DNA of 64,000 nucleotides, taken from Octopus sinensis. Its lineage: Eukaryota. The notes under the pieces were generated by a model, which worked only from the letters and a program-made list of their open reading frames with translations, had not been told where the DNA came from and made no database searches. Positions within the stretch are counted from its first letter, which is position 1; the number at the start of each line of letters is the position of its first letter. The stretch covers positions 434,001 to 498,000 of the forward strand of contig NW_021831989.1 in the NCBI RefSeq assembly GCF_006345805.1, in the 5' to 3' direction. The position numbers and the translations under genes were made by a program. This document shows positions 1 through 64,000 of this stretch, one piece after another.

Positions 1-1739
1 ACTATAAAGTGCACCTGGTCAGAGTAATTAGATTTTATAATCCGTTTTTTATTAAGACTTTTGATAATTTGGAAAAAACTCGTCGTATGTTTGAGTTTAA
101 AAAATTCGCTTTAATTTTTGGGGAACTATTTAAAAACTACTAATTTTTTTTCAATTAGTTAATCAAAAAAATCATTAATAATGATTTAATAATCATTAAT
201 AATCATCATAATAATGATTCATTATTATGTAGCCTGGCGGATTGCCAAACTGTTTTCCCGGATAATGACGATCGAGAACCGTTGCTACTAATTAAAAAAT
301 TGACAGCTAGTTGTCGCTAATCTCAGTGAATATCTTTAATGGGATAGTACCGGAGTATTCATCTAGATTCTAGCTAAATAAATATTTAGAATAACCATGT
401 TTACCTATATTTTACATGCTTTATTCGTGCTTTCACGCTAAAAACACGTGATACTGTCATTTATTAGTCATGTATTTATGTGATGTCATGTATCTTGAGT
501 AATTGTGCTGCAGTGACATAATTATTTAACATTTTGATTAATTATTTTCTAATCAAATCCAGTTAAACCTTGAAATAACTAATTGATTACTTACAGCAGA
601 TCTCTTGTGAGAGTGGAAACTTCAGAGATCGGTTGATGAGGTGATCCATGGGATCGTGGCGTGAAATTAATTTTGATACTAGGCTAAAAACTTGGGTATC
701 TCATTGAATAAAGATATATTTATATTTGAACATAAATCAAAAATATAAATTATTTGATGGACCGATTTGAATCAACCAATTTTTATGTATCCGCAGATCG
801 AACTACGGTCCATCGGACATGTTGAATTATAGCCAATCCATTTTTTAAGACATTTCTCACAATAAATATGTTTACATCTTTTCCTTTTCTATTAAATTAG
901 TTTATTTGCTAATACAAGTCGAGAAATGATTGTCAATTTCGTTCTTACTGGATTGACGATATAATCAAGGCATATGGGACATGTTTCCAAAGAATTAACA
1001 ATTGAGTTCTCAATATTCTATTATTGATAAAAAAGTCAAAATTACAATTACAGTCATTTTATTTTTATTGCGCAGTTAATGGAAAAAGCGCTATTTAAAC
1101 TATTATAAATCACGTGATATATTGCGAATTAAAATCATTCCTATGTTGATTTTAAGAGATTTTATTGACCAAAAGACCAGGGTAAGCCAGTTAATTATAA
1201 TCCCCCGTGATCCCCGATTCATGTCGCAATCGGTCAAGTGTTGAAAGCTTCATGAACGGGAAGCCGACGCGATCGAGAAAGAATTAGAGCGTACTATCGC
1301 GAGGGATGTCCAAGAAAGCAATTAAGACTAAAAATTCCCTGGCCATAGATGAGCAACGAAAAACTATACAGAATTACTCATACATCGAGATCGCAAAAAC
1401 AGGCTCTCCTCCAGGAAGTGGCTCCTCTTTGGACATGTTCTTAGAACCTCCCAAATGACGCCGGCCAATCAAACCATGGAATTTTAAACTGCCTACCAAA
1501 CAAGACAACATATCGGGCCCGACAAAGAATAACATTACCGACCACGCTCAACCATGAACTCAAGTCGTTTTGAAGAAACTGAAATCGATAGATGATCGGG
1601 TCTACGTTTTCAATTCTTCATAAAATTGGCGGATCTTATCCTCTGCTGCTAATGAGAGACTCTGCTGTATTTGTTTTGACTCCTCGAAATTATCAAGGTT
1701 ATCTTTGACTTTAAGGATAAAAATTTTTAACTGTAATGA

Positions 1740-2580
1740 ATCAAATTTACCTACCATGGTGCAGAACGAGAAATCTCACGCTGTACCTCTTCCTGATCTT
1801 TCTCCATATTTTTTTGCATTTGTATTAAACTTTCAAGCATATTTACATCAAAATGGTCGTAATGTAAAAAAGTTTTTTAAGGTACAAAATACTTTTTATC
1901 GCATCTCGATGTGCAGCACATTTGTTTTTCACAATCTTCAGTAATTGTGCTGTCTAAATTGTTATTTTCATCTTTATTGTTTAGAAGATATTCATGAAGT
2001 TTGTCATTTTTAGAGTATTAAAGTCTATAGAGTCCTCTTCTTTTATGGGATCTGAGATCATTAATTGTTCGAAATTCTTTATTTTATGATCTTTCTTAGT
2101 AGGTTTTTTAATGCCTTTTTTTCCATTTGGCGTATTGAAAACATTGACACTTTGTACAGGCAAGATAAAAAAATAAGACTCCATCTTTAAGATTTTTCTT
2201 TGAACAATCCGCAGTATATCTCAATTCACCATGAAAAAATTGTAATTTACATTGTGCTTTTTTGAACTTTTCAAGCCATCCTATACTTGATTTAAATTCA
2301 GAGAGGCCGTTTAACGCAGAAAATTCAGTTACTTTCGATAAAATTATCTCATAATTGAGACAAGCTTCAAAAGATTCCATGTAATCTATCTTAGTAATGA
2401 TTCTAGAATCAATTGATAAATATCTAAGTTTTAAAAACGACATCTTCTCCAAATAATTGGATTAATTCCAAAAATCTTCTGTTTGGTTGATTTAAAATTA
2501 TTTATTGCATGTCTCGAATTAAATTTTTGAAACGCGACAAAAAATAATTTATAATTTCCTTTCCTTGCTTTTCCAACGCA
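1740..2580 (-). mobile_element. Degenerate pogo/Tigger (CENP-B-type HTH) transposase remnant
   Basis: ORF 2108-2452 contains FKSSIGWLEKFKK, the CENP-B HTH motif FKAS.GWL..FK.R. An acidic low-complexity segment follows. Most of the DDE domain is absent and there are frameshifts. Confidence 0.65.
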
Positions 2581-3051
2581 TATCAATAGCCATCTTGCGT
2601 GGGAATTGCCATTCCATCTTATCCTCTGCTGCTAATTAAATATACATAATTATCATAAATTTTTTTTTTTTAATGTGTTAAATTGATTAAATGAACAAAA
2701 CAATTGTCAGTTAACTAAATTAATCCAGCCGAACGGATTGCTTGCGCGTTATCATAAATTGATTCACTTTCATTTCCTTTTTATGATAATAAATATTTAA
2801 AAATTAACTTTTTTAATATCGAAATTCGGCGAGTACGAGAATTTTACGAGCAATCGGAGGTAAATTATAATTATTTTTATGGAATAGACTTCATTGATTT
2901 TTGGTTGCCTTTTGATCACTTATAGCGGATCTCTTGCGGCAGTTGAAACTTGCTGTTTTTAAAAACTGGTCAATGACCTGAAATTAATTAAGGGGTTGTG
3001 GCCTGAAATTAATCTTAAGACTAACTTAAAGAATTGGGTTATCTTATTTAA

Positions 3052-5214
3052 TGTGACCGGTTGAATACGAGCCCAGGTTGAATACGAGCCGTTAAAAAAA
3101 TCGTCAATATTTTTTTAATGAAAAAATTAATCAATTAATTAATTTATACCTTTATAATGATTTGTAATTTTAATAATTCTAAATTTTTCACAAATTTTTG
3201 TTTTCTTAACGGTTTACGTCAGATAGAATAGTAATAGATTTTTCCTCACGTTAGTTTTTTTTTGTTATGAGGGTTGTCCGTTTCAATCTGCTACAAAAGC
3301 AAGAAATTATAACCTATCTGAAATATCAAATTATACCATCCAATTTGCTAAAGGAGAAGCGAAATTTTATAAGAACTGCATCCTTATTCAGATTAATAGA
3401 CTCCTCGCCGGATCAATTATTTTTTTTCAAAACAAGTGGAATTCTTTTGCATGTGTTCGCTGTGGAAGAGGATGAACAGCAGAGGATATTTATTGAAAAT
3501 GTTCACCTCAAAAATGGACATCCTGGTCGTGATAGACTTCTTTCTCTTTTAAAGAATTTAGTCTATGGATCTTGCAGAGATGAAGTTATGCTTGTTCTCA
3601 GGTCTTGTCCACAATGTCTTGCAAGACGACTTATGAACACTCGACCAAGTATAACACCTATCAGAGCATATACAGTCAGAGAAAGATAGTAGTTATCTAC
3701 TCTAATATCAGATATATTTTTGATTTAGTTGATCTACGGCATTATTCAAATGCCAATGACAATTTTTGCTGGCTTTTGGTTGGGTTGGATTCTTTTTCTA
3801 AATTTTGTTGGACAAGACCTCTAAAGACTAAATCGGCCATGGAGGTGTCTTGTGCAATAAAAAGTATAATTCTGATGTTTGGAAAACCAACCATTTTGCA
3901 CACAGACAATGGCAAGGAATTCGTAAACGAAAAAATTTTCGATTTATGCTCAACATATCGTATAAAACACGTCAGAGGGCGTCCTAGGTGTCCATGGGTG
4001 CAGGGACAAGTAGAGCGTCTGAATCAGACATTGAAGTTCATGATTTCTTCTACGTGCTTTTCAAAGAATTTGAATTTCAGATGGATCGATATCATCGAAG
4101 AAATTACAAGTTCGTATAATTCTGTCCAGCATTCGACCACTTTGCACGCTCCATTCGAATTGATGTTTGGAGCTTCTGCCGATGACACCGTTAATAATCA
4201 CTACTCAGAAAACGAAATGAATGAAATATTCCACCAAATTGATTCGGGAATAAAGAAACACAAAGTGAAGCAACTGAATATCTTGCATGGTTTTGGTCAT
4301 CGAATGAAACCACGAGAACGAAAGCAATTTCGAATTCAGACCATGCTGAAAGAAAAATGTTAGGAAAAAGAACGTGGAAGAATGATATTTCCATTTTTAA
4401 CATCGGCGATCGAGTTGTCAGGAGGGTGTATCTTGACAATAATAAAAAAACACGGAAAAGTGCCTTAAATGAGCACATTGATACATTCACATATTATGTT
4501 AGAGGAGTATCTGCCACAGGAATTGTTGATCTCGAGGCAGAAGATGGTACTGTGATACAAGAAAATAGCAGAGACTTAGCGAGGCTAGAATAGCTTAATC
4601 GAAATTTAATTCAATAAAATTTATATTTTCAAAAATAAAAATGATGTAGGGAATAATTTGACTAGTTTAAAGCAAACTTGTACACTAGTTTATGTACTAA
4701 GATTTTCTTACAAATTAATTTAAATAAGATTATTTAAGTGATAACAGGAACAAAGATCTTGTTAAATTATTTCCGAATATGATCAAGAAAAGTTGTTCAG
4801 CAATTTTTTTCTGTTTAATCCAAATTCAATCAATTCTTTTGTCAGATGGCTCGGATCGCTGATCTGTGTACATGAAGGACACTCGCAAGACCCAATGGCT
4901 GTTTCAGCGTCTCTCATTGGGGGCTGCGTGGCCTCTTTCCTTCTCCTTTTTATACATACTTTCCGCCTATCAATGAAATGTATATTATCAAAAATTAAAA
5001 TGATGTAAATTATAATTTGCTAATATTGTGAATAATTTGACTAATTTAAAGCAAACTTGGTTTAGATATAAAACTTCATTTTTTAAAAGATTAAAGGTTC
5101 AATCATTAGTACGCGCCGTTTGCCATTTTGTCAATTGGCTTTTTTATCGGTATATTGACTATCGATATTTTTAACGGCTCGTATTCAACCGTATCTCATT
5201 TTCGACCGGTCACA
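3052..5214 (+). mobile_element. Ginger/TDD-like DNA transposon (family 1) with Gypsy-like integrase
   Basis: Imperfect TIRs TGTGACCGGT...GGTTGAATACGAGCCGTTAAAAA at 3052 and inverted ending at 5214. Coding 3267-4593: H2C2 domain (HLKNGHPGRD...CPQC) and rve DDE core (DLVD, HTDNGKEF, GQVERLN). One micro-intron and one frameshift. No clear TSD. Confidence 0.85.
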
Positions 5215-5955
5215 ATTATTATTATATTATTAGCACTTCCCGTAGGAACATAAACAAGGAAAAGAAAGAGTTATATTCCCACACGTGCCACACACGATAC
5301 AATCTTCTTAACCATCGTTTGCCATCCTCTGCGGTTTTGTGCAAGCCATCGCGGTTCGTCCAAGTCCTCGCATTTTTTCAGGGTTTTGCCCACGTGTTTC
5401 AGATCGTGTTCCAGCGCAACCGGCAGTGTTGTGCGGGGACGTCCGCGAAACTTTGGGCTATCCGAGAGAAAGTACTCTTCCACGGACACGAACACGGACA
5501 AGACTGACGTGGTCGATGTATCACGCTCGGATACCCAAACTATGGAAAAATGGAGACTTTCGAAGAAGCTTGGCTCTCTGCTTGGAGACCGAGAAGACAT
5601 CATGCAGAGAAAGCTACTGGCCGCTGTTGCTCTAAAATCCGTCATGAAAGATTGGCTACGATATTGCCCCGGGAACCCATCACTACGCTCTAGAATCTAC
5701 AATGCTTTTGTCAAACCGGTACTATTGTACAACTCATCTACATGGGGCATCTCTGACACCGAACTAAAGAATCTTGACTCGTTTCACAGAAAACAGCTTC
5801 GCGTCCTAAATGGTCTGCATTGGCATAAGAAAATTAACAACTCATCGCTCTACAAACTCAGTAACTCGGTGCCAGTCAGCCAGGACATCATAGATGGCCG
5901 CTGGAGGCTTTTCGGACACGTCCTGAGAATGGACCCGTCCTCACCTGCTTACCAA
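5215..5955. mobile_element. 5'-truncated RTE-clade LINE with internal inversion
   Basis: Minus strand 5215-~5482 encodes the RTE C-terminus (EEYF..RGRPRTTLP..AQNRRGW), a 3'UTR and a (TAA)n tail. Plus strand ~5483-5955 encodes the preceding part (KLGSLLG..YNAFVKPVLLYN..RWRLFGHVLRM). Confidence 0.9.
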
Positions 5956-5989
5956 CATCTGTAATTGTAATATATATATAAGCGTGTTT

Positions 5990-6940
5990 CTTCTGTGTTA
6001 CTTATGTCGCGTTCTTTTGTAAGAAATATGGATGAGCATCGATTGCTAGAAAAAGTTTTAAATGGACAAAATATCGAAAATCAATCGAGACAAAAAGTTT
6101 ACTGCCTTAAAAAGAAAGCTAAAAAGTTTATTTTAATCAATGGAAGAATATACCTCAAACAGCCGTGTGGAAATCACAAATTAGTGATTTCGACGGACAA
6201 CGTTGACGAGATGAAATTGTTGGCTAGCCAAATTCATCTCGTTTCGCATTGTTGACATAATACTCTCGAGAACATGTGCCATGAAAGATACTTCACTGTA
6301 AAACGACAAATAATCCGAAAAATTGTTGCCGATTGTGAAATTTGCAAATTTTCCCTCCCGCATAATATGGTCAGAGTTGAAATGGACGATGGAAATACTA
6401 AGAAGACACTTATGAAAAGAATTAAAAAATTTTAATAACAACATAATTTGTCTTGAGTGTTTTGTTAATAAAAAAAATTCAAATACTAATTAGCAGAGAA
6501 ACATTTATAACCGAACATTCAAATAGACAAAATTTTCGAATAAAAATATATTTTCTGCGTATTTTTCTATGAAGCATTTTGAATTTTTCTTATTTGAAAA
6601 AATAGCAATTCATAAATTAAAATATTTTATCATCGAAAATATTGGCATCCAATTCCATTTTGAACATTTGAGAAGAATCAAGTCCTGCGGAGAAGACTCA
6701 GAGAGAAGAAAATAGCCCCGTACGACCCTCTGTGTAAGGTCACTACTGGCCCTTTTATGTCCGATATCCCTTTGCAAAATAAACCCTTATCTATCCAATT
6801 CCATTTCTAAGTATTTGTCATTTTATAATATTTATTTTGACAAAGTCGATTTTGAAATTGAATTTAAATATTTTTTTGAATTTTTTTCTAAGTCCATAAG
6901 TGTAACGACCTAGGCTCGGTAACACCCTAGGCTCGTGACA
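5990..6940 (+). mobile_element. Ginger-like integrase remnant (family 2-related) with probable terminal repeat at 6901-6940
   Basis: H2C2 region (IHLVSH...YFTVKRQIIRKIVADCEICKFSLP) matches 8665-8955. The 40-bp TGTAACGA...TCGTGACA segment has two tandem CCTAGGCTCG motifs, like a TIR. Confidence 0.65.
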
Positions 6941-8240
6941 TAATCAATAAAAATAGGGCATATTTCCGATGAATAAACAATTATGCTCTCAATATACAGT
7001 GGGGCAAAAAAGTCATGGCACCTTTGCAAATTTTGACTAAATTTAACAATTCTTTGCAAAAAAATTATTAAATACATTACTTTAAAAAATAAATTAGTAA
7101 TATAGAACTTTTTAGATAAATTATTAAAAAAACTATCTTAAAGGGAATTATTAATAGTGCACTAATTAACGATTTATTTTTAAAAGTCAATTTTTTGAGG
7201 GAAAAAAATAATGGCACGAAATCCAATTAATATTTAGTTGCATTCCCTTTTGCTAGCAGAACTGCTTCTAATCGTTTTTTGCAACAAAAAATTAGTTTTT
7301 GACATTCTACTTTAGAAATATTTTTCCATTCTTCGTAGCAAATTGTTTTTAATTCCTGGATATTTTTTGGTTTTCTTAAGCCAACTTTTATTTTTAATAT
7401 TTTCCATAAGTTTTCGATGGGATTCAGGTCTGGCGATTACTTGGCCATTCCAAAACATTTATTTTGTTTTTTTCTAACCATTTAACGGTTACTTTTGACT
7501 TGTGCTTAGGATCGTTGTCATGCTGGAATGTCCAATGTTGTGTCAAATTTAAGTTCGCGACCTAAGGTAAAAGACATTTTTCCAAAATTTTGCAATATTT
7601 AAGAGAATTCATCATTCCATCAATTACAAATAGTTCACCAACACCTGTTGATGAAAAACAACCCCACAACATGATACTACCTCCCCCGTGCTTTACGGTA
7701 GGTATGGTGCATTTTGGGATATACGCCTGATTTGATTTGCGCCAAATTGAAAGCGTGTAGTTCAGTCCGAAAAGTTGTATTTTTGATTCGTCCGACCACA
7801 AAATATTGTTTATGAACTAAAGATAATTGCTAAAAAAATCAAAAAACTTAACATTTTTTATCTCTATTCATAGTAACTATTTCGTAATTCAAACTAAATG
7901 TTTGTTAGGAAAGACAACTAACCATTAATCTGTATTTAGACATTATATTTTTTACTTTTCCCTTTTCTTCATATGGGGATTCAAATCTGTGTAGCTTCAA
8001 TGACGGATTCGTCCCATAATCTTTTATTATTCGTTTCTAAAAATAAATACATCGTAAATTTACCATTAAGTTCATCTTCGACAAACGATGCCTCGTTATT
8101 TTCTAACCTGGTATTTTATGAATCACAGTGTTAATTCCAGAAATACCTCTAAACTTTTGAAGGGGGTCTCATTGATCGCCGAGTGGTGTGTCGTATTATA
8201 GGAAAAAGTTACTTTGTCTAAAAATTGTTTCCAATTTTTA

Positions 8241-8345
8241 CGTATTTTTTATGTAGAGAAATTGTACAATAAGACCGGTTTCAGTAGCATGTTGTATAAT
8301 TTGATTTTTAGAAAGGTCGAAATTTGTTCGTAATATGTCCGCCGT
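8241..8345 (-). mobile_element. 105-bp internal RTE fragment flanked by 17-bp direct repeats
   Basis: ATTGTTTCCAATTTTTA at 8224-8240 and 8346-8362. The insert translates ISTFLKIKLYNMLLKPVLLYNFST, an RTE C-terminal motif. Confidence 0.75.
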
Positions 8346-9565
8346 ATTGTTTCCAATTTTTAGTTCCTTCTTTATCCATCAGTTTTGCCATACCACGTGT
8401 CAATATTTAGTTAAAGCGCTCAATTACACCCTAATTTATTTCAAATTTATTCCTCGCATAGTTGAGCCATAAGTTGGTTTTTGAATTCCAACCCGTTGTC
8501 CGTTTGCAAGATCTGACAATATCCAATTTGATAAAACAATTTTTGGAATTTATTCACCACTTCTTTTATTAAATTTCAAATCCAATTAGATCCATCGTTA
8601 AACTTTTTATATCTTCTAACATCAATAAGATCCGCCTGGAATCTTTCATTGAGTTTTCCTGCAGTTACATGGTAATTAGAATCCGACACCTAGGTATATT
8701 TTTTTTAAATACTTTCAATGGTAGGGAAAATTTACAAATTTCGCAGTCTTTTATAATTTGTTCGATGATTGGACGTTTTACAGTGAAGTAGAATTCACTG
8801 CACTTTTTCTGAAGCTTTCGTATTCCCCAGTGGGATTCTTGGTGAATGGCGAATGCTAGTGTCCTCATCTCGATTTCATTGTCCAAACAAATGACCAATT
8901 TGTGTTTTTGGTTATTCTCGTCCTTTAGATAAAAACTATGAGTTAGGAGTCGCAAATATATCGATAATTAATAATGATAAATTGAGTCGCTTTTTTCATG
9001 CTAAGATCTTTTGAGAGAAACCATAATTTTTTTTCTAAAATGACGCTAAACCATTTTTTAAAATGAATTTTTTCCGGTTTAAATTAAATATCAAACTAAT
9101 CACCTGTCAAACTTAAGGTCATAACCTGTCAAACGGGAGTGAACAGATACCGTTCAGAGAGCTCCTTGTACTTTCCAATCTTCATCTTCTCGGTTTTGCG
9201 AGAGACTGAGCCAGGCTCGACAGCTGAAGAAGGAAGGTTGAGCTCCGAGAAAGTGTCTGAACACGTCGCATCTGAACACGTCTGGCTCAGTCTCTCGCAA
9301 AACCGAGAAGATGAAGATTGGAAAGTACAAGGAGCTCTCTGAACGGTATCTGTTCACTCCCATCGCCGTCGAGACTTCCGGCGTCATCGGCGAAAAGTCT
9401 CTTTCCTTTCTAAAAAAGCTTGGCCGCATGATCTCCCATAAACGGGGAGACCCACGCGAGTCCAAGTGGCTTTTCGAAAGGATTTCCTTGGCCATAGTAC
9501 GTGGAAACTGTGTTTCCATTTACGATGCCGGGAATTTAGTTAGTTAATAACTATTTGTTAATTAC

Positions 9566-12500
9566 TGTCGTAAGTTATAGCGTCCGGGCCAGTTCTAAGT
9601 GTCCGGAGTGATAAATCGGATTTATCACTCCAAATCATTATGATTTTGGGAATAAATTTTATTTGTGTCGCCTAATTTTGGTTAAATAACGTCCTATACG
9701 GGGATACGGATGAAATTATTGGTAAAATACCCGCATGTTTTTCTGGTAGGCAAAAAAATTGAAATTTTTTTTGTTGAATTAGATAGGAAATGGGTCGAAT
9801 TGGGGATAAAATGTCTATATTTTAAAGTTCGCGTTAGAGAATAAAACATCACAAAGCATCTATAATGCAATTGAGAGTTTATTCCAGACTGTCGGTCCTC
9901 CAATTTATTTTCATTCGGACAATGGAAAGGAATTCCGCAACAAAGAAGTTTCAAAACTTTTTGATGATTGGAAAATAACTCCGATATATGGAAGACCAAG
10001 GCACCCACAATCTCAAGGACAAATAGAAAGATATAACCAAACTCTCAAACGTTGGTGGGGGAAGACTTTGTTCGCAACAGAATATATAAGGTGGAGAGAA
10101 ATTCTACAGAAGGTGGTGTATAAATACAACATAACTTGTCATCGCGGAACTGGAAAGTCACCATTTTGGTTAGTCTCTTTTTATTTACCCAGTCTATTTT
10201 ACGGAATAACGGGTTTTAATATTTTGCCATGTGGAGGCGAAGAAGAAGAGATTAACTCAGAATCGGAAGAAACGGAATTATCCTTAGAAGTAAAAACTCA
10301 TAATTAAAAGTATAAAAGAAAAGTTACAGAAGACGCAAATAAAAATTTTCGAAAAAAAGATATCACAATTGGAGATAATGTTACAATTAAAATTGATTTC
10401 GATAAAAATATAAAAACAAGAAAATATCCACTCACTAGTTTTTTTAGCAAGGAACAATTTCTAGTAGTGGAAGAAGTTTCTCTGCATTCCGTTCTCGTTG
10501 AGAATTGCACATCTGGTGAAAGGAAGACAATTCCAAAGTCAATGATTAAAAAAATTAACTTTAAAAAATTACATTTTCATTTTATATTCAATCAATTTGT
10601 AATGTTTTTTAAAAATTGTTTCATAATATAAGTGAACTTTTGCTTTGTTTTATTCGACATAGGAGACGTTGCTTCTATACTGGAAGAAGGTCATCTCGTC
10701 TAAACCCTTTCGTCACATAAATAAGGACCGGAAGAGTTTGCACAGAATCATATGTAGCGGTTAAATACAGACTCTGTTGAAAACTGAATTTATATTATAC
10801 GAGACTGTTTGGGACAATGTTTGTAAATTTTATTATCTATTTTTATGTTTAGTTTCGGTTTTCGATTTAGTCAATATCTATATTTTATAGTCTTTTTAGC
10901 AATCAACAAATAGTTATAAAACTAAAGGATTTGAATTGAATTAATTGAGGTTAAATGTGAAAAAAAATTCGCATCATGAGGTCATGACACGTTTCGTTTC
11001 TCGTGGTGCAAAAAATAAAACTATCAAAAACTCAAAATCTTCTTTGTCTCAAGAGCTTGAACGCAAAGATGAAATCCGTATCAAAGATGAGGAGGGGTCA
11101 CACTCCTCTCAAGTCTCTTTGAACAATCCAAACTGTACTGAGTCTCTTGTCCTCTCGCTGCAGATAAAAAATTATGCGATTGGACGAATAAAGTCCTTTA
11201 ATATTCTAACCAAATCCGAGACTGCACAGAAGGCCCGAATTACTGCCAGGAAGTCTGGGGACTTTACCCTCGAATTCTCAAATTCTAGTGATAGGGACTC
11301 GTTTGTGAATGACTTCGAGTATAACAAACCATTTGGCCAGGACGGCCATTATATTTCTGCGTGCAGTCTGCAACCATCGACCGTAGTCTTGAAGGGAATA
11401 CCATCTTGGGTCTCCGAGGAAGACCTGGATCTTTACCTCAAAGAAATTCTCAACCCCGGTTTTACTTTCCAACGGTTCTACAAAAATGGACGGAGTATAC
11501 CTGTTGGAAAGTTGAGTCTGAATTCGAGGGCAGAAGCCACTTCGCTTGTAAGGATGGGAATCGAAGTGGGATTTCAAAAAATACGATGCGAATGGTTTAA
11601 AAACCCAGCAACAAGATGCTTTCGCTGCCAACAATTTGGTCACATTGCTAACTTCTGCAAAGAAGTGGAAAGATGTCTTTTCTGTGGTGGTGATCATAAT
11701 ATGAAAATGTGCCCGATTAAAGGAAAAACTGAGAAAAAATGTATAAACTGCGGTCTGAGTGGGCATTTGGCTTGCTACGGTGGCTGCTCTTCAGCTAAGG
11801 CAGCCACTGAACAACTAAAAAAGCAGCTCAGTGCCAGGGACAGACTGGCCAAAGCAGAACACTCAAAAACTGTATGGTCAAAAGCGGAGGCCGTTGAATC
11901 TGTATGGCGAAAACCCACAATTTCCCGCTGTTTTGACTCCTCAACGCAAACAGATGTTAGTGAAGACGCAACTTTGCCTCCCAATACACAACACACAGAG
12001 CCTCCAACCCGCTTTAAGAGGAAAGCACCAACTATCGACGTTGAGCTTACCTCTATGATTCGCAAAATAATCGCTATATGCGATGAAAAAGGCCTCGATA
12101 TCAACAATCTGTTGTCCCTTTCTCTTGGAAGGGAAAGGATTGATCAGGCGTGAGCCCCTTTCTGTCTATTATCGCTGTGAACGCACGTTCTCTAAAGAGA
12201 AGGCGTTCAGAGATTGAGGATATGTTATCCCATAACCCCGTGGACCTTTTGATCGTAAACGAAACAAAAATCAAAAAACATGATGATTACTACTTGGATG
12301 GCTATCGTTCCCTTGATATTAAGTGGAAGCCGGGCTCGATCGCTGGAACAGGCACTTCTATCTACTACAAATCAACTCTAAGGGTGAAAAATCTAAAAAT
12401 TGTGTCCGAGGAATTGTGTGAATTCCTCACAATCGACGTCCTTCTGGAAAAGGGTGGGTAACAATCGGAGGGATGTACTCAAAATCCCTTTCCAATTATT

Positions 12501-15205
12501 CATCGCTTATCAAGGACTTTTTTGCCGATAAACACAATCATTTGTCAATACTCCTCGGGGATCTAAATGCCAAATGCACATCTTTTGGCTGTCTGAGAAC
12601 CAACAGGGATGGCATCATTCTTAAGAGCTTTCAGAATCTCTCAGTTTCTCGGTCATCACATCAAAACCCCAAATCATTACTCACCAGGAGGGTGGGACTA
12701 TTTGGGCGTAGCATTGGTCTCTATGTCTACTCTTCAATTTATGGAACAACCGCCTACACCTTAAATGATATTGGAAGTGACCATCTACCAATTTTATACA
12801 AACTCAACCTTGGACCTTTAAAGGGTAAACCAACTTTTATACGATATAACCTCTCGACTATAAACTGGGAACACTACCGAAAATGTTTTACACTTTATCT
12901 GAGCAATTTCGCTCCTAAACTTGACGAAAATTCTTCATCTGAGGACCTCGAGAAGTCTAGCAATTCCCTTATTGGATACATAAAGTCTTATCTGGAAACA
13001 TATTCTACAAAAATCGTCTCAAACAATAGGAAAACTCACATGCCAAACATGAATGTTGAAATCCTACTAAGGAAAAAACAATGTCTAAGGAACAAACTCC
13101 GGCGCTGCGCAGATTTTCGTGACCGGTCCGTTTTGGAAAGTGAAATCTTCACCATTACGGAAGAAATAAGAAAATCGGCGAAGGTGGCGAAGGATAAAAA
13201 ATGGAATACTGAGTGCAAAAAGCTACATAAAGGAAGTCCAAATTTTTGGAAGGTCTACTCGAAATTAACCTCGACGTCTGAGAAAACTATACCTAAACTG
13301 CTAAAACAAGATGGATCCCCTGCATCTCATGAAGAAATCCCGAACATATTTGCTGATAGTCTCAAAAGAATACAAGAAGTCAATCCGGATACAAATCTAT
13401 CTGATTCAGCTTTGTTTGATATGGAAAAAGAGTTGGAAGACAATCTTAGCTCATTACCAATGTGCTCGGAATCTATAACGTGCAAAGACGTGGAAAATGC
13501 AGTTAGATACTCCAAAAATAACGCTCCGGGAAAGGACAAGATAACCATGCGCATGTTCAAAGAAGCTCCCAAGCAACTTTACGAATATTTGGATGTCTCT
13601 TCTCCCGCAGTGTGAGCTTGGGATACGTCCCTTCTTCATGGAAACTGACGGAGGTAAGGATGATACGGAAGCCTGGAAAACCTGGTTACTTGGCGACAAG
13701 TTATAGGCCTATAAGCCTAATTCCTACCATCAGTCGAATAATGGAAAGGGTAATGTTTGAACGACTCTCTGAACACGTCGAGAGAAATGGTTATCTCAAA
13801 GACGTGCAGTGGGGCTTTCGGAGGGGTCGTTCCTGTGCTGACTGTCTTTATACACTCAATTCGTCGATTGTAAAGGCTCTGGATTTCAAAGAGTGTCTGA
13901 CAATTGTGTCTCTAGACATCTCAAAAGCCTTTGATATGGTTTGGCACCTCGGTCTCCTTAGACATCTGGCGAAGTGTCACATAGACAAAGGACTATTCCT
14001 ATGGCTAAAAGACTTCCTCCGCGACAGGCGCTCTGTGATAAGCTTTCTGAACTATGACTCGGATGAACTGAAACTTAAAAGAGGCGTCCCTCAAGGATCA
14101 GTCCTCAGTCCTCTATTATTCAACATTGTGATGAGCAATCTGCCGTCTCCTGTCAACACACGGACGGAAATTTTGATATACGCCGATGATGTTGTAATCC
14201 TTGACATTTCATCGAAACCTGCCTTATCCGAACAAAGGATTATATCATATATGAATACAGTGGAGCAATGGTGCGATGAAAATATGTTCATTATTGCGCG
14301 TGAGAAGTCCGCATTACTGAGAATCACAGAAAGCAGAAATTTAATAAATTTACCGTGCCTGATCAAGAACATACCTCGACAAAACTCAATTAAATATCTT
14401 GGCTTGTTCATCGATGAAAAGGGAAACTATCTCGAAAACGCAAAATAAGTAAAAGGAAAGCAACTAATGCTCTGTTCTGCCTGAGGAAGTTAAATTTGGA
14501 GCCTGATACTTTCCTCTACGTTTTCAATACGGTGATCCTACCGGGACTACTATACGGAAAAGAGGGATGGTACTTCTCTAAAAAGAAGGACACCATCTTA
14601 ACTAAATTTGAAAAGTCTCGCAGGCTCGCTTTGAAGCTTGCTTACCACCAAAAAGTTGAAGATCCAATCCCCCTGTGGCTTGAAAGTAAATCCTCCATGG
14701 TCGGTGAAACTGTCGAAAAAGCTATAAGTGGTTATAAATCCAACTCAATTGTCACTGGGACGTACCTGCAGAGGTAGAAAAGAAAAAAAAAAAAAAAAAA
14801 ATTTACTTGAGGGGGTCTCTTTTTTTTTTCTGGGAAGAAGTCGATAGGGTAGTCCTATTGTTTCATTATACAAACTCCCCCCTAACCTTTAACCCTTCTC
14901 TGTTTCCAATAAAACTTCCTATTCCTATTCCTATAAAAAATTCGCATAGAGTAATCTTACATTTTTATGTTCGTTACTATGACGCTCAATCACCTGATTG
15001 ATGAAAATTTCTTTGTTTAATTTCCGCGTTCTTGTTAACTGAGTTACTTTTTTCAAATTTTAATAATTTAAAAAATTATTGAATTAACAAAAGTAATCAT
15101 TAAGAATTTCAGATCTTAAACAAAGAATTTAGATGATTTGGAGTGATAAATCCGATTTATCACTCCGGACACTTAGAACGGGCCTAGACATTATAACTTA
15201 CGACA
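9566..15205 (+). mobile_element. Ginger/TDD-like DNA transposon (family 3) with about 75-bp TIRs and 5-bp TSD
   Basis: TIR TGTCGTAAGTTATA...GGAGTGATAAATCGGATTTATCACTCCAAATCAT at both ends. TSD ATTAC at 9561-9565 and 15206-15210. The rve core FHSDNGKEFRN..GRPRHPQSQGQIERYN lies at about 9830-10190. Confidence 0.9.
10975..14934 (+). mobile_element. Near full-length Jockey/I-group LINE (gag-like ORF1 + APE-RT ORF2)
   Basis: ORF1 (to 12153) has three Cys/His knuckles (CFRCQQFGHIANFC etc.). ORF2 starts at a GTGA overlap (12150), with APE (VNARSL, GDLNAK, SDHLPI) and RT (GVPQGSVLSP, YADD) domains and several 1-2 nt frameshifts. 3' end is AATAAA+(TTCCTA)3. TSD AAAAAATTCGCAT at 10962-10974 and 14935-14947. 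Confidence 0.92.
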
Positions 15206-16246
15206 ATTACTAATATTATTATTAAAAAAAAAAACCTGTCAAACTGATGGTCGCCAGCGTGGGTCGCGACATATTGAATTAAAAAAAATGATAGGTGTGC
15301 CATGACTTATTTTCCCCGCTGTACAAACCTACACTTACAATCATTTTGATTACGGCGTTATTAAAAATGCTATATTTAAATTATTTTAAATGACATGTAG
15401 TATCTTGAATTACAATAATTTGAATGTTAAGTTAAAAAATAAAGACTCGCTTTTCTATCGATTTAAGCTCCGCCTGAAACAGACAAAACAATAATATTAT
15501 CATGAAAATGACTATTTTAATAGAATTTTTTAAGAATTAAGAGTTTACGAATGCAGTAGAAATTTGCGAACCTATCCAGTTTAACCGAGAATTCGAAAAT
15601 GTCAATTCGAAAAATGGATTCGACCGTTTGTATGTAAGAATTCTAAAATGTGCATTCAAAAGTGTGTATTAAGATGGATACGTCACTACGCACCTTGATT
15701 ATTGTCAAGCACAACAAAACCAACATTGTGGTCCACGAGAAAGTCACCTTGATCAGCTATATTTAATTACCTTCACGATAATAATCTTAAAATTAAAAAG
15801 TTAATCCTTTCGGTTATTGAAGACCAAACAATTTCAATTTTTATAATCACAGAAGATACATCAAAATATTATTAGTCAAATATTTATCAAAAAAAAGTTG
15901 AACACAATATAGAAAACAGGATTTTCAACAGATCATTATGAAATATAAAAAATTCAAAATCATCAAGAATAAAACATTGATTGAAACAAAAAGTTGAGGA
16001 ACCTATCATGTGTGTCTAAAAACTATTGATGTTATTTGGTGAAAACTAAATAAGAATCTTCAAAAAATGATCTGACTTGTATATTTAATTAATCAAAGTT
16101 CTTAATTGGCTGTTCAGACATTGTCTTTTTTTAAATTTACTTGTTCACTTCGACTTTACATCGAAAACCACAAAATCAGAAACATCATCAGCTTTATAAA
16201 TTCGCTTTGGTTTAAAAACAAATTTATAAAATATAAACAAAAATCA

Positions 16247-17350
16247 TCACATTCCACCTCTGGGATTCAAATTGAATCTCATTCCCTTGTTCTTCTCGGG
16301 TAATTTCCAAATAAAGTTTCCTCCAAGTCCATTGCAAGCAGTTTTAGTCACATTGGTGATTTTACGAGTCAACGGCCTCTTGACCGGATTATTATTTAAT
16401 GGGGCAAATTTGAGCTGCGGAATACTCTCGCTACTTTCCGCCCGCTCTACTGGGTCATCCCCTTTGAATAAATGGATGGTTCTATCACATACGGGAGAGT
16501 CCCTACTCTCTCTACAATCACTTAATCACTCCACCAACAAAGGATTGGACAAAGTTGAGTTTTCCTTGCAAAGACTCTCAACTCGGTTCTCGGCCAATTG
16601 CCAACGTTTCTTATACGCAAGTCGATCCTTCAAAAGTCTGAATGATACCACGTGAACTACCTTTGACGTTCTTCAGTGAGCATTGACACCATAAGACAGA
16701 GTTGTCGGACAGATTCAGAACTAACCGAGTAGTTTTTGACCATGTTCTCGACATCCTTGGGGTGAACTAATTTGGAGATAACAATCTCTACTTTTGAGGA
16801 TTTCTCGTGTTTTCTCCAACTGTTCCTCTCTGAGAGACACTTCTTTAGACCGAGCCTCGAATTGCCCCAATCGAGTGTTTTCTGCTTCTAAAAATTCGAC
16901 CTACGTTGAGAACAGTCAATCCGTACTCTTTTTCTAAGACAATCCCTCTTTTCGTCATTTATTTTGAGCGAGGACTGACACTGGAGTAACTGATTCACCG
17001 CCTGGCTGACAATTCTCGTATGTTCTTCGTTTTTTGATTGAAGAATTGAGTTTTGGGTAGATAAAAGAGCAGTTTCTTGTTCTAAGCTTATAATCTGCAG
17101 AATTATGAGCAGACGGTACTCTTTCTTTGAGGAAATCCACGTCTTTCACTTCAATGCATTCGGATTTGTCAAAGAAAAGACGAAACATTGATACTTGTCC
17201 CTGTCGACAGGACGGACACGTTTTGTGACCGATACTCAACCACTTGGTAATGCACTGTTCGTGGTACACGTGACCACACTTTAAGGCTGAAATTGAGGAA
17301 TTTCCTTCGACGTTGATTCTGTCGCAACAAATTGGACATTTTACAGACAT
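16247..17350 (-). CDS. TRAIP: TRAIP-like RING E3 ubiquitin ligase (multi-exon, introns 23-27 nt)
   Basis: N-terminal RING-H2 CPIC..CGHVYHEQCITKW..TCPSCR..LFFD, then a coiled coil restored by removing micro-introns (e.g. 17095-17119), and a C-terminal NGLGG motif as in the TRAIP DGLGG motif. The 3' end is approximate. Confidence 0.8.
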
Positions 17351-17489
17351 AACCAAACTTATAATTCGATAGTCAACATTTAATAAATATTTAATCGTAA
17401 TTTAATTATTTTTAAAAATATATCATTTATGAACAAAAAGATAAGAAGTTATTTTTAATCATCACAAAGCTGCAATTATTTACTTAGAT

Positions 17490-19729
17490 CAGGGTTCTCA
17501 AGTGCGGCCCTCGGGCCGCATGCGGCCCGAGAATCTTTTTTGCGGCCCCGACTTCCAAACTTTAAAATAAATTTTGGATATAAAATTAATTGTAAATTAA
17601 TATTATTAAAGATAATATTTTAACTACACGTGTTTGTAAATATATTTCAGGTTGAGTATTTTTTCATGCCATCAAAGAAATATCGAACATTATCTCAAGA
17701 AAATAGAGAATTTCAAATTGAATGGGAAGAAAAGTTTTTTTTCGTTGAACTGAATGGTAAAGCTGTTTGTTTGATATGCAACTGTGTCATTAATTCATTG
17801 AAAAATTATACTATTGAACGTCATTATAAGAAGCACTCCGAAATATACAATTTATCTCGGAGAGTCAAGGAAAAAAAAACTCAATATATTAAAGACGTCA
17901 TTTAAAAATCAGTCCTCAATATTTAAACCAGTGGAAAATAAGCATCAGTTATTAACGTCTTATAAAATTAGCCACCTTCTTGCTGTAAATATGAAACCTT
18001 ATTCTGACGGAGAAATTATTAAACTGCTATTTCCATTTTTTGTGATGAATGTTGTCCGTCAAATATACAAAATATTGCAAAACGATTACCATTAAGTAAT
18101 GATACTATTACAGAAGAATAGAATGTATTTTTGAGGACCTTGCCCGTCAGCTAATCAAGTTCTTTACTATTAAAAATAATTTTTATAGAACATCGAAAGA
18201 TTTTTTATATCATTCTTTTGCTGTCGACACGAGTAAAGATATCTCTGATACCGAACAAATGGTCGTATGCATTAGAGGTGTCACTTCGGATTTTAAAATT
18301 TCTGAAGAATTTTTTTCTCTTCGTTCATTAAAAGGCACTACAAAAGGAATGGATGTACTTAACGAATTCCTTGAAAGTATTAAAGAATTTGACATTGATC
18401 CTTCCAAAATAATTTCCATATGTACTGATGGGGGGGCGAATATGATTGGTCGTAATAAAGGGTTTCATGGACTTTATTCAGAATGGAGACTTGAAAAAAA
18501 TCTTGATCCTATATTTTGGCAACATTGTATCATTCATCAGGAGAATATAATCGCAAAGTCACTTAAAATGCAAAATGTAATAAGTACGGTGTTGTCCATT
18601 GTGAATTGGATACGCGGTAAATCTCTCAATCACAGGAGATTTAAAAAAATGTTAGTGGAAATTGACACAGTGCATAATGATGTGCTTTACCATACCACTG
18701 TTCGATGGTTGAGTCGTGCCGCGTGCCTCAAAAGGTATATTTGCTTGAATAGAAGTTAGATTTTATGAACTACTCCCTCAAATAAGAGAATTTGTTAAAG
18801 ACCACAAATACCATGATTTGTTGAGCAGTAAAGAGTGGATTGCCGATTTAGCTTTTTGGGTAGATCTAACCTCTCATTTATCGTCGTTAAATTGTGAATT
18901 ACAGGGGAAATATAAATTTTGCCATCAACTCTATGGATCTATTGCTTCTTTTATATCAAAATTAAAACTTTGGAGGGATCAAATAATGCTCAAAGATACA
19001 ATTCATTTTACTTGTTTGAGTGAAAATAAAGCTAACGGTTCATTTGAAAAATATACTACCATTATCAGTCACCTTATTGTTGAATTTGAAAAACGTTCTA
19101 AGGTTTATTAAAATTTAGTTTATTTTAAGAATTTTGATGAAATTTTGCCATCAATGAAAATTTTTGCAGCACCATTCAATATAGATCCTAAGAATGCTCC
19201 GCCATCACTCCAATTAGAATTGATAGACCTTCAATCAGATGTGCAATTTACCTCAGTGCAAAAGATTGAAAATTTAATGGAATTTTATAGTTCACTTCCC
19301 AAAGAAAAATATCCGAATATACTCATAAATGCTTATAAATATGCTTCAATGTTCGGATCCACTTATTTATGTGAGTCAATTTTCAGTAAAATGATTCACA
19401 TAAAAAATAAATATCGAAATAAATTGACTGATAATCACTTATGCCAGCTTTTGCGATCTACATGTGCCTCCTATATTCCGTGTTATGACAAATTAGTTAA
19501 CAATTAGTTAAAATAGCTAACAATTTTTCGTTTTAGTTAACAATTTTTCGTTTTAGTCATTTTCCTTTAATTAATTAAGACTAACTATCTCGGTTTCTGA
19601 ATAAAAAATGAATCTAAAAAAAAATTAGTTAAAAGTTAATGAAAGTTTTAATTTAATTTATTCTGCGGCCCCGAAGACAATGGTTAATTATCGATTTGGC
19701 CCCGACGTTAAAAAACTTGAGAAACCCTG
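17490..19729 (+). mobile_element. hAT transposon (Charlie/SPIN/GTF2IRD2-like) with intron-containing transposase
   Basis: TIRs CAGGGTT(T)CTCAAG and a perfect 8-bp TSD ACTTAGAT (17482-17489, 19730-19737). Subterminal GCGGCCC repeats. BED-like CLIC..RH, SFAVDTS, TDGGANM, HCIIHQE, VRWLSR, FGSTYLCESIFS motifs. Introns 18159-18188, 18735-18759, 19103-19129. Confidence 0.95.
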
Positions 19730-20031
19730 ACTTAGATAATAAAATTGGTAAAATTTGAGTTGGATCGTTAATTTGTTTTAACTTTACACTTTTTGTGCAG
19801 TTCTAGTCCTGTCCCAAAACGTTCAGACTACCACCTAAGGAATTTTCGGTACAAAAATATTCTACACATCCACAAAATGTTTTAGCCATCCAAAAAATGT
19901 TTCGGGCTTTAGATTCTACCGATTGTTGTATCAAATTAGATTAAGGATAAAACTAACTATCTCACTAAGCTCAATAATCAAATAAAAACTGTGAGGATTA
20001 TTATCAGGAAAGAATAAAGTCTAATAAGTCA

Positions 20032-21477
20032 CTAAGACAATTTTTGAGCACGAGTAAACAATCTCCCGATTATATTCTCAGTCGAGTGTAACACCGAAAG
20101 GGCAGATTCGTACAACTTTTCGGTGGAAGAGTCGTCGTGGATAATCAATGAATTGTTATTCTGGTCGAGAATTCCTAGACATAGGCAATAAACGCACAAC
20201 CATTGATCATTCCATCCAACACCATTTGCGACAATTTTATTTCCACCACATGCTACAGCATGAAACACAAATAAACAACCATGGGCAAGTTTATGAGCTC
20301 GGAAATATGAGAAATCTGCACTGCCGAAAAAGGTTCGATTATTCGCAGGAGATTCTGCTCAAATAAGGTTTCCCTGAGGTCCCTCAAATGCATTATAATA
20401 TTTGGATCTTCGTTGTATTTCTCGTGGGACTGAATTATAAGCTACACGTTTTTTAAAACGAAAACATTATTGAAGTCAACTAAGGATCGTTTTTTGACGG
20501 CATCCCCAAATTGCATGATGAAGTTCAGCTCAGGACACCCATACTTCAGAGTGATTCGATCCGTCATTATTTTAGATATCTCCTCCGGCCTAAAATACTT
20601 CAAATTGTAAGAATACGCTAAAAGCATAATTTTGCACAAAATCATGTATTTGAGAGCCAAAACAGCCACAGGGCTTTCAATCTTGTGGAAATTCTCAAAA
20701 GCTTCATAAAAATACGAAAAGGCGAGTTTAAAGTCTTTTTCGTCCCCGGAATGAATAATCCCCGACTGGAACTCCAACTTGGCCTGCATCACAAGGGGAC
20801 AGTAAATTCCATTCGAAGTCGTCCTCGCCGACACCAAAGCAGCTCTGGACTTGACAATATTCCCCAGCTGGTAGTAAATACGACTTTCCTGCAAATGCAC
20901 ATAAACCAAAAGTTCCTTGTCGTCAATTTTTTTCAGTTCCCATAAAAGTTTAGAAACTAGAATATTGTGTGGACAAAAACCAATTTCCAGTGCATTTTGA
21001 TACTGTTTCCGTTCGTAATAAATTGTAATTAGACGGGACTGGGGAATTACTTAATAAGCTACCTCGAGAGACTGTCGGAGGTAAACGTGACCGTTCCCTT
21101 GAGCCCAGGCAACACAGTCCTTGCAGAGGTCGATTTGATCGTCCAAATTAGCATTGGAAGTGAGAAATGAATCAATGAGAGATTTAATTATCTTTGCTGC
21201 TTTGATTTTGCTCAATTCCTCAATAAATGGGTGGAGTTTCTTTATAAGAATTCCCAGTTCTAATCATTTTGTGTCATTGAAACAACCTTTGCCCAACTTG
21301 TTTTTTGATAGCAACTTCCAAGTTCAATCACGCTTGTTCTTTGTGAGAAATATCCTCGTATGGAGACGAAACTAATAAAAATCATTTAAATAACTTGTTA
21401 CCTATATCTGAGAGTGCCTGTATCTTTGTAGAGATTTGATACGAGACATTGAGATTTTGAGCCACAAGAGTTGCCAT
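20032..21477 (-). CDS. PSMD11: 26S proteasome regulatory subunit Rpn6 (about 8 micro-introns)
   Basis: [52 protein letters not shown] and the PCI C-terminus. Two apparent 1-nt frame breaks near the 5' end. Confidence 0.95.
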
Positions 21478-23165
21478 GATGAAATTATTAGTTAATAATA
21501 AATAATCAATAAATTTAAGCTAATGTGGAAAAAAATATAATTTAAAACGACTTTTCTGTAGGAATTCCAATTCATTTAAAAATAATCAATAAAGGTGATG
21601 TCGGAAACCAGAGTACCTTAGTTATAGTCCCCAGAAAAAGCATCAGATTCTTCCAAAGCATATAGTCCGGTTTTATATCTGGTTAATTTATTAATACTGT
21701 CATAATTTAATAATAAATCAAAAGATCCTTGCATAAAGTGAATTGAAAATATTTTATAGAGACTTCATATCGGCTTATGCCTATTTGTGGATATTTGCTG
21801 GGAGGTCTCCACGTTTAGTGGTTTTGATATTTTGACTTTACTACTAATAGATGTTATCCATAAATTAAAAACCCGCTAAGAAATATTTAATCTATTGAAA
21901 TATAGATGAATAATTGCCTTTACTTATTGTAGTAGTATCATTTTGATGGATTCGGAAGAAAATTAGAAAGGTGACAAAGTTTCTTTTAAACCTGAATTAT
22001 AGGGAGAAATATTTCCGTGGAATAAAAACACACTGTTCAGTTATGTACGTTTTAGTCCTATTTTTTCTTGTTTATGTGATTAAATGTTATTTCTTATAAA
22101 AATGACATTAATTTCAAATACATATTTTGAGTAATACTTTCAAAGTGACGAATGACTTAACCTTATCAAGAAAAATTCCTCATGAGATAGCCAAATTAAA
22201 ATATGGATAACTGTACCAATCTATCTTGCAAAATACCTGTCATTTTTAATTTTATTTTGATCTGAGGTGTAGCATTCAAGCCGGTATAAAACGAATTTCA
22301 ATCATATATGATTTTTAGATATGTAAGAATCAAGCACATGAACATAACATTCAGAGATTTCAAAAAAATGCTTATAAAGCATTGAAAATACTTGTTCTTA
22401 TTATTGGAGAAAGATGAAACTCACTCAAAACAATATTTTGCTTTTTTCATCTGACAAATAAATTCGACAATCTTATTTGGTTGCAACCGCAGCATTCAAT
22501 AGGTAAAATTTTAAATTACCTTGAAAAAGTAACAATGAGTTCGCATATTTATTTAATTAAAATACTACTGAGTTTTTCACTATGAATCACGAAGATTTGA
22601 AAGTATCAACAAAATAAAATTACAACAAATTCTTGAAATTTGATAAACTAAAAGTAATTCAATTTTTGCATGTTAGTTATTTTTACTCTTTCACTAAATG
22701 TAGAAAGCAGATAACCACATTGAGAGGGGCAAAAATGGGTGTTTCCTTTTATCTGAATTGAGAAATATCAAAAAAATTAAAGAATTTTATATCACATATA
22801 TTTGATACTGTTAATATATTTCTTTCAGACGGAACTTTCTAATAAAGTGATGATATTTCGTTTACAAATTTTAAGAGCCATTTATAAAACTATTGAAAGT
22901 CAGTAGTGTCACGATGAAAAGCTATTTTCCTCTGAGGATCAGTAAAGTGGTTATAAGGTTGGAAGGCAGAAAAATCACATTGATAATCCGCGTGGAGAGA
23001 AAAGAGCAATTTGTATGTTTATTTTGGATTGTTGAAATTACTATGTTTCATTTTTCATGTAAAATTTTATCTTTATCAATTGGAATTTTAATTGATAAAT
23101 TTCCGGTTTCGACGAATATTAAACGAATCAAGATTACAAACTTAGCTAGTTCTGGGAAATAGCAC

Positions 23166-25116
23166 ATGTCAAGAAACTTAAGATTTGGTGATTCTTTCAA
23201 GTTTCGCCGAGACTTTAAAGATGAAAACAATATCAATTCCGAAAACACAACTACCTACTTAAAACAAACTGTAGAAATCTCAAATCCGCCCACGAGTCTA
23301 GCTTTTGGAACTCCTGAATTAGACATGTTTAAAGACTCTAGGATGAGAGAAAAATCCGAAATGACAAATTTGAATTCCCGCCTAGCTAATTACATAGAAA
23401 TTTCTCGAGAAAAGTCAAATCTAAATTTTGAATTGATGGACGAACTTGAATATGTCAAAAACCAAATCAGAAACGAAACTGGTGCTATTAAAGAATTGTA
23501 TGAAGCCGAGCTGGGACAACTCAGAAATGTTCTCGATGATATGGAACATGATAAAAACGAATTTATTTTGGTTGCTGATAACAATCAAAGAATGTGTGAC
23601 GATTTAGAAGAAAGGTTCAATAAAAAACATTTTTGATTTTTTTAGAATTAACAATTTTAAAAATTCAGAAGAGAATAACATTTTAAAAATAAAAGAATTG
23701 GACAACCAACTGTCAAATTTGGATTTTAAAATAAATAATTTATCTTCAAAAAATGACTTTTTGAAAGATGAAAAAAACAGAGATTCTGAGATTATAAAGA
23801 ACTTGAGATTAGATCTTGAAATCGCTCAAAATGTGTGGGAATTATTAATTTTGCAGGAATTAAACGAAGAGACGATTTTACGATCAGACAGCCAAAACAG
23901 ATGTCAATCAATTGCGGAAGAAATACAGTTTAATACAGATATTCACGAACGGGTTTTAATTAGTCGAAATATAAAAAAGGAATTGAAAGATTTGCTTGCT
24001 ATGGCTAACTACGATCCACTAAATCAGTCAAAGGAGTGGTTGAATTGTGAATTTTCGTCATGCATTAAGGAAATTCAAGAAGAATACAACAATAGGCTGG
24101 ATGAAGTCAAATCTGAAATGGAATCTCAATACAATACGAAAGTAAATAAAGAGATGCTGACTTACAGATCTGTGAAATAGAGACTTATTCTATGCAGAAT
24201 AGTCAATTGACAAGTTCATCAGATCAACTTGAAACTTTAAAGACATCTAATTCTGTTTTAGAAAACGAAACATCGGAAACTATAGAAAGGGTATAATAAT
24301 TTCCCGAATTGAAGAATTCGATGCTAATTTCACAAAATGAAAAGCTTAGAAATGAGATTAAACTTTTGAAAGATCAATATGATTACTTGTCGATGCAAAA
24401 AATGAATGAAATAGACGAAATCAGAAAGCACCAGGCAGCTGCTCTTGCGGAACTTAGAACAATTATTGATGATAATTTATCTCTACAAATGGAAATTGTG
24501 TCATATCAAAAGTTGCTTGAATACGAGGAGGCTAGGTAAATTCGAATTAACAAATTAAATTTAGAGTTGGGATTTCCGATTTGAGTAATGAAAATGTTTC
24601 CAAGTCCAATAAAGTTGTAGAACCAGGTTGTCGATTAATTAAATTTATTAAAGTTGTTCAAGAGATTAGACCCAAACCAAAGTTGGAAAGAAAATATAGT
24701 TACAAAAGAAGTTCGAAAGGATCTATCGCTATTTCGGATACCGTATCCGATGGATCGTGTGTAACGATTATTAACATGGATAAAAATTTTGTAACAAAAA
24801 CAAATATTGTCTAATTATATCGATTTAGGCCCAAAATCTAGAAGATTGGAGGATTGTGCAAAAAGTTGATGGAGCAGAAATAAACGAGTTCATTTTTGGA
24901 CGGTATTATCTTGGACCTGGAGATATTGTAAATATTTGGGCAAAGGGATTCGGTACAAGAAACTCAAACGATTTGGAATGGCAAAATGAAACCTGTCTTG
25001 GAATTGGAGATCAAGTTGTCACAATTCTGTTCAATTCAAGGGGAAAAGTTGCATTTTAATAATTAATTTTGCAGGAAAAATCGACATACACACAGAAAGC
25101 TTTATATAAAGTCTAA
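23166..25116 (+). CDS. Cytoplasmic intermediate filament protein, protostome type with lamin-tail domain (about 9 introns of 24-38 nt)
   Basis: Coil 1A REKSEMTNLNSRLANYIE, coil 2 end LQMEIVSYQKLLEYEEAR, LTD (SYKRSSKGSIAIS...W...VVTILFNSRGKEKSTYTQK). No CaaX at the C-terminus, so not a lamin. Confidence 0.9.
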
Positions 25117-25339
25117 GTTTCGACACTTTTCGTTAGTTGTTAATTAACATTAATATTCCTGCTAATATGTTTTGGGTTTTTTCATATAACCGAGATAATA
25201 TTACATGTAACCAGCGATAGCATATACATGCCTGTGTTATCTCAAACTGATTATCATTAACAAGTAAATTCCTTAATGAAACTGGAATTTATTAGAGTGG
25301 CCGGGTCCTTTATTTTTTTGAAGTTAATCACAACGTCTG

Positions 25340-26190
25340 TAATTTATCTTCTGATCTGAACTTTTGGTACCTGGATGACGTCACCCTGGTGGTACTTTAA
25401 AATGATCAAGACGGATGTCTCCCATATAATCTCTCTGAATAAATCCAATATAATTTGCTTATCAAGATTATTCAACAATCTCTCTGTCGTCGCTGAGCAA
25501 AGAGATTGCCGAATTTATGAACTCGTTATTCTTGGATCCCCCATCTCGGGCAAGAGATTTTAAACTGGTATATTGATTTGAAACACGTTTCACGGCCAAC
25601 CCTCAAATCCGGAAATGCGTTTAGAAAAATCAAGGTAGAATACAGTGATAAGAAATTTTGAAGAGTCTTTGATTCAAAACTAAGCAGCGTCAGCTCGCAA
25701 GCATAAATGCGGAGGAACCGTTATAGTTGTGTTTGCGTGGAACCGTTGGCCGATATAGTTTTTATCCTCCTTTGTGCAAGCTCAGTGCAGGAACGATTGC
25801 TCAACGACATTGTGAAAAGACCCCTAAATGTGCCCGGATTTCTTTTCGTACTCGAACCTGTTGGCTCGAATGGGAAACGCCTTAATTGGACAATTATCTT
25901 CCCTGTCAAGTGCAAAAAGTTCCCTGAATGGAACGCGACATGCGGAAACACCTACACGCCTACTTTTCGAAACCTCTCATCACTAGCTCTGGGATATGGC
26001 TCTTCCAAGCCAGAGGATTCGAAGATCGACAAATCTGCTTCCGATATTTTTCTCTTTTGCCCCCTACATCGTCGCTCATTGTGAATGCAATGTTCATCCT
26101 TTGTTGAGTACTGATTGACTAGCGCTAAGATCTTGTATAATTCCAAGATCGCCTTAACAGGCACTAATAGAATGACCAGACAATAATAGA
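25340..26190 (+). mobile_element. Highly degenerate CRE-like LINE remnant
   Basis: FWYLDDVTL (RT motif), LGSPI, LLNDIVKR..LEPVG..GKR..WNATC, collinear with the copy at 54.6-56.7 kb. Confidence 0.75.
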
Positions 26191-26299
26191 GCGTTTTTTT
26201 TCAAACTTAAATAAAAATCTAAGTTTTTTGATTTACAATTTAAAGTTAACAGTTAAAACTAAAAAAAATCTCATAGTTATCTAAACCCAAATGAGTTTT

Positions 26300-27925
26300 T
26301 GACTCTGAGATAATTGAACCAAGCTCTAAAAATTTTACTATTTCCTACACCTGTGTAAATTTCTCTGAAAGAAATCTTTGAAAGTTGCTCGTCTGAAATT
26401 GCAATAAGAAACGTGTCAATTTCTTTAAGATTATATATCATTTGTTGCAAATTCTAATAATATTATGCAGCATTTTTAACCGAAAAAGGATTTTTTATCG
26501 ATTCCACAAAATATTGAAATTTAATGTCATTATTTTCTAAAGTGTTTTGTTCGATTAGTTCGAATAAATGGGGTAAGTGAATAGAATATTTCATATAATG
26601 ACATTTTAGACTGCAAATCTATACAATAAATTAAGTATTAATGTTACGTCTTTGTTTAAAGCATTTTGTAAATTTTCAAGTTTTAAAGACATGGACTTTT
26701 CAATTTGAATATGTGAATTGTTAAAATTTCTTTCTTGAACGAATAGAAATAACTAAAATGTATAATCAGGCTATTAAAAATATACTCGTATACATTGATT
26801 GTAAAAATTGTAATCAATCCAATTTTTTTCAAAATAATGTTTAATAACACCACTTTCATCAAACAAAAAATTTGTAAATAGATCCCAACATTTTTTTTCG
26901 TCATTGATTAATTTATTTATCATTCTATCCAATACCAAGTGATTGCTTAATTTAAGGTTGAAGAGAACAGAGTCATCACTTTCTCCATCCGAGTCAGAAA
27001 AATCCATTGTTCTTTTTTCATGGCATCCCAACACATGTTGATTGTCTTCAAATTTTGTATAATTATTGAAATTAGCGGTTTCAAAATAGTCGTCTATTTT
27101 TGGAACATCAGGAATTTCATTTTTGAATTCGCATTTTAAAACTTTTCCGTTGGCTGAAATATTTAGATTATTTTCGTTAAATGTCTCGTCAAAAGAGATT
27201 CCTCCGTACATTCCCGGGTATTGGATCTTTTTCTCTAAATCGGGAAGTTTATAAAATATATTCGAATCCTGGTTTTCAAGCCAGTTTGAAACTCTTTCTT
27301 CTATTGTAGTTTTATTTGAAAGTAAGGATAAATTATTCCGCTTTTTCTTTCTTTTTTTCAGATTTATAATTGATAAATTGGTTATCAATATATTACTGGA
27401 TGTTAATCCTTTGAGATTTTTAGACTTTTTTTTAAAAATCGGTTTTATTTTTGGTTTGTTTTTACTCCTATATGCGGCCCCATCTGGGTTTTTTGTTAAT
27501 GTGACTCTTCCGAGGACAAGTTCCAACGAACCCTGATAATTTCTAAGAAAACAAAAATAGTTATGTCTACAATATCATTCGAATTATATCGTGGATCTTA
27601 TAGTCAGATATACTCATTCCATTTATTCTGATTATTAAATCCCCATTTTTTAGACCAGCATTAGCAGCTGGAGATTTTTCAAAGACGATGCAGACCCTTA
27701 TTGGCGGATCAAGGGTGATTGAAAAACCAAATCCATGTTTTCCTCGGTTAACACTTTTCTAAAAAGATTTTTTATGTAAAATATACAGTGAATGTCAACA
27801 ATGAAGATTTATTTTTGTTCATAATCTCATTTTCTATAAATTGATATAAAGAATGAACAACCTGAACCTTTAGAACAACTTTTATAATTCTCTATGCTGC
27901 GATTATTATTTTTGTCAATCCACAT
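26300..27925 (-). CDS. PDZ-domain protein (RGS12/RGS3-like PDZ); 3' end unresolved
   Basis: Spliced N-terminal exons give RGKHGFGFSITLDPPIRVCIVFEKSPAANAGLKNGDLIIRING..SLELVL, joined to ORF 26774-27526. Confidence 0.7.
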
Positions 27926-30081
27926 GGTTCGGTAATCTGTCGTAATTTTCACTCACTTATCTAATTTAAGCATACGGCAGCGTGCTAATTAAATATACGT
28001 TTTTTGAGATTTTTTTAATTGTAATACTCGAATGCAATATTTTAAGTACTAAATCGAGTGTCCACTTTGAAAATAATTTTTGGGTTCTCAAAAAAATCAT
28101 TATTCTTAAAGTATAGTTTTTATATTCATTTTTGAGACAGATTTTGTATAGATACCAAACTATTTAATGTCACATTATGATTTTGGACTGTCTAGAGATG
28201 ATTATTTTTTTGGTATGAGACTCTTAATAGACATTGTTAATCATTAACGAATCGTAAAAAACAATAATCATCTGTCATCTTCTGAAATTGAGATATCAAA
28301 AAACGTTAAGATTATTTTTCAAGATCTTATCGTAATTGAGACTGTCATTAAAAAGTGACAGACTGAATTTTAGACTTGTAAATTCTTTAGACTTGCCAAA
28401 CCATATTCAAACAGGTGCAGATGATGAAAGGAAATTGATTTAAAGTTTATTGCTAAATTAACAATGTGACCTGATACTTAACTCGTTAAATTCGCTACAA
28501 TCAATTTTACATTATAGTTATTTTAATTTATCCACTTAAGTCTACAATAAATCACTAAAATAAATTATATGAAATTAATCATATGACCTATTAAAATCCT
28601 TTTAGGCGGCCTGAATTAAATTGGGTTTTTACATGAAATATTTACTATTTAAAAATATTTTTCTCGGAAAGAAATTGCTAGAAAATTCAATTAAAATTAA
28701 ATTCCTTAATGGATGAATTATTGATAAAAATATTCAAGTTTTGTCCATTAGAAGTTAATGGAATGCAATTACCATACTAAACTATTTTATTGCTAATTAA
28801 AATTGAGTGCATTAAAATACAAAAGAATCACTACTGCTATAATATTATAAGATTTGGATTTAAAAATTTCCTAATAACCAAGCTTTATCCAAAATTACAA
28901 AGTAAACAATTAAATTTAAGTTCAATATATAAAATCTGGATCTATACTTATTTCAACATTTACACTCTTTTTTTCATTCCTGCTTTATTGTTTAAAATAT
29001 TTTTTTTCCAGAACAATTTATTTATCTGATAAAAATCAATCATTTTAAATTTTCAACTCCGTCTCAAATTTCTACATTTTCTAAATCACTGGCGGATTCT
29101 TTAAAATTTTTTAATAGACTCAGAAAAAGTCACGTGGGTTAAAAAAGTATCCCAATAAAAATGTAAAATTTTTTTTATTTTAGAAATATCAATGAATAAT
29201 TAGAATCGAATAGTTACCTCTTGAAACACTTAAGTAATTAAAAAATCATAATCCAAAATTATTCACAATTCAGATATTTCCAGACCAGAACACAAAATTT
29301 GTTTTTTTTATAGAGTGGGTTGAATTGAATAAATTTATCGACGATTCTTTTCATCAATATTATTGTACTTAACAACAGAGATACTTGTATTAGTAACTTT
29401 AAATTTTAATTGACTTATTTAGAAATTCAACCCGGGACTTATTTTAACTCCTTTAAGTAATTACGATTTTATGAATAATCATAATTGACCTCTTAACAAA
29501 ATACCAGTATTAATACATGTCCTTTAACAAACAAAAGTAATTGAAACTTGGAGAAAGTGTTTTGGTGATGTCAATATATTTTCGTATGATCTACTTGGTC
29601 AACTTTTAAAACAGATGCTTATCATTCACACTTTTTCTTTTGTGAGAATATCATAAAACGGGTAAGTTGAAAATCAGAAAGAAGCTGATATGCAACTTAC
29701 AAATGTAGTAATAACTCTGGTGTATCATTGTGGAAACATCTTCCAGAATCGAAAGATAAATTTTATAAAACACAAAGTATTCAGTTACTCGAAAAATTCA
29801 ATAATTATATTTTCTAATAATAAATGAGCACTATTCTCAGGAAGTTAAACAAAAATACCAATTTGGTCCAAAATGCAGCAGACAAACAAGTAAATTCAAA
29901 CGAATGTGTTGAATATTATTGAATATCAAAAAATAACAAAAAAGTATCACAAGTTCTTGTTCGTTCCACGTCAGATTCACTTTATTTAGTCAATTTAAGA
30001 ATAAATCACACAAACACGCCAAAACATGTTTTATCAAAAAACTGAACAAGCTAATTTTATTGTAAATAAATTTAAGATTAG

Positions 30082-30887
30082 TCAAATTTTAAAGCAAATA
30101 GTTCTCTTAGATTTCTTATGTTTGTGATCGGAAAACCTGAGTCGAATAGGCTGATGATATTGACCAGCAGATTCCCTCAGGACTCCATTAGACCCTCCAT
30201 TGTGGTTAACTAGTATTTAAAACACAACAAAACACGTTTATACTGTTCGTACAACCGTATTTGATTGTCCAAACACTTTTCTGCCACAATTCGAAAAACT
30301 GGGTATAAAATGAGCCATAAACCTGCATCGACGTTTTCGTTGTCCTTGGCTGAAGTCATCAAAAGGGGCAATCCATATTTTCTTGACAAAAAGTTAGAGG
30401 AATTGCTATAACACGTGTAGTCAAACAGTGAACTTGTCAATTTGAGAACAGAATGCAAGATCCATCTTATTTTGAACCAGAACCATGGGGATTTGGTCCA
30501 ATTCTTCACGGACCTGTCCAAACATGCCCGAACAAGCACAAACCTGCTGAATCCAGCGAGGAATGGCCAAGAATGATTGATTGTCGTCCACTGAGAATAC
30601 AATCACTGCTGCATGAGCACTTCTGTAGTAAGCCCGAGTCACAGCTTGGAACTCTTCTTGTCCTGCAGTGTCCCATAACATCAAATTCACGATTTTGTCC
30701 CCAATTCTAAATGAACTCAGCGTAAATGAAATAACTTGACATGACGTTCTAGGAAATCAACGCCTATAGTCTTTTTGTAGATCCTAGTGAAGTATCCCTT
30801 GCAATATCGTTGGATTAAACTAGACTTCCCAACTCCCCCGTTTCCAACAATGATTATTTTAAACTGAAATTGTATGTCTTGAAGCAT
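30082..30887 (-). CDS. RAB23: Rab23 GTPase (5 introns: 29, 30, 28, 24, 26 nt; 222 aa)
   Basis: GNGGVGKSSLIQRYCKG, YKKTIGVDFLER, WDTAGQEEF, VLVQNKMDL, C-terminal CFKI. The spliced length 669 nt is divisible by 3. Confidence 0.95.
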
Positions 30888-31742
30888 CTAAATGTTAAAA
30901 ATCGTGGATCACCACTTAGACCATATCAATTTGGCGGCATATTTATTTATTAAAAATATTCAAATTTAATTTAATACAAAAACTTTAATTTCAACAATTA
31001 ATTTAAGGTAGTTAATTTAAAACTTATCAATCCACTCTTTGTAGCCAAAAGGTCGTGTAATTTTATTTTTTTCTCCACAAAAATATCGACTTGGTTGCAC
31101 TGAATTTTTATGTGAATAAAATCGACTGGACTGAGGATCATTTTAATTTATTGACTTTTACGTTTCCATACTTTCTTGCGTATTACCACACTGGGTTGCC
31201 AAGTTACCCACAATGGTTACACAATGCTCCCTTGATTAAAAAACAAATCCTTATTTTTTACTATAGGTACCCACTTCGTCGATTTTTGTTGACCACAACG
31301 AGACAAACACGTTATTTATCGATTCTATTTTTTTAACTTTAATTTTTGTAATTAGCTTAGTCTAGTTTAATTTTTTTTTATAATTTTTAAGGACGTCTTG
31401 GAATTTACTGAAAATGTATTCTCTGCAAAATAAAGTTGTAAGCAGACCACGCACAACATCGCCATTATCCATACAAAATTACCTACAGAAATGCGACTAA
31501 AAATACTGACGACCTACAAAAAAATCTCAGTCTCACGGAAAGCTTAGAGATATCTAACCCAGAAAATCGTTTATATAACCACGGTTGAGACCCGGTTGTC
31601 TTACAGTTAAAGCAAAACTTGGTTTCTGTAGTGACTTAGTGATAATCTCATTTCCGAATATTTAGTTTATATCTCATAAATAAAATATTTTTGTCAGAAG
31701 TAATAATTTAATTAATAAAGAGTATATACGTGTCAATATTAG

Positions 31743-32415
31743 ATGTGGGTATGTTTCATATTATTCTCCCATTTTTTATCGAAGGGACCACTAATCACAC
31801 ACGAGGTTATTTAAACATGACAATTGTAGGTTGAATTCACAATTTCGATCGGAGATAAAATTGAGGGGACGATTAAAATCGGACTTTATGGAAAAACTGT
31901 TCCCAAAACTGTGGAAAATTTTGTTCAAATTGCCAACTCAACAGTAAAATTAATTAATAATTCTTTCAGAATCCCGGCTTGTCGTACAATTCCTCGACAT
32001 TTCATCGTGTCATATCCGGTTTCATGATCCAAGGGGGAGATTTCACCCGCGGAGACGGGACGGGAGGTTTCTGGAGGGTGTCATATCTAGGCATGTCAAT
32101 CTACGGACAGAAATTCAAGGACGAAAATTTCAAATTGAGTCACAACTCGGCCGGTGTCCTGTCTATGGCAAACAGTGGCCCCGACACTAACGGCTCACAG
32201 TTTTTCATAACACTTGCTGCCACCAACTGGCTGGACGGGAAACACGTTGTTTTCGGGAAAGTGATTGATGGGATGGTTGTCACTGTCAGTCTGAGTTATA
32301 GGATCTTGTTATCAGAATTGGCAATATTAAGACTGACCATCGAGATGCCCCCAACAAAATGGTTCGGATTGTCGCCTCTTCCGCGAGTGTTTTGGAGACA
32401 CCTTATGCGTCTTAA
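31743..32415 (+). CDS. PPIB: Cyclophilin B-like PPIase with signal peptide (4 introns: 24, 26, 24, 26 nt)
   Basis: [16 protein letters not shown].., [65 protein letters not shown]. The spliced CDS is 573 nt. Confidence 0.93.
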
Positions 32416-32709
32416 TTACCCTTGGACTTTGGTTTTTTTGTTTAAGGCTTAAATTTGTTTTATATTTAGTTGGTTTATATCGTAATTTAAACGTACTAAA
32501 TCCAAACTATTAGACAAATCATATTAAAAACTCTCTTCTTTAATTAAACTCTTCCGAATTTTATTCTACTTTTCGTGACCCAGTAAAATTGAAGACGTCA
32601 GGAGTGATGGAAAGGTTTAATGACCTGGCTTAAATATCATCTCTTAATAACAACAGAAACATTAAATAATTTAAAAATTCCTAAAGAAATGAACCAATAT
32701 TAGTACGGA

Positions 32710-34581
32710 CTAATCCTCCTTATCAGACGTGTACTGACAAGTGCGTGAAGAATCGACTGGGTACATCCTATATCCATAAATATATAAACGACAACCATCG
32801 TTGTGCCATATAAATAATAAAAATGATGTCATCCCGGAAATGAGCCAATCTATGAGCAGTCGGCATTTTGATCACAAATGCAAAAAGATCGTCAATGAAG
32901 GCGTTGATTCCCTAAAATGACAGGATATCCCTTACTTTATATATTAGTACAGGCCATGGCAATTTATCGACCGATTTGAGCTGCAATCGTATAAAAACAC
33001 CCCACCTTATAGTTGATGTACAACTGGGGCATCATAAACACAAATCCAAAGCAATACACGCCTATGACTCACCACACCACAATACCGTTGGCCAATGTGC
33101 CCACAATCCAAGAATACCAACTATGCTACAATCCACGGTCATTACCTTTCATAGGGAAAGTACACGAGCGAGTACCCTGCGGATATCACCAGCAGTGGAT
33201 ACACGTAGCGACTCATCAGTCGTACGCACTAACAATTCACACAAGAAGCAACCTCCATCTCCGCACTCCACGATTCCAATTCAGCCACGGAAAGTTTATT
33301 AAACTAAAGAAGGACTGCCGACAATACTACTTTGACAAATGGCCAGGTCAGACTGAATGTGGCACGTGCACATAGTACTACTTTCCAAATCTCCAACAAC
33401 ACAGAGAGTGCGGAGGGGACGAGGATGAGCAGACTCGCCTTCTTGTCGAGGAGGTACAAGAAAATGACGATACTACTCAGACAACGCCAGCGAACTGGCT
33501 ATATAGACATGAAAGAGACCGGACGTGACTGAAATGCCGTCGTTTGATTTGTTGGCTTTCCAAAACGCGACTTCTGACTTTATGGCCATAAAATCCAGCA
33601 GCAACTGACATTAAATAACAACTGACTCACGTGGATCATCGAGACTGAAAATGTAAGCAACAGCAAATATATATTCGTGTTTATCAGACTCTTCAGCTGA
33701 TCGAATGCCTCATCCTTAACCCCTATCGGAGGGCAGTCACCACCAACCATATTCACTCAGAGTAGCCATTGTCGACAGTATTTCTGAATGGAATGCAAAC
33801 ATGCCCATGGAAATAAGACTGTAGTGAATTGTCAGATTGAAATTCGTCTCGTTGTCTCTAATGACATTGGAATACGTGATTACACGACAATTCCCTCATC
33901 TTGTGTGAATTTCAATTCATTTACATACAGAATGGGCAAATATTCCTTCTCTTCGACTAATCTGGGGATCATTCAAAACGACTACTTTATTTCACTCTTG
34001 AGGTATTGGGGGATATTTCCCTTTGTGATGGCATGGGACTCCACCAAATGTAGGTAGAGGACTCCCTTCCAGTGAGGTACGACTTGTTTTGCTTTATCCA
34101 ATGCACTCTAAATAGGTTATGGGACACTATTAGCTGAATTATTGGAAGACAGGAGACTTTTAGTGGCTGTTTTGATTACTCCGAGATATGTCAGATTAGT
34201 CCATTTGGTGGACACACGTTCGCCATTCACCAGAAGCACAATTTGGGCCATCAGACCATTTGGGATGTTTGAGAGGGTAATAGTTCTGATAGATTTGATG
34301 ATTAAACAAACTTTTGAAATGGAATTTCACTGTCAAATTGGTCGATTTGAATCTTCTTTACATAATTTAGAGAATTTTCAAACAAATGTATGTCGAACTG
34401 CATTTTTGAGACACAAATAAACCGATATAAGAGGAGCACGGGACAAGAGTGACTGGTAACATTCATTATTAGGGGATTCGACACATTTCTTTGGAACCAA
34501 GAGATTGTAAAGGGTAAAAAGAGAGTATAAACTGTATACAACACCCACAAAGGTAGTCACCTTCGATAGAGAAGGCACCAT
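32710..34581 (-). CDS. CLPTM1L: CLPTM1-like lipid scramblase (many micro-introns; absent from the ORF track)
   Basis: Spliced 3' exons read WYSWIVGTLANGVYCFGFVFMMPQLYINYKLKSVDKLPW..YKGINAFIDDLFAFVIKMPTAHRLAHFRDD..QRWMYPVD. The 5' exon boundaries are less certain. Confidence 0.9.
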
Positions 34582-34832
34582 TTATAAATTCAAATTACGT
34601 TTACATTTTATTCAATATTTGAATTACATTAAAATAGAATAATTTTATATTAAAATGATTTAACTCAACAATTTCCACTACTGGAGACAATATTTCTTTT
34701 GCGGAATTAAAAGATTGTCATTTTATAAATTGCAAATATAATATTAAATTAGTTTTAATTAAATAAAAATATTTTTTTTAATAAAAAATAATATTTTATT
34801 TACGCAACTTATTTGTCCTCTTGTTGACTTTA

Positions 34833-37083
34833 ATGTTCAGGAAGTTAATACAAAAGTTTGATGTGGTAAAGCCCTTATATACAATATTAATGACAATAGG
34901 CTGACATTAATGAAAAAAATGAACGACGCCACTCTGAAGACATAGATTTAATATCCCCTTCAGCTATATCAAAATTCAATGTCTCCCAATTTGATGAACT
35001 GAAGGAACTCTGCATGGAATACAGCAAAAGACTTTCAGCAGCAATGGCACTATTTATTTTAAAATATTACAGAGTAAAAGTGAAGGGAGATCTGAGGAGT
35101 GTCTTTCTTTGGAGACTTTCGTAGAGGAAAACAAACAATTTCGGAATAATACTGAATTTTATATCAATCAGAATGGTTTGGCTGACAAGGTATGTTTTGA
35201 TCATCCGAAAATAACATCTAGTCGTTAAATATAGACGAAAGTAACCTAGACGAGTCATTAGAGCGATTGGGTGGTTTAAGGAATGTATTAATCAGTAATA
35301 TGGAGAGGCAGGACAAGGTCGAAGTGTGGATTAAACAGATTATTCGTGATAATGTCGCAAAGAATGAAGAAATTGAAATATTAGGAGGCAAGAATGCTTC
35401 TTTGCTGGATGTTGTGGACAAGCTGATAGCAAAGAATGATCAACTCGAACAGGCAAAATCCAAATCATATCAAAAAGTTGTTTTATTATACTTAAACTAG
35501 ATTGACTCTCTAATAAAAGAACTTGAAGTGAAAGAGTCTGACTTGTTGCATCTCAATTCTAAACTTTCTGCTTATAAAAAAGCCATGGAGGAAGCAGAGG
35601 AGTCGTACATGTCCCAGAAAAATGATTTGTCTTCTCAACTCAGCTTGGCCGAGTCCAAAATACATGAAATGAATACAGAAAATGTCAGGACTTCTCAATT
35701 CCCAGTATTGCAGTCGAAAATGTGTTCAATCACTGTAATATTCCTGGAATAATTGCATAGGACACGATTAGTGAGTTGTATAATGCTATATGTGTACGTC
35801 TATGTGTATTGGAAACTAAGATTGGTCAGCTGGACAACTCATTTTCACTTTTAATGTCAAGATGTAAGTTGTCGGCGTCCAAGTGGAGTCAGATTGGAGA
35901 GAAATACACCAATTTAAAACTCGACACTTCCAAATCAGTAGAAAATGTCTTTGGTCGATTGTCTGAGATGGAAGAGCAATTGAAGAGGCAAGCGGAGACA
36001 GTGGATACCCTGGAATCTCGAATCAGTCAAAATTATGGGACACTGAGAACACACTATGTGGGGGTTCTCCAACAAAAGACTGATTTGCTGCGTGAATCTC
36101 AGGAGAAGATAAAGGAGGTTGAAGATGACTTCCAAAGTCAAGTCACGGAGGCCATTCAGAATTATGAGCGGGCAATATCCTTGCTCAGAGAAGAAAATGA
36201 TAGAGAGAAGGACAAGATGAGAGTGGATTACAACACGTGTGTAGCTCAAAATAGGGAGTATGCCGACCAAATAGTCAAACTACAACAAATGAACGAGGAT
36301 CGTGCAGAGCCTTTGGGTATTCCCGTCGAGTCAAGTCAGGCGGGAGTGCAGACTGGAGAGGACTTGTATCCTCGGTTGAGAGACGCGTTGGAGTCCTCTC
36401 TCCAGCCATATCTGCCAATTGTTTTGGGAGACGTGGAGGAAGACAGAATCACGCGAATGATTGGAGGATTGAATGACCTGTTGGCAGATATAGCAATATA
36501 TCGAGAGTTTTTCGACGAGAATGTGAGTTGTTCTTTATTAATAAATAACGTAGACACAACACAAGGACTCGTACGATCGGAGGGTTGTCTATCTATGGTT
36601 ATGACTCAGTTTAGGGATGTAAGACTTAGACTGACTGGTGCCAATTTGGACATGAGCAGCAAAATGATCAGCTTTATAGACGTGAGTTTGTGTGAGTATT
36701 GGGTAGAATGTGTGTGATATCAATGAACAACTCATCACCCTTTTTGAACGGTACATTGAGACGGGCTCTATCGGGTCACTCCATTCGATCTCACTTGCTC
36801 ACTCTCTCAAGACTTTCCCTCTCCAGTTTATGTGAGCAATGTTTTATGAATTTGCAGGCAGCTCAGTTCTCACACTGATTCTTATACTTCTCTCACGTGT
36901 AGTAGTATTGATGGAGTAAAACTCGAGGTACACATGTGTTGTCTTTTTTAGTATTTTCGGCAAGTTTTGTTCGGGTACATGACTGGATGTGACAGAAGCA
37001 CTCTGGCGAAGGTGATCTGCAATATTGTGTCTTTTCCCACCAACAAAATGAAGGTCGTGTATAAGTTTAATGGTGTCAAATAA
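34833..37083 (+). CDS. GRIP-domain golgin (golgin-245-like), shortened coiled-coil protein
   Basis: Long coiled-coil ORFs, and a last exon LEYFRQVLFGYMTGCDRSTLAKVICNIVSFP that matches the GRIP consensus. Includes a probable GC-AG intron at about 35047-35072. Confidence 0.75.
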
Positions 37084-37494
37084 TTGCTCTATATTATTTT
37101 ATATTAATAACATGTCAACTTTATAATTCGAATACATTTCTCATTTTGGATAGCATTCTGTGTTTTCTACTAGAGTTCTGTATTTTGAATTGATAAAAGT
37201 AAACAAGGGCCGACCAATTCAAATTAAAATTCCTTCAAAAATAATGTGCTAACTGTTTAGTAATTATGGTGTAATACAAACGAGAATTAGCCACAAATGA
37301 TTGATTAAAAAGCATTAAAGTTACCCAATTATTCAATAGTCTGCCAAACAAATACTCGAAGAAAATTTAAATGAAATCTTTGTTAAATTGTAGCCCTTCT
37401 AATCAAATCTATAATATTTGGCATTTTGTGTTATTTCGGATAAAATCAAGTCAGCAATAAGGTTAAATTATAATCAAACAAGTAAAAATTTGTT

Positions 37495-38330
37495 TCAAAA
37501 AAAACTGAAGCTGTTGCATCTTTCAATTGAATTTTCAAGATTAGTTTTTGATGCTTTTCGGATTCCTTCGATTTTATGCCATTTGAAAAAATCTCTGATA
37601 TGCTCTTTACTGATTTCGTGGTTGGAAACTGACGGCCTGCATTGAAACTACTTGGCTCACCTCAAATTTCCTTGACATTCTTTGTCAGTTATATCGGATA
37701 AATTTTGTAATTTGTTTAAATTAGGCATTTCATTGAAATTTGTTGATTTCGTTTTGTCGAGTATTTCTAAGATTTTACAAAATATCTAACTGATCATTTT
37801 TAATTTTTTGTAATCCCATATTTTGTCATTGTAATGGCTGATTCGATCGTTGTGTGATTTCTCGATTATCTTTTTTTGTTTTTCAATCATCTGAATATTG
37901 GAGGCACCTACATTGTCGTATTTCTCATTCAAGGATTTCGCCCGAAGCTTTGATTTTGCTAAAAAAACTCAGATTTTAACACTTTACATATCATCGGAGT
38001 GATTGATTAAGTTCAATTGTATTCATCGAGGCGCATAATTTGCATCTTATTACTCATAAAACGCAAATGTCAACTCATTTCTGACAAATTTTTAATCGAT
38101 GACGTAGAAAATCACATTTTTGGGATCGATACGCGACTGAATTTTAGAATGTGTTGCCAATGAACTTTTCACCGCAAGATTTTTATTATTTCGAGTATGT
38201 TGGTCTGAAAAAGCAATCGCTTGATGAGCTATTATTTTTATGGTGAAAAATAACATACTCTGGAAAATTATTGCGAATAATCAATAGCTAAAGTTTAGGA
38301 TGTGAATATAGACATTTATGTTATACCTTT
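37495..38330 (-). CDS. Orphan protein, paralog A (5' exons unresolved; possibly pseudogene)
   Basis: Spliced exons read AKSKLRAKSLNEKYDNVGASNIQMIEKQKKIIEKSHNDRISHYNDKIW...EHIRDFFKWHKIEGIRKAS..SIERCNSFSFF*. Homologous to 45089-45870. Confidence 0.6.
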
Positions 38331-38429
38331 TGAATATTTTTTAATTATCGATTTAATCATGCTAACCATACTAAAATTATACCTCATACTGAAATAATCA
38401 ACCTATTTCCAACTTTATTTATTGTTACT

Positions 38430-39290
38430 CCAGGATCACCAGGTTATACGGAAATAAGAGAAAAATGATCCCAGACGAAGGCAATGGAGGTTATGTGGAC
38501 GAAAATTTGGATGGTTCTCCAGAAAAGGCATGTCGATAGCTCGAAACGGGGACGTTTTTTGAAGTAGTTAAACAAGAATACGTATGAAGGAATCGCAGCG
38601 ATAGAGGCTGTCCTCACCATTTTTTGTTCCCTTTTGATGAGACCTGCATTCAGGATGTCATGTGGCTCGCCGATAACGTGGTGGGATTTGGAAAAAAGAG
38701 CTTCACTTTACCTATCCGTAAAGGATGTGCCTATTTCGATCTGGGAACATCAAGTCAAACTCTGACCCAGCTAGGATAGTCCAGCTCAATGTAAATGAGA
38801 TCAAGAATAAATCTCTTGGACTTAGAACCTTTCTGGAGAAACACTACATCGACGTATTACTACTTCAAACTATCGCCCAACAATCCACTCTAAGGTTTCC
38901 TGGATATTCAGTTGTTCGTAAAGACAGAAATGGGAAAATTGGAGGAGGCATCCTGACTATCATTCGGAACGGGATTCCCTATGTGGATGTTACTGACAAT
39001 GTATGCACTTTGCTCCAGGATTGCGAAAACATTGAACTTGTAACAATAAAAATTCGTCTCCCGAGACGTTCGATAACATTAGTTAACGTATATCTTTTTC
39101 CTCTGAGTCATGCTCCTCTCGTACTCATGGATTCTTCCCACTTTCCACACTTAAAGATGTGTTTATATGTAGAGACTTCAAAGGAAAGCATCCGTAATGA
39201 CTAACGGGACATGTGCGGGACAAGAGGGGTGAGACGTTGATTGAGGACTTTCACAGTCTGTGAATCCTCATCGACCCGGCTTTTCACCTG
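38430..39290 (+). mobile_element. LINE 5' remnant (APE endonuclease, Jockey/I-like)
   Basis: IVQLNVNEI..IDVLLLQ..FPGYSVVRKDR..GGGILT..ITLVNVY, then a degenerate GDFN-like motif. Confidence 0.8.
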
Positions 39291-39445
39291 AACCTCTTTC
39301 CAACTTTCTTAATACGAATTAATACTTAATTGAAAATATACATTGAATGTTATGAATTAGACTAAAATTTATTTTATGTGTGATTCTGAAGTTATTTTTG
39401 ATGATTTTGAAATAGACAAATTAAAAAATATAAAGTAATAATTAT

Positions 39446-42400
39446 ATGACCAAAAGATCTCAACTAACTCGATCAGAAATATATGAGTATAAAAAATTAC
39501 TAAAGAAGTTCAGTACCTATATTGACAAGAAACCAAGAAATTGTTTAAACCAAGTTTACAAAATCATACTTGACAGAATTTCAGAAATTATTTTCGAGGG
39601 TGCGTTTTGCTTGTCATTTAATAGAGGAAAACAACTCATTTGGTTTATTAAAACATCTGGTGTACATATATCTCCAATGGAAATGGACTCCGAATTCACT
39701 TCATGAAGCCGTGGCTAATAAAAATTGTTTTGGTATTTTTCTAATAATATAAGTAAAGATTTTCCTCCTCAGAATTGGCCGATTGCTACAAAAATGTTAT
39801 TTCTGTCCAATGCAGCCATCTACGCATCCGAACAAGAAATGCCTGTTGGGTTTATTTGCCAAGATATTGCCAACGTGTTCTTTTCCCTCAAGTTAATAAT
39901 AAAAACCATTTTAGTGTTTTTCTGGATTCTCAAATTGCTGTGAAATCATTCGAAATCTGGCTGTCCACTATTCTGCATGAATGTAGTAAACATTCAAAAT
40001 ATACTATTTGTGCAATGGCGCCGAGCATATTGAAGATCATAAAATTTGTACTTCGGACTGTCAGTGTCATTTCTCGTGTCAAAAAACGAGTATTGTGTTT
40101 TTATATTCAATTAGAAATCGAGGTTTAAATCTGAGCTTTTGGTTGAAACTTGTTTTGATTTATTTTTAATTCAAATTACGGCAAGTGAAATATCAGAAAA
40201 TGACATTCAAAAAACGCACCCTGAGGCTTTTCTAGAACTTTTGAACCAACTGGGTTGTGGAGATTGTCTCTTCAGTTGTGCAGTCAACGTTTTGTGTCGA
40301 CGTGCAACTCTTTCTATTACAATTACTATAAAACTCTTTGAATGGTGTTTCCAGCACGAAAATGGTTTTACTAACTACGATGTTTGACAAATGTTTTTAT
40401 TGACAGATTTCGCGTGTTTACCAATCATTGTTGAAAATTATTTCCAATATTGACCATTTGGTTGAGGCTCACATTTCTTTCATCTCGAATGTGTTGGAAT
40501 CGTGTGACGACGTCAGTCTTTTTACTAATGAAGTCATTCCACATTTGTCAAAAAATAAACCATTGGTCCTTCTCAGGGTCATTATTAGTGAAGTATTTTT
40601 AAATAAATGTATTTTTGTACCTAATAGGGTTAGTTTTGGTATATAACACTAACTACCTCATATTTATATGGACCGCCCTCAGTTGGCTATGTGTGCCATC
40701 TACCAGGCGAAGTCTCTCGATTAATGTTGAAAAAATGTATTCCATTTTCTTCCGAGATGACTTGCTTCTTCTCTGGACATCACTAAAACACTACGATTCC
40801 AGGGTTTAGCTTTTTTGTCATATTTAGGTGTATTGCCCTGTCTTTTCCGTACTCTGCGAACATGTTGTGTGTAGTGAATACTCCGTTCATGCCATGGAAT
40901 TTATCCAACAGTATCTGTCGCGAGTATTTTGTATTGATAATAATGGCTCCCGAATTCAAGTCGTGCACACATTCGATAAAGTATATTACATATTTCAGTA
41001 ATTGTAGTGTCTTGCTCGAGTTGCTACCCAATTCGGAACAAATTCTGTTTCTTCTTCTCAGCATCAGCGCGATTATATGGTTAGTTTGTCTTTGAGTATG
41101 ATTACAGGATTTTATCACAAAATTGTTGAATTCTGCATTCACTAACCTGGCTCTCCCGACTCCATACTGGCGACGAGCTTTGATTCTTGAAATTATGAGA
41201 ACAATAATTCTAAGGATCGAGAAGCTCGATTTCTATCCTATTCCTTCGGGGTGTACGACAACCTTGTTTCGCCTGTTGGGTGACCCATACCCGAATAACA
41301 GACACCATGTTCTCCAAATACTAAAGGCGTTCTCTTTAAAACAAGTATTGTCATTTTAATTTTGAAGGAAATTGCTGATGTGACTGAGATGATAAAGTTT
41401 TTTCTCAAGTCAAATAATCTTTCCCATGCCACTTTTAGCATATATTTGGTCAAATACTTAAGCCAGTATCACCAAGTGGATGATTTGATGATCCAGCTAA
41501 GTATTAATGTGCTTTCTTCTCAACTTGATATTTTGTCTCTTGATTTTGAGGGGGAAGTACATCGAGCACCACTGTATCCATCGCTCATTTTGATGGCCGA
41601 CATCTTTGCTAAAATTTGGTGAGCTTTGGTGAAATATAAATTTCTACAGTGAGAGGATAGAGGTTGAGTTAATAAGAACTATTCTCACTCTCTGTTCCAC
41701 AGTCAGGAGAATAGCACTGCCCTACGTAATGGCCTTCAAGGAAAACCAATTTGGTATAGTAAATATTTAATCGGCAGAGTCCGCTGCTATTTCCTCATCA
41801 TGGAAGTCTATCAAAGAAGTAGTCAGAATATACTCTCAGATATTCAAGAGTGGTGTTTTTTCCAAGTTAGACTCAGAACATGTATAGTTCCAGTTATCTG
41901 AATGTAGATCCGAGATATTATTTGCTTTTATCTGTATGAAATGATTAAATGTCCTCACCATGGCCTTTTCGAATTTACATCAACCCAATTTTACTGGATT
42001 TGTGTTTCCTTGTGGAAGATGCACTTTGACAATGATATTTTGACCGATAGAAATCAGAGACAATTTATTCCCTGTGACATAATGTCGTGGCTTCCAAATC
42101 TTGTTAGATTGTTTAAAGTTGATGAGGAACCGTCGATGTTTCCAATTGTTAGAAACTGTGGTGGAATCTGCTTCATCGTTAAGGTGATTCCATGTGTTAT
42201 AAATTTTTATAGAATGTGATTTTGGCGGAGATGGAAACATTTAAACATGGAAAAATTAGGTCTTCGGAGTGTATTTCTTTATTTGTTTCTATTTTGGAAG
42301 ACTATTTTCTTCGCCAGGAGAATGTGCAATTGAGTGTATATTGTGATTTTTATCAAAATTTAGTCTGTTTTGTGCATTTTGGAAACATTATCTGATTTGG

Positions 42401-44775
42401 TGTCCGATCGGGGAATGGAAGAGATAATTGAAATACATTTGGAAACACTTTGCTGCATTTCTTTTGAAGGATTGTGTAGTTCTTGTTGGAAGGTGTCGTT
42501 GACCATCTATTTGTATAGATTCGGAATTTGTCGTCACTTTTGTTTGGATCAGTTTCTTTTCGTTTGCTTGGCAATAAACGGGTGAATGAAAATGTCGTGT
42601 CCACGTCTATACCTCTTTTTCATGTCCTAGGATTACTCATTCCGTGTTTTTCGAACGTTATTGCATGCTTACGGATTTTATCATTTCCAAAATTGAAGAT
42701 CTGTCAACATGTTTTGACGATTTCAATCGAAATTCGTGTTTGTTTGCCATGATTTTGCTACTGAGTCGTCTCAAACCTTCTTCTGAACAGTCAACAGACA
42801 GTGTTTCATCAAGAATAAGTCATTTGTCACTTCTCGCTCAAAAGTTGTTTTTGCTGATGTTTTTAGACTGTCTTCTTGTCCTGTGTACCGAATACGAATA
42901 TTTACTGCCGAATTGTGTGTAAATATGCTCAGTGAACAAAATATAATCGCCAATTTGAGCTCTCTTCTAATCCAGTTGTTGTCCATGGAATCCGCTGATT
43001 GCAACTTTGCTCATGGAAAGCTGCTACAAGTATGAAGCTGATGTGTGTATTATTTAGGTACTACTTTTATTTAAAAAAATAAAAACTATGAAAATTAGCG
43101 ACGAGTCTGTTTTTGAAATGAATAATATTTTTAAACTTGTTGTGTATAAACTAAAGGAAACGTTGTTCCTGATTTGTTAAACTCTAGATTGTTTACTTCT
43201 GGGGGAAAATATGTTCCGTTGGACTTGATTTCCGCGAGTGTTATTAATTCCCCTATGGATCACAACGATCCTTTTGTAATTGACTTTTTTGTTGATTCTA
43301 TTCGCAACATTGATAAAGAAATTGTCAGTCACTTTCACGGGACTGTGTATTTATCTGCAATTTTGCGACGGGCTATTAAGCTTGTCGTTAAATGTACTTT
43401 ATTCGGAGAGCCTCTGTTGTCTTTGTTGTGTTCTCACGATGTTGCTATGAAAGTGATGTCATTCTGTGAGCCTGAGCACATCGTTTTATTGCTCAATCAC
43501 TCTTCCGTTAACTTGGCAAGCATAGTCTGCTTCCTAATAAACGAAAATGCAAAACAAGACAAATTCGTTGATCACATCAATCATCAACTTGTCACTAATG
43601 TTGGTATAGTTTTCTGATTTAAGGCAATGCTTGCTTTGAGTACAGTTGGTCATAAACTTTCTGATCTTTCTGTGGATTTTATTCACAGGGTTTGGTGTGT
43701 TTTATTTTTCTAGACTCTTAATTCGGTAGTCTTTATTTTAAAAAACGCACCAAGGTTTGTTTTACATAATGGAGTTTAGTGACTGCCTGCGGGTCGCTCC
43801 TCTAACACTTTTGCCTTTCTTGTTTCCTCGTCTTGTTGAGAATGATGTTCCATTTTAAATTGATAATTAAACTAGGAAATTCCATTTGACCTGAATATGT
43901 TTTTTGAGGACATATCTTCTGTGTTTGTTGGTTTTGTCGACAGTGAGCTTTTTCATTTAAGAAAATGTGCTGCTTCGTTTTTGCAGAATTTATTTGTAGT
44001 GAACGTCGTAAAAATTCTGAGTTCTTTAAATGGTGAATTATTGTCTTCAATTTTAGTCAATCACCTTTCACTCGTATTTAATTCCGTTATTAAATTATTA
44101 CAAGATGACGATGGGGAAATTCGTTTTTTGATGACTAATTTTGTAGCTTGGGTAGCTTGTTTGTATAACTTTGAAACAATTCCTCATACGAATGTATATG
44201 GCAGTTTACAGAAGTTTGTTCCTATCTTTTGCAGCTTGATTCGTACGTCTGATGTAGTTTTTATTATTTTGAACTGTCTCTCTACGATTGATTTCTCTTG
44301 TCTGACTTCGGCTTTCTCCGAGTCTCTGTTTGAAAGTGAATTAAAAAACATTTTTCAAGACAACGTGTCCCTTGTAAAAATTCTTTCCATTTTTCTGGAT
44401 GAAAATGTTGATAAAATGTTGATGAGTTGCCAATTTGATGCGAAAGAACTTGGTCAGTTCAATGACATGTTTGTCAAGTCAATTAATTGTTTGATGGATT
44501 GTCTTCACACTTTGACTAACGAAAATGAGCTTGGTAATTGGAATCAGCGTCACATCACTTTTTCCATGTGCCACTCCGCCTCTTATTTACTTACACTTCT
44601 ATTAAAGGTGGTAAGGTTTGATCTCATGACCGACAACCTTTTGCTCACATTTCGACAATTTAATCTTTTTGTTCTTGAAATGAATACAAAATTAGTTGAA
44701 GAAAATACTTTCAAACGGATCTTATTCGTAAATGAGTATTTATCTATTAAAATTGACAGTCTTTTGAATAAATAA
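39446..44775 (+). CDS. THADA: THADA/Trm732 tRNA 2'-O-methylation regulator (many micro-introns)
   Basis: SSWKSIKEV, CPHHGLFEF (cf. RHRGAFE), VRNCGGICF (cf. RRSAGIPF), IRNLSSLLFGSVSFRLLGNKR (cf. VRNSSTLLFSALITRIFGVKR), FFERY, LLLSRLKPS. Confidence 0.85.
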
Positions 44776-45088
44776 TGTTTTGGGGTTGTCGCTATGCATA
44801 TAATAAGAGTTTAGCCACATAAAAAATAGCCACAGACGATTGTAAAGCAAATAAAAATATTTTTCATAAAATTTAAAATTCAAAAGGATTCTTGCATAGA
44901 AATCAAATTTTTTAAGCTTAACACAATAAATTTATCTAACAGTAATTTTTAAATTGTTCGAATATCTCAATAATTTTATTTAGTTGTGTTTAGAAACAAT
45001 TTTCACTAATTTGTTTATTTGATAACTAGAACACATATTCAGCGAGTAGGGTGAATCTAAATTAAATCGAACAAGAACAAATCATTTT

Positions 45089-45870
45089 TCAAAAAAAACA
45101 ATAATTTTTACACCTTTCAATTGATTGTTTAAGGTGCTTATTTGATTCTTCCCTAATGCCTTCAATATTTTTGTATTTAAAGAAATCTCTGATATTGTCT
45201 CTACTGATTTCTTTGCGGAAAACCGACGATCTGTCTGATAATTATTTTTACCTCAAATTTTCGTGACATCGCAATCCTTTTTCCATGGTGCCATGTGAAT
45301 TTTGTATATTTATCAAATTAAGTATTTCATTAATATCATTAATTTGTTGTTTGTAAAGTTTATCTAAATTCACAAAAATGTAAAACTTATCATTTTTATT
45401 TTTTGATATTGCCATATTTTATCATTGTATCTGTTGATCCGGTTGTTGTGTGATTGTTCGATTATCTTCTTTTGCTTTTCAATCCTCAAAATTGTGCCGG
45501 CTCCAATCTTGTCAAAGTTTTTATTCAGGGATTTCGCTTGATACTCGGACTTTGCTACAAAACGTAATTTAAAAACACATTACAGAGCATGCTAATAATT
45601 AATATTTAATAAAGCCGCATGATTCGAATTTTTTATTATTTATAGTTTATTAGAACGCAGATGTCAATTCATTATTTATATTGACAGCCAAAACAAAATG
45701 CTAATTTTTTATTTTGGAAAAAGAATGATATTGCAATTTTTAAATCTGACTTCATTGGAATTTTTCGTAGATTGACGATAGGTTTTCTAGTAGGAATTGA
45801 AATCATGACTTTGGAATCACGTTGGTTTGTGAAGATATAATGCAATCTATTTTATTTAAACACCAAGACC
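45089..45870 (-). CDS. Orphan protein, paralog B (5' exons unresolved)
   Basis: AKSEYQAKSLNKNFDKIGAGTILRIEKQKKIIEQSHNNRINRYNDKIW...DNIRDFFKYKNIEGIREES..SIERCKNYCFF*. Intron positions are shared with paralog A; 21-nt intron at 45231-45251. Confidence 0.6.
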
Positions 45871-46385
45871 ACGTTACAAACCGGACAAATAGTCACGTGA
45901 CCTCGATGCACTCCACCAGGGACCTCATTCTCGCTCGGTAATCTTTCCACGAGTCCACACAAGGCCGCTTGTCGTTTTCTCGGCGATATTGGCCGGTTTT
46001 TTGAAGAAACCGCTCCGCAACGTTCGTTGCTGGCTAGCTGGGCTAGTTTTGGTTTATAAGATTAACGTTTGCCTAAGCTGTACATCCTTAATTGAGCCTT
46101 CTCTATTCTCTTCCTGTTGGTCCAAGATAGAAGCGGTCCTCATGATAGGCGGGCGTAGAAGATGAATGGTTTGGAGTATTGACGATAAATGTTTGCCAAT
46201 ACCAGGTGAGAATTGTTTTGGCATAATCCGGATAAACTTCTCAGAATGTTTGTTTTTTGTTTGTATTGACCTATCAATGTATAATTTCATTTATTTAAAA
46301 CGAATACATATTTATTGATAATAAAAATGTTAGAATAAAGATTAATTTTTATCAATAATTGTTGTTGTTACGCCTGTTTAATCCG

Positions 46386-47378
46386 ATGAATGCAAACAGT
46401 GATATTATAAAGAATGCAATTGGTTATCATTACCATAATAATTATCAGAACTCGACAAAAATTTACAAAAAAGACCAACACTAGCCCAGCTAGCCAGCAA
46501 CGGAATATATCCCTGTTTATAACACATTCTTACTTGTAGCTCTCAACGGGCCCCCAAGATATTCTGGCGAGCGAAGAAAGCTAATAATGGCCCAGGTTCA
46601 CATTTCCAAATCGAGACCGTTAATAGACCAAGGACTTTCTGCAACACAAGTTCGAACACCGACCAGACCGAACTGAGTTGGAGAATCAGAGTATTCTGAT
46701 AGGTGAGTGTAAAAGTATAAATAAGACAGCCTCCCCTCACTTTGACCCACTCGTGTCTCAGAGAGTGCCCCTTCTCAAAAGATCTTTTCTTGAAACCAAT
46801 TTAAACGGGAAATTGAAGGACCGACCAGGTCCACTGGAATTAGTGGCTGGAAATATCCTCAAGTCCGACGAGGAGATGTTACTTCGCCTGAACAGCGACC
46901 AATTAGACAAGGAAGTGAAAGTCCACTGCAGCAAAGTGGTCAACAGGAAGTGTGGGAAATCGGTCAGTTCCCGGCGTATTTCACTCTGCAGGGAATTAAG
47001 TTTTATTATTATGACGGATGTCTGGTGGACAAGAAGAGTAAGTGCAATCGACAGTACATGGGGGCACTGGAACAGCAGAGGATATATTTGGCCGAACAAG
47101 AAAGCCACAAGTCGAGGGACAGCGGGATATCTCTCTGTGACGAGGCAGAGTTCGCGAATCGGATTTCCTATTATATGGACAACTTCACTGTCATGGAACT
47201 TAAAGAAGAATTGAGGAAAATAAATTGTACTGTCAGTGGGAGGAAACTTGATTTGGCGAGGAGAATGGCTCTTTCCAATTCCTTCAATCAGCCAATGGAC
47301 TGCTCTCCTTGTAATGGTCACGTCACTCCTCCTGTTATTCTCGATGACTGCTCTCTCGATTCTGGGTGGTTCTATTAA
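46386..47378 (+). CDS. MRTF: Compact myocardin-related transcription factor (3 RPEL + basic/Q + SAP)
   Basis: LQKRPTLAQLASNGIYP, FEHRPDRTELENQSIL, LKDRPGPLELVAGNIL; IKFYYY..YMGALEQQRIYL; SAP domain MDNFTVMELKEELRKINCTVSGRKLDLARRM. Confidence 0.88.
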
Positions 47379-47864
47379 TTTTGTCGACTAATTTATTGCT
47401 ATTCAAAAAGATTATTGCTGTTTTGTCCACTTTTACTATTCTTTTGATTTACATTAATGCATTCTCTCAATCCTGATACCACAAATGTCTAAAGTCCACT
47501 ATTTCAATGCAATATTTTGATGGGGCATGCCATTCACGTGTTCATCCTAACTTATAATATAATATGGTCGAGCAACCAAAATAATGAATATAATTTGTCT
47601 AAGTGACTTTATACTGTAACTAATTAGTTTGCTTGAACTAACTACTTTTGATCGACACCACGAATATTTAATAGGCTGATTTAACAATCCAAAATGTGCT
47701 ATTATACTCGTGTGTATACGACGCAGCATACCTTCCACAAAAGATATATCTAAGCGTATCAGATTATTACACATCCGTAACAAAAGCAAAGAATGTAAAA
47801 AATAAGTCAACAGCCAGAAAAGTCAGTAATTAGAGCAAAACCTTTTCTAAAAATTAGAAAAATG

Positions 47865-49042
47865 TCAAACCCTTTCATTTCCATAGTTCACATGCTCGGT
47901 AGATTCGCCGAGGGCACAGTCCTTGTCCGAGACAGAATCATATTTTCTAGTTTTCGTAGACATTGTCAAGTCAAAAAGACAATAGCGAATATCCCTCGTC
48001 TTAAACTTCATAACCCTCCCCCAGATATCCTTTATAATCGGGGACACCCCGTTAATTTGTGTAAACACGGCCGAGGCGATAAGAGACCGAGGAAACTTGC
48101 ACGCGTTGGAGTGACAGAGAAAAGTGCGGAGAAGCTGCAAATAAGAGCTTAAAAGTACAGTTGCCCCTCTGTTGAGGTCATAGCGAGAATAACGAGGCAT
48201 GTCTATTTCTTCAAAACCCGCCACATGCAGTTGGAGGAACATTTTGAGCCAATAGTAGCCAGTCGGCACAAATAAATTCCATTTCAGACTACGGAGAATT
48301 CGTAACTCCATGCTGACCAATTCTTGTGGAGAAAACGTTTTTCTTGCCATTTTGGCATAACTTTGGGAGTCACAGACGACAGTCCCCTCAGGGATCACAG
48401 GGCCAACCAACCTCATATTTGGCCGAAATAAACAAGCAGGAAATGGCAACCAACTCAAGATGGGGATACTTTAGACTCCTGGACCCATCCGAGCACAGAT
48501 AACGGTCTAACAAGTCGAGAGCCAAAAAAAAGACATCCCACTCCAGTCGATGATTCAAACAAATCTACAAAACAATCCTTGGAAGTACCTCAGAAAGCAT
48601 TTCTATCATATCTGCCCTCATTAAGTCAGTGATGTGAGGAGATGAACGATTGACTAGCAATTCGGGAGAGCATAGCCTCCTTTCTTGTTCAAGTCCAATC
48701 AATATCAGTTTATTGGTCAGTACAGACGCCTCGATTGGGTCTTTCTCAGGGCATTTCCACTTGTCGGGTGGCTGTTTGGGCATTTCCATCTCCGAAGAGA
48801 GGGGTCTGTTTTCTTTATTGTGGAGATTGTGTGTTATTCTGAGGGACCCGGCTATGGCAGTCTTTTTGTGGGTTGCGGACATCTGAGCACACACTTTGTC
48901 GATCTGAATCCAACCGCGAATCTAGAAAGAACTAAATTGACGGAAATTGACCGAAGAGGACTTGGAATTCACATTTACAGGTTTTAGTGAAGGAAATCTA
49001 AGCAACAAGTCAATACAGGTGGTCGAACCCATTAAAGTCCAT
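47865..49042 (-). CDS. CCNE: Cyclin E-like cyclin
   Basis: MRADMIEMLSE..FFLALDLLDRYL..LELVAISCLFISAKYE..MELRILRSLKWNL..WLKMFLQ..KFPRSLIASAV. The start at 49042 needs a 19-nt first intron; a downstream ATG is the alternative. Confidence 0.75.
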
Positions 49043-50677
49043 GCTCAAAGTGTCCAGAAATGCTCAGTAATTCGCTAGCAAAACTAGAAATAATATTCTA
49101 ACAGTTATAATCGCACAGCACACAGTAAATCACACTATCGGCAAAGGGGTAAATTATTAAATAATTAATTTAATAAACAACTTATTTTATACATAAAATC
49201 ATAATTTCATATAAAATTAATAAAAAGGTTAATAAATATGCAATATGGATGAGAAAATTAGTTCATCCATCGCTAAGTAGATCCAAATCAATTCCATAAG
49301 TGAAAACCACATAAATTTTTTTAAAATTCGATTAATTCAGATTAATAGCACTTCTCTGCAATTAATAGCTGCTTTCTAGATAACATTACATTAGCGAGTT
49401 CCTATTTCCAAACTATAAAGTTCCTAGAAAACAAGTTTTACATTTTTTATTCTCAAAATAAAATCTCAGATGAATATTGTTGATTATATTGGTAAAGTCA
49501 CGTACCTTTGGGCCTGTCTGGAATACTTTACATTGTTGTAATTGTGGCTACAATGAATATTTTTCATGCCTTTGGGCCGCAATAGATAAAACATTAATTT
49601 AATTCGGAAATAAAAGTTGTCTTAGAAATGTGCAACAACTGACTAAAACGATTATTGTTTTACGACCAAAAGAATGTTTACGACGGTGAACAATTATTGA
49701 ATTCAAGCTCCCGTAGTGAGCTCCTTGTCAAACATAACAACAGGGAAACCTCAGACAACTTATTTTCGAGACAGAAATTTTGCAAAAACTCAAGGACTAA
49801 CTTGATGTTTAAATGCAGACTTGATCAATAACACTAGATTTTTTGGACAGCTCCTTAACAAATTGGATGTCAAAGAGCTTTTTTTATACTCATTAGATAT
49901 TTTTTTAGAAATTGCTCGATCATTTATTCTAAAAAAATCCTGTTATAATTTGAAAATGCGTAGGATCGTAACATTTTGTGTTTATTTGAAAGGAAACAAC
50001 AAAAATGCTCTCATTGAAAAAATTAAATATCAACTTGATTTCAATGACGATTTTAGTTGAAAGTAAGTAAAGAAAACGGTGCTTCTTAAACTATTGTTAA
50101 GAAACCTATAACCGGGACGAAAAGTCATGGATCAAAATTAGGAACATCTGGTATTACAAATATAGTTTTTTAACAAGTGTTTATATGTGTTATTTAATTT
50201 TTTAAGAGTCGGAATTGTTTTGTGGTTATTTAAGTGATTATTTTCTTGACCAAAGTTACATACCTCGTTCAGAAAATTTGTTATTTCTCGATTGAGATAC
50301 TACCGATCACTCACCTGCATGTGGGAATTCGAAATTTACTAAGTCTACTAAGAAGATTTACTGTCTTAACGTTTCACTTTGAAGATAAATTAAGTTGAAA
50401 TGGAAAATTCTGTTCCGTTATGTACTGTAAAATATTCAACTAATTGAAAATGGAATACTGTTCTAATTTCGAAATGTAGTGTCCGACCTTGATGGAAAAG
50501 CCCTTGATTATAGCATTGATTTTACAGTTTTTAAAACACGCACTCAAGTAGAAAATGGTAGTCTTCTAAGTTAGTTTAAGATAAGTAAACACGTTTCCTC
50601 AAACACACATTCAAGAAATATAAGCAAGATATTTTTATAATAAAAAATAAGAAATTTTAAAATAGGTAGACGTCGAT

Positions 50678-50730
50678 AGTCAATCTCACCACATTTTTTG
50701 CAAATAGAAAGACTGGCTGGCGAGCCAGGT
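50678..50730 (+). repeat. 53-bp dispersed repeat (second copy 52966-53018)
   Basis: 51/53 identical. Contains the hairpin CTGGCT-GGCG-AGCCAG. Confidence 0.8.
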
Positions 50731-51074
50731 CTTTCGTTTGTGTAGAGCTGCGTAGGCGTCTTTCATTTTTAATATCCTCAGCTTACCGAGTCCAATTTTA
50801 GTTTTGTGCCAGAGTTCCTCGGTCTTGGCGAAAAAGGAATCCTCCGAGAACAATTTTCACTTTATTTTTTTGTAGTCTTTTTTGTTCATAAGACCAATGA
50901 CTAGCGGGAAACCAGGTGGCTGTAACGGGGGGTGTCTATAACAATCTTGCGAGGTAACTCGTTTGCTATCCGCGATGTGGCGATGACCACTGGCGAATCC
51001 TTTTTTTAATATGTATTGACTCTTTGATTGTCTTTTTTATTTGCAGTTTTAATTGCGTAAATATTGTCTTGACT

Positions 51075-51818
51075 AAGGTAACATATAGAGAAAACAGAAA
51101 TAACCACCGTCGAACGTATGCCAACTCGCATAGATGAGAAGTGGCGAAACGTCCGAAAACTCGGATCTCTTCTTGGCGATTCCGAAGATATTACCAGACG
51201 AAAAATATTATCAACAATTGCATTTAAAAAACTTCAATCTATCTGGATGAGAAAAAACCAAATTTCGACTAAGATGCGCCTACGATTATATGATGCATTT
51301 GTCCGACCTGTCCTCATGTACAACGCAGGTACTTGGGGAACATCAAAGAAAAACATGGAGCAACTTGACTCTTTCCACAGGGGTCAACTAAGAAAACTCC
51401 TCGGCTATTCGTGGCCGAAGAAAATATCAAATGATAAATTATACAGGTTAGCTAACTGCGGGCCTATAAGTCTAAATGTACTTGAAACCCGCTGGCGCCT
51501 GTTTGGACATATTTTACGAATGAAGAAAAAAACACCTTGAAATATGGCCATGGAAGAATTTTTCGGCCATACTGAATACTCTAAATATAGAGGACGTCCA
51601 AGAGACTGTCTTCCGGGAATACTTACGAAGGAATATGCTATGATCTGATGCCGATTGATGGATGCAGACGATCTGGACGAAATCGGAAAGAAGGCAAGAC
51701 GACGGAAGGGATGGAAGGAGCTAACGACAAGAATAGTTAAAAACATGGCACAAGCGAAACCATAAACTTTGTTTACTGGCAACGCGAACGTGCATTAACT
51801 AACTAACTAACTAACATA
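51075..51818 (+). mobile_element. RTE-clade LINE 3' fragment with (TAAC)n tail
   Basis: KTE..KWRNVRKLGSLLGD..YDAFVRPVLMYN..RWRLFGHILRM..MEEFF..RGRPR..LP, then (TAAC)4. Confidence 0.9.
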
Positions 51819-52034
51819 GAACACTGGAGTCTCTCGTAGAGGCAAATGGGGGGGATCGTGGAAATGGACCACAAACCATAACCGTACATACAGAAAGTGT
51901 GTGGGGTCACGGTCGGAACATCGTGAAAAGATGGCTCGACTGTTGAGAAGTGTCGGAATCACCTGAACGTGTTAGTTAATGGTTAAGACGGTGATTTTGT
52001 TTGGCTTAAATAATAATAACTAACTAACTAACAT

Positions 52035-52760
52035 ATGAAGACTGGCAATCGAGAAAAGCTAACGAAAAAGTTCAAACAGCACGAACTATACGATGAAATA
52101 ACCACAGAGGAAGTACTAGTTGCAAACTCCAAACTAAGAATAACAAAAGCCCACCTAGGTGGCTCAAATGACGAATTCTTTAAATATGGAATCCAAAAAC
52201 TGTACAGCGTCATTGCTTGAATCATAAACAAAAATTTTTTTCTGATACTAGGAAAGAGACTCCTATTCAGAAACCACACAAGCCCAAGGATAACATTGAG
52301 AACCTTAGACTTGTGGTCTTGAAACACGTTTCAAACAATAGTAGTCCATATAGTCTACAAAAAGGGAGTCGGCTAGACTCGTATTTTCTGACGTATCAAA
52401 CTATACCAAAACAATTTCAATTTTAGAATTTGCAAGCTCAATTTTATAACTGACAGCTTGAATTTTATAATTTGCAATTTAACTAATCTACAACGTATAA
52501 AATTAGAGAAAAAAAGGAAAAAATGAGCGTTATTTTTAAAATTGAACGTTCTGCATTTGAATTGCACCCAGGAGTTCGCGCTTAAAGTTATAAATAGGCA
52601 GTTAAAAAAATGGATGACCTCAATGAACTAAGAGATCTTGCGATACGGAAAGGCCTTTGGATGCGATTGGTGCAAAGGGTGGTCGGCGCGGCACAAGGGA
52701 ACCTTAATTGACTTTTGTTTTTTATGTGTTCTCGACAGTGCTGGTAATAATACTGTAATT
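52035..52760 (+). mobile_element. Further RTE fragments (RT N-terminal part 52035-52330; C-terminus about 52590-52710)
   Basis: EITTEEV..KYG..PIQKPHKPKDNIENLRLV; DDLNELRDLAIRKGLWMRLV..AA. Confidence 0.7.
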
Positions 52761-53462
52761 TATTTTCCCGAAGAAATGAAACAGAATAAATAAAACAAAG
52801 GAAACCAGCTATTTCGACAGGGAAAATGCTGGCGAGAACGAAAAAAGGTGATACACAATTGCAAGTGATATCAGTTTCAGAAAACCGATCTCTTGAACTA
52901 AGTTTTTAAAATTTATTTTGAAGACGTGTTGCTTAGCTGTGGCAGAACATTATAATGAAATTACAAGTCAATCTCAGCACATTTTCTGCAAATAGAAAGA
53001 CTGGCTGGCGAGCCAGGTTCAGCTGACAAAATAGTGTTTGCTGGTTGAAAGAGAGAACATGTCCCATTATCTGTTCTTTCTATCGTCCGGTTATTGGTTA
53101 ATTGAATTTTTGTTAATATTTCAATCTAATCTGCGTGTGGTTGTACTACAACCAGCTTAGAAATTAATGAATAATACAAAATTATTGACAGGCAGCTGAG
53201 TGGTCGAGAATCTGTTGATAACTCTAGAGTGCCTTTTCCATTTCTGTGTCAAGATTTTTTTCAGCTGAATTTCCTCGCGGCATGCCAGCTCCGTACGTTG
53301 GTTGGCGGCAAAAAAAATTAAAGAATAAAGAAAACGCATCTTTTGTTTCGAAAAACACGTTTTAATTATTTTAAACACATAATTCACATTAATATCTATA
53401 AATAATCAATAATAATTGACTCAGCATGAATAGGATAATCAGCGTGATTGTGTTTGATTGCA

Positions 53463-53476
53463 CACGTGTATAAATA
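53463..53476 (+). promoter_or_regulatory. Abutting E-box and TATA box upstream of the peroxiredoxin
   Basis: CACGTG (53463-53468) directly followed by TATAAATA (53469-53476), which starts 32 nt before the ATG. Confidence 0.45.
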
Positions 53477-53500
53477 CGATTTTAACGAAATAATTCAGCA

Positions 53501-54190
53501 ATGGCTAATTTAATTGGAAACCCTGCTCCCAGTTTTGAAGGAACTGCTTACATCAATGGGAAATTCAAAACGATATCAAACCAGGATTATTTAGGAAAAT
53601 ACGTGGTCCTGTTCTTCTATCCTTGCGACTTGTATTTTGAGTTATTGCAATTCTTAGTACATTCGTGTGTCCCACTGAAATTGTCGCTTTTAACGATAGT
53701 TTGGAAGAATTCCAGAAACTTGACACTCAGTTGATATCTTGTTCAACTGACACCCATTTTTGTCACATGGCATGGTTAGCGATTTATTTCGTCATTTTAA
53801 GGACTCAAATCCCAACTAAAAGCGGGGGCCTTGGTAATATAGGGTTTCCAATGTTGGCTGATCGAAGTCAATCCATAAGCAGATCATACGGAGTTCTGGC
53901 CGAGAGTGGCAATGCATACAGGTAAATGACATGTTTTCTATAATATAATTAGAGGACTTTTTATAATAAACAGAAGTGGCGTCATTTGTCAAATAACAGT
54001 GAATGATATGCCGGTCGGGAGAAGTGTGGTTGAAACGTTGAGGTTAATCGAGGCTCTTCAATTTTATGACGTGAATGGCGAAGGTGCTTTTATTTTAGAA
54101 TTTTAAGTATGTCCTGCAAACTGGAAGCCAGGGGAACGAACAATGAAGCCGACCGTCAATGGTTCCAAGGAATACTTTGAAAACAATTAA
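53501..54190 (+). CDS. PRDX1: Typical 2-Cys peroxiredoxin (Prx1 subfamily), 193 aa, introns of 26, 27, 31 and 24 nt
   Basis: FFYPCDFTFVCPTE, GGLG, YRGLFII, GEVCPANW and the YF motif. Introns 53632-53657, 53775-53801, 53922-53952, 54084-54107. Confidence 0.95.
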
Positions 54191-54581
54191 TATAATTTAC
54201 TTGTTTGGTTTCAATTATTAACTTCTTGTTCATTATCCAATATCTCAAATTGTGATCAATAGAGAGATCTAGCTAAATCAACCCATGCCGAATTTAAGTC
54301 ATCTCTTTACTCCTTGGTTAAGCACCCTGTGTCACAGTCCGATAAAGAAACACGCCGTTAATGAAACGCCAACATCAATTTGACAAAAAATCATATCGAA
54401 AAAAAGATAAATTAATACAAATCGTCATTTGAAATGATTAAAACGTTGCGTTGTACGTTGTTCTTGTGGTACATTATCTTTCATTCTTTCATTTCTTTCA
54501 TTCATTCATCCATTTCTTTCTTTTATTTCTACTCTCTTTTGTTTCTTATCCCATTGTATTGTATTAATTTACCATATCCAC

Positions 54582-56712
54582 ATGGTTCTATCTATTTCTA
54601 AAAAATCACTTCCTTGCAATTCGTGCAAGCTAAGCAACCAGAGGAAAAACGGTTGCACGTGCTCCTCTTGCGAGTGTTTCTTTCATCTCTCTTGTGTCAA
54701 AATTTCCAAGTTGGCAGCCTCCACCTTATCGAGGTGAATCTGCCCCTCATGCCATCCCCTTGCCCCTTCCTCGCCTCCGGCATTTTCTACTGCTGTGCCT
54801 ATTTCCAATCTCTCCCATCCAATCATTCCCATTATATCTGTAAAAGATTTCCTCTTGTCGGTTGCCCGAGCTAAAAGAGTCCGCTCCATCCCAGTCAAAA
54901 TTCCTAAGGTTGCTCGGATTCTCGCGGCCGACACATTATCTTCCGTTATTAACAATGCACTTACTTCCAACGACCCATCAAGTTGGAACCATCTTTTCTG
55001 TTTCGGAATCATGGCCTTAGGCCTCCCTAAAGAGGCTACCCCCAAGCAGCCCAAGGGCTATAAAATTCATTCCATTTCTAATTCCTCCCGATTTAAAGCC
55101 AATATCTCCGCCTATATGTCATGCCCCTCGGATTTCTCCAGTTGGTTAGGTGTCTCCCCAAGTTCTTGCAGAACTAAAAACGAAGCACCCCAATCCTCCG
55201 GATGACCAACGGCCCTTTATCGTCCATTCTGACCTTCCAAACTCTCATGTTTCTAAAGAGGAAGTTCTTGATGCCATTAATTCTCTGGCGACCGGTAGTT
55301 GTGGCGGCATAGACGGTCTCCGCCCTGGGCACGTCAAAGATATGCTATCAAATCATACCTGTGAGGCTGGTCAGCGCCTTCTATCTTCTCTAACGGCTCT
55401 TACGAACAGAATCCTGAATGCCGAAATTCCTGAACACGCCCGCGACCTATTTTTCGCTGCCAATCTCACTGCACTCCGGAAGAAAGAAGGCGGCATTCGC
55501 CCCATCAACATCAGTTATGATGTTCACCGTTTCTCTGTTGCCCATTGTTCTATCGAGTCATTACTTCCTAACATCCATGTCACTTCGCCCGGAAATCTCA
55601 AGATTCTGGGTTCCCCGATTTTTCACTCCGGTGTTGTTTCTACCTTATCAGAAAAAACATCAAACCTTGCGTCAATGTCCTGTAATCTTGGTATCATCGA
55701 TTCCCATTCGGCCCTGTTCTTATTGAGGAACTGTTTCGCCATTCCTAAACTACTGTTTACCCTCAGAAGCGCACCATGCTTTGCCAATCCCGAGAGTCTT
55801 TCCAGATTCGACCATGCCCTTAGGACTTGCCTCGAATCAATATGTAATGCACCATTCGACGATCTTGGCTGGGAACAGGCAATACTCCCTATCAGTCATG
55901 GCAGCATCGGTGTGCGCTCAGCCACTGACCTTTCTTTGCCAGCATTCCTTTCCTCCACACATGCCACGAGCACCCTTGTCCAAGAGATTCTCCAACCCTT
56001 TTCCGAATCCTCTTTGGACACAGAGTCAGTCGCCGCAAAAAGCCGCTGGCTTGGGTTGTCTCTTGAGCTTCTTCAGAATCCGCACGCACAGGTCGAATGG
56101 GACAGGATCCTCTGCGACCAGAAGTTAAACAACCTCAAGCCTAAGCTTAACCAACATCGCTTGGCTTGCTTGTTGGCTGCCTCACAACCATATTCGGAGG
56201 CTTGGTTGACCGCTATCCCAATGGGTTCTATTGGAACCTTATTGGACGATGATTGCCTGCGGATCGGCATATCACTGCGCCTAGGTCTGAACGTATGCCG
56301 GGAACACCGGTGTCGCTGTGGATCGACCGTTGACCCCTTTGGATTGCACCCGTTATCGTGCCAAAGAAGTCCCGGACGCTTCCCTCGACATACGGCTCTG
56401 AACGACATAGTCAAGCGGACTCTAAAACTGCCGGATTCCCTTCACAGCTGGAACCGGTCGGGCTGGCTCGGGAGGATGGTAAACGTCCTGATGGTCTAAC
56501 GACCTTCCCATTTGAAAATGGCAAGTCTCTCATCTGGGACGCCACTTGCACGGATACCTTCTCCGCCGGGAACATCTTGACGTCGGCTTCAGAGCCAGGC
56601 TCCGCAGCCAACCTGGCCGAAACGCTAAAAATCAAGAAATACAGTGCATTATCTCACCGCCATATCTTTGCCCATCGGGAGTCCTCGGCCCCAGAACTAA
56701 AAATTTCTCGAT
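54582..56712 (+). mobile_element. CRE-like (RLE) LINE with N-terminal PHD finger; RT core deleted and 3' end truncated
   Basis: CNSC..CTCSSC..FHLSC..[TGA]ICPSC; GGIDGLRPGH, KKEGGIRPI, LGSPI, AIPKLLFTLR, CRCG..HPLSC, RH..LND, DGKRPDG, WDATCTDT. Confidence 0.9.
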
Positions 56713-56750
56713 GTTACAAAGAATCTTCCTTTCCACGTTTCGAAAGAATG

Positions 56751-58792
56751 TCACCATAAATCCAAAGCTGTATAGTAAATGACAAAAATTTCATACGAAA
56801 AAAAATCAAAAAAATTTTTATTTTGAATAATATTTAAAAGCGATGGAATTAATGCTATTTTCTCAAGTTTATTAGGATCCAACCGCATCAGCGCCGCCAA
56901 CAAAAAATCAAAATATAAGGTCAGTCCGCCACTAATACCACGTTGTTTGCCTATATCTTCCTTATGCTCACAATAAAAACCAAAGTCCCGCAATGCTCCC
57001 CAGCCAATTTCTACCCCGTTCATAGAAATAATAAAATGATGTCCCCTGATCTAGAATATACAACGAAACTGACTTTATTTGTAAAATATTCAAATTGGTC
57101 ATTTAAATATTTCGATTCTTTATCATGTCTCGGGACGACGATTGTACTCGTGTGGCTGACTGGGGCGAGATTATTTCCGGACTAAAAACTTAGTAAAACT
57201 AAAACCCCCATTTTATAAAATGGAATATTATAGGAGATTACAAAATTCTAAACGTTTTTAAATCAGAAAACTTGAGTTTTTCCATCGTCATATTTTCGAT
57301 TTCCACTAAAGTCGTTCTCCAATATCCTTCGAACCACCAACCGTCGGGCATAGCCAATGACCGTCTTCTATTGAGAATTATCTGATTGACAAAACAGCAA
57401 AAAGTTCAGATTTTCCCGACGCAGTTATGCAAATATCCCCGTTCTGGAGATTAAGTAGCGCAATCAAAGCTTGTTTAGTTTCAGAACAATAATCGGTGAC
57501 GTCTTCTCCAATTAGTTCGTTTTCTTCAAATAGTCCATCGGACTTTTGGCAAAAGAAACACAAAATCTGGATTGTTGTGAGAAAATACCATATTAAAATA
57601 TTTCTGACCAGTTTTTTCTCTGATCGAGTTAATATCAGCGATCGTCAAATTCTAACAAAATAGAACTCTCTTGACTACATATTGCCTGGGGATTTTGATT
57701 GCAAACGTGCATGAACTCTCTGCTTTCGGGAAAAATTTGTGGATAATCTCAGGAATGTGAGACACATTGACCAACTAGAACTAGAGGAAACGGCATACTT
57801 TCATGTCATCGAGACGCAAGTCCGGCTTATAATCCCCGTAGACTTCAAAAACATCTTCATATTTCAAAACATTCAATTTTGTTTTTCCTGGAGAGGCAAA
57901 AGTCTCACTCATTGATTTTGCGAGTTCAATAACGTCTGAAAGGGAGTTCGTTTTAATCTCCATCTCGAAGCAGGTGTCCTCTGTCGGCGTCCCCGTTGGA
58001 TTCTGTCTGAAGGATCGGACTACCTGAAAGTATTTTTCAGCCGTAATATATGGTTTAAACTAGTCACATTATGAGACAGAAATCAGACCGAAAAGCTATC
58101 GTTCGGAAGCACAAACAATTTGTTTTCGCGGCTTGTCTTTACCTCCATTTCTATCTTTAATAATAATTTAGAAATAGTACGTCATTCGACGACTGGACAG
58201 GCAAATAAGGAGTTTCGATCTCAATAAATTCTACAAAAGAATGAGCAATTTTATTCAACCATTTTTGTATAGAAAAGTCCTAATTTTGTGCATCAATTCA
58301 GATCTCCTTTTCAAGTATTTCTGAACCTCAATTTCCCTTATTTTTTTAATAAATGTATACGAATCACACTAAAAGAATACAAATTGGGGAATAAACCAAA
58401 TGCTCATCCAAAACCAAATGTTTGCAGACTTTCACATGTGTCTTGCCACCCTTCTTAGACTTGTAAACGATTCCGTGTACAACTGCCGTTGATAGTGGGG
58501 ATATCTGAAATTAGCTAATCAGACTAACCGAATGTACCTCCTTCCTTTTATAGCGGAGCAAGACAGAGCCATAAAAGTCAGACATTCGAGCTTCAGGGTA
58601 ACGACCATACTTGATGGAAGAGATCCATCCGCAGAGTACTACGGTTTTTCCCGAGTATTCAGACCCAACCTCTTCGCAGGTGTGGGTACGATAGGAATAC
58701 GATGAATTCGACCTTGATTTGTCCGTGATAATTTGAGATTGAAAGGCAGTGGGTATTAATTTATACCGACGCCGCACCACGAAAGACAGCAT
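56751..58792 (-). CDS. DARS2: Mitochondrial aspartyl-tRNA synthetase-like protein with degenerate catalytic motifs
   Basis: Transit-like N-terminus, YRTHTCEEV..VVLCGWI (OB fold), motif 1 RTFLYKNEFIEIETPYL, YFQVVRSFR, YGDYKPDLR, GAD-like region, MNGVEIGWGALR, GGLTLYFDFL. One exon junction near 58.35 kb is ambiguous. Confidence 0.75.
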
Positions 58793-58895
58793 GTCATTTA
58801 TTTAAATAATTATAACTTTAATACAATTTTGTTAAAATAGACATTTCTTGTATAGCTTGTTGATCTTCCTTATATATGCATGGTCTACAAATTAG

Positions 58896-59662
58896 TTAGT
58901 TAGTTACCCCGGCTTCTCTAGCATGTAGGAAGCCGGCTGCAATCAGGTAGCGGACAGCGGCGATCGGGCGCTCCCAGAGATCCCGAATCCCAATAGGTGG
59001 CGACTGGTGAGGCGGTCCAGGACAGGAAAAAATGTCTTCAGGGGCGAGGGTGCGGAGTGTTTCGAAAAAGAGTGGATGATGTCCCGAGCGAAGTCGTGCA
59101 AGCTGGACACGGAAGTATCTGTCGAGTGATTGCTCTGAAGGATGGACTGGTGGCGGAGGAGAATCAAGGAGTTTGTTATTTTTATGCATCCTGATAGCAC
59201 GAGTTGAGATGTAATCGTGAATTAATTTCTTCCCAGTTTTCCCATTGTTCGTTAAGAGTATTTTTGAGAGAGGTCTGCATTGATCGGCTAGAGTAGTGAT
59301 AATATGTCTTTTGTTTTCTGAGATAGAGATTTTGTGGCATGGATGAGATATTTCTTGTATTTCGTAGAGGAATTGAAGTCCTCTCATCTCCAAATGGTCT
59401 TTGAACGGAAGGATACAAGATTCCCAATGAAGATGATCGATGGGAGTGGCAGCCAGTTATTGTGCTGAGGCCTGAGTTTTGGATTCTTTGTAGTTCTTGG
59501 AGATTTGATAGAGAAAGGTTCCATGACCAAGCCGGACTACCATAGTTCATTGATGATCTGACAAATTGTCTGTAGACCAGAGCGAGGCATTCCTTGGCTT
59601 GGCCATAAGATTGTCATGATAAGGCACATAATGCGTTCAGCTTGAGTTTGACTTTGGTGGAA
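58896..59662 (-). mobile_element. 5'-truncated I/Jockey-group LINE with 16-bp TSD
   Basis: MNYGSPAW..LQRIQN..ITGCH, LARLRSGH and a (TAAC)n tail. TSD ATGGTCTACAAATTAG at 58880-58895 and 59663-59678. Confidence 0.9.
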
Positions 59663-59821
59663 ATGGTCTACAAATTAGGAGTTTTTACACGATTAAATAC
59701 AGTAAGAATATATATGTTGGAGGTTCTGGAAATATATTTTTAATCGAAAATTTAAAATAGGAGTTTGTCTTTAAAATTAAGACTATTGTGATCTGTTTAT
59801 TATTCACAAACCTTTAAAATC

Positions 59822-61632
59822 ATGTTTAAACTATGTTCGGTTTTATTCATGTCGGTAGAAATAAAAATTACATAAAAGGCCATGATTAAACAGTTGGATG
59901 ATGGAGTGATCATTGGATGGCAAATCCACTTGATGTTGGATCCTCTGAAGAATTAGTCGATACAATCAGAGTATTTAATGGAAATATTTTTTTTAATTAC
60001 AAAATTTGTTTTATGTGGGATTTAATAATAAATTGTATTCAAGGATACGAAATTTGAATGGAAGAGTCCACTCATATTGCCGATAGCGAAACCTGGGAAA
60101 TGGAGGAAAGATGGTTGCCCGAGAGGATGCTTGTATCTCTCGGATGTCAAACAAATGTGGAGTCTAGTGGCATTGTAGAACCGGAGGAAATGAAAGAAGA
60201 TGTTCAGGAACAATCTCCAGATACCAGTACTGAATGTGAGACTGAATCACAAAATATACAAAGTGAGGAAAGCTCGTTTGTTGGATCCGGAGAAGTTATC
60301 GAAATCCCAACTCAGTCACAGGAATCAATTGGAAAGGCAAGTTCCATTCCCACAAATAAAGAAGAGAATTTTTTCGAAAAGGAGACTCTATGGGATCTGA
60401 GTTCAATTTCAGGTGGCTAACTACCACTATGTTTAGACTGGGACAAAAATGAATATAGGAATGAAGGACGTCTCGCAAAAGTTCACTTGCCAAAACTGCT
60501 CAGATATCACGGGGAACTCGAACTCGCAAAAATGTCAAACTCCGTTGTGAGTCACGAGCTTTACTGGGAAACAAAATTACCTCTGAATTTAGAGGAATTA
60601 TCGTCAGAGGATGAACAATTAGAAGATAAAAACGACTTAATAATCGAGAGTAACAATTTGCAACTTGAGTTTATAGATGCAACTAGCCACTTCATCCTTC
60701 CAAAAAGACCGCAGTTTAAAAGCATTGCAAAAATACTGCTGAACCCCAATAAACCCCCAAGCACAATAAAACCCGGCAACCAACCTACGACAATCAAAAA
60801 AAAGATTTACAAAATTCAGAGGGAAAAGACTGAGTAAGATTCGACATAAATTCACTCTAATAGTGTCGGAAGTAAAAAAAGAACATTGACCCAAACAAAT
60901 TTCAGAAAGAATAAGGAGGAAAGTAATTCATAATTTTATGACCAAAATAGCGTTTGCCAGCGACTCGAACGTCGTTTCTTATAAATTGTCGTCCAAACGT
61001 TTTGAAGAGTGGACTATGCGGAATTACGAGTCATCTGAGTTGACAGATCAGGTCGTTAAAACCACCACGAAACAAAGTTGTCCAAAAAAGGAAAAACTAG
61101 AAAATACCATAAAAATTGACCAGAAATTCCCGGCCGAGTATTTTATCCGCTTTTATGATACCGGGGAAAAATTTATGGAAGGTTCAAGCATGTCCGATTA
61201 TATTATATTGTATTCGGTAGTCTCTGATTCTATTAAGTTATAAATCTGGAAATGTGGCAATTTTAATGTTTGAGATGAGTGACGGACATGTGATCGGCCT
61301 ATTCTACGATGACTTGGACAGTCCGTCGGCTTTGCTTGGAGTTTACACCTCGACATCTGGGGTCACGTTTCATTCTCGTACTGGCCAAAACAAGTACCTG
61401 TGATCTTGATTAGCTCTGTTGAACTATACTGTCAATTAACGGCCGTCTACAAGTTCTTAATTCTGGGGGAAATTTTTTGCCGAATGGACTCGAAAGCAGG
61501 AAATTAATAATTGGAAGAATCAATGCTTACATGGCAGTGCATTTGAACGAAGAACATGTAGTTATTTACTTCAACTGTGGGAAGAATAACACAACGGTCA
61601 AACTACAATTATTTCCAGAAGTAGTTGAGTAG
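59822..61632 (+). CDS. ERICH6/FAM194-domain protein (start uncertain)
   Basis: Glu-rich N-terminal exons. C-terminal RFYDTGEKF..YKSGNVAI..ALLGVYTSTSG..INAYMAV resembles the FAM194 domain (recalled homology). Confidence 0.55.
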
Positions 61633-61804
61633 TGTAATGGGTTTAGATGTCTTGTACTAATTTATACTCCAAACGGGATTGCAAATTGTTTAAAAAGTGG
61701 AGAAAAGTATTGAAAAATATGCAGATTAAATTAACACTTTTTACATAACAGAAATATTTTTAATAACTTACGGCGACTGAACAAAATTGGGAAAAAATTG
61801 AGTT

Positions 61805-62690
61805 AACAGATCCTGATGAGATCATTTAGAGCAGCGTGCCGTGGGATACGGCCAGCGCTGCGTCTACACGATGGAGCGTGCAGACCAAAGCGACAGATTT
61901 TCGCACCACAGCGGACATGTGGCTCACATACGCGAAGACCGAGGCGTAAACAAACCCCTGTTTTAACGGATTCATTGTCCAGAATGTTACTAATACTTGG
62001 CAGTGAAGTTATATTTAACCAGGCACCGCTGTGGGACGACGGGCCGTCTCAAAGGAGGCCAAACGATGTTGATCGATGGATGCACGGAATGATTTAATAC
62101 GCGATTGAAGGCGAATTTCGTCCCAAGTAAATTGCCTTTGCGGAAGGTCCGGAATTTCGATACCAAGCGAGTACCACTTCAGGACCGCGATGATAACTTA
62201 GGAGGCAATTAATGTTCAAACTTAGTTGAGAGAACCGTGCCCATGAGTTTCAGGCACGAAGAAAGTGACGAAAAGTACGCAGGCAGTGCGATATTATTCG
62301 GACACCAAAGTCCGAGGTCTCCGTGACGTATAGGGAGTGATGCTTGGCTCCAATCCTAAGAATTAAATTCAACATTGCATATAGATTCAATCTTCGAGCA
62401 AAGAGTTTCCAAAATCAGTGAGGATGTTTTCATGCAGAAAGCATGGTGCGCTTTTGAGGAAGTAAAGCAATTTGGGCAGAGCATAAAAGTTTTTGGCGAG
62501 AAACAAGCCGACGTGGATGTCCAAGGTTGTGAGGCGGTCCAACAAACAGATGAGCTTGGAATGTTTAATACGAAGATCAGACTCAATAGCGGTTGATAGA
62601 ATAAGGGATCCGAGAATCTGGAGATCGTTGACATCAGTCGTGTGTACTTTACCAAGGCCAGTGCGAAGGGACGATAATAGTTGGCAATAA
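61805..62690 (-). mobile_element. Degenerate CRE-like LINE remnant
   Basis: LPKLLYFLKSAPC, WSQASLPIRHG.LG, HSGAWLN, LRLGLRVCEPH.RCG..HAPSC..GRIPRHAALND. Confidence 0.85.
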
Positions 62691-62699
62691 CTGTTAATA

Positions 62700-63993
62700 T
62701 CCAATTATATCTATCGTTAAAATTTTTATATCTTCTAACATCATATGATCCGCATCTTTTATTTGGACTTTTTGCCGTTAAATAATAATTCGAATCGGAT
62801 ACCTAAGTATCATTTTTGATATTTTCCAGTGGCATTTTTGGTAAATAGCAAATGCCACAGTCTTCATCTCCATTTCATTTCCATACAGATAATCAATTTG
62901 TGTTTTTGGTTATTCTCGTCCTTTGGATAAAGACTATGAATTGAAAGTTAAAAATACCGATCATTAATTATCATAAATTGATTTGCTTTTTTATAAGTTT
63001 GTATTTTTCGGTTTTAGATTTAGTTTGTACGGGTTTTTGAGTAGAACATTTACAAGATTTTGGTGTTCATTGTCATTTTTCACGTAACATAAGGATTGAG
63101 ACCAGTGTTCCCTCTAAGCGAGTGGTAGCTACGCGCGCTGGGCACATTGCATTGTGCAGCGTTATAAAGTGACGTGTGCAAAAAATTTTTGGGGGGGAAA
63201 ATTTTACAATTAAAAAACCAATGGTTAAAAAAATAGGTCTAGTCAATTGGATATTCTCTTCTGTTTTTATTTTGTATCCAAAATTTGTATACTCGATCAA
63301 GATCACTGTATTCCCACTTGTTAAGAACTTGATTCGCATGATCATCTCCAAATGGTCAATCTCAAGTCTATTACGTAGTTTAGTTTTGATACAGTTCAGC
63401 AAACTAAATCCACGTTCAGCATCAGCACTCGACGCTTGAAATGTGCCACAAATATCCACAAATGTTGCAGTGGCTGAAAATTTTTTCTCCGCTAGTATAT
63501 AGTAAATTACATCTTCAAATGTTTTCAAAGCACCAGAGTGCAGTTTTTCTTTTAAAATAAATAAATTTTTGAATCTGGTGTTAAGGTTTCGACGTACTCT
63601 ATCAACCATTCCGGCTTAAAAGAAGGAGAATTTTTCTTAAGTCTCATATCAATATTATAGACACGTTTTCGTTTTGAAATGAAAATAAGAATATATAAAT
63701 TCATATAAAAAATTAAAAAAAATAGCAATTTTTAATATTATACTTTCTACTGCGCAGAAAAAAATTTCGCTGCGCAGCAAGGTGCAAACTGCTGCGCGGC
63801 CGCGCACGCGCGCAGCTTAGAGGGAACACTGATTGAGACTATCCTGATACATCTTTGAGAAGATACCATCTTTTAATTAAAATGACACTAAACCCTCTTT
63901 AAATAAATTATTTTCGTTATTAATTGAATGTCGAACTATGTAGGTCACGCTGTCAACAATGAAGGTCGCTCTGGTCGCCAGCGTGGGGATACA
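62700..63993 (-). mobile_element. Ginger-like family 2 5' fragment, interrupted by a hAT
   Basis: 62820-62995 aligns with 8820-9005, and 63845-63990 aligns with 9005-9135 plus 15245-15271. Terminus TGTATCCCCACGCTGGCGACC at 63993. Confidence 0.75.
63103..63831 (-). mobile_element. Non-autonomous hAT element (729 bp) retaining the dimerisation domain
   Basis: TIR CAGTGTTCCCTCTAAGC at both ends and a perfect TSD ATTGAGAC (63095-63102, 63832-63839). SSADAERGFSLLNCIKTKLRNRL motif. Confidence 0.93.
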
Positions 63994-64000
63994 TATTCCA

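Follow-up and report, generated by a model that had tools for sequence, protein, structure and literature searches.

A candidate 'dead' mitochondrial aspartyl-tRNA synthetase, most likely from a dicyemid parasite, in the Octopus sinensis genome assembly

Within a 64,000-nucleotide window filed as octopus DNA (the whole stretch that we analysed), we find an aspartyl-tRNA synthetase (AspRS)-like gene that is shown, at the level of homology and intron placement, to descend from the animal mitochondrial enzyme DARS2. Its canonical active site is, judged by sequence, largely ablated; its open reading frame (ORF) and splice sites are conserved well past the expectation for neutral decay. An intact gene from which most active-site residues have gone makes for a candidate 'dead' synthetase with another job, and we lean towards explaining it as a nuclear dicyemid derivative of DARS2, non-catalytic or non-canonical, that has been retained by selection.

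Gene model

The coding sequence runs on the minus strand from an ATG at 58792 to a TGA at 56753-56751, spanning 56751-58792; this is exactly the extent given in the original prediction, to which we add the strand. Our model has 12 exons and 11 GT..AG introns (23-98 nt), and yields a 551-aa ORF containing no stops. The earlier statement that most exons splice in frame was right as to the splicing and too cautious in its 'most', since all 12 connect in frame. The exons are as follows.

Exon 1, 58538..58792 (-): aa 1-85; ATG at 58792; 34-aa Arg/Ser-rich N-terminal extension; OB-fold start RTHTCEEV..VVLCGW
Exon 2, 58397..58504 (-): aa 86-121; remainder of the shortened OB fold; preceded by a 33-nt GT..AG intron, 58505-58537
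Exon 3, 58260..58368 (-): aa 122-157 + 1 nt; hinge helix (…KYLKRRSELMHKIRTFLYKN), AspRS profile positions 133-160; preceded by a 28-nt intron, 58369-58396
Exon 4, 58181..58230 (-): aa 158-174; motif 1, EFIEIETPYL; preceded by a 29-nt phase-1 intron, 58231-58259
Exon 5, 58089..58154 (-): aa 175-196; degenerate flipping loop and QSPQ; preceded by a 26-nt intron, 58155-58180
Exon 6, 57799..58059 (-): aa 197-283; FKP Lys, degenerate motif 2 and YGDYKPDLR hinge; preceded by a 29-nt intron, 58060-58088
Exon 7, 57679..57774 (-): aa 284-315; start of the GAD-like insertion domain; preceded by a 24-nt intron, 57775-57798
Exon 8, 57589..57651 (-): aa 316-336; GAD-like domain (NLTIADINSIREKTGQKYFNM); preceded by a 27-nt intron, 57652-57678
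Exon 9, 57391..57542 (-): aa 337-386 + 2 nt; GAD-like domain; preceded by a 46-nt intron, 57543-57588
Exon 10, 57254..57367 (-): aa 387-424 + 2 nt; equivalent of the FLWVVDFPLF strand, WWFEGYWRTTLVEI; preceded by a 23-nt phase-2 intron, 57368-57390
Exon 11, 57074..57155 (-): aa 425-452; HHPFT vestige, THTSTIVVP; preceded by a 98-nt intron, 57156-57253
Exon 12, 56751..57050 (-): aa 453-551 + TGA; HFIISMNGVEIGWGALR, ~18-aa deletion and degenerate motif 3; preceded by a 23-nt intron, 57051-57073

By phmmer, exon 1 aligns over aa 30-76 with the N-terminus of human DARS2 (4AH6), and the 34-aa extension, with six Lys/Arg to one Asp/Glu, looks like a mitochondrial presequence. Among the exons, the strongest match to the AspRS profile is that of exon 6 (E=7e-10, profile positions 211-295); the 24-nt intron 57775-57798 has two in-frame stops inside it. 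Both the 33-nt intron 58505-58537 and the donor of the 46-nt intron 57543-57588 are in phase 0, as is the nearest oyster DARS2 intron in each case. The 46-nt intron could alternatively be read as one of 22 nt from the same donor, and the 98-nt intron 57156-57253 as one of 87 nt, which would add FRIF; the motifs are unaffected by either choice. The least certain stretch of the model is exon 10.

Two other readings were tried and rejected: a 28-nt phase-0 intron (57368-57395), joining ...ELFA to KTVIGYARRLVV..., fails to preserve the F-x-x-x-W spacing in the FLWV strand and runs into a stop, and with a 29-nt intron close to the 3' end the reading would continue into antisense retroelement sequence. 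The NCBI annotation produced no protein for the gene.

Origin of the DNA

The window belongs to contig VCDQ01006019.1 of GCA_006345805.1, the 'Octopus sinensis' assembly (the gene lies at 490,751-492,792 of the contig), yet on strong but indirect evidence its DNA is almost certainly that of a dicyemid parasite contaminating the assembly, and not of the octopus. It is characterised by introns of <30 nt, a GC content of 35%, many LINEs and a lack of cephalopod orthologues. Among animals, introns this short are reported in dicyemids and myxobolids only (PMC13644364, PMC6543705), and O. sinensis is the host from which D. japonicum, with a genome of 36.7% GC and 49% repeats, was collected (PMC6736024). 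A search with an Rpn6/PSMD11-like ORF returned only fragments, at no more than 65% identity, none of them from a cephalopod or a named dicyemid; this agrees with contamination, in the sense of being consistent rather than decisive. No named Dicyema sequence matched the window, and our literature search turned up no report of a dicyemid aminoacyl-tRNA synthetase (aaRS), nor of dicyemid contamination in this assembly.

Elsewhere in the window, a cyclophilin ORF gives a strong Pfam family match (E=1.2e-32), and the Gnomon model of a neighbouring filament gene contains a 173-nt 'intron'. The ORFs flanking the AspRS-like gene, 55150-56499 and 58896-59393, have no Pfam match; from recognised sequence motifs, we take the flanks 55150-56759 (+) and 58896-59393 (-) to be retroelement remnants.

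Ancestry

The original prediction had placed the gene with the mitochondrial AspRS, and in this it is borne out far past chance: the protein, of the bacterial-type, GAD-containing kind, matches Pfam tRNA-synt_2 (PF00152) with E=2.5e-15, over profile positions 8-185 of 308 only, and the best solved structure by sequence is human DARS2 (4AH6, E=5e-16). When 1.84 billion representative sequences were searched exhaustively with HMMER, the best matches were animal mitochondrial AspRS, from Ostrea, Spodoptera, Sycon and Halictus, and every one of them keeps the canonical motifs. Identity to these nearest relatives is about 25%, and no relative above about 25-35% was found, either there or among 5.8 billion proteins searched through a word index. 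No dicyemid orthologue turned up in the protein collections searched, and no exact product is on record for any of the ORFs 43897-44775, 23166-23636, 58511-58792 and 56751-57023. The exon ORFs match the AspRS profile in colinear order, and scanning all six frames with the profile, over the gene region and over the full window, revealed neither a second AspRS-like locus nor hidden exons.

AF2 predicts three parts of the structure with confidence: the OB fold (pLDDT >80 for aa 31-120, the OB barrel), the GAD domain (aa 280-400) and, of the core, the N-terminal half; pLDDT is low at aa 407-442 and falls below 50 for aa 476-551, such that the motif 3 region is not confidently placed. The top Foldseek matches are bacterial-type and mitochondrial AspRS, with an AspRS probability of 1.0.

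Five introns coincide with introns of oyster DARS2 in both exact alignment column and phase, the chance of at least five such matches being 7.5e-8: 58231-58259 (oyster intron 5), 58060-58088 (intron 7), 57775-57798 (intron 9), 57652-57678 (intron 10) and 57051-57073 (intron 15), which include introns of only 23, 24 and 27 nt. A sixth, 58155-58180, lies no more than one alignment column from oyster intron 6 and is in the same phase. Overall, 9 of the 11 agree with oyster introns in position or phase, and their order is conserved. The two remaining introns, 57368-57390 and 57156-57253, lie close to introns 13 and 14 of the oyster gene, in phase 2 as against phase 1 in the oyster, and could conceal a frameshift.

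What is kept and what is lost

We aligned the motifs of the protein with those of 15 reference AspRS. All of the motif readings made in the original prediction are present in the sequence, each in register with its canonical counterpart, and the features that it had listed as present (OB-fold start, motif 1 and GAD-like insertion) are indeed there. Motif 1, the dimer-interface motif (..F.EIETP.L), is kept as EFIEIETPYL, with 8 of the 9 near-invariant residues in the block formed by the hinge and motif 1 retained; the YGxxKPDLR hinge survives as YGDYKPDLR and is followed downstream by a colinear GAD-like insertion of about 115 aa, for which there is no match to Pfam PF02938 (GAD). The start of the OB fold is likewise kept, as RTHTC(EEV)..LCGW, without a match to Pfam PF01336 (OB fold). 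Within the fold, the positions aligning with E. coli F35, Q46 and E93, which we take to be the canonical anticodon-contact residues of AspRS, are all substituted; the earlier suggestion of a repurposed tRNA-binding protein finds no specific support.

Losses fall mainly on the active-site blocks. The flipping loop is degenerate (TPEGARD to SSNDIEM, GAREFxVP to IEMEVKT) and QSPQ has become NDSF, with LPQSPQQ reading LPNDSFS. In motif 2 (FRQNPTGTPTEDTCFEMEI, 58011-57955 (-)), FRDE..RQPEFTQxDxE is replaced by FRQNPT--GTPTEDTCFEMEI, in which the Arg and two Glu are the only residues kept; the adenine-stacking Phe is now Asp, the Gln is Cys and the Asp is Glu, and 6 of the block's 21 near-invariant residues remain. 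HYDLVLNGxEIGGGSIR reads HFIISMNGVEIGWGALR (57038-56988 (-)), with YD changed to FI (so that the residue aligning with E. coli D475 is lost) and GGGS to GWGA; exon 12 also has IPS in place of FPK. Some 18 residues are deleted ahead of motif 3, where HGGIALGLDRL becomes SGGLTLYFDFL (56933-56901 (-)), the invariant Arg being replaced by Phe, with the nearest Arg 7 residues downstream and 3 of 18 near-invariant residues kept in the block. HHPFT, which had been called unrecognisable, is lost as a motif, although a vestige, THTST, does align with it.

The losses that the original prediction had listed thus hold, as does the catalytically dead look that it described, and they extend to the flipping loop, QSPQ, the D475 equivalent and the ~18 deleted residues; what it had not registered is that the equivalents of R217, K198, E482 and R489 are kept. 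In all, residues aligning with E. coli R217 (the motif 2 Arg), K198 (the FKP Lys), E235, H449, E482 and R489 survive, such that some residual or altered chemistry is conceivable. Across the Asp/Mg2+ site (flipping loop, QSPQ, HHPFT, YD, the Glu before GGGS and the GGGSIR Arg), the equivalents of K198, E482 and R489 alone are kept. Of 112 near-invariant residues 45 are retained (55/132 by a 70-sequence profile), and the retention is uneven: active-site blocks keep 19 of 74, versus 27 of 39 in the scaffold (Fisher p=1.5e-5).

Decay or maintenance

When neutral decay to 40% retention was simulated, ~0.45 substitutions per site were needed, and these brought a mean of 24 stops (12-34 in 200 runs); the number observed is 0 in 551 codons. 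The probability that all 44 splice-site bases would survive ~0.45 substitutions per site is about 1e-8, and all 22 splice dinucleotides are intact. The model, its introns largely confirmed by comparison with oyster DARS2, shows no premature stop, no frameshift and no broken splice site. Given the lack of stops, the five oyster-matching introns and losses that fall mainly in the active-site blocks, the sequence does not look like that of a long-decaying pseudogene. The 'decaying gene' offered as one reading in the original prediction fits poorly with an ORF, splice dinucleotides and ancestral introns that are all intact.

A more recent death is a different matter. Here the gene would be a unitary pseudogene, recently dead or dying, its charging function taken over by another enzyme and its lesions either not yet obvious or hidden in the two non-conserved 'introns' (those out of phase with their oyster counterparts). 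Its place between the two retroelement remnants, 55150-56759 (+) and 58896-59393 (-), and the want of an NCBI protein would suit such an account, as would the degradation of anticodon-contact positions along with catalytic residues, and the loss of mitochondrial aaRS in parallel with mitochondrial tRNAs is documented in animals (PMC4558845). We nevertheless consider it unlikely, if worth taking seriously: the ~0.45 neutral substitutions per site should have left their 12-34 stops and eroded splice sites, the losses are concentrated in active-site blocks (p=1.5e-5) instead of being uniform, and 9 of 11 introns still match the oyster in position or phase and in the same order. Rather improbable, in our estimation, is an extremely derived but working dicyemid mitochondrial AspRS, with an active site rebuilt on the remaining residues (which align with R217, K198, D233, now Glu, E482 and R489) and co-evolved with aberrant, fast-evolving mitochondrial tRNAs. 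In its favour, the ORF, presequence and splice sites are maintained, the motif 2 Arg and the Arg that contacts the Asp side chain are among the key residues surviving, the sequences and mitochondrial tRNAs of dicyemids diverge to an unusual degree (PMC6543705), and constraint on animal mitochondrial aaRS is relaxed (PMC4558845). Such an enzyme would, however, have to operate with replacements of the motif 3 Arg, the stacking Phe, the D475 equivalent, both HHPF histidines and the entire flipping loop, and with ~18 residues deleted before motif 3, whereas the canonical motifs are present in all 20 of the best relatives that we inspected in sequence, other fast-evolving animal DARS2 included. Of some 17 residues known to be catalytic or substrate-binding, ~6 (~35%) are kept against 40% of near-invariant residues, giving no hint of special protection; and the cyclophilin ORF of the same window, still a strong Pfam match, indicates that lineage-wide fast evolution is not the sole cause.

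An artefact, whether through a mistaken gene model, through errors of assembly in a contaminant contig of low coverage or through unrecognised alternative exons that restore the motifs, seems to us very improbable. The assembly is a draft, the junctions of exons 9-11 are provisional, and Gnomon was evidently troubled by these tiny introns, as its model of the filament gene suggests. The degenerate motifs lie, however, within long uninterrupted exons (87 codons in exon 6 and 99 in exon 12), and sequencing errors produce indels and would not replace dozens of amino acids in a coordinated way. Splicing that restores the canonical motifs had been named in the original prediction as grounds for its own refutation; the six-frame profile scan of the whole window detected no other segment matching the missing motifs.

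A proposed explanation

We return, then, to the explanation that we favour, of a DARS2 derivative held by selection for something other than canonical charging. Its source would be a dicyemid mesozoan that lives as a parasite in the kidney of Octopus sinensis and whose DNA was incorporated into the octopus assembly. The scaffold is kept (mitochondrial-type presequence, OB barrel, motif 1 dimer-interface helix, KPDLR hinge and GAD insertion), and the residues that serve for binding of ATP, Mg2+ and aspartate in every other AspRS compared have been replaced. We suggest that the protein may still be produced and imported into mitochondria, that canonical aspartyl-adenylate formation has probably been abandoned, and that selection may preserve a non-catalytic, scaffold-based role, the most plausible candidates being a dimer partner and a factor of the mitochondrial translation system that binds RNA or protein.

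Dicyemid mitochondrial genes are located on minicircles. In the published dicyemid mitochondrial tRNA sets trnD is absent, with ~11 tRNAs found in sampling that may be incomplete (PMC6543705; bioRxiv 10.1101/282285). Such an absence would agree with the idea, voiced in the original prediction, of altered mt-tRNA-Asp charging. We speculate that catalytic constraint lapsed as the supply of Asp-tRNA in dicyemid mitochondria changed, one possible route being the loss of mitochondrial trnD and its substitution by cytosolic tRNA-Asp/AspRS. That a selected, DARS2-derived pseudo-synthetase arose in dicyemids in just this way, upon loss of the minicircle tRNA-Asp and a switch to imported cytosolic components, is a possibility that we put forward only tentatively.

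Significance and comparison with known systems

Catalytically dead synthetases that are nonetheless kept are rare; SLIMP is the known case in animal mitochondria, and shows how translation enzymes can be reused. If our reading is correct, the DARS2-derived protein would be a second, independent case and, as far as we have found, the first 'dead' synthetase of animals to derive from AspRS; it would also catch the co-loss of mitochondrial tRNA and aaRS in a bilaterian midway, and turned to a new function, in a lineage whose mitochondrial DNA takes the form of minicircles, whose known tRNA set is incomplete and whose genome is extremely reduced. This would offer a direct route to studying how mitochondrial tRNA charging is rewired in bilaterians. 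More practically, the contig, which is 670 kb long and was filed and annotated under the octopus's name, appears to be parasite DNA, which is relevant to users of the assembly or of its RefSeq proteins.

Retention of a mitochondrial aaRS depends on its mitochondrially encoded tRNA substrate (Pett and Lavrov 2015, PMC4558845), and mitochondrial AspRS is sometimes kept without mt-tRNA-Asp, hinting at extra functions (PMC4558845). By analogy, such parallel loss is likely to be the evolutionary setting of the dicyemid gene, with the difference that the sponges of that study retained a mitochondrial AspRS with conserved domains, whereas here the catalytic motifs are gone. Compared with animal DARS2 itself (4AH6; Ostrea edulis XP_048742645.1), the protein has the same presequence, OB fold, class II core and GAD insertion in equal domain order, with motif 1 and YGxDKPDLR present and 5-6 intron positions and phases in common with the oyster gene; it differs in its shortened OB fold and C-terminus, in the ~18 aa missing before motif 3, and in being ~25% identical, with ~40% of near-invariant residues kept.

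The closest parallel is SLIMP, the paradigm of a 'dead' mitochondrial synthetase, likewise a class II derivative with an ablated active-site pocket that has been retained. SLIMP, however, is a duplicate that pairs with its catalytic paralogue and keeps its tRNA-binding domain, whereas the dicyemid protein has no known paralogue, and its anticodon-contact positions are replaced. The class II synthetase scaffold is also used outside tRNA charging by HisZ (HisRS-like), the DNA polymerase gamma accessory subunit (class IIa-like), AsnA (an asparagine synthetase on an AspRS core) and EpmA/PoxA (LysRS-like). All of these are ancient, widespread families with conserved signatures of their own, and AsnA and EpmA, which keep the ATP-binding arginines of motifs 2 and 3, are still enzymes; the dicyemid protein, by contrast, would be DARS2 in degenerate form, an orthologue or paralogue confined to its lineage.

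A degenerate descendant of mitochondrial AspRS

Reading of both strands places the AspRS-like gene on the minus strand, where 12 exons run from an ATG at 58792 to a TGA at 56753-56751 and encode 551 aa, the frame holding no stop across all 551 codons; the original prediction had put the gene at 56751-58792, which is exactly its coding span. Its 11 introns (33, 28, 29, 26, 29, 24, 27, 46, 23, 98 and 23 nt) all start with GT and end with AG, and any whose length is divisible by three contains an in-frame stop.

Pfam recognises tRNA-synt_2 (PF00152, E=2.5e-15), the match covering only the profile's first 60%, and of solved structures human mitochondrial AspRS (4AH6, E=5e-16) matches best, with the Thermus and E. 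coli enzymes behind. When 5.8 billion proteins were searched by word index, only bacterial-type AspRS came back, at 21-27% identity, and an exhaustive HMMER search of 1.84 billion representatives gave 547 matches (best E=7e-17), the best named being animal mitochondrial AspRS of Laodelphax, Spodoptera, Sycon, Ostrea and Halictus; canonical motifs are present in 20 of the 20 top-scoring relatives whose sequences were read. A profile made from 70 AspRS hits picks out the exon ORFs colinearly, with no other match in the gene region or the 64-kb window. The AlphaFold2 model (61-sequence alignment, mean pLDDT 67.7) gives high confidence to the OB barrel, the GAD insertion and the core's N-terminal half, and low confidence to aa 167-194, 407-442 and 476-551; Foldseek matches it to bacterial-type and human mitochondrial AspRS with probability 1.0.

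Intron positions support most of the gene model. Against the Ostrea edulis gene for mitochondrial AspRS (DARS2), whose 18 exons were mapped exactly, all 11 introns map in order, to oyster introns 2, 4, 5, 6, 7, 9, 10, 11, 13, 14 and 15. Five are identical in alignment column and phase, namely those after aa 157 (phase 1) and after aa 196, 283, 315 and 452 (phase 0); five or more such coincidences would arise by chance with a probability of 7.5e-8. The intron after aa 174 has the oyster phase one column off, and three others, where the alignment is poor, agree in phase with the closest oyster intron. Since the oyster-matching introns include those of 23, 24 and 27 nt, among them the shortest, these are ancient introns shrunk to a minimum. 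The gene descends from DARS2.

Loss of the catalytic motifs

The protein was compared, motif by motif, with the consensus of 15 AspRS (11 animal or holozoan, 4 bacterial), and the predicted loss of the catalytic motifs was borne out. Residue numbering follows E. coli AspRS, and residue roles are those given in the AspRS literature.

Motifs of the AspRS-like protein (motif: consensus; AspRS-like protein; state)
Motif 1: ..F.EIETP.L; EFIEIETPYL; kept
Flipping loop: TPGGAREFxVP; SSNDIEMEVKT; lost
QSPQ block: LPQSPQQFKQ; LPNDSFSFKP; K198 kept
Motif 2: FRDE..RQPEFTQxDxE; FRQNPT--GTPTEDTCFEMEI; R217 kept, F229 to D, Q231 to C, D233 to E
Hinge: YGxDKPDLR; YGDYKPDLR; kept
HHPFT: HHPFTxP; THTSTIVVP; vestige only
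GGGSIR block: (H/A)YDLVLNGxEIGGGSIR; HFIISMNGVEIGWGALR; D475 to I, E482 and R489 kept
Stretch before motif 3: about 35 aa; about 19 aa; about 18 aa missing
Motif 3: HGGIALGLDRL; SGGLTLYFDFL; R537 to F
After motif 3: AFPK; LIPS; lost

Overall, of the 132 columns with 90% conservation or more in the 70-sequence profile the protein retains 55, and of 112 near-invariant columns in the 15-sequence alignment, 45. The positions aligning with F35, Q46 and E93, the anticodon contacts of the E. coli OB fold, are also replaced.

A living gene or a pseudogene

We simulated neutral decay of the oyster DARS2 coding sequence under an AT-biased spectrum, until the 112 near-invariant residues had fallen to the observed 40% retention. 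This took about 0.45 substitutions per site and produced a mean of 24 in-frame stops (range 12-34, 200 runs), against none in the 551 codons of the real gene; the chance that all 44 splice-site bases would survive such divergence is about 1e-8. Residue loss is also uneven (Fisher p=1.5e-5): the active-site blocks (flipping loop to QSPQ, motif 2, HHPFT, GGGSIR and motif 3) keep 19 of 74 near-invariant residues, and the scaffold (OB fold, hinge and motif 1, KPDLR, GAD) keeps 27 of 39. The first 34 aa, with six K/R, one D/E and nine S/T, fit a mitochondrial presequence. Taken with a conserved cyclophilin ORF in the same window (31979-32452, plus strand; Pfam Pro_isomerase, E=1.2e-32), whose frame runs through a tiny intron, these features argue, at the level of sequence, that coding constraint on the gene persisted after catalytic constraint had lapsed.

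A pseudogene that died recently is unlikely, if worth taking seriously; one or two lesions could hide at two unverified junctions, and it is the open frame and intact splice sites that speak for continued constraint. It is improbable, too, that the protein is a radically derived enzyme, still active, and fast evolution across the lineage is insufficient by itself to account for the residue loss, since the cyclophilin still matches Pfam strongly. An artefact of gene model or assembly would be a very improbable source of the degenerate look; the least certain stretch of the model is aa 387-452, and intron phase disagrees with the oyster (2 vs 1) only at the two introns flanking exon 10.

Genomic surroundings and origin of the contig

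Retroelement sequences abound in the window (rve integrase, zf-CCHC gag, LINE endonuclease and RVT_1), along with possible hAT fragments:

10945-14448, plus strand: apparently intact non-LTR retrotransposon, with gag-like, endonuclease and reverse transcriptase ORFs in that order
55150-56759, plus strand, and 58896-59393, minus strand: long ORFs flanking the AspRS-like gene on both sides
3605-4363, plus strand: retroviral-type integrase core, mobile-element remnant (rve, E=8e-15)
63073-63609, minus strand: possible hAT transposase fragment (weak Pfam match, Dimer_Tnp_hAT, E=0.006)
18259-18759, plus strand: possible hAT transposase fragment, from a reading of the sequence, without Pfam match

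The long open frames of the LINE at 10945-14448 (gag-like, 402 aa with a CCHC zinc knuckle; Exo_endo_phos_2 endonuclease, 380 aa; RVT_1 reverse transcriptase, 278 aa, E=3e-40) suggest that it is young and possibly active. The two flanking ORFs have no Pfam match, and carry motifs (e.g. ..ARLRSGHHP...) that we take to be typical of LINE C-terminal regions. Because a plus-strand ORF (56358-56759) overlaps the last 9 nt of the AspRS-like gene on the opposite strand, the 3' end of the gene abuts a repeat insertion.

Exons of an intermediate-filament gene (23166-24539, plus strand) are 100% identical to the NCBI '60 kDa neurofilament protein-like [Octopus sinensis]', which has its 90% cluster to itself and for which no cephalopod relative could be detected. 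This protein places the window on contig VCDQ01006019.1 (670,265 bp) of assembly GCA_006345805.1, at positions 434001-498000. In the NCBI model a 31-nt intron is followed by a 173-nt 'intron' (24142-24314), far above the local norm; as the ORF passes the annotated donor, to 24180, this model may skip real exons between tiny introns. An exon resembling proteasome Rpn6/PSMD11 (20442-20909, minus strand) has a best database identity of 65% or less, and a weak cyclin-like ORF lies at 47865-48458 (minus strand). These two and the cyclophilin are ordinary housekeeping genes, internal controls by which other genes here are well conserved.

Genes in the window have introns of 23-33 nt, and GC is about 35% overall (25-44%). 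Among animals, introns below 30 nt are reported only from myxobolid cnidarians and Dicyema (PMC13644364), with a median of 27 bp in Dicyema sp. (PMC6543705); the renal sac of O. sinensis is home to D. japonicum, whose genome has 36.7% GC, introns averaging 38 bp and 49% repeats, with abundant LINEs among them (PMC6736024). Because tiny introns, GC and LINEs fit published dicyemid genomes, and cephalopod orthologues are absent, the contig is very probably a dicyemid contaminant; we infer this, rather than assert it, as no named Dicyema sequence was matched. The whole window looks like dicyemid DNA, as probably does the entire 670-kb contig filed as Octopus sinensis, and in that case the neurofilament-like protein, if not others too, would be mislabelled by NCBI as 'Octopus sinensis'.

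Proposed role and relation to known systems

Synthesising these findings, we propose that production and import of the protein probably continue, and that the protein has probably lost canonical aspartyl-adenylate synthesis, since the ATP-stacking, gamma-phosphate, Mg2+ and aspartate amino-group residues are all replaced. It would probably be kept for a scaffold-dependent role; the kept motif 1 suggests that it would still dimerise, either as a homodimer or by joining a catalytic partner in the way that the animal mitochondrial pseudo-synthetase SLIMP pairs with SerRS2-alpha (PMC10570016).

The setting is plausibly an altered mitochondrial supply of Asp-tRNA. Published dicyemid mitochondrial tRNAs comprise H, I, K, L1, N, P, Q, R, S2 and Y, and also V, so that trnD and about ten others are absent from sets that are possibly incomplete (PMC6543705; bioRxiv 10.1101/282285). 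In non-bilaterian animals, mitochondrial aaRS have been lost in parallel with mitochondrial tRNAs, and AspRS is sometimes retained without its tRNA (PMC4558845). Because the published sets may be incomplete, a tie between the absence of trnD and the degeneration of this gene is conjecture; were the absences real, other dicyemid mitochondrial aaRS may also be degenerate or lost.

As far as sequence goes, the facts of this gene are solid and unusual, and our literature search found no prior description of an AspRS-derived mitochondrial pseudoenzyme. Among known systems, DARS2 is the one from which it descends and like which it would work; we do not class it as a functional AspRS, since its motifs 2 and 3 and its aspartate site do not fit one, and it would be of the same kind as SLIMP and the HisRS-like, non-catalytic HisZ, both synthetase-derived pseudoenzymes.
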